A DNA stretch of 64,000 bases from assembly GCA_040437565.1 (NCBI GenBank), contig JBDOQK010000011.1:1-64000 (forward strand), written 5' to 3'. Below are positions 1-64,000 of this stretch, piece by piece. A model generated the notes under the pieces. The model was not told the DNA's origin, ran no database searches, and was given only the letters and a program-made list of their open reading frames with translations. This DNA comes from Albugo candida. Taxonomy: Eukaryota. Both the position numbers and the translations under genes were made by a program. Each line of letters starts with the position of its first letter. Positions within the stretch are counted from its first letter, which is position 1.

Positions 1-141
1 GGTAACATTACTTCAAAGAATAGTTGGAATAAGGCTTAGATTAGCTAATAGTGAACTAAGGACCTTAATGTTAATCTTACTTTGATATTTTCTTCTTTGC
101 ACACAAGACTTATCAGTACTATTCGGGACCTATCCGGAACA
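1..141 (+). repeat. Probable 3' part of an LTR (copia-type), cut by the window edge
   Basis: Shares AAGGCTTA...GTGAACTAAGGACC with the LTR at 15391-15539 and ends in ...GGAACA at 141. Confidence 0.4.
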
Positions 142-162
142 TTTAAATCCTTTATTCTTCAA

Positions 163-358
163 GAGGATGACTATTGCCCCAGTCGTTTTGACTATTGCCA
201 CAAACAAACACCTCTATTGGCATATTTGTGTGATTGATCGGTCGTTTTCGTTATTCCCATACACGTTTTCACCAAGGCCACAGACAAAACATATCTGATT
301 GGCTAGTTTGTGTAAACAAGAATGATTGATCGAAAGGGTGACTATATTACTGCATCTA
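163..358 (+). repeat. MULE left terminal inverted repeat
   Basis: Matches the reverse complement of 8445-8622, e.g. CCACAGACAAAACATATCTGATTGGCTAGTTT and TATTCCCATACACGTTTTCAC. Contains internal repeats of TGACTATTGCC. Confidence 0.85.
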
Positions 359-381
359 CCTAAGATACAGAATACAATTTC

Positions 382-2276
382 TTATTTGATTATATCCTTG
401 CACTTCTCAGAGTCCGAGCGGTGCCCTGCTTCACCACAAGCTCTATATAAACGTATTCTGGGTTTCTTTGGGTCCCCCATTTCAAATTCAGATAAATTGT
501 GCCGCGTCGATCCATTTTGTTAGCGCAGCCTCCCTTTGAAGCGCGCAATGACTAGCTCTTGCAAAGTTTTTGGGATATGTTGCGAAAGTGTCTGAAGTTC
601 GTCGATTGTCGTGCCTGCTGATGATCTGGTAAGGCCCCAAAGCAGGTGTTCACTTGATCAAGTAACATCGGGGTACTTTCAGCTGGTCGCAACAGAAGAG
701 GACTTAGTTGGTGAGGCTTAGCCAAGTTCCAATGTGGATGGATGTCGCTCATTTGCAGGTTTTGCTTTTGACGCAGGTATTGACGCAGTTTGTTCTTACA
801 GGGTAGACTCCAGACGGTGCGGAGTACTTCATAGCATACATCTTCGTCGTTTGTTTGTGTCTGCCGGGAAACCTTCAACCATTCGTAGATTGTAATCAGT
901 GCAAAATGAGTAATTCTCAAGTTGATATCCCGAAAAATCATTCCTTGAGGCGTTGGCTGTGCATAGTTGCAGATGCTCATTTGTTGACGCTGTCGGGACA
1001 CACCGTGCTCTGCAAGACTATTATCAATAGCTAGGTATAATTCTTCGCAGAACGAAAGAAGGTTGTTCTTGCTAGTTGGAATGTAGCAACAAACATTTCT
1101 TTGTAGGGAATCCATGTTTCGACAATGTGTTCAATCATTACACTTTCTGCACGCAATTCGAAACGTTTCCAGAGTTTATCGAAGAATCCTTCTGTTTTTC
1201 CATAAATGTTTGCCCTCCATTTCTTCATGAAGGCTGTCCATTCTTCTTCTTTTGCAAGGTATGCTCTGCATTTTTTCACAATGTTTTTTTCAATATACCA
1301 TACACATAAAGAATTTGGGAAGTAGTAAAGTGTTTTTCTTGAATACCTGAAATTAGCATCAGCTTGCGACCAACGACAAAACCTTTCGGAGAAGATTCGT
1401 CCCTAAAGATCGATCGAAAGAAGTTTTTCGCTGAAGTGTGTGAGGATTGACTCTCAGTAGTCATGAAAAAAAATGCGACGGAAGATGTTTTATACATTGA
1501 CGTGCACCCAACGATATGCAAACACGGAGGCTTCAAAGCACTTGTCCTGTATGTGGCATCCACCAGAAAAATGCCATTGTGACTACAAGCCATCTCTGTT
1601 GATCTTGGATGGGCAAAGTACAGGTGGGACATTTTGCCCTCAACATTGCTCACTATTGTTTCAACATCAAATTGCAATCTGCAAAATTTCTTTACAAGGG
1701 CATCCATCGGTGTACTGCCATCTAAATTTTTAAAATTTTGACGTAGCAAATGTTGTTCAGATTTTCAGGAAAAACAAATCCACGATCATTCCGCAAACAT
1801 GTTTGAATGCTTCTCGTTGGGACCCCAGCATCATACAATCCAACTATTGTTTTTTCCATTTCTGTTTTGAGTCTAAGGTGAAGAGGATGGGCGCTATTGG
1901 AGGTGGGTGGCATACGGTTATGATCCTCTTCAACCATGTGGAAAGGCCAATGCAGTTCATCCTGTAGGGTCTTTAAGCGGAATGGACGGATGGCAAGTAC
2001 TGTCGAGGAATTTCGTGCTCTAGTCTCTTCCATCAGACCAAGCCGATTGCGGTAAGACCCTCCGCGGTCACATTGGTCATGGACCGTACAGTGCCCGTTA
2101 CGCCGCTTGTAGGATGCTGTTGTCATTACCTCCTAGACTTGGGTGGCAGCAAATTCATTTAATGCCTTTTCCATCGCTTTGCGAGAACTATTGTCGACTC
2201 CAACAAGTTCGGTTGGTGGCTGCATCAGTTTGTTTTGAACATTGACATCAAATTCTTTCGTATATTTCGAATTCAT
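382..2276 (-). pseudogene. MULE/FAR1-like transposase, fragmented by frameshifts and stops
   Basis: ORF pieces 1722-2126, 1276-1749 (LYFAHP...FLVDATYRTS...LHIVGCTS...VAFFFM, MULE domain), 1031-1279 and 552-1115. C-terminal CCHC-like knuckle (RACGEAGHRSDSEKC) near 400-450. Confidence 0.85.
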
Positions 2277-2379
2277 TTTCTCCTTGAAAGCCGTTATTTA
2301 TTGCGCAACTCGTTGAATGTTTCTGCATGGTAGGGAGGGAAGCGAGGGAACCCGAAATCGTGGAAACGTGTAAGGTATT

Positions 2380-2533
2380 TATTGGAAGATGTCATTTAGC
2401 GACCGTGCTGTTTGAAATAGTGCGCGATGTTGTAGATTGAATACGGACAGGTTACATAGGAAATGCATATGATAAAAGTTAATAACAGTTTCACATTTGC
2501 ACGAAAAAGAAAACGGCAGTGAGGTGTTTTACA
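2380..2533 (+). repeat. 5' LTR of copia element 1
   Basis: TATTGG...TTTACA, a direct repeat of 7580-7733, followed by the PBS. Confidence 0.9.
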
Positions 2534-3044
2534 GGTTATGAGTCCAAGCCGACTATCGTTCCCACGCGCGCCGAGAACGCTCAAACTACACCAGACAGCC
2601 TCGTACAGGTCGACGCATATCCACCCACCGAGACTGCAGTGGCAGATGCTCGTGAGGGGAGAGGTGTGCCTCTAGTAATGTGAACTCAAAATACTCGAGG
2701 CACTGACGGCCATGCAAGAACGCATAAGTCTCCAGGGGATTCCACATATTAAGAGAGAAGAAGACGAGCGAATGAGGGGCGCTCAAGAAACCGGTGTATT
2801 TCAGTCGGCGTTTGGGAGAAGTTTTGGCTCGTCGCGCNNNNNNNNNNNNNNNNNNNNNNNNNNNNNNNNNNNNNNNNNNNNNNNNNNNNNNNNNNNNNNN
2901 NNNNNNNNNNNNNNNNNNNNNNNNNNNNNNNNNNNNNTGTAGATTGAATACGGACAGGTTACATAGGAAATGCATATGATAAAAGTTAATAACAGTTTCA
3001 CATTTGCACGAAAAAGAAAACGGCAGTGAGGTGTTTTACAGGTT

Positions 3045-6000
3045 ATGAGCCCAAGCCGACTATCGTTCCCACGCGCGCCGAGAACGCTCAAACTACACCA
3101 GACAGCCTCGTACAGGTCGACGCATATCCACCCACCGAGACTGCAGTGGCAGATGCTCGTGAGGGGAGAGGTGTGCCTCTAGTAATGTGAACTCAAAATA
3201 CTCGAGGCACTGACGGCCATGCAAGAACGCATAAGTCTCCAGGGGATTCCACATATTAAGAGAGAAGAAGACGAGCGAATGAGGGGCGCTCAAGAAACCG
3301 GTGTATTTCAGTCGGCGTTTGGGAGAAGTTTTGGCTCGTCGCGCATGGAGATGAGCGCGCTCCTACAGACGCCTCCACCTGTCTAAGCTCCAGTACCAAG
3401 AGTACCACATTTTCAGAGCTCGATGTACCGCCAGCATCAGGAATATGCAGCCATGAGGCAAGGTCAAACGATTATTGATGCTCAGATGCCGCAGAAAGTA
3501 CCGATACCACCCAGCACACCTCCATGTCATAACTCACCTCAAATGGCTGGAGTTAGAGTGCCCGATGCTCGGCAGAGAAATCTGTTTACTCGCCCATTTG
3601 ATGGAAAGGAGCTCTACGAAGGGCTAGGTTCTAAATTTTTTGATTGGGATCATAGTTAGTTTCGACAGCTGGTGCTGGCTCAGATGGCGTGTGGTTTCGA
3701 GTGGTCAGAAGAAGTCAAGGCTGACTGACCTTCTGGGGCATTAACTGAGTGGCACTGCGGAACCGTATTACCACAAGCAACTGGAGACCTGGGGTGGCAG
3801 CAGCAACCGACGCTGCAGTACGTCATGGAATGTTTGCACAAGACTTTTCGGACCACTTTCACTCAAGCTCAAGCAACCAAGCTACTCGCCGCGAGAAAGG
3901 ACCCGAAGCGTTCTTGGCCCGAGAATTTTCTATATCTAGTCACTGTGAGTGATGCGACGGATGGGGCAGAGACGCTAGTGCTCAAAAATATCGTTTTATA
4001 AGCATCAACTGACCTACGACACGTACTTATGGCTAAGTACGATAATTATCGCGGGGATTATTTGCAACACGCCGAGGAGATGGCGCATTTCGCGCAAGCG
4101 ATTGAAACTGCTGTGCGTGATGCATAGTCTATTGGGAGGGATGTCGTTCTGCATGTAGGAGCAGCACATCCACGAAAAGGTACCCGAACTTGTTACAATT
4201 GCAACAAAGCTGGTCACATTGATTGTCGTGGAAAGAAAAAAAGGGGTGGAAAAAAAGGACACGAACGTGGTGTTCATATGACCCTCGCTGTAGTTGATGG
4301 TCAAGAAAAGGTTCAAGATCAGTGGATTCTGGACAGCGGTTCCAGTAGACACCTTGTGAATGACGATTGCATGCTTGAAGAACCTCGTCATGTTACCGGA
4401 TGGAAGATCACTGAGTGTCACGATGGTTGGTTCAGTTCTGCTTCATGTAACTGTAGCTGGGGAACCTCGTACAGTGCGATTAACTGATGTCCACTTGTCC
4501 CATCAATTACGAGGAACATTATATCGTATGGAAAGTTGGAGAAAAGGGGTTTCGAACTTACATATGTGGACGGTTCTCGGTCACTAGTGCATTCCAGAAC
4601 TGGTGTGGTGGCGTTTGATGTACTGTAAAAATGAAAGATAATGTGCTAGTGCTTCAAGTCGAATCGAAACGCTCGAACACGACATCACGCGATGTAAATA
4701 TGGCGACAATTAATGAAGAGTCGACTGCCATTGATGATAAAGATGTGCAAACTGGCAAGCTGATGCAGTTCCATCAACGTATGGCTCATTTGTCGTATGA
4801 CACTATCGAGCGTATGTGTAAAGACCCGAGATCAGTGATACAGCTGAGTGACAAAAAACGTGTGAACTTTTTAACCTGCGCGCAGGTAAAGAAAAAAAGA
4901 ACGATCAGCCGAAACAAGGCACGGGAAGGAATTCACCTATCGACAGAGTTGGCGGAGTGATATGCAGTGACTTGAAGGGACCGATTACACCGAAGGATGG
5001 ACTGAGTAATCGCTACCTGATAAACTTCGTTGACCACTAGTCAAACTATTGTCGCATTTTTCTCGCCAAGACCAAGGACGCGGCAGCGAAGAAATTTGAA
5101 TATTTTTTGGTCTTCTTCGAAAAAATGTTTAACTGCCGAGTTCATGTATTGCGCACTGATGGCGGTCGCGAATATCAAAATATCGATTTATTCTGCAAGA
5201 AAGCGGGGGTTGCGGGACAAGTCTCTGAGCCTAGAAACCAGGCGTCGAATGGAAAGTCACCCCCATCGCTCGTATCGGAGGCTTCATATGCAGCGATATC
5301 AAGGGACTTAAAACACCGGTTGATAGATGTGAAAACAGGTATCTGACCAATTTTGTTGATCACAAAAGCAACTTTATAAACTTGGCCAGATGCAAGCTTT
5401 TTGCGTGTGGCTTGCCTCGTTATTTCTGGAGAGATGCCGTGGAGTACGCAGCGTGCATACTGACTCCGAGTCGCGCTAACAAAAACAGGGCATCACATCT
5501 CGAAGTATTGACTTAAAAAGTACCAAATTCGAGTTCGATTTTGGCTTTTGGCTCAATATGTACTATGTACAGAGACGCGCGCAAGGATTCTCTACAACAG
5601 CGAGCGCAAGTTGGAATAATCATCGGCAAAATGGATTAGATGAAGGGATTTCGCGTGTATTTGAAGAAGGAAAGGTTGGTCGTTGTTACTCAGCATGTCA
5701 AGAATATCGACTTAGACTGCAGCACAAAGTTTGCATGTTCAGCGTGGAATTGAATCTAGTATCAACAATAGAGGCGAGACGTCAGAAGGAGATGATGCGA
5801 AAATTGCCTTGTCAGATAATGCTGCAGATAAATTGACTCACGACGTTGCGAAAAAGAAGAAGAAAAAGTATTGGCAAAGATCGTGACATGTGACGCGTTC
5901 GACAACAAGAACTCCCACGATTGATGGTCAGCAAAAGGAGATTGCTAAAGAAGTGGTGAATCACATTGCTGAGTGCGATCCAGCTAACTATGGCGAAGCT

Positions 6001-7570
6001 ATGAAGAGCTCGAAGGCACAAGAATGGAATAAGGCGATGGAAGGAGAAATTTCTGCTTTGATTCGCCTAGGAGTATTCGAAGTCAACAAAAGACCTCGAG
6101 ACAGCAATGCGTTGCACAGCAAGTGCGTTTTCAAGCCGAAGGCAATATTGAGAGATTCAAAGCTCGCCTTGTTGCATTTGGAAATGAGCAAAACTTCGGA
6201 GTAGATTTCTTTCTAACTATTGCGGCGGTCATGGACATATCAACAGTGAAAATTGTGTTGGCTCTGGCGATTATTTGGGGAGTTCATGCTCACCATGGCG
6301 ACGTACCAAACGCATATGGCCAGGCAGACAAAGAAAGTGGGCTGGACATTTTTCTGCATGTACCAGGTGGGGTAGTGTTTACACATCAAGAACTCCAAGA
6401 GTTTGGAGTTAGAAGCCGCAGTGAACTTGTGTTGAAATTGAAGACGACACCATACGGTCTTAAGAAGGCCGGTCGATTATAGAGCAAATTGCGTCATATG
6501 AAACTTACTGAAGCTGGATATGGGCGCTGTATCACGGATATGTTTCTTTATTACAACATTTTTGGCGATAACATCATCGTGGTTGGGATACACGTAGACA
6601 TCGACAAATGCTGATTTGATTCAACATTTCTTCAAGAGTCTCGCGTCCTTGTCCATCAAGCAGCTTGGACCAGTCAGAAAATTTCCTGAAATGCGCATCA
6701 ACACCATCGAGAAAAGCGAATAGGCTCTGGATCAGGAAGAGGCGATCGATGATCTTCTTCGTGATGCGGGGATGAGCTTGGTCAAAATTCCGCGCAAGCC
6801 AATCGTCGATTATAGCGACGAGGTATCCTTGAGTAACGAAGATTTGCTGCTGGTTCATGGGAGCTATGGTCAGCCAACAGTCAAAAGTTTTCAATCTCTC
6901 GTCAGCAGTCTGCTATGGGAGTCACGTTGCACATGACCCGACATCGCTTTCGCTGTTCATAAGGCAACAAGACAAACACATCAGCCAAGTTTTCGCGATT
7001 GAAATCTCGCAAAAAGCATCGTACGTTATCTGAAGGGGAGCAAGACGCTCAAGCTGCACATGGTAGCTGACCCAAGCACTGTTTCTCCGCTGAATTTTGC
7101 GTCATTCAGCGATGCAGATTTTGCATGGGACAAGGCGGATCGCAAGTCGCTGACCGGAGCCGTCGTGATGATGAATGGCTTCCTTGTCAGCTGGACGTGC
7201 AAAAACCAGGGTGGTGTATCGCTGTTCACGATGTAAGCTTTGTTTGTAGCTGCTTCTGACGTGGCAAGAGAGTTTCTTGGTGTCTGCGAGCTGCTGCATG
7301 AGCTGGGATTGGTCATTGTGACCCCGATGCCAATGATGATTGTCAATCAGGCTGCGATCGAGAACCTGGAAGGTGAGTCATCACCTGCAAAAGCACAGCA
7401 CATCGACATAAGTGTCAATGTCGTGTGTTATCAAGCGAGACGTGGGTTTATTGTACCACATTACATACCTTCAGACAAGATGATCGCCGACATATTGGCG
7501 AAGGCGTTCGATTCCCACAAGCTCACCAGTCTGAGCGCACTCGTGAGTTTGCAGTACCCACAACACGGCC
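3045..7570 (+). pseudogene. copia gag-pol polyprotein pseudogene
   Basis: Fragmented ORFs carry a gag zinc knuckle (CYNCNKAGHI), protease, GAG-pre-integrase (HQRMAHLSYDTIERM), integrase (LRTDGGREY), RT and RNase H motifs. Confidence 0.9.
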
Positions 7571-7579
7571 GAGAAGGAG

Positions 7580-7733
7580 TGTTGGAAGATGTCATTTACC
7601 GACCGGTTTGTTTGAAATAGTGTGCGATGGTGTAGGTTGATTGCGGACAGGTTACATAGGAATTGCATATGATAATAGTTAATAACAGTTTCACATTTGC
7701 ACGAAAAAGAAAGGTGCACGGAGGTCTTTTATA
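7580..7733 (+). repeat. 3' LTR of copia element 1
   Basis: TGTTGG...TTTATA, preceded by a polypurine tract. Confidence 0.9.
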
Positions 7734-8009
7734 GTAGTATGTAGACGCAGGGGTCCGTACCCAGCTCAGTTGAGGGTGTACGCCCGTAGTACTTGTATGT
7801 AGACACCGTTCTGTTACTACAGTTTGGTGGTTATCTACTCTATTCTAATCACTAGTATGTAACGCTCTGAAGAGCCCGGTCCAACTCCTGTACAGTTATT
7901 TTCTGGTGTCGTTGCCAGCGGTCTTGACACGTCCATATCTTCATTGAGTAGGTTGATATTTACGTGGAAGAATCTTTGCATCCGCCGAGGGGCCCCACCG
8001 CAGCCCTTT

Positions 8010-8087
8010 TGCCACCGCCGGGATTCGAACCGGTGCACATATGGTCGGAGCACATGTGAACTAACCGCTAAGCCCCACGACGGGGTC
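8010..8087 (-). ncRNA. tRNA-like Pol III head of SINE family B (not a functional tRNA)
   Basis: A-box TGGGGCTTAGCGGTT (8077-8063) and B-box GGTTCGAATCCC (8031-8020) at tRNA spacing, ending ...GGCGGTGGCA. No clean anticodon arm. Confidence 0.8.
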
Positions 8088-8088
8088 G

Positions 8089-8195
8089 AAAATAAAGTGC
8101 GATACTTCTCTATTGATGCGTGGCATCCTTGCGCAGGGGCCATGCTAATCTTTTCTGTATCGTTCCAATTTTTTCGGATGACCACAGAGTGGTTC
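8089..8195 (-). ncRNA. U6: U6 spliceosomal snRNA copy, full length, probably a retropseudogene
   Basis: Minus strand reads GAACCACTCTGTGGTCATCCGAAAAAATTGGAACGATACAGAAAAGATTAGCATGGCCCCTGCGCAAGGATGCCACGCATCAATAGAGAAGTATCGCACTTTATTTT. The canonical U6 core is present, but the ACAGAGA box is mutated to ACAGAAA (8153) and GATGACAC to GATGCCAC (8123). Confidence 0.95.
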
Positions 8196-10331
8196 CTCCG
8201 TACCCAGCTCAGTTGATTACGCACTTGAGAGCACGGACCCCCTGCCGGAGGTCGTTAGTTCGATCCCCGGCAGTGTGGGCAGCGGTTTGAACCCACCTAA
8301 GTAATAAGCTTGGAAATATCTGCCTCCCTAGGTTTGAAGTCAGACTTAAGTGATACTCACACGGTCAGGGGCTCATGATAGGATAAGGAAGGCAGTTGAA
8401 AAATCAGATAAACAGTGTAATGAAATCCTTGACAAAGTAGTATCTAGACGCAGTAATGTAGTCACCCTGTCGATGAATCATGTTGGTTTACAAAAACTAG
8501 CCAATCAGATATGTTTTGTCTGTGGCAATAGTGAAAACGTGTATGGGAATAGCGAAAACGGTCGCTGAATCACACAAATTAGCCCAATCGGAGGTGTTTT
8601 GTGTGTGGCAATAGTCATACTCTTATAGAAAAGGTGGGGGCTAAATAACGACTCCGTTACTAACTATGTGTGTTTTTGCTGGTCTTGTTGGTCATAACAA
8701 CATTACAGATACATAGTAGCTGGATATGCTTAGTTTGAAAAGGCTTGAATAGCGCAGGTGAGAGAGAAGTTAGGACTCAAATAAAGGCGCTTTTCAGTTT
8801 TTTTCGAACGTCAGGAACAATAGATTATGGGTTCAAGCTCATGAAGAATGGCAGAGGAGGTGCTACAACAGATCATTTACTTAACGTGGAGTTCAGCACG
8901 CAATGAATCTGATGAAAGTTTTGCTAAATCACCTCGATATACTTGAAATCCAACATCGAATGTTCAACTGCTAAGCTGCGGAAATCCAACGATATGGAGG
9001 ATTCGAAAGATGTTCTTTTCGTCGCGTCGTCGCTCAATCTTTCAGTCAATTCTTCGAGGTGCACACAAGACTGCTGAAGTTGAGATAATTTTCTAGAGCT
9101 TTTTTTCTCGAAAACAGCTTGCACAACCGGATACAAAATATCTGGAAACGCACGAGTTCAAATGCGAATGTATGGCGACCAATGGATCGTTTCTGTGAAT
9201 TACATGCGTTGTTCATAACGATGCAAGCTTCTGGATCGTAAATCAGCTTGGATGGCCATTTCGTGATAAGTCTAAGACGCCTTCCAGGCGATTACCACAA
9301 TATCGTGACGATCATCGAGAATATCCAAGGGATGGATTCACTTCGTACAAAATAAATATTACGTAGTTATTGGAAATATTGATTCGTGTAGAGAAAAGCG
9401 GAGTGCATTGATAGCGCAAGAAACATGGGAACCTTGTCTGCGTATAGACTGATCATAAAACGTATATTGTTCAGTGGTAGCATACCATGTGGGTATGTTT
9501 AAAGATGAATTTCCGTAATTCATTCCTTGCGAAAACTGATACTTATTTCGGTAGCACAACGAGTACAAGTGTAAGCAAAGGAAAATAGAAGTATGCGAGT
9601 AAAGTTGCCAAATTCGAGACCTATCTGTATCGAGATGTGTTGTATGTACCGTACTGGATCGAAAATTGATGCTACATTTGGCTCCATCGGAACGCTTCTA
9701 CTTGTCGTACTTGTGCTAGTCTTCGAAACAAACGCATAACAAATTGTATAAATTCTGCTGATATCTCACCTTTTGCATGGATCAAAAGAGAAGCTCTAGT
9801 GCTGTGGATGTTCATCATGGCTACCAAATGGTCTGATTGAGAAAGTTGCAGTATCGGATATAAAGAAGGTTTATCATCCTTAAATGCAAGCTCCTTGAAT
9901 GCAAGTCTTTCGAGAATCCAGCATTACAGGGCACTTAAAAGAACAATTATATGCAGGGAACGCCGATGTATGGCATCTTCATATGTATCTATGAGCGATA
10001 TAAAGGTTGGCAATTTGAGTGGATGGGCTGATACTGAATAAGATATCAAATAATGATGATGAAGACAACATCTGGGAATGGTTTTCGTATGGAGAATCAT
10101 CCCTGAAGCTTTTCTGAATTCCGTTATGTAACAGCCAAGAGTCAATTGTTGCTGGAAGTGATAAACAGCGAAGTTATGGGACCTATGCACACCGTATTTC
10201 AGTGTGGTGCACGGCATATAGTCACTTTATTGACGACTATTGCAGATATGTAGTAACTATCCATGCCACACAAAAATCCCATTTTAGCGACGATTTCCTC
10301 AAATCAAGTCTTCGCTGGAGTTATATTTGTA

Positions 10332-11680
10332 CAGTAGCCGACAAAAAGTATACGTTATTTTTCTATAATCCACACCACAAAAAAAAGTGAGAGGACTATC
10401 CAGACCTATTACTTTGTGTTTCCGACATCAAACCATTTGTGAAATATGCAGACACGTTGTTTAATAACTGAGGAGAAAGCTGACATTGTCGGATTTTATT
10501 AGGCAGGCTTGAAACAGCGGGAAATCACTGCCCAAACGGGGTTCACCCAGTCAACCATTTCGACAGTGCTACAGAACTGGCATAGAAGGGGTACGGTGTA
10601 GGGTACCAAGTCAAGAGGAAGACCACCAAAGCTCTCAGGAAGAGACGCAGGTCTATTGGGCGCACTGTGATGCAGAACTGGCGGGCGCGACTAGCAAAAA
10701 TCGCGAACAATGCGAACACTCCGGCATCGCCAGGCACAGTCCGTAGCGCCCTCCATGAAATGGAATTCAAAAGAGCCGCATTGCCGCCAAGAAGCCTTTT
10801 TTGACGGATAAGCAACAGGTTAAGATACTGGAGTTTGCTAGGAAATACAAAAGTTGGACATTAGAGAATTGGAAGAAGGCCATTTGGACCGACGAGCCCA
10901 CCTTTGAGATTGGCAAGAATACTCGTCAGGTTGTTGTGTGGCGTCGCGTGGATGAAAAGTTCAATTTTGAGTGCTTGGTCCCAACATTTAGGAGTGGACG
11001 GTCCTCGGTGATGATCTGGGGTGCTGTTTTTGGTGAAAGGATTCTACAGATGGTCATCATGCCACCCCGACATCGCACTGCCACCGACTTTGTCAATCTG
11101 ATCTATAATGCTGCACTTGGACCATGGTTGGACGACCAGGATGACAAGAAAGACCTAATTCTTATGGAGGATGGCTCGCCAGCCCACCGTAGTAGTGGAG
11201 CAAAGACCTGGCGTGAAATGCGGGCGCTTGCAAAGCTAGAATGGCCTGCCCAAAGTCCTGATCTCAACCCCATCGAGAATCTGTGGAAGAATCTCAAAGA
11301 TGCCGTCCAGAACCGTGACAGGCTAAAAAGCGTAGAAGAAATAGCTACCATACTTAGTGAGGAATACCGCAGGGTATCCCTCGAGATGCTTCGATGCCTA
11401 GTAGAGTCAATGCCAAGGCGAATTGCTGCTGTTCTTGCTGCCAATGGTGGATAAAGTCGCTGGGGAACGCTCCCCAATGGCACGCACAATTTTGACAAAC
11501 ACTGCAATTCCTAAATATAAATACTGTAGCAACGACTTCTAATAGACTTCATTGTCAGCCTTGAGCATTTTTTAGAATTGTTGTGGCTGTTTGATCATCA
11601 AAAAATTGATTCTTTCTCAAGGTTGAAGCGATAATTTGACCGTCATATCAAAAATAACGTAAACTTTTTGTAGGCTACTG
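10332..11680 (+). mobile_element. Tc1/mariner DNA transposon (DD34E)
   Basis: 31-bp TIRs CAGTAGCC(G/T)ACAAAAAGT(A/T)TACGTTATTTTT at 10332-10362 and 11650-11680. TA target duplication at 10330-10331 and 11681-11682. Confidence 0.95.
10446..11454 (+). pseudogene. Tc1-type transposase with a disrupted N-terminal HTH region
   Basis: GRPPK motif, WTDE, MEDGSPAH and WPAQSPDLNPIE, with 34 residues between D and E. In-frame stops and a frameshift lie upstream of 10801. Confidence 0.9.
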
Positions 11681-14249
11681 TACGGACAACCGTCGTATCA
11701 ATCAAGGTTACGCAAATATTTGCAAAGAAACTGGAATACGACATCAAACAACCCTTTCATGTTCTCATCGTAAGACGGCTTTTCTGAAACAATAACCAAG
11801 ACAGTAATAGAACGGGAAGGGTCCATTTTTTACCCTATACATTTCGAAAAAATATGGTGGGGCGAAGCTATAAATACAGCAGTCTATATCACGAATCATT
11901 TACCAAATGATGCAAATCCGGAGAAGACCCCATTTCTTATATGTTTTGGACCACCACCAATTGTTACAGGATGAGAAAGCTGGTGACACTGGATACGCTC
12001 ATCTATAAAGAGTAAGGTGCAAGAAGCCGGAGAAGAAGCGTTTTGATACATATTTTGTTGTAGAAGGGTATATGTGTGTAGAATATGGATTTCAACGTGT
12101 GAAGATAAAGTCGCCCTTTATTTAAATAAACATCAAAGATACAATATCTGTACGTGAAATTAACTACGGAAACGACATTCTATCACAGTATGTGAATATC
12201 GACGATGATCAAGAAAGAGTAATCATGATGCAACCCGTCGAATACGTCGTGGAGCCGATTGATGTTGACGCTGATGGGTTTTATCCTCCCACCATAAAGA
12301 GGGGGAGTATACTGGATCAAATAGATGTACGATATTCGTTCAATTGGCCACGACATCCTTCCTTGCGGTGCAAAATTTACATTGTCTACTTTCCCATGAG
12401 ACTACGGAAGCAATCGTACCGCTTACAATTGAAACAACTAAGAGATACCGAATAAAGTATGATCAAGTGAATGCAGCCATTTAAATCCTGAGACGTACGA
12501 GGAAGCTTTGCAAATTGGTGAAGCTTCACGTGTAAAGACGCAATAGCATCAGAGTTATATTAGTTTGTTGAGAACGAGACATGAGAAACAGAAGCTCGTC
12601 CGAACGATCAAAAAATGATCGGGTGCAAATGGGTTTCTGCAATCAAGCGAGACGAACACCGTTTAATTCGGCGATATAAGGCACTGCTTGTTGCGCAAGA
12701 ATTATGACAAACAGCTGGTCGAATATTAGGAAACATGCGCTATACTTACATGCAATAATCTGATTTTTCATTAATTCCATATTATGTGTGTTCAGCTTGG
12801 GTACGAGATTCAACAGTATGATTTGGATACTGCATTTAACAATGAAGATTTGGTAGAATATGTTTACATGTCGCCACCGATTGCAAAATCAAATCAGTTC
12901 AATTATGCAAACTGCAATGAAGTTTGGATAGAAACAAGCATCATCAGTATGGTACAGGCCATCTCCAGAGTTTTCTTACCGCTGAAGTTCAAGCACTTTA
13001 CATATTCGACGCGTACGTATTTGTTCACCGTGGAAAGGCAAATGTTTTGTAGATCGCCCTCTGTTTGGATGAGATATTGGTGGCAGCAAAACCAATTGAT
13101 ATGATTGAAGGTGTTAGCAAATAGCTAGTCCAAAATTCACAATGAGGAGACTGGGCGTGGCGAAGTTCATTTCGGTTATGGGATTACCGTACGACATCAA
13201 AATAAAAGTGATGCACTTGTCACAGGAAGATGATTTTAAACAAATGGTTGATAATATTGGCCAAGAAAAGTCATCCCCTGTTCACAACCCAACTAGACTA
13301 ATGCAGGGATTCGAGTCGTTAGATATCTGAAGACAATTGTGGAACCTGACTTGATATTTAGCGGTCGCAATTGATAACTTATGGTCGAAATCTAGAGCGA
13401 TTCAGACTGAGAAGGCTGTCGAGATGAAGAACGTGCAACATCAGGCATTAAATTTATGATAAATAGCACTTTGTGGGTAAATCAGTCCCCATGACATGAA
13501 AGACTTGCGCTTAGAAGCTTAATGCATGGCTACGTCCATGAGTTTAGGAGACCTATCCAATTGATTGTGGATATTTGAAGCTCAATCGCTCTTGCAACGA
13601 ACGATGTTTATCAGAGTAGAGTCGAGCGAAGGCACCATTTCATTTGCCATCACATCAAATTTGGAATTATCAAATTTAACTGTACCTCAACAAACCTCTC
13701 ACTAGCCGAATTCCGACAGAGTTAATATCGACCTAACACTTGGAACATTTCTCATTACGTAAAGGCGAATCCGGTAAAATTTGTGTCGGGGTGCTGGAAA
13801 TCAAGAGCATACCGATAAACAGTGTGTTAGGTTGTAAAGGCCTAGTGAAACCTACCTTTTAAACATGCTTTCCATATTTCCCGAATGCCAAAAAAAATGG
13901 GGTTTAGTCGCGCAAAGAGATTCTCCTAGAGGTCTTTCAACTAGCTTTGGATCGCTACTCTAGCGATGTGAGGCCCCATTTTGCGGTATATTAACCTTCT
14001 ATTTTATTTTGTTCTGGCCCTTACCATTCCATCGTCTACTTTGGGGGTTCAATTCCGCAATTTATGCATACGATTACTCATTATATGCATAAATTCCGCT
14101 CCTGCTAATATCTAAATGCTCCTTGTTTCCCATTTCAGCCACAAAGCATCCTCCCTTTACAACGCTGCGGTTCTTTGTATCAAAACTTATTTTTGAATGT
14201 CGTGGATCTTAGTTGGAGTCAGCCATTAAAACCTTCATTGACTAATGGT

Positions 14250-15350
14250 TACAGGATTATCTCGAGCTGTGCAAGGGTACATATTCAGGATCTTGAGCAT
14301 CGAAACGGAATAGCAACTTTGCTTAGACTTTCTCCGCACAAGTAATAAAATTTCAGCGAAATTTGAACTCCACTAGATAATATCCTAGAGCTTTGATTTA
14401 CAATGGTGTAATCGTTCGGTGTTGCGGAACTACTTAAGTGGATCGGATCTGAATTTGAGGTTGCGATGATCCGTCTACAAATCATGACTCTAACACCTGT
14501 GTAGGAGGTAAACAGCAGAATCTTGAGTCACCACAGCCAAATAACGATGGACAAATGTCTTTGTGATCCGTGGAAGTCCGCGAGAAGCGATCCAAATGGC
14601 GAATTAGCCGATGTGTGATACGTGCGTCTACATAGATTCCCCAAGCGTTAGTGCACACGCAGAAAATCGTGTCACGCGGGTGTCTCTGCAGCAATGATAT
14701 ACTTATCACATTATTGCAGATCCTAAAATCCAAAGAGGTTTCAGATCAGCCCACCTTTATTTCCGACGATTCAGTCAATGGTCTTTGTGTAACCATCACC
14801 CTACTATTGCAATTTTCTACATACACCTCACCAATGTATGAACTATGGCACCATATCGAGGTATAAACGTTAGCATCTAGCTCGAAGCGCAAATCAATTG
14901 CTTCAGTCCATGTACATACCCGATCTCTGTATTGGGAAGAAGAATCAAAGCATTTATTCGTTCCGATTTGCGCCAAACGCCGTTTTCGGACACACTTTTG
15001 TTACATCAGAGCATGTTCCTCTTCCAGAAATTCTACGCTGGTGGACTAAATTCTAGGGTGCTTTTACTTCATCTATCTTCATATACCCTCCGAATTTGTT
15101 AATCAAGACTACTTCTGTACGGTATAAGATTCGCTTAAATCTGGTATGTACAGACATTTTTCAATAAGCGAAACTGTAACTTCTGTCCACCAGCACGCTG
15201 GTATGATTTTATATTCCTTCATTGTGAAACAGAGAAGCTCTTCTGAGTAAATCACTAAAACAAATCGCCAGCAAACTTTGAACAACTCGAGCAAGAAAAT
15301 TACACGCGAAATTCTGCATGTGCTCTATTACGAATTCCAGCAACTACATT
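14250..15350 (-). mobile_element. Possible LINE ORF2 C-terminal relic
   Basis: Degenerate peptides (IPACWW; RDTIFCVCTNAWGIY, resembling a zf-RVT region). No intact motif. Confidence 0.3.
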
Positions 15351-15390
15351 ATCCACATTGCACTCTTGGTAGGCTCTGTACGCTAGGTTC

Positions 15391-18300
15391 TGTTGGATAT
15401 TCAACATAAGGGATGTGCAGATAAGATTCGGTAGTTTGATAAGGCTTAAAAAAGTTTAACTTTTAAGTGAACTAAGGACCTAATCTATGTACTTTCGAAT
15501 TGAAGCTCCTTGGGTGTCGTTGTTTACGGATCATCTACAGGTTATGAGCCCAAGCGCAGCAGCAGTTCGAGCAATGACGTTCTCAGGGACGACAACTACT
15601 TTTACTGGAAGTTCAACGCGTGCATGAGACTGGCAAGAAAGGGGATGCTGGACCATATCGACGGACCTGTAAACGTCAAGAGCGAGGACGATACAGCGGT
15701 GGTAGTCTGGAGAGCGAACGACTTAAAGGCCTTTTCCACCTTGTCGATGACGCTCAGCACTCAATATCAGTCAATGATCCGAAATACGACATCGACGAGG
15801 CAGCTTTGGGATACATTAAAGGAGTTTTTTGTTTGGAAAAGTTTACACAATCGAGTGCAAGTTCGACGTCAGCTGCACGACTTCAAGATGGGAAGAGGGA
15901 GCAGCTTGATGGAACATATGATGAAGTTCGATGAACTAGCGATGAGCATGTCGTCTATCGGAGACGTGATGGATGAGCAGGAAATGCTCGTGGTGCTTTT
16001 GGGTAGTCTGTCTGAAGACTATAAACACATCACACGAATCCTGGAAAAAATGCCTGAAATCGACTTGATGAGTGCGCGTGAAATTCTTCGCCGAGAGTGG
16101 GACAATATGCAGAAAAGGAATCAAATGAGCTTACACTGAAGGCAACAAGAGACGTGTTTTCGAAGATAAGACCCAACAATGCTCGAATCAACAGGAGCGC
16201 GTTTCATGGGAAATGTTCAACTGTGGAAAGCGTGGACACAGACAAGCCGAATGTTTTCAACGAAGCAAAGAAAAAAGGACTTTCAAGCCGAAACGATCAT
16301 GCGTTTATGGCAATTACTGCCCAAAAGAAGAATGACTGGTTTTTGGACAGCGTTGCGAGCAGTCATATGAGCTATGACAAGTCAGAATTTGTAGCACTGA
16401 TGGATCTGGAAAGTCCAATCATAATATCAATCGCGAATGGAGCTACAGTCGACGCTGTTAGTACTGGTTCAATACCGGTTAGTCTCAGCAATGGTGAACA
16501 TGTCACCATTCATGACGTGTTGTACGTTCCAAAATTGGACCCACGGCTACTATCAATCCCCGCATTAGTGGCCCGTGGACTTAATGTTTCTTTCGACAAC
16601 AACTGGTGCGAGATTAAGTCAGAGACCGAGACCATCATACGTATAAAGCGGAGTGGGAAGATGTACAAGCTGCATACACTCCCAAGGACACCAACCAAAA
16701 CGGCATCGCCAGCATCTTACAGCGATGACAGTCAAGACTGGGAAAGATGGCATGCTCGTTTGGGTCATCTTCCATTGGATTAACTTGAACAAACGCAAAA
16801 ATGTTCCACCGGAGTCCGAGTGAAAGAACATTCGATTCACGATGCCGATGACAAAGATGAGGTTTGCGCGGGTTGTGCAAAGGTAAAATCATCGGTGAGA
16901 CCATTTCTCAAGGCAAAGGGCAATGATTTGAAGACAACGGAAGTGTTACAAATAGTTCACAGTGATCTCATGGGACCGATGAAAACAACATCAGCAGGTG
17001 GTTCTCGATATACATTGACGTTTATCGACGATTACTCACGATTGGTCAAAGTTTACTCTCTGCGGACAAAATCGAAAGTGTTCGATTATTTCATACAATA
17101 CAAAGCCATGATGGAACGCCAAACCAACAACAGGATCAATTGTAGCCGTACGGAATGCGGTACAGAGTTTGTGAACAGGCAGTTCGAGAAAGATTGTAGA
17201 CGAAACGGGATAGTCCATCAGACAGCTGCCCCGTTCTCGCCGCAACAGAATGGTTTGGCGGAACGAATGAACCGCACACTCATGGAAAGAGCTCGTGCAA
17301 TGATGGAGCACAAGAATGTGGCAAAGGAGTGGTCGGCAGAAGCTTTCAATACCGCAGCATACATCACAAATCGCGTTGCAAACAGTCTTCGACCATACTC
17401 CACACCAATGGAAACTTGTTTCAAAGAAAAGCCAGTTTTCAGTCACCTCCGCGTTTTTGGATCTACTGGCTTTGCACATATCGACGAGCCGAAGCGATCT
17501 AAAGTAGACGCGAAGGCCTACTCATGCTTATTCTTGGGATGTGCCGACGACTCGAAAGCGTACCGGGTATTCAGCATATCGAACAAGCGAGTGGAGAGAT
17601 CCCTAAGTATTCTCCTAACAGAAGTAAATCAGACCAAGTAGGTTCAAGTCGTTATCCAAAACCTTAAAATGATTCCAAGACGGAACTCATTTGATGATGA
17701 TCATCGTACTCCATGTGTGCGCATCGAGTCTCAGGAACCTCAATTTATGGAGACTGATCAAGCTGGCCAGCCATACCAAAATCACCAACTTACAGTACCT
17801 GGACGATCCGACACACACTTGGTACCTCTGGATTACGACGCTCCCGGCCCTTCCTCCATGAAGGTGGATGAAGGTTATGGTCGAGAACATATCCCAGTAC
17901 CTCCTAGCCAGGTTACTACTCAATGCCAACATCCAGAAAACGATATTGTGTCGAGAGGGAGAATCGAGATGGATGACTTTTCACACAATCACGACACTTG
18001 TATCGCCCCCGACGTCACCGAGCATTACCAGCAAGTGGGTTCAGCGACGCTATTAGTGCATGTGCAGATGAAAATTAGCTCGATCATGATGAAGTCAATC
18101 GAGAGTCAAAGTGAGTTCGGCTTATGTCTGAGTAAGCAAACGCAGCCATTAAAAGCCCTACAACATATCAGGAAGCTTTGCAAAGCGGTGAAGCTGTCCA
18201 GTGGAAAGATGCGATGGCATCAGAGTTCAAGTCATTGGATGGAAGGAAGACATGGAAAAGAGTAGATCGTCCAAACGACCAAAAGGTGATCAGGTGTAAA

Positions 18301-20042
18301 TGGGTGTTTGCAATCAAGCGAGACGAATATGGTGCAATTCAGAGGTATAAGGCCCTACTGGTTGCGCATGGATTTCAACAAACAGCTAGAGTCGACTAAA
18401 AGGACACGTACGCTCCGGTTGCAAGCACTGATTCGATCAGAGTATCCTCAGTGTGTGTACAACTTGGTTACGACATTCACCAGTATGATGTGGACACAGT
18501 ATTTCTTAATGGATATTTGGAAGAAGATGTGTACATGTGGCCACCACTAGGATTGATAATAAAGCCGGTTCAAGTGTGCAAACTGCAACAAAGTTTATAT
18601 GGATTGAAGAAGGCATCATCAGTATGGTACAGGACCATCTCTAAATTTTTCTTGGAGCTTGGGTTCAAGCAATGCACATCCGACTCATGTATTTTCGTTC
18701 TCCCTGAACAAATTTCGTGTATATCGCACTCTATGGGGATAAAAACATGTTGATTTCAGCAACATGAATTGATCTGATAGAAGTCATCAGCAAGTAACTT
18801 TCCCGAATATTCACAATGAAGAGATTGGGTGTGGCAAAGTACATTTTGGGTATGTAATTATCGTACGACAACAAAATGAAAGTGATGCACTTGTCACAGA
18901 AGGCTGGTATGAAACGAATGGTTGAGGAATTCGGCCAAGAAAAGTCAGCTCCTGTCAACAATCCAACTTGCACAAGTCAAAAAATGACAAAGACAGGGAG
19001 TGAAGATGAACACCTGAAGAACAGGCCATATCGTTCGTTTATTGGATATCCACTATATATCGCAATGAGCACCAGACCAGACGTAGCATTTGCATTATGT
19101 GAATCAAGTCGATTCTTGGAGAATCCGTGTATGGCCCATTGGAATGCAGAGATTCGAGTCCTCAGATACTTGAAGACAGCTCCGGAACTTGGTTTGATAT
19201 TTACCGGTGAAATGGAGAATTGATGGTCAAAGCCTACAGCGATTCAGATTAGTAAGGCAGTTGCGATGATCGACGTTGAAATCAGGCATTATGGCCATGA
19301 TAAATGGATCTCCAGTTGCATACTTATCCCGACTGCAAAAGAGCATTGCGCTTAGCTCAGCTGAAGCTAAATACATGGCAATGTCCGTGTGCGTGCAAGA
19401 AATTATATGGGTGAAGCAGCTATTGCGAGAAATGGAACAACAGTTCGACACGCCTATCCAACGTTTTGTGGATAATCAGAGCGTAATCGCAATTGCAACA
19501 AACGATGGTTATCAGAGTCGAGCGAAACATATCGACATCAGGCATCATTTCATTCGGCAGCACATCAAATCCGGAATTATCCGATTGGACTACATTCCGA
19601 CGAAACTGCAACTAGCTGACTTCTTGACAAAGTCAATATCGACAAAACATTTCGAACACCTCAGTAAGTCAAGTGGAATCCGTTTAAGTATGTTGAGGGG
19701 GAGTGTTGGATATTCAACATAACGGATGTGCAGATAAGATGCGGTAGCTTGTAAAGGCTNNNNNNNNNNNNNNNNNNNNNNNNNNNNNNNNNNNNNNNNN
19801 NNNNNNNNNNNNNNNNNNNNNNNNNNNNNNNNNNNNNNNNNNNNNNNNNNNNNNNNNNNTAAGTCAAGTGGAATCCGTTTAAGTATGTTGAGGGGGAGTG
19901 TTGGATATTCAACATAACGGATGTGCAGATAAGATGCGGTAGCTTGTAAAGGCTGAGATTAACTATCAAGTGAACTAAGAACCTAATATATGTAATTCCG
20001 AATTTAAGCTCCCTGGGTATTGTTGGTTACAGATCATCTACA
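15391..20042 (+). mobile_element. Ty1/copia LTR retrotransposon, full-length, pseudogenised
   Basis: LTRs TGTTGG...CTACA at 15391-15539 and 19899-20042 (the 3' LTR start also appears at 19704, before the gap). Perfect TSD GGTTC at 15386-15390 and 20043-20047. PBS GGTTATGAGCCCA, PPT GAGGGGGAG. Confidence 0.97.
15544..19700 (+). pseudogene. copia gag-pol pseudogene
   Basis: UBN2-type gag, WFLDSVASSHM protease, WHARLGH, integrase (HSDLMGP, FIDDYSR, QQNGLAERMNRT), RT (CKWVF, LYGLKKA) and RNase H (KHIDIRHHF, LADFLTK), with frameshifts and stops. Confidence 0.92.
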
Positions 20043-20099
20043 GGTTCTCATGTTAATTTTTTTTCGTGCATCGACATTCCTTCTATATTGTTTCGCAGC

Positions 20100-21466
20100 A
20101 GGCTCTGGTGATCTCTTGTATATCAAACGTAACGCTTGCTACTTTTTTTATTCAAATATATGCGTGCTTTGCGCTTCACTTTTAACACATTGTTCTTCAA
20201 TCGGAATTCAATATCGGTTAAGTTTCAACGAATATGCTGAAAGTATCATCAAATCCTTCTGCTTTCGCGTCAAGACCGTAAGCGAATCGTGAAATTGTCA
20301 ATTTCTCACGCGACCACCAATACTTAGCAGTGTCGGAAAGAATTTTCATCACGCTGTGATGTAAGCATTAGTTCCCAAAAAAACCATCGACAAGGATCAC
20401 ATCTCTTTTTCACTAGCCTGGCAGCCTCTCCCCTCACAACTTCACGCTTCAGTTCGTCTTCATGCTCACTGTCTTACTTCTGACTTCTTATATCACCATC
20501 GCTTGTTCACCCGAGCGGGAAAAGTTTTAATTTACCTTTCAAGCTTGGACAATCACATTTGTATTTATCTCCACAGCAATAAAGAAAGCCATCATTACAA
20601 TTCTTCCATCTGTCTTCCTGGTAGCATGATTGTATGCTTTCTTGCCGTACTCAGTACCCCCTTTAGTCCTCTGGATCTTCTTGAGCTTCTTCTCACCAAA
20701 GACGTGATTTCCCCTCTTTCGTTTCTTGATTATATGGTAATAATCCTCTACCAGAAAAGTTCAGGCGTGTAGTTTGTCATGTTATTGGTGAAAATAACTT
20801 TCCACCGTAATACATCATAGAACGTCTGCGCCGGGAGATATCGCAACATACGATCCACCATTCACAAGTCATGCACGTGAGCTTAAATCTGCAAGTTGGT
20901 TCTTGATGTCAAAAAGCTCATAAATCTCGCTTCTTATGCTTACCTTCTCTGCGCAGGTGACTCCAGCGTAGCTCTCCCTGCAAACTATACATCTTCTGTG
21001 AGGTCATTGCAGGATTTGCCTTGCCTCCATAGATCGCTACGAGTTCAGCCCACATCTCACTTTTCATCATAAGTCGCTTCACAAGTTGTATTGGCACTTT
21101 TATCCTTTCCTGTTTCTTCGTGAGTTTTTTCCTTCCTTTCGTCGTTCTAGCAATGACCTTTCCTTCAACCCATTGATCATAGCATACTTGTAAAAGGTCA
21201 AGTCGTCTCTGTTCCAGCGCATCATAGCTCCTGCGGATTCGATCTTAAGTTCTTACGCTTGCCTGTTTCGCTAGCGGATTCTGACGATGACGACTTGTTC
21301 TATATTATGCGTCGATGTCGTCGCGTAGCACCGCGTATTCTGTGGGTAGTTGGTCCCATAATAGTAATGTGTAACCGCACAAAAGATAACACTTACAAAA
21401 ATGCATTCACTTGAGGTATATTCGGGACTCTTATTATCCGTCTATCTTATGGTTAAGTCATTCTCA
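20100..21466 (-). mobile_element. Decayed copia 5' fragment (LTR, PBS, gag)
   Basis: Minus strand has a PBS-like TTATGGGACCA at ~21361-21351, followed by gag-like relics (WNRDDLTF...KYAMI). Boundaries are approximate. Confidence 0.6.
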
Positions 21467-23389
21467 TTCTGCGAATCTTCCCAACTGCGACCTTTCATCA
21501 ATAGATGCCTTCAGTATTCCTTCCAATGCATATATATAGCTAAAGTTGATGCGGATTTCAGAAGTTCCTGCACATTGGACAGCTACTTCGATGGATTCAT
21601 TGCAGCTAATTTAGCCATTCCTTGAGCCACACATGCCGATGAACATGTTCACTATCATACAACGTCTACATGGGTAAATGGTACAATAGATGAGTACATC
21701 TCCTTTGTGGAAATAAGCATCCAGAATCTTGCATCAGACGGAGTGGAGTCATAGAACTTTTGGCTTTTCTACAGCCCTGCCAATACTACGCCAGTATGTA
21801 CTGACTTCGACAAGTGCTACATTATGAATCTGCTACAGGTAATCTGAGTACGCAATTGACTGGTAGAATCTTGGCGTGGTGGACGAGCCACACCGAACAT
21901 TCGGGTCGCGTTTAGAATGAGCCAATCCAGCTACTGCAGCGTAGGCAACCGAGATTTCGTCTCCTCACTTGACCCAGAATATCACACCGTTAGATTGGGA
22001 GTACGAAGGTAAAATTAGGAAACCTTTTTTCCGGCTATTTTGCTCTAAGATCTCACGAATCGTCTGATAAGCAGCCGAAGTAACCAAGACTATTCTGATG
22101 GTTACAAATTGATCATCGTGGGAGAGATAGGACGCATCATATACAGAACGACTTCAAACGTTTCTGGCTTCATTAAGGCATCTTCGAAAACTTATGTACC
22201 GATTTTCGAGGATGTTCAGTTTCTTTTGGTCTTTAGGATGCTGCCCGTTCGTTCTTGGTTCTGAATTTCAAAGATATTCAACCCGATATTGTATTTTGCA
22301 CTCGGCTTTCGAAAGATCTCTTTCTATAGTGCAAATAAACGTCACNNNNNNNNNNNNNNNNNNNNNNNNNNNNNNNNNNNNNNNNNNNNNNNNNNNNNNN
22401 NNNNNNNNNNNNNNNNNNNNNNNNNNNNNNNNNNNNNNNNNNNNNGAATCTTCCCAACTGCGACCTTTCATCAATAGATGCCTTCAGTATTCCTTCCAAT
22501 GCATATATATAGCTAAAGTTGATGCGGATTTCAGAAGTTCCTGCACATTGGACAGCTACTTCGATGGATTCATTGCAGCTAATTTAGCCATTCCTTGAGC
22601 CACACATGCCGATGAACATGTTCACTATCATACAACGTCTACATGGGTAAATGGTACAATAGATGAGTACATCTCCTTTGTGGAAATAAGCATCCAGAAT
22701 CTTGCATCAGACGGAGTGGAGTCATAGAACTTTTGGCTTTTCTACAGCCCTGCCAATACTACGCCAGTATGTACTGACTTCGACAAGTGCTACATTATGA
22801 ATCTGCTACAGGTAATCTGAGTACGCAATTGACTGGTAGAATCTTGGCGTGGTGGACGAGCCACACCGAACATTCGGGTCGCGTTTAGAATGAGCCAATC
22901 CAGCTACTGCAGCGTAGGCAACCGAGATTTCGTCTCCTCACTTGACCCAGAATATCACACCGTTAGATTGGGAGTACGAAGGTAAAATTAGGAAACCTTT
23001 TTTCCGGCTATTTTGCTCTAAGATCTCACGAATCGTCTGATAAGCAGCCGAAGTAACCAAGACTATTCTGATGGTTACAAATTGATCATCGTGGGAGAGA
23101 TAGGACGCATCATATACAGAACGACTTCAAACGTTTCTGGCTTCATTAAGGCATCTTCGAAAACTTATGTACCGATTTTCGAGGATGTTCAGTTTCTTTT
23201 GGTCTTTAGGATGCTGCCCGTTCGTTCTTGGTTCTGAATTTCAAAGATATTCAACCCGATATTGTATTTTGCACTCGGCTTTCGAAAGATCTCTTTCTAT
23301 AGTGCAAATAAACGTCACAGTTATGGCTGGACCCAATCCTAATATGGCATCCGATTCTACATCCCTACCACGCTATCAACATATTGCAT

Positions 23390-23900
23390 GTGTTATTCAG
23401 CTGCCGCTACGGAGGGACTGGAAAAACTGCCGATTAATTTTATCCGACTATGTCTTTCATTTTCGAAATTGATGATGCACTACGTCTGGTCTACTGGAAT
23501 CATCGTTTGTTCGACAAGCAATCAGCCCCCTTCCCCGACAGTTCCAGCGTTTTCCACTTCATACACCACGTTAAGTGCGCATGTACGGTACTTTTGACTG
23601 ATGTATTACGCTCAAGACGAGCGCATTCGGCTTGCAAAGGTGCTGGATCAGCTCACAAAGCAAGGATCATTTGGTGGCTTATTCAGGACTCTTAAGAAAA
23701 CTGCTGGGGGTACAGCACCGAAAAGTAGAAATGCAAGTGCAACTCCAATCCTAATTCTAGTTGGATGGCGATGTACATGCCAGTGTCGCGGGCACCAATT
23801 AGGAAAACGCAGTCTTTCGGGCATTTCCAAGCTGGATACATTCTCGTATTGTGGGGGTTTGTGTGCAACCACAATACAGCGACAAGACATATTTATCATA
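23390..23900 (+). mobile_element. LINE 3'-end fragment
   Basis: 23560-23770 is a diverged inverted homologue of 24760-24950, which is the 3' end of the minus-strand LINE (shared SAHVRYF-like end and AGTAGAAA.GCAAGTGCAACTCC). Confidence 0.55.
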
Positions 23901-23995
23901 TCTTACAGGTAGTTCATAAGATAGCCGAGCTATCGTGCAGACTACACGCGCGTCAAGAGTCATCAATACCCACCAAATAAATGGGAATTTTTTAA

Positions 23996-24146
23996 TGCAG
24001 TTGGAAGCTCTAACCAACAGGATACTAGGGGAACTCACATGCGGAAGTGAATTATCCTTAGTTCCTTCGTACGCTTAACAATTAATCTAAGTCGTCACAT
24101 CCTATCCGCATCTTACCTGCATATCTGTCATGTTATAAACATGACA
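23996..24146 (-). repeat. Solo LTR related to the 15391 LTR family (duplicated at 24446-24596 across a gap)
   Basis: Minus strand TGTCATG...GCAGGTAAGATGCGG...GAACTAAGGA...TGTTGGTTAGAG...CTGCA aligns by eye with 19899-20042. TSD not confirmed. Confidence 0.65.
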
Positions 24147-24699
24147 GATATAGCTTGTGCAAGATGATGATATGTCTTCTCGCTTATAGTTTTCCATTAC
24201 GGCTGTCTCAGACCATCANNNNNNNNNNNNNNNNNNNNNNNNNNNNNNNNNNNNNNNNNNNNNNNNNNNNNNNNNNNNNNNNNNNNNNNNNNNNNNNNNN
24301 NNNNNNNNNNNNNNNNNNCCACAATACAGCGACAAGACATATTTATCATATCTTACAGGTAGTTCATAAGATAGCCGAGCTATCGTGCAGACTACACGCG
24401 CGTCAAGAGTCATCAATACCCACCAAATAAATGGGAATTTTTTAATGCAGTTGGAAGCTCTAACCAACAGGATACTAGGGGAACTCACATGCGGAAGTGA
24501 ATTATCCTTAGTTCCTTCGTACGCTTAACAATTAATCTAAGTCGTCACATCCTATCCGCATCTTACCTGCATATCTGTCATGTTATAACATGACAGATAT
24601 AGCTTGTGCAAGATGATGATATGTCTTCTCGCTTATAGTTTTCCATTACGGCTGTCTCAGACCATCACAATAGTAGACTGTGTCCTGCGTGTAAAATTG

Positions 24700-27600
24700 T
24701 CCAAAAGCACCGTGTTTTCCAAATTGGTGTCCATCACACTAGGCTGAACATAGTCACCCAGGACTAGGGTCGGAGTTGCACTTGCTTTTCTACTTGCTGC
24801 TTTTGCCGTACCCGCTCAATGATCTTCGAGTCCTGAAAACCAGCCTAATGACCATTGCGATGCATGCTGGTCGCAAGCGGAATGCGCTCGTCATACCACT
24901 GTCTTAGTAAATACCGAACATATGCACTCAACTTGGTTATATCACGAAAAAGGCTATAATTGTCGGAGTTGCTTATCGATGATCAAACAAACGACAATTT
25001 TATGGGTCACAGAAAGTGCCGCATTGCCACTTGCACTGCAAGCCACAATCAGATATCAACTTCTAATATTGCTTCCATTCCGACCGTATCGTAAGCACAA
25101 TTGCACATGCAATATACCTGCAATTGGACGAGATAAGAAAACCTTAACTCAAGGAGGAGTAGTCCAGTCACAGTTGTGCCTTGTGGTCGTGCCTTGCGGT
25201 CGTGCTTTGGAAAGAGATGTTGATCGGATCCCACTGCTTCACACGAAGGCTGAGCGCATAAATATAAATCGATCAGCATATTCTTTAAAAGCAGAAACCA
25301 GATGGAATTGGCAACATCCGAATGGCTAGACGAAACTGCACATCTTCGAAAGTTGGTATAAAGTCTTTGAAGATTCGGTGATGTAGCCATGAACGTTACC
25401 CGTTCTTTATCTGTAGCGTTCGAACTCTCCTGCGATGACCAATGTGTCAACATGAAATAAATCTTGGTTCTTCGGGATATTTCCAGACGATTCGTGAGAG
25501 CTGAGAGCGCGTGAAAGATGGGAGGAATTTTTTCCTCTCCTTGCTTTGTACTTTTTACATAAACCTATCTTCAACTTGAGCTTGGTTGAATTCAAATTAT
25601 GAGACCAATCGTCAAGTGGATACGCTGTACCATTCAACTGACTTCATTTTAAAGTCGAGTCAGCAAAACATTTTCCAGACATATCCAATGTATTAAGCTC
25701 ATCGTCGTTGTAATACTGGCCGAGTCTTAAATTCTTCGGATCTCGAAAGCTGAGGCGGAGGATTTCCGAAATATGCGACATGATTCGTACATAATGCCAA
25801 GATTGTGCCAAACCTTTGTACTTTGAAATACGAGTAGCATCTTTATAATTTAGCTCTTGGTCGCAGTGGAACCCAACGCTTGTTTCATGAAGGTTTGATG
25901 GTGATCGAGAATCTTTAAATTCAAAATTGAAATGATCCACTCCACCTCATGCCACAATCCAAATGCTTTTTCCGACAAAAAAGATCTGCTTTCCCATTGA
26001 CATTTTTTCCATGGCGATGTGGTACGATGCTGGATATCTCCATCGGCTTGTGCGGGCCAAAGAGAGCTGGATAATGCACGATAATCCTGTCAAACCAGAT
26101 CCCCAATGCGAAGAAATTAATGAGACGCATCAGACGTGAGATGCTCTAGGATTTGAATGCGCTGTAGTTTCAGCCCTCCCGTCAAGTTGAAATATGTAGT
26201 CCGCCATCCTGTCGACGAAGATATAAAATGTCTTTGCTGATCAGGTGAGCGTGTTTGAAATCTGAAATCTATTTAGCATCGACTGCCAGTATCAAATAGT
26301 CTCCACTGCTATGTCCACTGCATAGTGTAACGCCACAGCCGTGATAAAATAATCTTCTTCGCAAAATAGTAGTCGACTACGGATAGTACGTGCACGTAGG
26401 GATTTTACACCAGACTCATCATAAAAGGGCTTGTTAAGAGTTTAAAGAACCATCGTCTGATTCGATGTGTTTGGCCGAACGGAATGCTCAAATTCTTGGC
26501 CGGATTCTCAAAAAACCGCTATGATCAAATTGGGATACGTGGATACACCATGGTCCAATTCAACAAGTCTGCATCAAAAACCATTTGGTGCTACTGAAAG
26601 CAATGTCGATTTGTCCGCAAAAAAATCCACTTGCAAACGCCTGGCCATTAATCCAGATGCCATGTTTTTCATGGTTCATTCTTCATCATAAAAACAAATG
26701 CTGGGAAAGGATCCCTTTTTTACTCCACGTTATGGCGTAATGGACGGATTGATAATGCCATTTGTCATCAACCGTGGCTTTGTCTCGGTGTACAACAGGC
26801 GAACTAATTGAATTAAACTTCCCGGCGCCCATCTTTATCAAAGCACGAAATATGTACGTCCAATCCACTGTCATATATTTTCTCAAACCGGAAAAAGTCG
26901 CATACGCTTCTTATTTTCACGATGAGTGACCAAACCTGTATGTCGGCAAGATGCCGAATGTGTCAATGCATTGACCTTCCTCGCACGAAGATTTTTTTTN
27001 NNNNNNNNNNNNNNNNNNNNNNNNNNNNNNNNNNNNNNNNNNNNNNNNNNNNNNNNNNNNNNNNNNNNNNNNNNNNNNNNNNNNNNNNNNNNNNNNNNNC
27101 ATGGTTCATTCTTCATCATAAAAACAAATGCTGGGAAAGGATCCCTTTTTTACTCCACGTTATGGCGTAATGGACGGATTGATAATGCCATTTGTCATCA
27201 ACCGTGGCTTTGTCTCGGTGTACAACAGGCGAACTAATTGAATTAAACTTCCCGGCGCCCATCTTTATCAAAGCACGAAATATGTACGTCCAATCCACTG
27301 TCATATATTTTCTCAAACCGGAAAAAGTCGCATACGCTTCTTATTTTCACGATGAGTGACCAAACCTGTATGTCGGCAAGATGCCGAATGTGTCAATGCA
27401 TTGACCTTCCTCGCACGAAGATTTTTTTTTTTGGAACAATTTTGACAAAAGCGTTGCAATCGATGCGCCGATACTTTGTAAGTACTTTCACATCAGCATA
27501 AAGCAGTGCGCATTGGTCTATAATTGCCAGGATCATATTGTGGTCCTTACCTGTATAACAAGGTGATTGCCGGAATGACGTTGTGATGGAAGTAGGTTGC

Positions 27601-27800
27601 CTCTATTCATTGAACACGATCGTCAAGCAGTCGCCAAACATTTTCGTGTAAAGCTGATAAAATGCAGCTTTTATTCCATACATACCTTGAGAGGAACTAC
27701 TTCACACGTTCTTGATCTCTTTCGCCATCTCGGTCGTACTTGAGCAAGTTAAGAGACTGTATTGCGTTTTGACTCAAGGAAAACTTGAATTGAATCCAGT
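24700..27800 (-). mobile_element. L1/Tx1-like non-LTR retrotransposon ORF2 (reverse transcriptase) relic
   Basis: Degenerate RT motifs in order: PGNYRP, AHRLQ, FVRGRSMH, TVDWTYIFRALIKMG, G.K.DP...FVFMMKNEP, FADK. Many stops and frameshifts. Confidence 0.8.
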
Positions 27801-30099
27801 AGCTTTTTTATTTGTTGTCCACGGATCAGCTGAGTCGGTTTCGGTGCTGTATAGATATTCCATTATACCCCCCCCCAATGCTCCGTGAATCCGTCAGCGA
27901 TGTCCCTCGCGCTAAATGTCAGGATGCCACATGCTCGGTAGACGATTTGATCGAAACGTGACGATAGGTATTATCCGTATGGCAAAACATTCTGAAGGAG
28001 TATGGGACTCAATCAAGCTGCCTATGATGTTCCATACAATCTTAAGTGGCAATAATAAAACGCATAATGAAAACTCAAGTTTCTATGAGCTCGGGTGGTG
28101 CCTCAAGAATAAATTATGAAAAGAGGACTTGGCTTTGAGACGAGGGTCCAGGTAGCCGTGGCCGCAGAAACATGAGTGAGGAGCAGAGATTTTTAACGCA
28201 ATCACTGCAATCAAACGTACTTGTTATAAAGCTTTGATAGGTGTCCAGTTCAGTGACTATCGATTTTGATGAGTAATCTTTAGTAATGAGACGAAAGAGT
28301 CAGGCTTTTTAGGAGCTGAGTAGCATATCATATATAATGGGTCTAGAAACTTTAACGTTATCTCCAAGGAGGAGTCCTGGCCTTGTCCTGCATTGGAATA
28401 TTGAGTGAAGCATGGCGACTGTTTATGCATTCACTGTATCGGCAGATTTTTTTCTGCATCAAAATCGATACAATGAATGAAAACTACCTTTCACGAGTAC
28501 GATGAACACATACAACCAAACGAATAATCAGTACAATGTCGGACTTTAGCTGATTGAGTCTCGATTTACTCCAGCTAATGTAGCCGTTGAGCATGTCAAA
28601 TCTTTGAACGCAGACTAGAAACACTTCCATATGATTGATGTTCCCTTGGTATCCGTCTATGTGATGAGATATGATTTTTCTGATAATTAAGTCTTGATCG
28701 GCTTGACACGTCGTAATATTCTCATCAGAACCAACTTGGTATCCCACTTGCAATTTGCCCAAATTACTCATCATTATCTTTCTTCACACATCACGGAGGC
28801 AATAACCTGAATCGCAAGATATGGGTACTTTCAATAAGCATTTGGCAGTATGGTGACATATTTTGTGTCGGATACTCCATGGCGTTCGATAAAGAAGTAA
28901 CTTGTATCCATTCGACTCCTTTACGTATAGGAGATCAATGCTAGTCGAGAAGCGACCGTTTATCGAACACGCAGGTGATTATTGCATACATATATAACAA
29001 GCAACATTTACAGTCTTAGGGCATCGCTCTATTCTTGCAATAAGTCACAATTTGTTATAAAAGCTGCATGGCACAAGCATGCCCTTGAAGTCTTACTCCG
29101 TCAATTACCAGGATATCTTGCAGACATTGATCCATCATGATTTTCTCAAACTTATTCAATCTGGCACAAGTCATAATTTCGTGCCAATCTCGGAAATTAT
29201 AATTAACTAAAGGAACATGAGGATTTTCTATCACTTTTTTCAAAAAATATGATAGGCATACCAAGAGTTTGAAAACAGTGGAAAATATACTACTTCGCTA
29301 ATTTTGCCAAATCTAAATAAGAAGATTATACCAAAGCGAATATTTCACAGGTGAAATTATGAAACTATGAAAAAGATACCAGCCAAATCGTAGAGACATG
29401 CAAAATATATTGAGAGATCACAAGGAAGAGGTTAGCCCTTGCATGTGCGCTTGTTGTGGCCATAGTTACCGCATGTAATGCACTTGTTGGTGCGCTTCTT
29501 CGAAACTTCTGTGGCAGCCTGAGACTCGATTCACTCGACTTNNNNNNNNNNNNNNNNNNNNNNNNNNNNNNNNNNNNNNNNNNNNNNNNNNNNNNNNNNN
29601 NNNNNNNNNNNNNNNNNNNNNNNNNNNNNNNNNNNNNNNNNCGACCGTTTATCGAACACGCAGGTGATTATTGCATACATATATAACAAGCAACATTTAC
29701 AGTCTTAGGGCATCGCTCTATTCTTGCAATAAGTCACAATTTGTTATAAAAGCTGCATGGCACAAGCATGCCCTTGAAGTCTTACTCCGTCAATTACCAG
29801 GATATCTTGCAGACATTGATCCATCATGATTTTCTCAAACTTATTCAATCTGGCACAAGTCATAATTTCGTGCCAATCTCGGAAATTATAATTAACTAAA
29901 GGAACATGAGGATTTTCTATCACTTTTTTCAAAAAATATGATAGGCATACCAAGAGTTTGAAAACAGTGGAAAATATACTACTTCGCTAATTTTGCCAAA
30001 TCTAAATAAGAAGATTATACCAAAGCGAATATTTCACAGGTGAAATTATGAAACTATGAAAAAGATACCAGCCAAATCGTAGAGACATGCAAAATATAT

Positions 30100-31550
30100 T
30101 GAGAGATCACAAGGAAGAGGTTAGCCCTTGCATGTGCGCTTGTTGTGGCCATAGTTACCGCATGTAATGCACTTGTTGGTGCGCTTCTTCGAAACTTCTG
30201 TGGCAGCCTGAGACTCGATTCACTCGACTTCTTCGGCCGGTCACGCTTATTTGGGACTGTGTGTGGATGGTGCATTTCGAAACGCGTAAGTTCATACGCG
30301 ACGAACTCAGCCCACTTGATCCCTATGTACTTTTACACCATCATGAGACAGTCCAGAAGCGGCTTCTCTCTAGTTCAAGCAAGATTTTATTCACAGCCTC
30401 TACGTTTTTGCTCTTCATGCTCCCAAAGCGTGGACTATACGCGGCAGCCAATTTGAGCTTGTCTGCATCGAGTAGCCATTGCAGCGCCTTTTCATTGTTT
30501 TTCTTCAACTCGCTGGCGCCGTTCGAAGGTGGCATCCGTCAAAGACTTCGCCAGCTTCCACGCCTGATTCTTCAGTGTCGCATTGCGAAACTTGGCGCTA
30601 AAGTTTTCGAGAACTTGACGAACACAATCTAATTAAGGAATCTCACCTACTCCATCTTTCATCGATGGAATGAGACCCTGTGACGGTCGCAGATAATGAA
30701 TTCTGCCGCTTCTATAGAGCGTAGCAGAAATTCCAGGAACCATGGCGAATCTTCCTTAGTATCGCCTGACTTGCAAGCGACCGCTACAATCTAAATCTCA
30801 TTGTTGCTCTTCTTGACGCTTGCCTCAAGAAGAACTCCACCATACTTGTGCTTCATAAACGTGCCATTTAGACTGATATTGCGATCTGCAAACGCGCGAA
30901 GCACTTGAATGGACGGATTGTATACGATTTTGACCCACCAAATGTTTTTCTCACGCAACACGACATGTGCCTTGTATTCGTGCATGTTCATTTCGTGTAC
31001 CTGTAACAAGATGAACTGATAACGCGTGCGATCTTCATCGAAGAGTGGCGCTTTGAGCTGGACGTACGCGTCGACACAATCTGGTACGTGAATAGACGCC
31101 CAACAGCAGCCAGCTTCTTCTGCAGCTCAGCTGGACAGGCTTCACGACCTTTATCAACGACGAACTGGAAGTCTGAATAAAGGATAGCGACGTATAAAGA
31201 ATTGTTCCGACAAATCACTTCGTATGAAGCCAACTCACCCTCGTTGCGTGCATGTGCGTGGCACGAACGTATGCGTGGTCTAATCCCCTTCTACACGCAA
31301 AACGCGACTGCAAAGCTGCACTCTGGATCAACACACAACACCTTGTAGCGTCTGTGGTCGCTAGATATGACACGAAACGCCCGCCCGAGTTTTCGTTGTA
31401 TTCAATTACCGCACTTGGTATGTCGTCGTGGCTGGCGTAGTCACGTCAGTAGAAATGTGCCCGCCCGTCTGACCAGCTCCCTGGCGAACAGTCGTCACTT
31501 TACTCTTATGTCTCGCTAACGTAGCCGTTGTTGTCGATAGTCGTCATAGT
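30100..31550 (-). pseudogene. MULE (MuDR-like) transposase relic
   Basis: ISLNGTFMKHKYGGVLLEASVKKSNNEI*IVAVA...WFLEFL matches the MULE domain pattern. Fragmented. Confidence 0.75.
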
Positions 31551-31776
31551 CGCCAGATGTGAATGTATCAACGATGAGGCACATAAGAATGTGTAAACTT
31601 CAGACTTTTTGCTATAGTTTCCATAATTTCCAAAATATAGCGGTACACAAAGCAAACTTTTTTTAATGTTGGAATTGTGCGAAGAGGTATACTTTCCACT
31701 GTTACAAACTTTTGGTATACAATTCAGATTTTTGAGAAAAGTGATAGAAACATCTAAGTTACAACACAACGTTATA

Positions 31777-32862
31777 ATGGATTTAAGTGTGTGGTGTCAC
31801 CGAATGCCCAAAGTAGAACTGCACGCACATCTTCATGGATGCATACGCCATGATACTTTGAGGGAGCTAATGGCAGATAAGATGCATATTGACTGGGAAG
31901 TTACATCGATCGACGGCTGCTTCCAAATGTTTGAAGCAATACATGAAATCATCACTTCACGCGATCATCTCGTTCGCATTGTCTCTGAGATAATCGAGGA
32001 CTTTAGTAACGAGAATGTAAGATACCTTGAATTACGAACGACTCCCAGAAAGCTTGATTTGGTCTGTTCGTACCATGAATACATTGCTACAATCATATCA
32101 GTAATCGAGCAGCATCAGGCACAAATCAAAGTACGCTTGCTCCTCAGCATAAATAGAAATAAATCTGTACCCGATGCAATGGATATCGTGCGATTAGCAC
32201 TTGATTGGATGGCGATGTCGAAATATATCGTCGGAGTGGATTTCTCTGGAAATGCGCTCAGCTATGATTCGAAATTCATCAAATTTCTACCGGTGCTTTA
32301 TCTGGCAAGGGAGGGAGGTCTGAAAGTCACAGTTCATTTCGCAGAGCATCCTGATGAGATAGAAGCACAACAGATTCTTTCATTCCGACCTGATCGTGTT
32401 GGCCACGCATGCTGTCTATCCGAGGAATTATATCGTGAGATGACTGAGGCTCGTGTACCAATTGAAGTGTGCTTGACATCAAATGCTGTAACTATGGGAA
32501 GTTTTGAATACAAATCATTTGGCTACAAAAAATTGAACAAGCACCCACACAGAGAGCTCATTCTCAACATGCATACAACCAAATACCCAATATGCATCTG
32601 CACGGACGATCCAGGTATTTTGGAAACATCACCTACAAAAGAATACATACGTGCATCTATTGCCTTTGGTCTGACATTCGAGCAGCTTTTGACAATAGCT
32701 CGAAATGCAATCAGCATTATATTTGACAAATCGGAATTGCAGGATCTAGAGCAAGCCTTTGACGAGTTCAGCGAGGCGCAATTACCGGACAGTCATGTGC
32801 GAATTTGTAAACTACAGTGCGGAACAGCTGTCGAGAAGCATTCCATCTTAGCAGGGCGGTAG
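31777..32862 (+). CDS. ADAL: Adenosine deaminase-like protein (ADAL / N6-methyl-AMP deaminase type)
   Basis: PKVELHAHLHG, YLELRTTP, HFAE, RVGHAC and CTDDPG motifs. Intronless. Likely ATG at 31777, although the ORF is open from 31666. Confidence 0.9.
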   Translation: MDLSVWCHRMPKVELHAHLHGCIRHDTLRELMADKMHIDWEVTSIDGCFQMFEAIHEIITSRDHLVRIVSEIIEDFSNENVRYLELRTTPRKLDLVCSYHEYIATIISVIEQHQAQIKVRLLLSINRNKSVPDAMDIVRLALDWMAMSKYIVGVDFSGNALSYDSKFIKFLPVLYLAREGGLKVTVHFAEHPDEIEAQQILSFRPDRVGHACCLSEELYREMTEARVPIEVCLTSNAVTMGSFEYKSFGYKKLNKHPHRELILNMHTTKYPICICTDDPGILETSPTKEYIRASIAFGLTFEQLLTIARNAISIIFDKSELQDLEQAFDEFSEAQLPDSHVRICKLQCGTAVEKHSILAGR

Positions 32863-33017
32863 TGTTACTGATGAAGCGCTTTCATTCATCGTTTCTTATG
32901 CGTTTCCATGTGCAGCCCAAGGCACTCTGATGGTCATACATGAACTATTAAATCTTACTTTAAGTAATGTGGTATTAGGTATGAATTTAATAAGACCTGC
33001 AACAATAAGAAGCGGGT

Positions 33018-34544
33018 CTATCTGTGTGCGTTCATGAAATTCAGGTGAAAGTCCGACATTTTTGTTATCACTTCGTTGACTTCGTCTTCAGGTGGTAGTA
33101 TCGTCGAACGAAAGTGAAATGTTCCATCTTTTTGTCCAAAACCCGATCCTGGGACAACAACAATTCCTGTCTTCTCCAGCATTTGAATACAATAGTAAGT
33201 ATCTGGAGCCATGTTACATCCACTGGCGGCCTGAACCGCTTTTTCGGAAAGACGAATTCGAGGAAAAGTATATAAAGCCCCTTCAGTTGCATTGCAAGTG
33301 ACGCCCTCGAGCTTGTTAAATGCAGCGACAAGTTTCAGTGCACGCCGCTTTAACGAAGCAAGAATTGAGTCTCGTTGATGGCAATATCTCTGATAGGAGG
33401 CGTCTCCTTTTTTTGGAGGATTAACCATTAAACCCACCATAAGTTGTCCCTCGATATTAGAACAAAGGTTGATCGACATCAACTTGTACAATTGCTCGCG
33501 AGCACATTCACTGATGTTGACTAGTTCCATGTAGCCTCCTCGTCGCCCGCATTCTCCAGTGAACCCTTTTGACGTGGAATGAAAGGAGATCAGCTCAACA
33601 TTGTTGTAAGCTGCACCAAGATCCCTTAGAACTTTCTTGAAAGAAAGAAATTTTTTATCCGCTGCATAAACATTCTCTTGATAGACTTCGTCGGCAAGAA
33701 TAAGGAGGTTGTGTTTTTGACAGAATTGTATCACCTCTTCAATATTTTTCTTTGAAAGACATTGGCCAGTAGGATTGCCAGGGTTGATGATGGCAACTGC
33801 TCGTACAACTTTTCCATTCTTGCGTGCTTCATTATGTGCTCGTTCGATCTCGTGTATACTAAGCCCCCAGTTTTCCTCTTCATCCAGGTAATAACCAGCA
33901 AGTGTACCACCATTGATCGCTATCGCAGCTGAATAAAGCGGATACTGAGGTATAGGTGCCATTATGACATCATTATTATCTCTGATAAGTGCTAAGAGCG
34001 CATTCTGAACCGCTTGACTAGCTCCATCGGTAAGAAAGATGGTATTGGGATCAGCTGAATGACCATCACGTTCTTCGAGGAAACGAGCAACTTCCTCTCT
34101 GACTATATCAGCACCAAGGCTGTGACCGTAAGCTCCAGTACCACCTGGAATGTTGCGCAAGTAATTTCTGGCCCTTTGAATCGCATCGACTTGAAACAAA
34201 CTTTGTGCTTCCTGAGTATCCACAAATCCTGGTACATTCACTAGAGCAAGCACTTGACGATGAAATTCAATCGGTTCTTGCTTTAATATTTGTGGGTTGC
34301 CAATATTGCATGGAATTATTTTGTCGAAGGGGAACGAGCGATCACCTTGTTGTAATCTTTGTTCATACTCAACCGAGCGCTGAACAATAGGACCACGTAC
34401 AGCGTACTCTGCCCGAACAATACGTTGGTTGATTAACTCTTTTGTGAGCACTGTCATAGTACGATTATGTTCTAACTGAACACGAGGAAGCGAACAAGCG
34501 ATGAAACGCACCCTCTTTTCAAAATGCCTCATTATGCTTCTCAA
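33018..34544 (-). CDS. GPT: Alanine aminotransferase (PLP-dependent)
   Basis: EYAVRG, NIGNPQ, INPGNPTG, ADEVYQ, SFHSTSKG and VPGSGFGQ..GTFHFR motifs. Basic N-terminal extension is a possible mitochondrial presequence. Confidence 0.97.
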   Translation of the reverse strand: MRSIMRHFEKRVRFIACSLPRVQLEHNRTMTVLTKELINQRIVRAEYAVRGPIVQRSVEYEQRLQQGDRSFPFDKIIPCNIGNPQILKQEPIEFHRQVLALVNVPGFVDTQEAQSLFQVDAIQRARNYLRNIPGGTGAYGHSLGADIVREEVARFLEERDGHSADPNTIFLTDGASQAVQNALLALIRDNNDVIMAPIPQYPLYSAAIAINGGTLAGYYLDEEENWGLSIHEIERAHNEARKNGKVVRAVAIINPGNPTGQCLSKKNIEEVIQFCQKHNLLILADEVYQENVYAADKKFLSFKKVLRDLGAAYNNVELISFHSTSKGFTGECGRRGGYMELVNISECAREQLYKLMSINLCSNIEGQLMVGLMVNPPKKGDASYQRYCHQRDSILASLKRRALKLVAAFNKLEGVTCNATEGALYTFPRIRLSEKAVQAASGCNMAPDTYYCIQMLEKTGIVVVPGSGFGQKDGTFHFRSTILPPEDEVNEVITKMSDFHLNFMNAHR

Positions 34545-34639
34545 ATTAGACGGGTATTTACAAACAGATTAACAACGGTACATCGTCGATCCATCATCAT
34601 CAACCAATCAAGATATACGATAGGAATCCGACCGAACCG

Positions 34640-36365
34640 ATGTCGTCCGTCGCTGTTGGGAATGCTGAACATGTTTCAGAGGATTCAAGAAAACAAGCAG
34701 AATTGCTCAAGCATGAAGGCAATCAATCTCTTCAAGAATACAAATATCGAAACGCTGTCGAATTATACACAGCTGCAATAGAAGTCTATCCAACTGCGAT
34801 ATATTATGCTAACCGTGCAGCAGCTCATATGAAAACAGAGAGCTATGGTCTTGCCATAAAGGATGCTACCGATGCGATAACTATGGATCCAAACTACGTG
34901 AAAGGTTAGCAACACTGTTGGATAATACTGCGAAAGTGTAAAATTTATTCTGTCCAAAACGCTTTCTAGCTTATTATCGTCGCGGATCAGCTGAACTAGC
35001 CCTGGGGCACTACAAGGCCGCTTTGAAAAACTTTCGACTTGTTGTGAAGATGAAGCCTCAAGATAAAGATGCCAGAATGAAGTATAAGTTATGCGACAAA
35101 TTGGTTAAAGAAGCCGCCTTTGCAGCAGCCATTCAGTCAGAGCGTAATTTACCTATATCAGAAACTGTTGATGTGGACTCAATCGGTGATTTTTCTTTTC
35201 TTGAAAACTGATAGTTAATGATCCTTGTCTGATTCCTATTTTACTAACAGTGATCGACTCTTCTTACGATGGTCCCAGGCTTTCTGATGACGTTAAATCG
35301 ACTTCGCCTGATTTTATATCCGATCTATGGTTCGGTTAAACGTGGAAAACTCCTCCATCGAAAATATGTCATCCTTATTTTGCTAGAAATGAAAAAATTG
35401 TTTTCAAGTCTTCCATCGTTATTAAGAATCACACTCCCCGACGCAAATGATGCACATATCACCGTGTGTGGTGACACGCATGGACAATTTTACGATGTCT
35501 GCAATATTTTTCACCTGAATGGAATGCCGAGCGGAGATAATCCATATTTATTCAATGGAGATTTCGTTGACCGTGGTTCTTTCTCGTTTGAGGTGGTCAT
35601 GACACTATTCGCAATGAAATTAATATATCCTAAACACGTCCACTTATTGCGTGGTAATCATGAGTCAAAGAATATGAACAAAATCTATGGGTTCGAAGGT
35701 GAAATCAAGCACAAATACGATGAAACAGTCATGCTATTATTCACCGAAGTTTTTAATTGGCTTCCACTTGCGGCAGTACTGGATAATCGTGTGCTGGTTG
35801 TGCATGGGGGATTATTTGGCGAAGATGATGTTTCACTAGAAGACATTGAAAAAATTGAGCGTAATCGCGAGCCGCCAGAAAGTGGGTACATGAGTGACCT
35901 TATGTGGAGTGATCCGCAACCTTTTGCCGGACGTGGACCAAGCAAGCGTGGTATCGGGCTCTCTTTTGGTCCGGACATTACCCACGCTTTTTTAGAGTAC
36001 AATGATCTCGGTATGTTTTCGTGATGCGCGGTAGATGACGTTGGAGTTTACTCATCCCGTGCTGTGCTTCCAGATTTACTTGTAAGATCCCATGAGGTCA
36101 AAGACGAAGGTTATCTCGTAGAACATGATGGTAAATGTATCACGGTGTTTAGTGCTCCCAATTATTGCGATCAGATGGGTAACAAAGGCGCATTTATTCG
36201 CTTTGAGAAGAACATGGTGCCAATTTTCACACAATTCACCGCCGTTGTACGTCCCATTTCCTACTAATGGTTGCTACTTTGTCCTTGACATACTTTCTGT
36301 GTCAGGAACATCCCCCTATACGGCCAATGGCTTATGCCGCCAATATGGGTGGCATGTTTGGATAG
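34640..36365 (+). CDS. PP5: Serine/threonine protein phosphatase 5 (TPR + PPP catalytic domain), about 5 exons
   Basis: N-terminal TPRs, then GDTHGQ, GDFVDRG, RGNHE and SAPNY. GT-AG introns such as 34905-34969. Ends ...[13 protein letters not shown] local 2-nt loss at ~35321-35340 is absent from the duplicate copy. Confidence 0.95.
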
Positions 36366-36671
36366 TAGCTCTGTACACAGGTTGACAGTAGACTAATTAT
36401 ACAATGCAATAGGACTCGTGCATCGCAGAAGTCTTAGTGAGGTTGTCTCCTCTATTTGAGGCAGTACGTTACCTGCCGTTGAACATCTCATTCAGCCACT
36501 CATGCAAACTAGTGTGTGCGATAATCAGGAACCTCTTTCGCGTTCGACACTTCGAGCATGTGTCAGTGACCNNNNNNNNNNNNNNNNNNNNNNNNNNNNN
36601 NNNNNNNNNNNNNNNNNNNNNNNNNNNNNNNNNNNNNNNNNNNNNNNNNNNNNNNNNNNNNNNNNNNNNNN

Positions 36672-37781
36672 CTCTTCTTACGATGGTCCCAGGCTTTCTG
36701 ATGACGTTAAATCGACTTCGCCTGATTTTATATCCGAACTGATGGATCGCTTCAAACGTGGAAAACTCCTCCATCGAAAATATGTCATCCTTATTTTGCT
36801 AGAAATGAAAAAATTGTTTTCAAGTCTTCCATCGTTATTAAGAATCACACTCCCCGACGCAAATGATGCACATATCACCGTGTGTGGTGACACGCATGGA
36901 CAATTTTACGATGTCTGCAATATTTTTCACCTGAATGGAATGCCGAGCGGAGATAATCCATATTTATTCAATGGAGATTTCGTTGACCGTGGTTCTTTCT
37001 CGTTTGAGGTGGTCATGACACTATTCGCAATGAAATTAATATATCCTAAACACGTCCACTTATTGCGTGGTAATCATGAGTCAAAGAATATGAACAAAAT
37101 CTATGGGTTCGAAGGTGAAATCAAGCACAAATACGATGAAACAGTCATGCTATTATTCACCGAAGTTTTTAATTGGCTTCCACTTGCGGCAGTACTGGAT
37201 AATCGTGTGCTGGTTGTGCATGGGGGATTATTTGGCGAAGATGATGTTTCACTAGAAGACATTGAAAAAATTGAGCGTAATCGCGAGCCGCCAGAAAGTG
37301 GGTACATGAGTGACCTTATGTGGAGTGATCCGCAACCTTTTGCCGGACGTGGACCAAGCAAGCGTGGTATCGGGCTCTCTTTTGGTCCGGACATTACCCA
37401 CGCTTTTTTAGAGTACAATGATCTCGGTATGTTTTCGTGATGCGCGGTAGATGACGTTGGAGTTTACTCATCCCGTGCTGTGCTTCCAGATTTACTTGTA
37501 AGATCCCATGAGGTCAAAGACGAAGGTTATCTCGTAGAACATGATGGTAAATGTATCACGGTGTTTAGTGCTCCCAATTATTGCGATCAGATGGGTAACA
37601 AAGGCGCATTTATTCGCTTTGAGAAGAACATGGTGCCAATTTTCACACAATTCACCGCCGTTGTACGTCCCATTTCCTACTAATGGTTGCTACTTTGTCC
37701 TTGACATACTTTCTGTGTCAGGAACATCCCCCTATACGGCCAATGGCTTATGCCGCCAATATGGGTGGCATGTTTGGATAG
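36672..37781 (+). other. Duplicate of the PP5 3' part across an assembly gap (probable artefact)
   Basis: Near-identical to 35257-36365 and starts at the gap edge. Confidence 0.85.
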
Positions 37782-37917
37782 TAGCTCTGTACACAGGTTG
37801 ACAGTAGACTAATTATACAATGCAATAGGACTCGTGCATCGCAGAAGTCTTAGTGAGGTTGTCTCCTCTATTTGAGGCAGTACGTTACCTGCCGTTGAAC
37901 ATCTCATTCAGCCACTC

Positions 37918-39040
37918 ATGCAAACTAGTGTGTGCGATAATCAGGAACCTCTTTCGCGTTCGACACTTCGAGCATGTGTCAGTGACCGCACCAGCTCGAT
38001 GTATGAGCTGGTTTGCTTGGTTATAAGATTGAAGCAGCGTAGCTGCGCATCTGATGCTTCTGATGGCCGCAAATTTGGTGTGCGACAACAAATATTATAG
38101 CTTTCCGTTGTTCTGTCAAAGCATCCTGTATGACCAGTGTAAAAGGCATGGTAAGACACGCACACAAATCCGACGACGCTTTTATTGCTACTCAGATGAC
38201 GAGACAGCTTATTTTTCCTTAATCGAGCAATTGCATCAACCGACGCGCTCAATTTATCAACACACCTGCCTTCAAGTCCCATTGTCAGCGTTGCATGCCC
38301 TCTGACCGCAGTTTGATGAATTGCGTGCAGTCATTGCATGACGTAGAGGATGATTATCAGCTTACTGTGATTGGTTATGAGCACGGTTGCGGTCCATCCG
38401 GAATAATGAGAGTGAATCGACATAGTACGACACTAACTATTGGAGACCCATTACTTCTTCACATGCGACGTTGTATAAGATTGCATCTTATTAAGAACAC
38501 AAGCACCATCACTGCATACTACTGAACTTCTATGCAATTGAGATAGGCCGACGAAACTTACAAAAAGAAGAAACTGATGTATTTCGTCCAGATGTTTAAT
38601 CATTTTGGTAATTTAGATTGTTTGTACCCGTCCGAAGAACTTTTGATGATTCTTCAAGGGTACAGATGAGCAAAAAACCGGCAAAGTGGCGTGTGTCGGC
38701 CTTGAAGAAGATCCATATAGGGTTGCAGTGGCAATTGTACCTGCTACAAATTTTATACTCATGGTCAAGGCAGCTTGATCGAGATATATTTCGTACAGGT
38801 CTGCGAAATCTCTCTTCTAGAAGTGCGAAAAAAAGCGGCTTGACAAATGACAGATATGTAGAATCTTGTAGAATCCTTTACTTGACGCGTCTTGATAGCA
38901 GTGAATCATGTAACAGCTTCGATCGCGCAGACATGCGGAATAATCATTTGCAAGGTCAATGGCCGATACTAAATGGTAGTTTAGCATTGTTGACGTCAAA
39001 GGAACCTTTCAAGTTGTTATATAGTCTAATTAGTTCTTGA
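37918..39040 (+). CDS. Possible uncharacterised multi-exon gene
   Basis: Consecutive plus-strand ORF segments (37918-38100, 38054-38305, 38618-39040) within the gene-dense block. Structure unresolved. Confidence 0.3.
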
Positions 39041-39462
39041 AAACTCATTCAACACGGGAAATGAAAAGTGTTGTCTTGCAAGTTGGATTTACAAGATTGA
39101 TATGAAATATGCCGCAATCAAAGTCGGAGGCGCAGTTGAAGAAGAGATACCAATGCTCCCCTTCAAATAACTGAGCGATGATCTCCCGTTGATGCTAGCG
39201 TCGAGAATTTCTTTTGTATTTATCTGGCACCAAAAACGTAAGCGAAAGACGTTCATTCTTGAGACATCTAGTTCAGTATGTCTCGAAAATAACCGGTACA
39301 TAAGTGTGGTCTCCAAGATANNNNNNNNNNNNNNNNNNNNNNNNNNNNNNNNNNNNNNNNNNNNNNNNNNNNNNNNNNNNNNNNNNNNNNNNNNNNNNNN
39401 NNNNNNNNNNNNNNNNNNNNTCTCGAAAATAACCGGTACATAAGTGTGGTCTCCAAGATAGG

Positions 39463-40191
39463 ATGGCACTAGATTGGCACCCCGCACACATATTGCTCCA
39501 GCTGAAGGAAATCCCTGACGTTCCTGATGCCGTGGATTGTGCGTACGATGAAGAAGCTGTCGCATTATATAGTAATGTGATGAAAGCGGTGCGAAGATTC
39601 TTCTCAAAAGATATACTCAAGTACGAAGATTTTAAAATCAATTCACGTCTGGTCGGAAATAATTTCATGGAAGCTCACGAATATGTTGACTATCTTGCAA
39701 AGGCATTTGGAGGATTGCGTATGCTACTGCTGATACCTTGCTTGATAATGATACAACCAGATCCCATCAAGAGAACTCTTCTTTTAACCGCAGCCCGCTT
39801 GTATCGCACACGTAATTTGGCAAGTTTGAAACAGCGCTGCCATGCGGAATCTCAATCAGAAAAGCAGAATTTGAGCGCCGTGGAAAATAATCTACGAAGT
39901 CAGCATTCTTTCGCATTGGAGAATGAGCAATCGAATGCTACACCTACAGACATAACACTGGTTCTATCTCAGTCAGATGCGAGAAATGTTTCGAATAAGT
40001 CAGTAGCATGTGATGTCGAGTCGCATAAAAAAGTGCAAATGGAAGACCAATTGATGAGTAAACATGTGAAAATGAACACAGTTCCGACTTCAATTATAGA
40101 GCGTCAAGCTAACCCTCCACCGCCGAGAAATTTGTTCCAACTGGCTTCTGACTCCAACTCAGACTCAGACTCAGACTTTGGATCACCGTGA
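39463..40191 (+). CDS. Hypothetical protein with an N-terminal helical domain (weakly ZNF598/Hel2 PAH-like) and an acidic tail
   Basis: 242-aa ATG-initiated ORF. FKINSR...YVDYLAKAFG...IP.L...PD..K pattern, ending SDSNSDSDSDF. Confidence 0.7.
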   Translation: MALDWHPAHILLQLKEIPDVPDAVDCAYDEEAVALYSNVMKAVRRFFSKDILKYEDFKINSRLVGNNFMEAHEYVDYLAKAFGGLRMLLLIPCLIMIQPDPIKRTLLLTAARLYRTRNLASLKQRCHAESQSEKQNLSAVENNLRSQHSFALENEQSNATPTDITLVLSQSDARNVSNKSVACDVESHKKVQMEDQLMSKHVKMNTVPTSIIERQANPPPPRNLFQLASDSNSDSDSDFGSP

Positions 40192-41515
40192 GATCGCATC
40201 CAGGATGACTTCCGTATATTCCGTTGATGAAGCGCTTGTCCAAGGCTTCCTTACTGTAGAAATAAAAAATAATAAAGAAGTCATTGAACCAGAGAACGGG
40301 AAATTTCATACGGTAGGACGTGTTATCCTTTTTCTATCTCGTAAATACCTATTTTGACGATTACATCACAGGAATACATAGTGCACAGCACATGGAAACA
40401 GCAGAATGGTTACACAGTAGTAAGACATATGTAATCGGAAAAAATTTGGTCGACTATATGAGCGTCTATTTAGGATTGGGAAGTCAGTCGCCGTTATCGT
40501 GAATTCTGCGCTATCGATATTTTAGTACCGTGACCGTCAAATACACTCCTGGATATATCTAATCAGCTACACTTCCATCTAGCTGCGTGAAAAGCATCCA
40601 TCACATGCGCCACTGTTTCCAATTCTCCCGAGTAAAACATTATTTGGGTCATCTCTATCGACGGATTTGATCGACAAGCGACAACGCGATCTCGGTATCT
40701 ATATTGTATCCATGCTGAAAAGCACACCGCTAGTGAGTTTTCTCGAATGTCCCTTTCATGTTTAAGGTTTTGCTAACACGCATTCAAGCTTGTACAAGAT
40801 GAGATAATCGATTCATTTTTGGAGATTCGAAGACATATACTTCAAGATGCGCGACAAAGGCAGCTAATAAAGCCAATCAAAACGGGTGTTAATGAAGTAA
40901 ACACTGGATTATTTGGGGTGTGACGGTGTGTATAAAATGACAACAGCGCTCAGTAAAATCATGTATTTTACGAACAGCTCAAATAATTCTAAATGAATCA
41001 AAATTTCACGTGCATACGGCATCAATCAGTCAAGAGTGAACACGACGAACCGGCGAACGTTCACAAGTGCTCATCTTCGGCTCATGTAAAGCGCAAAAGT
41101 ATAAAAATAATTGAATACATAGGACCTGAGGTGGTCCACATTGGCGGCAATTATCTGCAAGTTCAAATCAGACAGGGATACTAAGCAGTGCCATGATTTA
41201 GCCTTACACCATTGTTGACTGCACAGCAGAAAATACATACGGCCGAAGAAATCAGATCTCGGAAGGGTGCTCGATTTATCAGCTATCGAAGTCGTTTGTA
41301 TGTTCCGTACTCGTGTCAGTGTAATGAGCAAGCACGTCTAGTAACAGAAAAAAGACTTGTACACTCATTGCATTAAACATTCGTGTCAATCATCAAAGCA
41401 GATACGCCTTCTTATTGTGACGTTTGAATAAGTGCTTCTTACGATATGTACGAAAAAGTATGAATTTATCTATACAATATGCTAGTTCTATTTACTTGCA
41501 ACAGAGCAAACATTG

Positions 41516-44500
41516 TTACTGAAAAAGCTCAGCGGGATACAAACTCGGTTCTAGCTCTTCTTCAGCAAGAAAGCGTAGTGGGAACTGCACAATGTTACCC
41601 TGTATATGTGATAACTGATTCAAAGTCTTCTTAATGTCGATTGAGTGCGCCTTATCAGCACCGACTTGACCAATTCGCGGTGATGTGTGCTCAATATCTG
41701 AGCTTGACGTTGACACTAAAGGAATAATCGGAACATCGTGTTGACTCGTGCTGAGATTTTTCGGCACTTTGATATTGCTTCCCGAAACTTCAACCACTCT
41801 AGCTGTTATCGTATCAGACTGGATAACTTCATCTTTTCCCACGGACGAACTTATTTGAGATGAATCCATTTGATTCGAATTCGTCCCTTCTTGTTTTGCA
41901 GATTTGATTTGGCTGAATTTCGATATATTTTCGGTAGGAATACACGCGAAAACGCTCTCGTAGATCTGCGAATTCATCTTTGCGTGTTTCTGTATTCTGA
42001 TCCAAGTTTGTTTCCGTACTGGATCCATGTAGTCTTCATAATGCCGTGTCCCAGCGACAATTCCAAAATGTTCTTCGAAAAGCTTCATACGAAAAGAATG
42101 GCAGAACTTACCCACGGATATAGTGCCATCCGCTATTTTGATATTCTCATCATATTCCGTGTCCTCAATCGTTACTGCAATCTCAGAGTCACGGTCACCA
42201 CGCAAGCTTCGTTCATTGATATTTGCCGATCCAATTATACATTGACGATCATCCACGATCATCATCTTGTTATGAATATATATTTGTTCAGTGTGTAGCC
42301 GCTCCTGTTGACAATGATATTTTCGAAGTCCATAGAAGGTGATGTACTCGAACGGATCGTCTAGTTCTTGTGACAAAATATGATAAATTGAATTCTTCCC
42401 TCGGCTGATACTACGATATTGCCAATACATAACGCCCCGCAAACTATAAGCTTCTTTTTCTTGCGGCTGACCTGGAAATGCAGGAAGAAGTGGCATGAGT
42501 ATCATCACACAAAACTTCTCGCGATTGGCCGCCGCACGCCGAATGCGCTCAACCAGAGCACCGGCAACTCGATTGGAGCAGGACGGATCACCTTCGACCC
42601 CCGACACAAAAAACTGATTCTCAATATAAATGAAATGTCTGGCTGATGAGATAAGACGAATGTAAGCGTTTTGTATGCTTTTCTCGGTTGCACAGCCACC
42701 AGACCAAAATGATAAGCTCCGTACAATTTGACACACGCATGGGTAACCCTTTTGATTGATCATTTCGTCGTGGCTGATTGTGTGTGCACCGGTGGTGTTG
42801 TCTACAAGATCAGACGATGTCTTCTTTGTCACTTGTATTTCTTTGCATCTTTCTTCCAACTTTTGACCATCTATAGCTTCATTTATCGAGCAATATGCAC
42901 TTCTCTGATGTTTCGTAGACTCCAGGTCTTTTCTCGGGACTAGGTGGTTCAACTTCTCTGTCTTGTGTCTTGTTGTCACCGCAAAGTTCCACCGGAGTAT
43001 GAAATGACGAGCTACATCACGTGCTGGATGACCCTCAAGACGACAATGGCAGTCATGCCAAGGCATTCTTGGATACAATGAACGATCCATTAGATCCACA
43101 TCTGGCTGATCAACATAAACGAAGTCTTTGATACGTGGGTTGGAATAATCCTTTCCATCAAAGTTGGTCTCGCTCGATTTCTCGTCAAACAATCTGTGTT
43201 CAGTAGTATCCCATCTTCCAAAACACAAGTCCAGTCCACCAACGAAAGCCACATTTTGATCGATACAGACGATTTTTTCATGATGCGACCAAAGCCCGAA
43301 CTCTTTCATTGAGAAATCGGGGTCTCTCAAGACTTGCACATTTGGATGCAAGCAGCTGAATATACCTTTTGAGTACAAACTATTGAGAGGTAAGGCCATT
43401 GCGACTTCTTTATACATGAGGATATACACCTACAGATAGAGTGATTCACAAACAAAAGAGTTTCATTACAACAATGCTGACCTTGACACCTTCTTCGGCC
43501 TTTCGTTTAAGTATCAAGTCTAATCTTGTGTGTGGATATTTCACACTCGGACGCAGTAAATGGATGCTGGGACATATCCACCATCCGTGGATAAATATTT
43601 CCTCCGTCGCGGAACACACACCGTGGTAGATCGCTGCATATGTATCCTCTCCATCGATGTACCACTTGGCAAATGAATTTCCATTTCGTGGATAACGAGT
43701 AATCGCAAACGAATCATCACGATGAAACTGTGTCCAGGGACTTTGAGTCGTAACATCTCGTATCTTTGCGGCCCAATCGAAGATTACTCGATTTGATTTT
43801 GCTTCAAGTTCCAAGCGATACGATGAATTGAATATGAGTATTTCGTTGTCTTCATCCAGGGATTTGTGATTATTTCCGAAGTGGAAATGGGGATCAAATA
43901 AAAATGTTCCATGCGCGGATTCGTCCTATTCAGATGATGATAAGTTGGATGTGAAGCTGCTTTTATGATCATTCAGAGAATCATACCTCTGGTGACAAAT
44001 AAATTGCGATGGAAGATTGTCTTAATACTACCCAGCACCGCTTTTTGGCGATCATATTGTGAAGTGGTTTCAAAACACACAAGCAACTCAAAAGTGAGTT
44101 ATCCACGTTAGTGAGGGTATGATGTTTGGAAAAGAAATTCTGACAAAGTATCAAACGAACACGTAGCCAGCCTTCTTTTATGGAAGTTTTTCCATCAACC
44201 TTATGAAAGGTAGTTTTGCTTACTTGTAGGAATTTGTTTACAACGGGAGAATGCAGAAATGTAGGAACTCGTACAACTGAATTGAGGTACACTTCGATGA
44301 ACTTTGTGCTGGCAGATTCCACCCACGTGCTTGAATTAGAAATCAAAAGCTTCCCGAGTTGCGGAAAACGCTTGGTTATATCATCTCGATAGCTGTCAGA
44401 ATCGTTTGATTGGTTGCTGAGCGTGGAAATCGACCGAATGTAATGTGGTTTTCGTTTGCTTTGGAACCATAGACTGTAGATAGCTGCTTTAGAAATCTGG

Positions 44501-44763
44501 ATCTGCCATTCATAGTCCTTGTATTGTATCAATAACGTGTATTCGACATGACTATGGGACCAGGACCGCATGATGCGGGCATTGATCACTTTGATGGTTG
44601 GAGCTTCTTCAAAGACTTGCATCTCAAATTTATCATTAGCGTGAGCAAACGAAAGAGAAAATGATAGATTGGATATCAACGAGTTTTTTCGTGATACAAT
44701 ATCATTTGTTCTTGATTGCAATTTATCTAAACATCGCGGTGCAGAGTTTCGTGCTTCTTCCAT
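41516..44763 (-). CDS. PLD: Phospholipase D, PX/PH type (PLD1/2-like), 3 exons
   Basis: Exons ~44763-43987, 43925-43482 and 43429-41516. Two HKD motifs (HHEKIVCID, HNKMMIVDD), plus RMPWHD, IYIENQFF and GSANINERS...RDSE. Confidence 0.95.
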
Positions 44764-44871
44764 TCAGTCCGAATTATCGTCTGACTCTATTAGACTTGGT
44801 CAATGTATGCTCTATACATCATTGTGGCTTGATGGTACATTGTACCAGTTTTTGACATCATTGCATGAAAA

Positions 44872-47270
44872 ATGTATCATGATATAAAGCCCAAATGGCG
44901 AGGGATATATGCTTTTGATGATGAAGAAACACCAGAATGGAGAAAAGCTCTGTTTTTGGGCTTTGGTAATGAGAGTGATGGATCGATACCGAAATTTGCG
45001 ACCAAATTAGAATGCAAGAAATTCGTCAGAACAGTTTGTTGGCGCGGCTCAAATCCTGATTATCCCGATTTGCAGCATATCGTTTCTACTCTTGTAGATT
45101 GGAATCAGGTGTGATCTCTGTTTTATTTTTATTCGTTATGTTTTCATTATTTTCTTTTAGATAGAGTCCATTTTGATCAGTAAAATGGAAGAATATGATC
45201 GATTGTACCCATTTCTCCCTCCGCGAGCTAATCAGAATTCAGAAAAACTCAACACAAAAGACCAAATCATCAAACGACTTGATTTGCCATTCCACAAATT
45301 GGTATTAAAATCAGCTGCTTAATGTCTATATGATGTAAAGTAAAAGAGTGTCTAGATAACTCGAGAGTCAAGCATTAACACTCTCAAGCACGCATATGAA
45401 CATACCCGATATGGTATATTCGTCATGATTCGACGAAGCAAAGTCGTTCTGTTTGTACCTTTCACCAACAAAGCAAGTGTTGTTGTCATGTTGGTTGGTT
45501 TGCTCATTACTCATAGCACTCGTTTATCATAGAATCGTGGTCACTACAAAGAGACGAGTAAACATAGCGCTACTACCAACCACAGCCAGGGTACTAAACA
45601 AGAATCTCGTATCGAAGATCCTGATTAACACTTTTTTGTAGCTTCAAAATACCAGCAAAAGCAAAATAGCACGGATGAAGAACAGTTTGTACATGATCGG
45701 TGCATTATTCAATTACGCGACATGTACTCGGTCACACTTCTGCTACTGCTGTTTCTCATGAATTCGTCGTCAGGCTTGAGGATAGCTGCAAGCATCGCGA
45801 TATTCCAGATTGCGAATTTTTGATCAATAAAGAAGATGCTCCAATTCTAAAGGTTTGATTGTTCTTATAATATCTGAATGGTCAGTAAACAATCGATCGC
45901 AGGTTGATCCAGAGGAGTCAATAGTCAATGATAAGCAACCTGAACTGAACATTCGGTCATCGACACGACTTCAATATCAAAGCTATGCTCCAGTAATGAG
46001 TGTCCGTACATCTGAGAGGTTGATTCATTTCATAAACTGTCTTTCCTGATTCATACTGATGTTTCATACTATGCAGCCATGCAGATATTCCATTTCCAAG
46101 CTCACTTGATTGGGAAAGCGCAACTGGACTGTACTTTCCTCAAACATTCTTCCATTCTCACTGTGATGCTTGTGCATGTGGAAAGAGTAATATTTGCGAG
46201 AGCAATTGGGAATGTTATTGCTCTGGAGACACAATAAGTAAAAAACATGGACTTCAGGTGTGATATTCTCTTCAAATCAGACCTTCTCTGATCAATTTAT
46301 CGTTCAGGGAAATTATGACGAATCAAGTCATTATGGTTTTGCAGAAAATTTGGTGTCGTGGGATGTGAAACAAAATACGACTCTCTTTTTAGGTGAAGTT
46401 CTGATGAGCGACACCAATGCGGAGACAAATCCTTGTTCACAAATATTAAATCTCAGGGATCATTGGAAGGAAATACCAGATTATAACGGTCAAGTGTCCG
46501 GAGATGGTGTCCCATTTCTTGATGCACAATTATTATCTCACAGTGGCACAGAAACGTTAGAGTCAAACTTTAAGATTCAGAAATTCAAGTACATTCTCCA
46601 TGTTGAAGGTTACTCGGCTATAAGCTATGCAACTCTACTGCAATCGGATTGTGTGATTCTGAAAGCCGCGTCATCTTTTATCGTCAGAGAACTATGGTAT
46701 TTTCCATTACTGCATCCATTTGAAGACCATGTTCCCATCCGATCTGATTTATCAGATCTCGCGGAGAAGATACACTGGTGTCGAGACAATGATGAAAAAT
46801 GCCGCGATATTGCAGCATGTGCCCGCCAAGCGTACAAAAATTGTATCTCAAAAAGCACTATTCATGATTATCTTGAGCTAACATGCACAGCTATTGCCAA
46901 GCGATTTACACCAGCTCCAAAATGGTATAATCGGCCACAAAAATTCATTTCGAAGCCTCAGTATGCACCTCACGGCACATTTTGCGTGGTAGGACAAAAT
47001 CCAAAATACTGCAAACGTTGCTTGGAGCTCAAGGAAGAAGGAACAAGTCGACATGCAGCAGAGTTGCGAAAGGATATGACGAAGGGGAGTTACCACGTCA
47101 GGGACAAGCGAAAGCACAAGAGAGGAAATACAAATCATCAGAATAAAATGAAACAGAGTCTCGACCGTGGACATTCGATAGAGCACGCAAATTCTGAACA
47201 TAACCAAATACAACAATGTCGTCGCTGTCGACGCTTAAAGACAGTTTGCAGCTGCAGAGATCGACGTTAA
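44872..47270 (+). CDS. Glycosyltransferase family 90 (CAP10/POGLUT-like) domain protein, multi-exon
   Basis: FKYILHVEG...LWYFPLLHPFEDHVPIRSDLSDLAEKIHWCRDNDEKCRDIA signature. Upstream exons include IPDCEFLINKEDAP and ADIPFPSSLDWE. The 3' part is duplicated at 47440-48174. Confidence 0.85.
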
Positions 47271-48400
47271 AGATACAAAGAATGGATACAAATGATATTG
47301 TTGATGTGTTGCTGTTCAAAACGTATACAAAAGGTGTCCNNNNNNNNNNNNNNNNNNNNNNNNNNNNNNNNNNNNNNNNNNNNNNNNNNNNNNNNNNNNN
47401 NNNNNNNNNNNNNNNNNNNNNNNNNNNNNNNNNNNNNNNTCTCACAGTGGCACAGAAACGTTAGAGTCAAACTTTAAGATTCAGAAATTCAAGTACATTC
47501 TCCATGTTGAAGGTTACTCGGCTATAAGCTATGCAACTCTACTGCAATCGGATTGTGTGATTCTGAAAGCCGCGTCATCTTTTATCGTCAGAGAACTATG
47601 GTATTTTCCATTACTGCATCCATTTGAAGACCATGTTCCCATCCGATCTGATTTATCAGATCTCGCGGAGAAGATACACTGGTGTCGAGACAATGATGAA
47701 AAATGCCGCGATATTGCAGCATGTGCCCGCCAAGCGTACAAAAATTGTATCTCAAAAAGCACTATTCATGATTATCTTGAGCTAACATGCACAGCTATTG
47801 CCAAGCGATTTACACCAGCTCCAAAATGGTATAATCGGCCACAAAAATTCATTTCGAAGCCTCAGTATGCACCTCACGGCACATTTTGCGTGGTAGGACA
47901 AAATCCAAAATACTGCAAACGTTGCTTGGAGCTCAAGGAAGAAGGAACAAGTCGACATGCAGCAGAGTTGCGAAAGGATATGACGAAGGGGAGTTACCAC
48001 GTCAGGGACAAGCGAAAGCACAAGAGAGGAAATACAAATCATCAGAATAAAATGAAACAGAGTCTCGACCGTGGACATTCGATAGAGCACGCAAATTCTG
48101 AACATAACCAAATACAACAATGTCGTCGCTGTCGACGCTTAAAGACAGTTTGCAGCTGCAGAGATCGACGTTAAAGATACAAAGAATGGATACAAATGAT
48201 ATTGTTGATGTGTTGCTGTTCAAAACGTATACAAAAGGTGTCCGTCAAAGCTTGATGGATAGATAAAAGCAAGATACCCAATTATCTGATGTATGATGCA
48301 CAACCATTCTAGTACCCATCCGCATCATCACTTGAATGCACCAGTCTCATTAAAGTGATAGAAGACCCCTCCTCCACATCCTGTATTATTGGAGCAGTAC

Positions 48401-50971
48401 TCAGACCTCGATGGTTGAGTTACTTTGCAGACTGCATCGTGATGTATCTTCCATGCTGACTTCAAGCAACTTTTCAAGCTGTAAATTTTTGCTGTGTCCT
48501 TGAGTAATTCCTTGTGAAGAGATTCGTATGCTGCAGTATATGATACTTGCCCACTCCATACACTCTTCTTGATTTGATGCCTGTAGCACCAACTTATCAT
48601 TTGGAGATCGGACAATCACAATACAATGCTGACGATCCGGTACATTGATCAGATTCATGTAGCATCCATACAATGTAAAAGCCTTGCGTGGTTTAAGAGC
48701 GCTGACATCCATGCTCGAATCGCGATTAGCTTTCTGAGTTTTCTTGTAGTATCGAATTTCCCCATTTGAGACCACGATCACACGCTCTTTCCAATTCTCC
48801 AATCCTGAGCGCGATTTCTTGATCATTGATCCCATCTTGAATGGAGGGGCTATGAAGTACAGCGTCAATGGGAAGTGAGAGGTCTGCAGTAAATCCCTGG
48901 ATTCTACATACGTAAATGATAAAATATTTTTGTCATTCACACCCACTAGTTGACTACCGATTGGTATACTTTTTCCAGGACAAGCTGTTACCACTACTGC
49001 TTCTGTTTTCCGTTCCATGACTATATCGATCTCACTTGATTTGCTGTATGTGGCATAAAAACTAATCATTGGAATCTCTTCTGCACGTTTGACCACTAGA
49101 ACCAACAGGATTTGCTCTAGTGGTCAAACGTGCAGAAGAGATTCCAATGATTAGTTTTTATGCCACATACAGCAAATCAAGTGAGATCGATATAGTCATG
49201 GAACGGAAAACAGAAGCAGTAGTGGTAACAGCTTGTCCTGGAAAAAGTATACCAATCGGTAGTCAACTAGTGGGTGTGAATGACAAAAATATTTTATCAT
49301 TTACGTATGTAGAATCCAGGGATTTACTGCAGACCTCTCACTTCCCATTGACGCTGTACTTCNNNNNNNNNNNNNNNNNNNNNNNNNNNNNNNNNNNNNN
49401 NNNNNNNNNNNNNNNNNNNNNNNNNNNNNNNNNNNNNNNNNNNNNNNNNNNNNNNNNNNNNNGAAGTACAGCGTCAATGGGAAGTGAGAGGTCTGCAGTA
49501 AATCCCTGGATTCTACATACGTAAATGATAAAATATTTTTGTCATTCACACCCACTAGTTGACTACCGATTGGTATACTTTTTCCAGGACAAGCTGTTAC
49601 CACTACTGCTTCTGTTTTCCGTTCCATGACTATATCGATCTCACTTGATTTGCTGTATGTGGCATAAAAACTAATCATTGGAATCTCTTCTGCACGTTTG
49701 ACCACTAGAGCAAATCCTGTTGGTTCTTCAATAGTTTTTTGCCTTCCAAACCCACATTGTGCTCGTTGCAACGCTTCTATCCATTCATGCATTTCAGTCT
49801 CCGTTTCAGCATTCAAATGCAATTCTTTTGTGTGGCTCATATTACTTATCACAAAATAATTCTTTCTTCCATCTGGACAGCATGTCATACCAGGACTCAC
49901 AACAGTTCCATTTAAAGCTATAGCACCTCTCATAAGCTTTCTGTTTTCTGTAAAATACTGCAGTTGGCCATTTTCAACCCGAAAAAAGCGTTTCTTCCAA
50001 TTCTTTTTCAGATGACCGCGTTTCCATAAGAAACCATCTCTTCGTATCAATTCATCAGATTGGTGGAGGTTTTGCCAATGATGGGGAGTGTCTTTATCTC
50101 GGATAAGATAAGGAACTGTATTTCGTGATAGGTCGATTTGTTCCAGTGTACCAACACCAACGGATTTTAAGCCCGCAATCCATTGATTCATTACCTTTCT
50201 CGACGGAGTAGAGAACAAGGTTGCTCGAACTGAGGTCGAAAGTAAAAACACATGTCTTTTTTCAGTCAAATTCAATTGAACAGAGACTTGTGCACCTGAA
50301 TCATGGCCAACATTGAGCGTTCCTTTGAGCTTCTTCATCCCTTCATCAACGTAGAAAGACAAAACTCCATCATCTCGGAGTACAAAATATTGCCAATTCC
50401 ATGCTTTCAACTGTTGACCGCATTTTTCCATCCAACCTTTCATGACAGTACACATATCATATTCGCGAGCTGTATGTATCTGTGCAATAACAGAATCCGA
50501 CATTGAGGATCTCAGATCATCTAAAGAAAGATTATCATCTGCACTAGAGGTATTTAAAGTGTCTTGTGATATATGGGGAGGTAATTTTCCATGATCAATG
50601 AGTGATTTGACAGTCAAATTACTGCATTCTTCATCGGTTTGATAACGTGAACGTCGTACAGAATCGGAATCTATTATATCCTGGTGGTGTAGCCATTGAA
50701 CCCTTTCTATACTGTCGATATATCTCTTTCGTTGCTTCTTCTTCATCTCATCTGCGTTTACACTCGTAGAGGTGGTATTGGATGGATCACTTACAGTTGA
50801 ATGAAAATCATCAAGATCTATGTCATCCCTCGATACAAAAGAGCTACTGATAATCGAAGAATTACATCTTCTTCTAGTATTTGTGCTTGTTGTTGAAGGC
50901 TGTACTTGTCGTTGAATGCCCGTGTTTTGCTGTGTATTCGCAGTCGAACGAAACCAGCTTTTAATCGTCAT
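48401..50971 (-). CDS. Multi-PH-domain protein (PH-PH-PDZ-like-PH), broken by a gap and a fold-back artefact
   Basis: PH motifs KGWMEKCG..WNWQYFVL, DGFLWKRGH..KNWKKRFF and GSMIKKSR...NWKER. PDZ-like IPIGSQLVGVND. The two ORFs overlap identically around 48854-49100 and 49463-49709. Confidence 0.85.
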
Positions 50972-51057
50972 CAATACGTATTCAGACACCAGCTTATTAC
51001 AAACTGATAGAAATTCATCTGCATTACGCCTGACAAGATATTAATACATACAGGATC

Positions 51058-53249
51058 TCATCCAATGGAGCTATAAAGCCGACGGCTATGTAAGCGGTAT
51101 ATCTTCAAGCCGAAATATACAAAGAAAATAACAATGCACGAAAACCCTATCCATCCAGCAATATTACCGTTTTCTAGAGATTCCGATTCTCTGTTTCGCT
51201 GAGTATTTGACATACCCGTGAACGTCGGAAGATACCTTCGGACTTCGGATGACATGATGGCCACATCGAGTACCTGTGGGTGATAATGACAAATATCTTC
51301 CCAAGTACCAGTTGACACAATGAAACTGGTTATCAAAGTTGTGAAATTAGACAGCGGACATTCGTGAGGACATTGATGCAATTTCAAAAGTGTGCGCTTT
51401 GTTTCTGGAGTCCAGACATACAGTTTGACGAAATAGGGATCTGTTTTGTGCTCTTGTTTCGTGTGCAGCTCGATAAACAATGTAGTGCCCGGAATGAGTG
51501 GAGTAGAACCATTGTACGAGAGAAGTCCATCAAAATTGAATTTTAGACCCATCATAAAGCCCAGTCCATGCAGCAGCTCACGATGTCCATGATAAGAATG
51601 ATACTTGAACGACATTGCAGTATTTCGATTCTCACTGGATAATTTGGCAGCGTGTTGCAAATCTCTCAGCATAACGAGCGGAAATCCACCGCATGCGTAT
51701 GTAATCTCTCGAGGTGTTGTGTACAGTCTCTCGATCATATGCTGGAAAGAAAGGCTATTGAGCTCAACCAGTAGGTCTTCATTCATACCTGGAAGCAAGG
51801 GCAGGCCTTGATTTAGATCGAACAAAAACATGTCGGCTACATCTTTGATCGCTAAAATTGGATCCTTGGAAATGTAGAAATCTGCCCCACATATCAAAGC
51901 AACTTGTTGCAACATCATTTGATGTTTTAGTATCAAATCGTGCCCTCTTGTACGAGCATACTTGGCCAAGTNNNNNNNNNNNNNNNNNNNNNNNNNNNNN
52001 NNNNNNNNNNNNNNNNNNNNNNNNNNNNNNNNNNNNNNNNNNNNNNNNNNNNNNNNNNNNNNNNNNNNNNNTGTGGGTGATAATGACAAATATCTTCCCA
52101 AGTACCAGTTGACACAATGAAACTGGTTATCAAAGTTGTGAAATTAGACAGCGGACATTCGTGAGGACATTGATGCAATTTCAAAAGTGTGCGCTTTGTT
52201 TCTGGAGTCCAGACATACAGTTTGACGAAATAGGGATCTGTTTTGTGCTCTTGTTTCGTGTGCAGCTCGATAAACAATGTAGTGCCCGGAATGAGTGGAG
52301 TAGAACCATTGTACGAGAGAAGTCCATCAAAATTGAATTTTAGACCCATCATAAAGCCCAGTCCATGCAGCAGCTCACGATGTCCATGATAAGAATGATA
52401 CTTGAACGACATTGCAGTATTTCGATTCTCACTGGATAATTTGGCAGCGTGTTGCAAATCTCTCAGCATAACGAGCGGAAATCCACCGCATGCGTATGTA
52501 ATCTCTCGAGGTGTTGTGTACAGTCTCTCGATCATATGCTGGAAAGAAAGGCTATTGAGCTCAACCAGTAGGTCTTCATTCATACCTGGAAGCAAGGGCA
52601 GGCCTTGATTTAGATCGAACAAAAACATGTCGGCTACATCTTTGATCGCTAAAATTGGATCCTTGGAAATGTAGAAATCTGCCCCACATATCAAAGCAAC
52701 TTGTTGCAACATCATTTGATGTTTTAGTATCAAATCGTGCCCTCTTGTACGAGCATACTTGGCCAAGTGCTGATTCGAAACTTGCCAGCAAGGACCCCCA
52801 GCTCCAAAATCATGCTCATTCTCTGGTAGCTGCATGAATATTGGAAGCGGCTGTTTCTTGAATTCGCCAGGACCACTTCCATCAGGATATAATCCATATC
52901 CCAAAGCAGCAGCACTTTGCCCACAGCGTGTGGCTGCATCAGCTCTAAAATAGGTTTCGAAGTGTTGATGGTGTGGTCCATTAAATGAAACATTCAAAAA
53001 GCGCTTCTGATTGACATAAACTTCACGAATGTGTTCTCCCGCTTGTTGTAGTTGCTTCATTCCTCGTTCTGTCAATTGTTCTGGTGGAGTATGGTATGCC
53101 TGATAATTTTGCATATTATTCGGACACAAATGTTGTACTATTGGGTTTGGTGCTCGATTTCCGTGACGGGAAAGTGATACGAGATGAATCAGATCCGAAG
53201 AAGTGGGATACATCAGCCATGATTGCATAACTAGTGATAGGAAAAGCAT
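51058..53249 (-). CDS. Histidine acid phosphatase with signal peptide and C-terminal TM helix
   Basis: RHGNRAP motif, hydrophobic N-terminus and TM segment IAGWIGFSCIVIFFVYFGL. The middle of the gene is duplicated across the gap at 51972-52071. Confidence 0.9.
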
Positions 53250-53368
53250 TTTCTCAATTCGATGATAATGCGATTATGACGTGCGAAGGATCGTCAAATG
53301 TACATCCGTTACATCTGAAAACTTTGCAATATTATTCACTCAGTAACAGTGATGTGACCACATCAACA

Positions 53369-54974
53369 ATGCCAACAAGCCTGATTGGAAAAGTAGCACT
53401 CGAAGAAGACAAATATGTTGAGATGTTAGAAACCATTATAGAGCGTGATTTTTTCCCTGAAAGCAATATTTTGAAAAAATCGTTGCAATCAGAAAGCGAT
53501 GTAATTATTAATTTCCCAAGCATTGTTGTTTCATGGCTGTAATGTAGAGTTCATTTCAGATCGATGAAGAAAATGGATCGACTTGTATTGCACCAAATTG
53601 TTTGGAGAATGAAAGAGCGGCACGAAATCATATGGATGAGATTGACGAAAGTCATCGGACGCGAAGATTTGGATCGGATGGCATCACATCCATGACATTG
53701 GATAAGTTCACGGTATGTTATCAGAATATATACAGGTGACGTCAAAACCAATGCTTTATCAAAGGCGACACATACGTCGGAGGATAACTCGGCTTTCAAT
53801 GAGCTACAAATAAAAGCGATACAAGAACATCGTTCGCGCTATCATTGGGCCTATGACTCAGAGAATCAGAATACCTGCAAAATGTTTTTACTTACTGATG
53901 GGACCTGGATCAAGGCTGAGGAAAGAAAAAGAATCATGGAAGCATGTGCACCAAAAGGAGGTAAGTCTTGTATGTGTTTGGTCTTGGTTCTCTTCCAACA
54001 ATCCACAAAGATGCATTGGATAAAAGGCCAAAGGCACCTGACACGTGGCAATATCGGGCACAGAACCCTTTGATATTTCCTCCACTTCTTGATGTGACAA
54101 AGAGCATATGCAGAGTTTGCTAACAAATCGGTCCGTATGCTTGGCAGAATATTTACATTTGGGATTTGCAGGTCGGGGAAATTCAGCCAAACAATGAAGG
54201 ATTGCTCAAACTTGAAGATAAATTCAGCAACCGATCGAAACAACGTCTCGGGTCGAAGAAGAAAATTGTTTACGCGAATTCACGGTTTCCGCCCGAGAAT
54301 AAATCATTTGTATGTTCATAACTCGATTAACCTTCCTACCGCTTGTTCACTGATTCTCTGAAAGTACACGAGCACTAAATCTGAAAAGAACGACATGAAA
54401 GAATACGATTTAGTTGAAATGACACCGATAATAGCCCCAGGTGTCGATGCAAGTCCATTTATGACATGGGGTAGCATTGAGGGAACACCGATTAATCTGG
54501 ATGCACAGGGACACGGTAACGATACGGAAAAATTTGTTGACGAATTTCACAGACACCATTTTGCCGTTATATGAAAACGGGCGTCTAGGAGGACCAACTT
54601 TTAAAATGAAAGAAATCTCAGGTCGAGAACGAATTGCTGATACAATCGAATTAAAAAAGGTGAATTAAATTCCACAGCAATCTTACAGCAAGCCAACCAA
54701 ATTTTTTTTGTGATAGAGAAAGCGAAAATTATTGAGTCGTTACCTTATTCCGATTCATACGTCTCGAACAAGCTCAATTCCAGCTACTCCCATGTCAATC
54801 AGAGAAAGAATTGCATTGAATCGGAGAGCTCTGACACCACAGCGTAGCCGCCAGCAGCGATTATCTGACCTACGGTCGAAGAAAACTCAAGGCGGCCGGG
54901 ACCTTCACTCCGAGTTACGTGCCTCGTATTCAACCCCGCTGGTACCACCAAAACAAAAACTACCGAGACTGTAG
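53369..54974 (+). CDS. ESS2: Splicing factor ESS-2 / DGCR14 homologue, multi-exon
   Basis: LEEDKYVEMLETIIERDFFP, LDKF...HTSEDNSAF, MTPIIAPG..ASPFMTWGSIEGTP and ELRASY motifs. The start may instead be at 53276. Confidence 0.9.
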
Positions 54975-55169
54975 ATGGCATTTGTAATTGATAACATGAA
55001 AGAGTTTTTTTCTCAGCCAATATGCAGATTGGTAATACTTATTTCAGGCTGATCTGGACTATTAATAGAAGGCCTCCACATCAACTTGATCTAAGCTAGT
55101 CTGCAGTTCCTCAACAATGAACCCACAATTACATCTTTCTCATTGAGTTCTTGATAAAAAAATTCCAGT

Positions 55170-57330
55170 ATGGTGATCATAAAACGAAAAGAAGAAATCG
55201 AGACCACAAAGAATGGCATTTACAAGCTTGTGGTGATCGGAGGAGGACCGGCTGGCGTTGGATTGTTTGTGAGAGCCGCTCGTATTGGACTTTTATCTCG
55301 ATTGCTGAACCCCACTGTTTTTGGAACAAGCGAGGATCTCGAACTATCACAAGAACTGAACAAAAACCAGCTTGGAGTAGCAGTCGTGCATGACGGTGAT
55401 GAAGGCTCGTTTGGCGCAGGAAATCTCGGTGCTTTCAAGATAAATTCAAACACATTTGCAAAAAGTTTCGTCAGTAGCATTCTAGACACAAGATCGGACC
55501 TCTGTCCCCCAGAAACGATTGAAGGGACTTTTTTGCAAAATATTGTATCACACGCTGCAACCAAGAAGCTTCAAAAGGTGGGTATGGCACCGTGTCTGCT
55601 GGAAGATCTCGGATGCTTTCTGAATGTCGTCGGCAGCCAATTATCAAAGGAGATTGCCAAACCAGTGTATCGTGATACCTCACATTGTCTATTTGATTCT
55701 CGAGCATTTCAACTCCATTTATTGAAGGATACAAAAGGCCGAAACTATGTTAGGGTGGATATTGTGAGTCAAATTACCAACACGACGATCTCAATTTTTG
55801 CAGAAAATATAGTGCTAGCCGTTGGCGGAAAACAACTGCGTCCTAAGCTCCCGCATCCAAGCTTGGATCAGAAGCTCTTCCTGTCAGATTTTTGTCTTAG
55901 AGAAGAAGGAATGGAAACATTGAGGCAGCATTTGCTACGTGCCAAATCTTCTTCAGTTTGTATCGTAGGTGGTTCCCACAGCGCATTCAGCGTAGCTTGG
56001 TTATTGCTGCATCGTCTGACAAAAAAGACGCAACCGGTTGCTGTCCAAAAGCTCCTGTCAGCTTCAAAAAACGCAAATTCTGTACGAGCATTGAATCACA
56101 CCTCAGAGATTTTAGCTATTCACAACTCAAATTATCCTGCTGATGATAAAAACGGTACTGATTGTACTAGTCAGATTGAATTTGGAAGGAAGGATATCAC
56201 AATACTACATCGTAGCGCTATTAAATGCTTTTATATGAACCGGAAAGAAGCAGAAGCGAATTGTGCCGACGCGACTTTCGTCGATCGGTGTGGCAGTGTG
56301 AATACTTTTACAGGACTTCGTGAAGACTCCAAGCGATTATATAAAGATATCTTGAATAAAAAAGAACGTCGAGTTCGGCTATTCCAGGTACAAGAGAAGG
56401 GTAATCAGAGCTTGAGCTTGAAGGCATATGAATCAGCGGCTGCAATAATATGGTGCTGCGGATACGCCACAAATCTTATTCCAGCCTTCAATATAAATCA
56501 CGAATCCATCCAATTTTCTCTAGAGCATGGGGTTGTAAAGTTGAACTCAAAAGCTCAGGTGCTGATTCATAGGGAGAGCTTGATCCGGAAGGCGACATTG
56601 ATAAATAAATGCACTCCGACATACCAGGAGCTACCCAATATCTTTGGTATCGGAATTGGATTCCATCTTAGAGCTTCGGTTGATGAATCAGGTGGAGAAA
56701 CTCGAGCGGATGGAGTGACAGTGTATCATCGACGTGGTGCGACACTTATATTGGCTACCCTTTTTGGGCATTCTGTATTCGGAGGAGAGAATAAGTCGTA
56801 TGACGAGATGGTGGAAAATGTAGGTTACTTTTTGCAGATTATTTCTGGCAGACGAACTCATGCCACTTTTTTGACTAAGAACGACAAGATACGAAAAGAG
56901 GGGGCGTTTTCAGTACTTGAAACAACAGAAAAACGTACATTTCTCGAGCAGATTGCCTCTAGGTATGAGAACAGATCAAATGAAAGACACTCGGGGTCAT
57001 CATCATGTTCTAGGAATTTGACGCCCCGGCTACGCGACAGTAGTATTGAGAAACAGATTACACAAGGTTCTTCTGTATCTGATCATCACGCTGTGAAGCC
57101 ACGTGATGCAATCACGAAGTATTGGGTGCGTATCTCTTTTTTCAGCGCAATGTCTTGTGTTAATCATCGTTTCTACTGTCTGTAGAAAAGGAATGCTCTT
57201 CTACATTCCGCACCTGGGGGATCGCGCTTGTTAAACGCGCAATCTAAGCCACAAGATTCTCAAGCATTAGTTTTGGATCGCCGAGTGAATATTCGGCTAC
57301 AACAACTTTCGCAGCGTCATCAGACGTAGT
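55170..57330 (+). CDS. FAD/NAD(P)-dependent oxidoreductase-like protein
   Basis: Two Rossmann-type motifs (VVIGGGPAG; CIVGGSHSA), plus VLAVGG and IIWCCGY. Probable short introns near 56820 and 57127-57185, so the 3' end is approximate. Confidence 0.8.
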
Positions 57331-57669
57331 TCGGCACAACTTTCCTTTTATCCGTTGTGTTGGCAGTCGTGAGTACCAATTTGAGAAACTTTTCAGACCA
57401 TTGCTATAAAATGCAAAATAACTGTGTAAGCGAGCGCAAAAGCGATGCCAAGCAGTTAGTAGTTCCAACAATGAAATATATTGAAAACGTTCAACACTGA
57501 TAAATAACCTGTGTGGCTATTGGTACTGAGCTTCATGTTCAGTGACTTCACTTTATGTAGTTGGTAACTTTGAGAGATACTTTCTTGCCCGGCTACTAAG
57601 TATTCCGTCAATTCAGAAGGCAACCTTGACGAAAAGCCATATCCAACTCCTTTTTCTCTTTTTTTTTGC

Positions 57670-58028
57670 CGTGGCAACCCTGTTGAAACACCTCAACGAG
57701 TGGTTGCATGATTGTTGATGAATTATCAACCAGTGCGTTCCATGATATGGCACAGAGTGGTACATTTTGTCATACCGCGACCTCGTCACTGAGGAGTAGA
57801 AAAGTAATTCCAAGTGTGGACGAAACCAGTAGCCCCACTTTGGCTGACTTAATCAGGTCGCAAAAGTCCATGCATAAGAAAAAGTCTCGAGCGGAAGCGC
57901 ATAATCGTTTGGAGATACGAAAGCCACGAGCAGCGTATATTGAGAGAATGTTTGTGAATGATAGGCACCCGGAGGGGCCGATCTTGGCTGCAAAGTTGAA
58001 GGCAAGGAAACCTTTCAAGAGAAAATAA
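57670..58028 (+). mobile_element. LINE ORF1 N-terminal fragment
   Basis: CMIVDE...PTLADLIRSQ is homologous to 59274-59596 (-) and 62040-62440 (+). Confidence 0.65.
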
Positions 58029-58642
58029 CCCGGTCTTTACATGATTATAGATATGGGTCAACCATCGGCCCGTAACACGAGATCGAGTCGGTGCTAAAAG
58101 AGAATTGAGCCACTGCGGGACAATTGGACATTTCAGAAAGAATGCGGAAAAAGAAACGCCAAAGACCCTGTAGCATCGTTCTAGGAGCTGGAAGTCGCGA
58201 TTCCGAATCACAGAGGTCGGAAAAATGATGGATCTCAGACAGTTTGGTTATCTCGTAACGGATGCGAATGGTTGAGATACGGGAGCAACGCAACGATTCA
58301 TTTCTACACCACAATGGAGAAATAGTGAAAATGACGGGGAAGGAAAAGCAAAAGACCGTGAAAGTCAACGGTTCATGAAAGTATCACGCTTCTCGACGTG
58401 CAATTTGCGAATGAATTACAGTGTGATATCTTATTATACGGGAATTTGGAGGCGAAAGGATGCCAAACCAAGTATCTTGAAGATGGATCAAGAGTAGTAT
58501 AACGTATATCTGACAAGACAACCATCTTTCACATAAAGAAAAAAAAGGAAGTACTTACTATGGAAACGGAAAGTTGAAGAGGCTCAAAGTGGTACGGAAA
58601 TCCTGGCTTAAATAGAATCGGTCAAAGAACCCAAAGTACAGA

Positions 58643-58886
58643 GGGTCCGTGACCAGCTCAGTCGGTCAAGCACTTGAGCGCACGGACCCCCTGCCGGAGG
58701 TTGTTAGTTCGATCCCCGGCAGTGTGGGCAGCGGTTTGAGCCCACCCAAGCAATAAGCTTGGAAAATATCTGCCTCCCTAGGTTTGTAGTCAGACTTAAG
58801 TGATATTCACACGGTCAGGGGCTCATGACAGGATAAGTAAGGTAGTTAAAGAACCAGATTAACAGTGTAATGAAGTCCTTGACAAA
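58643..58886 (+). mobile_element. tRNA-derived SINE family A, intact copy (~240 bp)
   Basis: A-box AGCTCAGTCGG and B-box AGTTCGATCCC. Direct repeat CAAAGAACCCAAAGTACAGA at 58623-58642 and 58883-58902 (TSD of 16-20 bp). Colinear with 7751-8436. Confidence 0.92.
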
Positions 58887-59273
58887 GAACCCAAAGTACA
58901 GATCGGAAGCCTGTATCATGTTCATCATCTCTGTGGTCATCTCAGTTGAAGGTGTCTATATTACTAGAGTTAGATTAACTGACTTCTTTAGTTGCCTAGG
59001 CTATCTTAAATAACATATATACATATGAAAAACGTTTCGTGAAATACCTGTGAGAGATGATAAGATGTCTTCTCGTTGATAAGCTCGTATGGCAGTAGCA
59101 TCAGCACCCTTGATACGAGACTGTGTCCAGCCTGTAAATGCTGTAAAGCTGTAAAGTTGTAAAGTTGTAAAAANNNNNNNNNNNNNNNNNNNNNNNNNNN
59201 NNNNNNNNNNNNNNNNNNNNNNNNNNNNNNNNNNNNNNNNNNNNNNNNNNNNNNNNNNNNNNNNNNNNNNNNN

Positions 59274-59690
59274 GACTCCTGCGACTTGATTATTTCTGCC
59301 AAAGTGGGACCTTTGGTGTCGTCCACACTTGCAGTTGCAATTGCCTTTGGGTCACTCTGTGACGAGGCAACGACAGTACCGATTGTGCCACCGGTACCAC
59401 ATCCGACACCGGTAGTACCGGCATTAGCCTGTACCATCACACTGGGGGTGGGGGTACTTTCCACGTCGTCACATAGGGGTGATGACTCATCAACAATCAT
59501 GCAATCACTCAAAACAGGGTGACTCATGAGGGTTGCCACGTCACTACAAGTGGACGCTAGCACCCTTGTTTGTGTCGATATGTCGACTTGGACCATTGTT
59601 TTCGAGAGGAAAGAGTTAAAAAAAAATAATTTTTCGAGTTCTTTTTGTACTAAATTGGCGGGTTACATAGTAGCCGGCAAATTGAGAAGT
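59274..59690 (-). mobile_element. LINE 5' end (5' UTR and ORF1 start), running into a gap
   Basis: Begins ACTTCTCAATTTGCCGGCTA, like the copy at 61597. ORF1 reads MVQVDISTQ...CMIVDESSP...PTLAEIIKSQE. Confidence 0.7.
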
Positions 59691-60690
59691 CTCTGTGGTC
59701 ATCTCAACTACGACACTATCGAGCGGATAGCTACGGTGCCGGACAGAGGAATCGAGATTGATGCCCCGCCGGTGACCGAATGCATTACGCGGTAGGAGAG
59801 CATGAAAAAAAAGAACAAAAAGTCTCAAAAAGATACCTGTATGAATTCACCAAAAAAATGGAGCGAATTGNNNNNNNNNNNNNNNNNNNNNNNNNNNNNN
59901 NNNNNNNNNNNNNNNNNNNNNNNNNNNNNNNNNNNNNNNNNNNNNNNNNNNNNNNNNNNNNNNNNNNNNNCATGAGGGTTGCCACGTCACTACAAGTGGA
60001 CGCTAGCACCCTTGTTTGTGTCGATATGTCGACTTGGACCATTGTTTTCGAGAGGAAAGAGTTAAAAAAAAATAATTTTTCGAGTTCTTTTTGTACTAAA
60101 TTGGCGGGTTACATAGTAGCCGGCAAATTGAGAAGTCTCTGTGGTCATCTCAACTACGACACTATCGAGCGGATAGCTACGGTGCCGGACAGAGGAATCG
60201 AGATTGATGCCCCGCCGGTGACCGAATGCATTACGCGGTAGGAGAGCATGAAAAAAAAGAACAAAAAGTCTCAAAAAGATACCTGTATGAATTCACCAAA
60301 AAAATGGAGCGAATTGGTGGCGTCACATGCGGTTATTCGAAGGGTCCAATTACGCCACAAGACTGAATTGGAAATCGATAGTTGGTCTGACCGAGACCAA
60401 AACTGAAGCAGCTAAAAAGTTTCAAGATTTTTTCGATAACTTTTAATTCTATCAAATACACTGATGGCGAAGAAGAGTACAGGAATGTCGACCTTTTCAA
60501 GCAGGAGTAAGAAGAATTAACGATGCCGAAAAATCAAGTCTTGAGTGGAAAACTGAATGAATGCATAGGACAGTCATGAAGCTGGCGTGGTCTGTGATAT
60601 TTGGAAGCTCTATAGAGTTATTCTTTTGGGGAGATGCTGCGCGTATATCTCTAATACAAGCCCATCTACTTGGGGTCCACCCCATCTTCG
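59691..60690 (+). mobile_element. copia integrase relic of the element-1 type (partly duplicated across a gap)
   Basis: GHLNYDTIERIA, RIGGV...KGPITP, TKTEAAKKF and FWGDAA fragments resemble 4780-5450. Confidence 0.7.
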
Positions 60691-60693
60691 TTA

Positions 60694-60876
60694 AGGGAAT
60701 TCGCCCGTAGTACTTATATTTAGACAATGTTTGTCACTACCGTTTGGTGGTTATACACTACATTCTAATCACTAATATGTAACGCTATGAAGAGCCCTGT
60801 CCAACTCCTGCACAGTTATTTCTGTTGTAGTTGCCAGCGGTCTTGACACGTCCATAGCTTCGATAAGTAGATTGAT
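60694..60876 (-). mobile_element. 3' half of SINE family B (duplicated at 61414-61596 across a gap)
   Basis: Colinear with 7773-7958, e.g. CGCCCGTAGTACTT, TTTGGTGGTTAT and GTTGCCAGCGGTCTTGACACGTCCATA. Confidence 0.88.
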
Positions 60877-61596
60877 ACTTCTCAATTTGCCGGCTATTAC
60901 GTAGCCCGCCAATTTAGTACAAAAAGCTCGAAAAACAACCTCTTTCACTGTTTCCTCTCCAGAGAATGGTCAACTCGACATATCGACACTGTTGAAAGTA
61001 TTTGAATTGCACTTGTTGCAATAGAGGTAGAAGTAAAAGTATAATATATTTAGCATTAAACTTGTATGTCAACACTACAACATGCATGTGCAACGGCATT
61101 ACAAATGACATATCCCGTTTCACATGACGTCTTTCTGGTACTACGTGGTGACCGTCTCTCTTCGTCCCGTCTGTCACGTTGTCACCAAAAACAGCCGTTC
61201 AGGTGAGGNNNNNNNNNNNNNNNNNNNNNNNNNNNNNNNNNNNNNNNNNNNNNNNNNNNNNNNNNNNNNNNNNNNNNNNNNNNNNNNNNNNNNNNNNNNN
61301 NNNNNNNNGGTCTGTGATATTTGGAAGCTCTATAGAGTTATTCTTTTGGGGAGATGCTGCGCGTATATCTCTAATACAAGCCCATCTACTTGGGGTCCAC
61401 CCCATCTTCGTTAAGGGAATTCGCCCGTAGTACTTATATTTAGACAATGTTTGTCACTACCGTTTGGTGGTTATACACTACATTCTAATCACTAATATGT
61501 AACGCTATGAAGAGCCCTGTCCAACTCCTGCACAGTTATTTCTGTTGTAGTTGCCAGCGGTCTTGACACGTCCATAGCTTCGATAAGTAGATTGAT

Positions 61597-64000
61597 ACTT
61601 CTCAATTTGCCGGCTATTACGTAGCCCGCCAATTTAGTACAAAAAGCTCGAAAAACAACCTCTTTCACTGTTTCCTCTCCAGAGAATGGTCAACTCGACA
61701 TATCGACACTGTTGAAAGTATTTGAATTGCACTTGTTGCAATAGAGGTAGAAGTAAAAGTATAATATATTTAGCATTAAACTTGTATGTCAACACTACAA
61801 CATGCATGTGCAACGGCATTACAAATGACATATCCCGTTTCACATGACGTCTTTCTGGTACTACGTGGTGACCGTCTCTCTTCGTCCCGTCTGTCACGTT
61901 GTCACCAAAAACAGCCGTTCAGGTGAGGTCGTACTTACCTGTGATGGGTCTTACAGTTGAATTGCAAGCACTTAATGATCTGTCAAAGCAGTATCGTCTA
62001 ACAGACACAGCCCCGGATTCTTTAGTCTACTTCTAGTGATGTGGCAACCTTTGTGAGTCACCCGGCCTTGAGTTACTGCATGATTGTTGATCAGTCATCA
62101 CCCCTATGTGATGACATGGACAGATACCCTTACCACTATCGTGACGGTACAGGGGGTAAGGGTGGTATAGATGGTACATGTGGTGCTATCACTGCCTCGT
62201 GATAGGGTGAACCACAGGCAAGTGCAAGTGTGAACTACACCAAACGTCCCACTTTAACTGAACTTATCCAATCACAGGAATCGTTGCGTAAATACAAGGC
62301 TACAGCTCAAGCGAAATCTTGCCTAGAGCTCCCAAAGCCGAAATCTTCGGATATCGAGGCTATAATGCGACTATATGCAGACGGGGAGCACCCAGAGTGG
62401 TCTTTCTAGGCTGCAAAATTGGAAGCAGCAAGAACTTCCAAATCCGGAAAGCCATCTTCCCCATGGTCTTAGAGACGGGACAGTCATTGACCCGTACTCC
62501 TTGACCTCCGTAATTCAAAACCATGGCAAATCGGTCTGTAAAAGCTTACTGGAGTGCCGATCAATCGCTCAAGTGTCCAAAAAGCCTGGGTGAAACGTCA
62601 GGGTGATGGTCACCACGGAGGATGCCTGCCAACAGCTGGAGTACCAGGTAGTGACTATCCTTATGAAGAATTGTTTTTCCGAGAGTTCGATACTCTTGAA
62701 ACAAAATACTACCTCGATGTCTTCGGAGTAGGCGTGGAGGAAGACCGAACCAACATCTTCACCTCTCTTTATAGACTGGGGTGTCAGGTGTACGATACCT
62801 TCCGCGAAATTGTTTCCACTAAACAAGTGGTGATATCGCCTTGGAGACTCTATTTTGTCTCTTCGACATGCCCCCCGCAGCTGGTTCGACTTGACAAAGG
62901 GATTGAACAAATCGCTTACGCAAACCGCTCTGCCCAGTAAGGAGAAAAATGCTCTCATTTCAACGGAATGAGCAGGTTTCGGTCAGCTTGGACCTTACTG
63001 CTTGGAGTTAAGATTCACATCAGGAGCTCCGGGAGCACACAGCAACCGTGCACAAACCATTACCAAACCCAAACAACAATCAGAAACAGTAACAAAGTCA
63101 AAAAAAGAAAAACAAAAAGAAACACGGCGACTAAGGCACTCGTGGTCACCTCAAAAAAGGTGGAGAAGATAGTTCCAAGTCAGGACTTGGAGATGAGTCA
63201 ACCGGAAAGAAAACTCTCGGACCAAATTTCGTTGGAGTTCAACTCTACTCCGAATATCACACCACCGGGCACCCCGAAACTTATGAAACCACCCTCCCAC
63301 TCCTCATACTTGAGGAAAAACTATCTCCACCCGTATTATCGGAACCAGTGGATTGGGATGGGATTATCGACATGCAGTTGGCACATTCGTGCAGTAAACG
63401 CTACCGTCTGTACCCATTTCGCCACATGGATTGAAGGCACGCCATTGTGCTCTACCTGGTTTGCTGACCAAGAATTGTTTTTCTATTCTTGCGGAAATAA
63501 AGGTGAGGATAAAGGAAGTCGAAGCGGGTGGCAACCCGGAGCGTGAGCACGGTTCCAAATGATCCCCGTGAAAGCTCGGATGCCAGAAAAGGTAGACACT
63601 TCAAAAGGGGCTGCTCATTTTTTTTGGAAACGCCACACGAAAATTAACAATGTGGCACGGCCAATCCAGGTTGGCGAGTTCGGAGAGCTAATGGAAATTG
63701 ATTTCAAAAATGCCATCCACACGGTCCGACCAGACAAGCTTACCCCAAGCCGATGCATGTATCTCTCATGTACGCAGGCTGGTACAGTTCTGTACCAGCC
63801 CGGACAAAATCATCCGGACAGCGCTTGATCATCCGAACTCAATGAGTGCTTTTCTACTTGCGTGTATGGAGTCAAATGATGTGCTTTGGATGGCGTGGCG
63901 CATCCTCTCATGATTCATAGCGTTTTTGATTTTCATGACTCGAATCAAGATGTTATGTTTGCGACAAGATGGAGTTGACATGTTGGTGAGAAGGTTCCAT
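61597..64000 (+). mobile_element. LINE 5' UTR and degenerate ORF1, continuing beyond the window
   Basis: Same 5' terminus and ORF1 start as 59690 (-). ORF1-like peptides YYLDVFG...LYRLGC...WRLYF...CPPQL, with frameshifts. The LINE assignment is from family resemblance, because no RT is linked within the window. Confidence 0.65.
61710..62003. repeat. Solo LTR (294 bp) inserted in the start of the LINE ORF1
   Basis: TGTTG...CTAACA termini with a 5-bp TSD GACAC at 61705-61709 and 62004-62008. Removing it restores colinearity with the 59596 (-) ORF1 start. Confidence 0.88.

Follow-up and report, generated by a model that had tools for sequence, protein, structure and literature searches.

U6 is the small RNA most commonly found in the chimeric retrocopies of vertebrates, and two mechanisms are debated for its joining to other sequences: template switching, and RtcB ligation to the cyclic-phosphate end of U6. 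In oomycetes, the infSINE families of Phytophthora infestans represent tRNA-derived, short, non-autonomous retroposons. In vertebrates, cases are described in which one TSD surrounds a full-length U6 fused with a LINE or SINE segment, among them six U6/AnolisSINE2 chimeras in a lizard and both U6/Mon-1 and U6/L2 chimeras in platypus (PMC4476161). For mammalian U6/L1 chimeras the RtcB ligation route is given in another study (PMC6789731). An earlier note on the present DNA had listed mammalian and crocodilian precedents; the list is to be completed by the lizard AnolisSINE2 and platypus Mon-1 cases (PMC4476161). Template-switch chimeras of Magnaporthe grisea include MINE (WEIRD/MGL) and a tripartite WEIRD/Mg-SINE/MGL element, with repeats of 10-20 bp (PMC2104539). 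Finally, SINEU of crocodilians carries heads derived from U1 and U2, and these heads are proposed to have arisen by template switching (PMC4494074).

A hybrid retrocopy of this kind is thus already known from vertebrates; here it is found as one copy, in an oomycete. The window (the whole 64-kb stretch of DNA that was analysed) contains a 423-bp composite on its minus strand, which is probably a dead-on-arrival chimeric retrocopy, produced by template switching or ligation between U6 and SINE RNA and subsequent LINE-type insertion. The assignment to the oomycetes holds: a window ORF has its best named relative in Albugo laibachii, at 73% identity. The parts of the composite are listed below in minus-strand order, followed by a related sequence elsewhere in the window.

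8197-8216, no strand: 5'-side copy of the TSD, 20/20 identical to 7754-7773
8089-8196, minus strand: full-length U6 snRNA copy (RF00026), running from GG through the 5' stem-loop and ACAGAAA to T3-A-T4
8084-8088, minus strand: U6/head junction of 3-5 nt, CGACC, read from the sequence and from the ARAGORN start of the tRNA-like segment at 8083
8011-8083, minus strand: degenerate tRNA-like head, called by ARAGORN as tRNA-Arg with anticodon CCG
7959-8010, minus strand: linker from the head to the repeated body, present once in the window (self-matches only with blastn-short and nhmmer)
7774-7958, minus strand: SINE body and 3' end, 84-88% identical to 60695-60885 (nhmmer E 6e-67)
7754-7773, no strand: 3'-side copy of the TSD relative to the minus-strand insert, 20/20 identical to 8197-8216
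60695-60885, minus strand: second copy of the SINE body, the only independent one in the window (BLAST and nhmmer)

The search of the 64-kb window with Rfam/Infernal, which the earlier note had proposed, matched RF00026 at 8194-8091 on the minus strand (90.1 bits, E 9.4e-22, model positions 1-105 of 105; gathering score 44). This is the sole gathering-level Rfam match within the window, and it bears out the claim of a complete U6 of about 107 nt at 8195-8089. The 3' T-run is carried on by two extra T, to 8089, and the end reads T3-A-T4. The GG at 8196-8195, directly before the 5' start of the match, may also be part of U6, where it could lengthen the 5' stem. The ACAGAGA box of U6 is essentially invariant. 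In the alignment, ACAGAAA stands against the ACAGAGA of the RF00026 model, and the intact box expected of a functional U6 gene is therefore absent at 8089-8196; the change in the box and the T3-A-T4 end are both as previously reported. Given ACAGAAA, the U6 copy is presumably inert. Directly upstream, where a functional gene would have its native promoter region, lie the TSD and then an antisense element, here named SINE B. Because U6 is preceded by SINE B, its native promoter region was not carried along.

The U6 T-run and the tRNA-like segment are separated by about 3-7 nt and lie in the same orientation. The CGACC of the junction either belongs to the start of the SINE transcript or was added without a template. 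The head includes a good motif, GGTTCGAATCC, which is B-box-like by comparison with the box consensus and lies about 165 nt past the start of U6. The head probably served the SINE as its Pol III promoter. Its likeness to a tRNA appears weak: the Rfam tRNA model gave no match on 7740-8112 even at E <= 1, nor any at gathering level in the 64-kb window, and the stability of the head fold is like that of shuffled sequence (z -0.37). The tRNA-like part possesses no CCA end and continues straight into the linker. Searches of the 64-kb window with Rfam, blastn-short and nhmmer identified no further copy of U6, junction or head. Of the tRNA-headed SINE proposed earlier, the head is retained through the ARAGORN call of tRNA-Arg(CCG), but the Rfam tRNA model is silent and head and body are joined at one locus of the window only.

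The stretch following the tRNA-like segment, to the end of the insert, is about 236 bp long. It carries neither an A-tail nor an internal T4 run, and its 3' end reads ...GGGCGTACACCC. The body, from 7774 to about 7961, is matched at 60695-60885 with 84-88% identity, homology ending at about 7960; the recurrence noted before at 60694-60876 is hence real, and it amounts to one independent copy. A further body match, at 61415-61605, results from duplication in the assembly: 60589-61208 and 61309-61928 are 100% identical on the two sides of a 100-N gap. One independent extra copy therefore exists rather than two. The second copy at 60695-60885 has no U6 and no tRNA-like head. No TSD was detected around it, and Rfam at E <= 1 found nothing there. 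Its 3' flank (60672-60695) resembles the head of SINE B, a resemblance equalled in score by 14 of 38,920 random 24-mers, and nhmmer found no rest of a B element adjoining the copy. The body probably represents a retroposon family, with two known copies. Instead of occurring together in several copies, head and body are joined once within the window (head plus linker, n=1). The description "full-length SINE" is an assumption, because head and linker are found only at the U6 locus and the other body copy is without them.

The insertion of the composite is recorded in the element that received it. This is a plus-strand, tRNA-like SINE B, whose own 18-bp TSD lies outside the composite. Its parts, and an uninterrupted paralogue, are as follows.

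7733-7750, no strand: left copy of the 18-bp SINE B TSD, 17/18 identical to 8436-8453
7751-7773, plus strand: first 23 nt (5' head) of SINE B, directly after its TSD, aligning with the beginning of the B copy at 58643
8217-8435, plus strand: remainder of SINE B, 91-93% identical to 58670-58885 (nhmmer E 2e-90)
8436-8453, no strand: right copy of the 18-bp SINE B TSD, 17/18 identical to 7733-7750
58643-58887, plus strand: uninterrupted SINE B paralogue with its own 15-bp TSD AACCCAAAGTACAGA, used as the empty-site reference

The 5' head of SINE B contains an A-box-like AGCTCAGTTGA and is severed from the remainder by the insertion. In the remainder there are two hairpins and a B-box-like AGTTCGATCCCC, and its 3' end, ...GACAAAG, has no tail. 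The right copy of the SINE B TSD sits within an unrelated repeat, D, whose other copy (189-358) runs through the corresponding position. SINE B was not recognised by the Rfam tRNA model at E <= 1, and the head fold of the sister B copy has z -2.97. The only Rfam match at E <= 1 near the locus is a single chance-level miRNA match inside SINE B.

The direct repeat TCCGTACCCAGCTCAGTTGA, present at 7754-7773 and 8197-8216 with 20/20 identical positions, encloses exactly 7774-8196, that is, 423 bp. Removal of 443 bp restores SINE B without a gap at the join, and the rejoined element is identical to 58643-58887 (a paralogue, not the orthologous locus) in 221 of 245 columns, with 46 of 53 identical and gap-free around the join. 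The repeat is not due to chance, because its copies mark the point at which SINE B is split and the two halves rejoin gap-free. Between the two B copies, 16 of these 20 positions agree and 4 differ, and the 20/20 identity therefore reflects a local duplication rather than family resemblance. That the 423 bp were inserted as one unit is well supported. The earlier note had described a perfect 20-bp TSD around 423 bp and retroposition as one unit, and both descriptions agree with a host SINE B that has its own TSD and an uninterrupted paralogue; all elements which it placed at the locus are present within a few bases. TSDs of 15-20 bp without terminal inverted repeats suit LINE-type integration, and not that by an integrase or DNA transposase. 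The insert possesses no terminal inverted repeats, and the TSDs at the locus and at the paralogue are 15, 18 and 20 bp long.

A different reading of the flanks was considered, in which the 20-mer is the common head of two plus-strand SINEs lying beside genuine U6 and tRNA genes. It was rejected because the TSD of SINE B encloses the whole composite, because a B element beginning at 8197 would lack three bases at its start as well as a 5' TSD of its own, and because 20/20 exceeds the 16/20 between true B copies. The reading had been prompted by a BLAST body match extending through the 20-mer.

In the favoured explanation, a tRNA-like SINE would have been transcribed by Pol III, and the 5' end of this RNA joined to the 3' U-run of a mature full-length U6. 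The reverse transcriptase of a LINE may have completed its copy of the SINE RNA and then jumped to the 3' end of U6 (template switching), or the U6 and SINE RNAs may have been ligated prior to reverse transcription. A primary Pol III transcript should bear a 5' triphosphate. RtcB-type ligation requires a 5'-OH (PMC6789731), and the ligation route would for that reason need an extra processing step. In either case target-primed reverse transcription, with nicks staggered by 20 bp, would have inserted a single cDNA into the 5' head of SINE B, the older, plus-strand element, in a part of this white-rust-like oomycete genome that is rich in transposons. Among the 50 window ORFs scanned, no LINE-type reverse transcriptase or AP-endonuclease was identified, and the transposon domains in these ORFs are Copia-type, MULE and DDE_3 only. 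The LINE-type partner would be non-L1-like, because the SINEs here are tailless.

Whether the composite is a one-off chimera or belongs to a family had been left undecided in the earlier note. The evidence of the window favours the one-off: it holds one U6 and one head, the sole other body copy has neither, and nothing within it indicates a family. A propagating U6-headed SINE family, whose master copy would be read through T3-A-T4, perhaps by way of the downstream tRNA-like B box, is accordingly improbable, despite several features that would suit it. The unit is 5'-complete with a young-looking 20/20 TSD, a Pol III transcript could span the SINE part since it has no internal T4, and the B-box-like motif lies some 165 nt past the U6 start; yeast SNR6 uses a B box downstream of the gene. 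T4, however, normally halts Pol III. Exact searches for the U6 3' end pattern in metagenome contigs gave no match, a result uninformative on copy number, as the organism is probably absent from that collection. The same probable absence applies to a body 23-mer, without exact match in metagenome and prokaryote genome contigs, and to a SINE B 22-mer, without exact match in viral contigs. Although snRNA-headed SINEs are known for U1 and U2 (PMC4494074), the U6 promoters of most eukaryotes are situated upstream, so that retroposition leaves them behind, and the published U6 chimeras are independent events rather than families (PMC4476161). Still less probable is the wider proposal of a living U6-headed SINE lineage in white-rust oomycetes, which would be transcribed from the U6 start through a leaky T3-A-T4, aided by the downstream B box, and would home into the A-box region of SINE B by means of a sequence-specific endonuclease of the partner or a 3' tail pairing with the B head. 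Its homing part rests on a single hint, the B-head-like 24-mer (14/38,920) in the flank of the second body copy.

The joining may also have required neither switch nor ligation, if a genuine U6 gene was followed within a few bases by a SINE and a Pol III run-on RNA was retroposed. The interrupted U-run T3-A-T4, with a final run of only four T, could leak, and U6 and SINE share one orientation across a very short spacer. Such read-through is nevertheless doubtful, as it requires the prior landing of a SINE within 3-7 nt of the U6 terminator, its source locus is not visible in a window with one U6, and joins of two complete Pol III-type units, end to end, have been reported as the product of template switching or ligation (PMC4476161, PMC6789731). 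Another reading removes the tRNA-headed SINE altogether, the insert then consisting of U6, a separate tRNA-like RNA (8088 to about 7959) and the 3' end of a 5'-truncated SINE or LINE (7958-7774), joined by two template jumps. It accounts for homology to the sole other body copy ending at about 7960 and for a head and linker unique in the window. But 5' truncation is common in LINE-mediated copies, the second body copy may be merely 5'-truncated (n=2), and the tRNA-like part, without CCA and continuing into the linker, is SINE-like rather than like a mature tRNA. Double template switches have been published (PMC2104539), and even so this reading is quite unlikely. The least probable is that no retroposition occurred, U6 and the repeat having been juxtaposed by an assembly artefact or a rearrangement at the DNA level. 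The draft assembly does contain 14 runs of 100 N, 13 of which have the sequence before the gap repeated after it at 99.6-100%; the N run at 49363-49462 has an inverted repeat on its flanks. The N runs closest to the locus, however, are far away (2838-2937 and 19760-19859), a misjoin would not give a perfect 20-bp duplication which splits SINE B and leaves no gap on removal, and the existence of the empty-site paralogue, with its gap-free rejoining, likewise speaks against misassembly.

As a single dead copy, the chimeric retrocopy is expected to have no effect on the organism. The locus would mark recent LINE-type activity, through the presumed partner, together with two undescribed tailless SINEs in this genome. 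No description of a U6-containing chimera or SINE in oomycetes was found in the open-access literature searched. With a clean U6/SINE chimera and its 20-bp TSD in an oomycete, the phenomenon would reach the stramenopiles as well, and this would suggest that what is special about the U6 3' end in retroposition is both old and general.

Compared with the known systems, SINE B and the 3' partner fit the general picture of the Phytophthora infestans infSINEs, by description only; unlike the tRNA-derived infSINEs, neither is recognised as tRNA by Rfam. With SINEU the composite shares its build as a short retroposon that starts with snRNA sequence. SINEU, however, forms multi-copy families with subfamilies, and its U1 and U2 heads come from Pol II genes (PMC4494074), whereas the present head is a Pol III U6 with a tRNA-like head behind it and no second copy in the 64-kb window. 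The likeness to MINE of Magnaporthe grisea lies in a non-animal, microbial plant pathogen as host, a cellular RNA fused directly with a retroposon, direct repeats of 10-20 bp and a SINE as a possible part; there the 5' partner is WEIRD RNA, explicitly not U6 (PMC2104539), and here it is U6. The vertebrate U6 chimeras differ in host, the present one being a single example from an oomycete. They differ also in partner, which is a seemingly complete tailless tRNA-like SINE here and a 5'-truncated L1 in mammals, and in TSD length, which is 20 bp here and 1-9 bp in most platypus U6/L2 chimeras (PMC4476161). In architecture, the locus nonetheless resembles these chimeras: a full-length U6 lies at the 5' end and ends in its T-run, it is fused to a retroposon in the same orientation, its native promoter is lost, and one TSD, recognised here against the empty site, encloses the whole.

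The composite, a minus-strand U6 copy joined to a tRNA-like head, a linker and the 3' part of a SINE (the body), occupies 7774-8196. Exactly 423 bp are enclosed by the 20-mer TCCGTACCCAGCTCAGTTGA, its target-site duplication (TSD), whose copies are identical at 20/20 positions.

Features of the composite locus, in minus-strand order
8216-8197, minus strand: 20-mer, first copy (sequence reading)
Between the first 20-mer and the U6 copy, minus strand: GG (sequence reading)
8194-8091, minus strand: U6 snRNA copy (Rfam U6 model)
Between the U6 copy and the tRNA-like segment, minus strand: spacer of 3-5 nt (sequence reading)
8083-8011, minus strand: tRNA-like segment, tRNA-Arg(CCG) (ARAGORN)
Between the tRNA-like segment and the body, minus strand: linker of 52 nt (sequence reading)
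After the linker, minus strand: body of 185 nt, followed by the second 20-mer (sequence reading)
7773-7754, minus strand: 20-mer, second copy (sequence reading)

The U6 copy is the sole gathering-level RNA family match within the 64 kb, scoring 90.1 bits (E 9.4e-22) over all 105 positions of the Rfam model, whose gathering score is 44. In the Rfam alignment it carries ACAGAAA at the ACAGAGA position, and its 3' end reads T3-A-T4. Apart from shifts of a few bases, the U6 copy, tRNA-like segment and 20-bp duplication reported in the earlier note are confirmed. With its ACAGAGA box altered and no native promoter carried along, the U6 copy is probably inert.

Self-comparison of the window aligned 8197-8437 with 58646-58887 at 91% identity, revealing a plus-strand element, SINE B, which begins GGGTCCGT, contains A-box-like AGCTCAGTTGA and B-box-like AGTTCGATCCCC motifs, and ends in GACAAAG with no A-tail. 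Two strong hairpins are predicted in it (fold z -2.97, sister copy).

Features of SINE B
7751-7773, plus strand: first 23 nt of SINE B (alignment to sister copy)
8217-8435, plus strand: remainder of SINE B (alignment to sister copy)
7733-7750 and 8436-8453: SINE B's own 18-bp TSD, 17/18 identical, outside the composite
58643-58887, plus strand: sister copy, flanked by its own 15-bp duplication

The two copies, about 90% identical, define a tailless, SINE-like family of about 242-245 bp with a 5' hairpin and TSDs of 15-18 bp; neither is recognised as tRNA by ARAGORN or Rfam. The right copy of the SINE B TSD sits in an unrelated repeat and is target sequence, since the other copy of that repeat (189-358) continues through it. 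Two further unclassified families (7582-7731 / 2382-2531 / 2938-3038, and 8445-8617 / 189-358, inverted), 87-89% identical, directly adjoin the SINE B insertion and form a nest of repeats.

The paralogous copy at 58643 served as the reference for an empty-site test. The parts of SINE B, rejoined by coordinates, give 242 nt that align with the 245-nt sister copy in 221 identical columns; around the join, 46/53 columns are identical with 0 gaps. At the level of sequence, insertion of the 423-bp unit is proven by this nested target, and the proposal that U6 and SINE were retroposed as one unit holds as a single insertion. The order of events read from the alignment is SINE B first, with the 423-bp unit later entering its head and duplicating 20 bp. 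A misjoin in the assembly would not yield a gaplessly restorable SINE B together with a perfect 20-bp duplication, and the nearest N runs lie thousands of bases away. A reading in which genuine U6 and tRNA genes lie between two plus-strand SINEs, with the 20-mer as their shared head, was also considered; it was prompted by the BLAST match of the body to its second copy, which extends across the 20-mer (7750-7958 against 60672-60877). It was rejected because the SINE B TSD brackets the entire composite, because a SINE B starting at 8197 would miss its first three bases and its own 5' TSD, and because the 20-mers are identical whereas true SINE B copies differ at 4/20 positions there.

The description of the unit as a tRNA-headed SINE stands in a weaker form. 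It is favoured by the ARAGORN call and by the B-box-like motif GGTTCGAATCC in the head. The Rfam tRNA model stayed below gathering in a scan of the whole window and gave no match even at E <= 1 in a search restricted to 7740-8112, and the folding of the head does not stand out from that of shuffled sequence (z -0.37). The head is best described from these predictions as a degenerate tRNA-like element and not a tRNA gene. SINE heads are often of this kind.

Within the 64-kb window there are one U6, one head plus linker, two bodies and two copies of SINE B; blastn-short and nhmmer --max yielded no more copies of any of these, the U6 3' end and the linker included. The body matches at 60695-60885 (minus strand) and 61415-61605 are one copy seen twice; the latter is counted as a duplicate because 60589-61208 repeats at 100% past a 100-N gap. 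This second body copy shares just the 3' ~190 nt, at 84-88% identity, and has neither U6 nor tRNA-like head, no Rfam match at E <= 1 and no detectable TSD around it. A U6-headed SINE family therefore has no support so far, the window holding a single U6, a single head and one other body lacking both. Exact-pattern scans of public metagenome, prokaryote and viral contigs, collections probably without the organism, gave 0 matches. The 24 nt 3' of the second body copy (60672-60695) resemble the SINE B start, a score equalled by 14/38,920 random 24-mers of the window, and nhmmer found no remainder of a SINE B element beside it. As a lead from two copies only, the body retroposon may favour B-type heads as landing sites, or a tail on its RNA may be antisense to such heads.

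Transposon sequence abounds in the first 20 kb, where Copia-type gag, integrase and RVT_2 domains occur alongside a MULE and a DDE_3 transposase. The remains at 1279-1764 (minus strand), 6033-6479 and 10759-11451 (plus strand) and 12470-19291 comprise a MULE transposase domain, RVT_2 fragments, a DDE_3 transposase and Copia-type gag/integrase/RT; the stretches at 12.5-13.5 kb and 18.1-19.3 kb are 74-77% alike. No LINE-type reverse transcriptase or AP-endonuclease was found among the 50 ORFs scanned in the window. A gene-dense housekeeping block (31666-57185) encodes adenosine deaminase-like, class I/II aminotransferase, PP5-type phosphatase, phospholipase D-like, PH-domain, histidine phosphatase, GT90 and flavin monooxygenase-like proteins; the best named relative of the adenosine deaminase-like ORF is from Albugo laibachii (73% identity), other oomycetes reaching ~45%, which marks the source as a white-rust-like oomycete. 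The window contains 14 runs of 100 N (e.g. 2838-2937, 36572-36671, 61209-61308). At 13 of the 14, the preceding sequence recurs after the gap (99.6-100% identity over 40-1316 bp), and these repeats are unmerged contig overlaps; the exception, 49363-49462, has an inverted repeat on both sides. The second PP5-like phosphatase ORF (35269-36024 / 36502-37440) and the body copy at 61415-61605 are false duplicates of this origin.

The composite joins a complete U6, with its terminal U-run, to the 5' end of another Pol III-type unit that begins a few bases further on in the same orientation, with one long TSD and no native U6 upstream sequence, which is the anatomy published for U6 chimeric retrocopies (PMC4476161). 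The U6 join coincides with the point where the tRNA-like unit is predicted to begin, or lies no more than 5 nt from it. This fits a reverse transcriptase that would copy the SINE RNA as far as its 5' end, then jump to U6. RtcB can ligate the 2',3'-cyclic phosphate end of U6 to 5'-OH RNA before retroposition (Moldovan et al., PMC6789731); by this route the 5' triphosphate of the SINE RNA would first have to be processed to 5'-OH and then joined to U6. Template switching is favoured on both counts, though they cannot decide the matter. Read-through from a U6 gene with the SINE directly behind it is improbable, and a tripartite origin of the composite is just as doubtful.

Doucet et al. (PMC4476161) reported U6/L1 in mammals, U6 chimeras with L2 and SINE Mon-1 in platypus, and chimeras with three LINE clades and six AnolisSINE2 copies in lizard, and concluded that switching to U6 is general for non-LTR elements. 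A fungal survey of template-switch chimeras gives a 5' partner that is explicitly not U6 (PMC2104539), in contrast to the oomycete composite, and the described SINE families with an snRNA head have U1/U2 heads only (PMC4494074). No description of a U6-containing chimera or SINE in oomycetes was found in the open-access literature searched. What is new here is the host group (stramenopiles) for a U6 chimeric retrocopy, a U6 partner that is a tailless, tRNA-like SINE, and a very clean nested-SINE proof of insertion.
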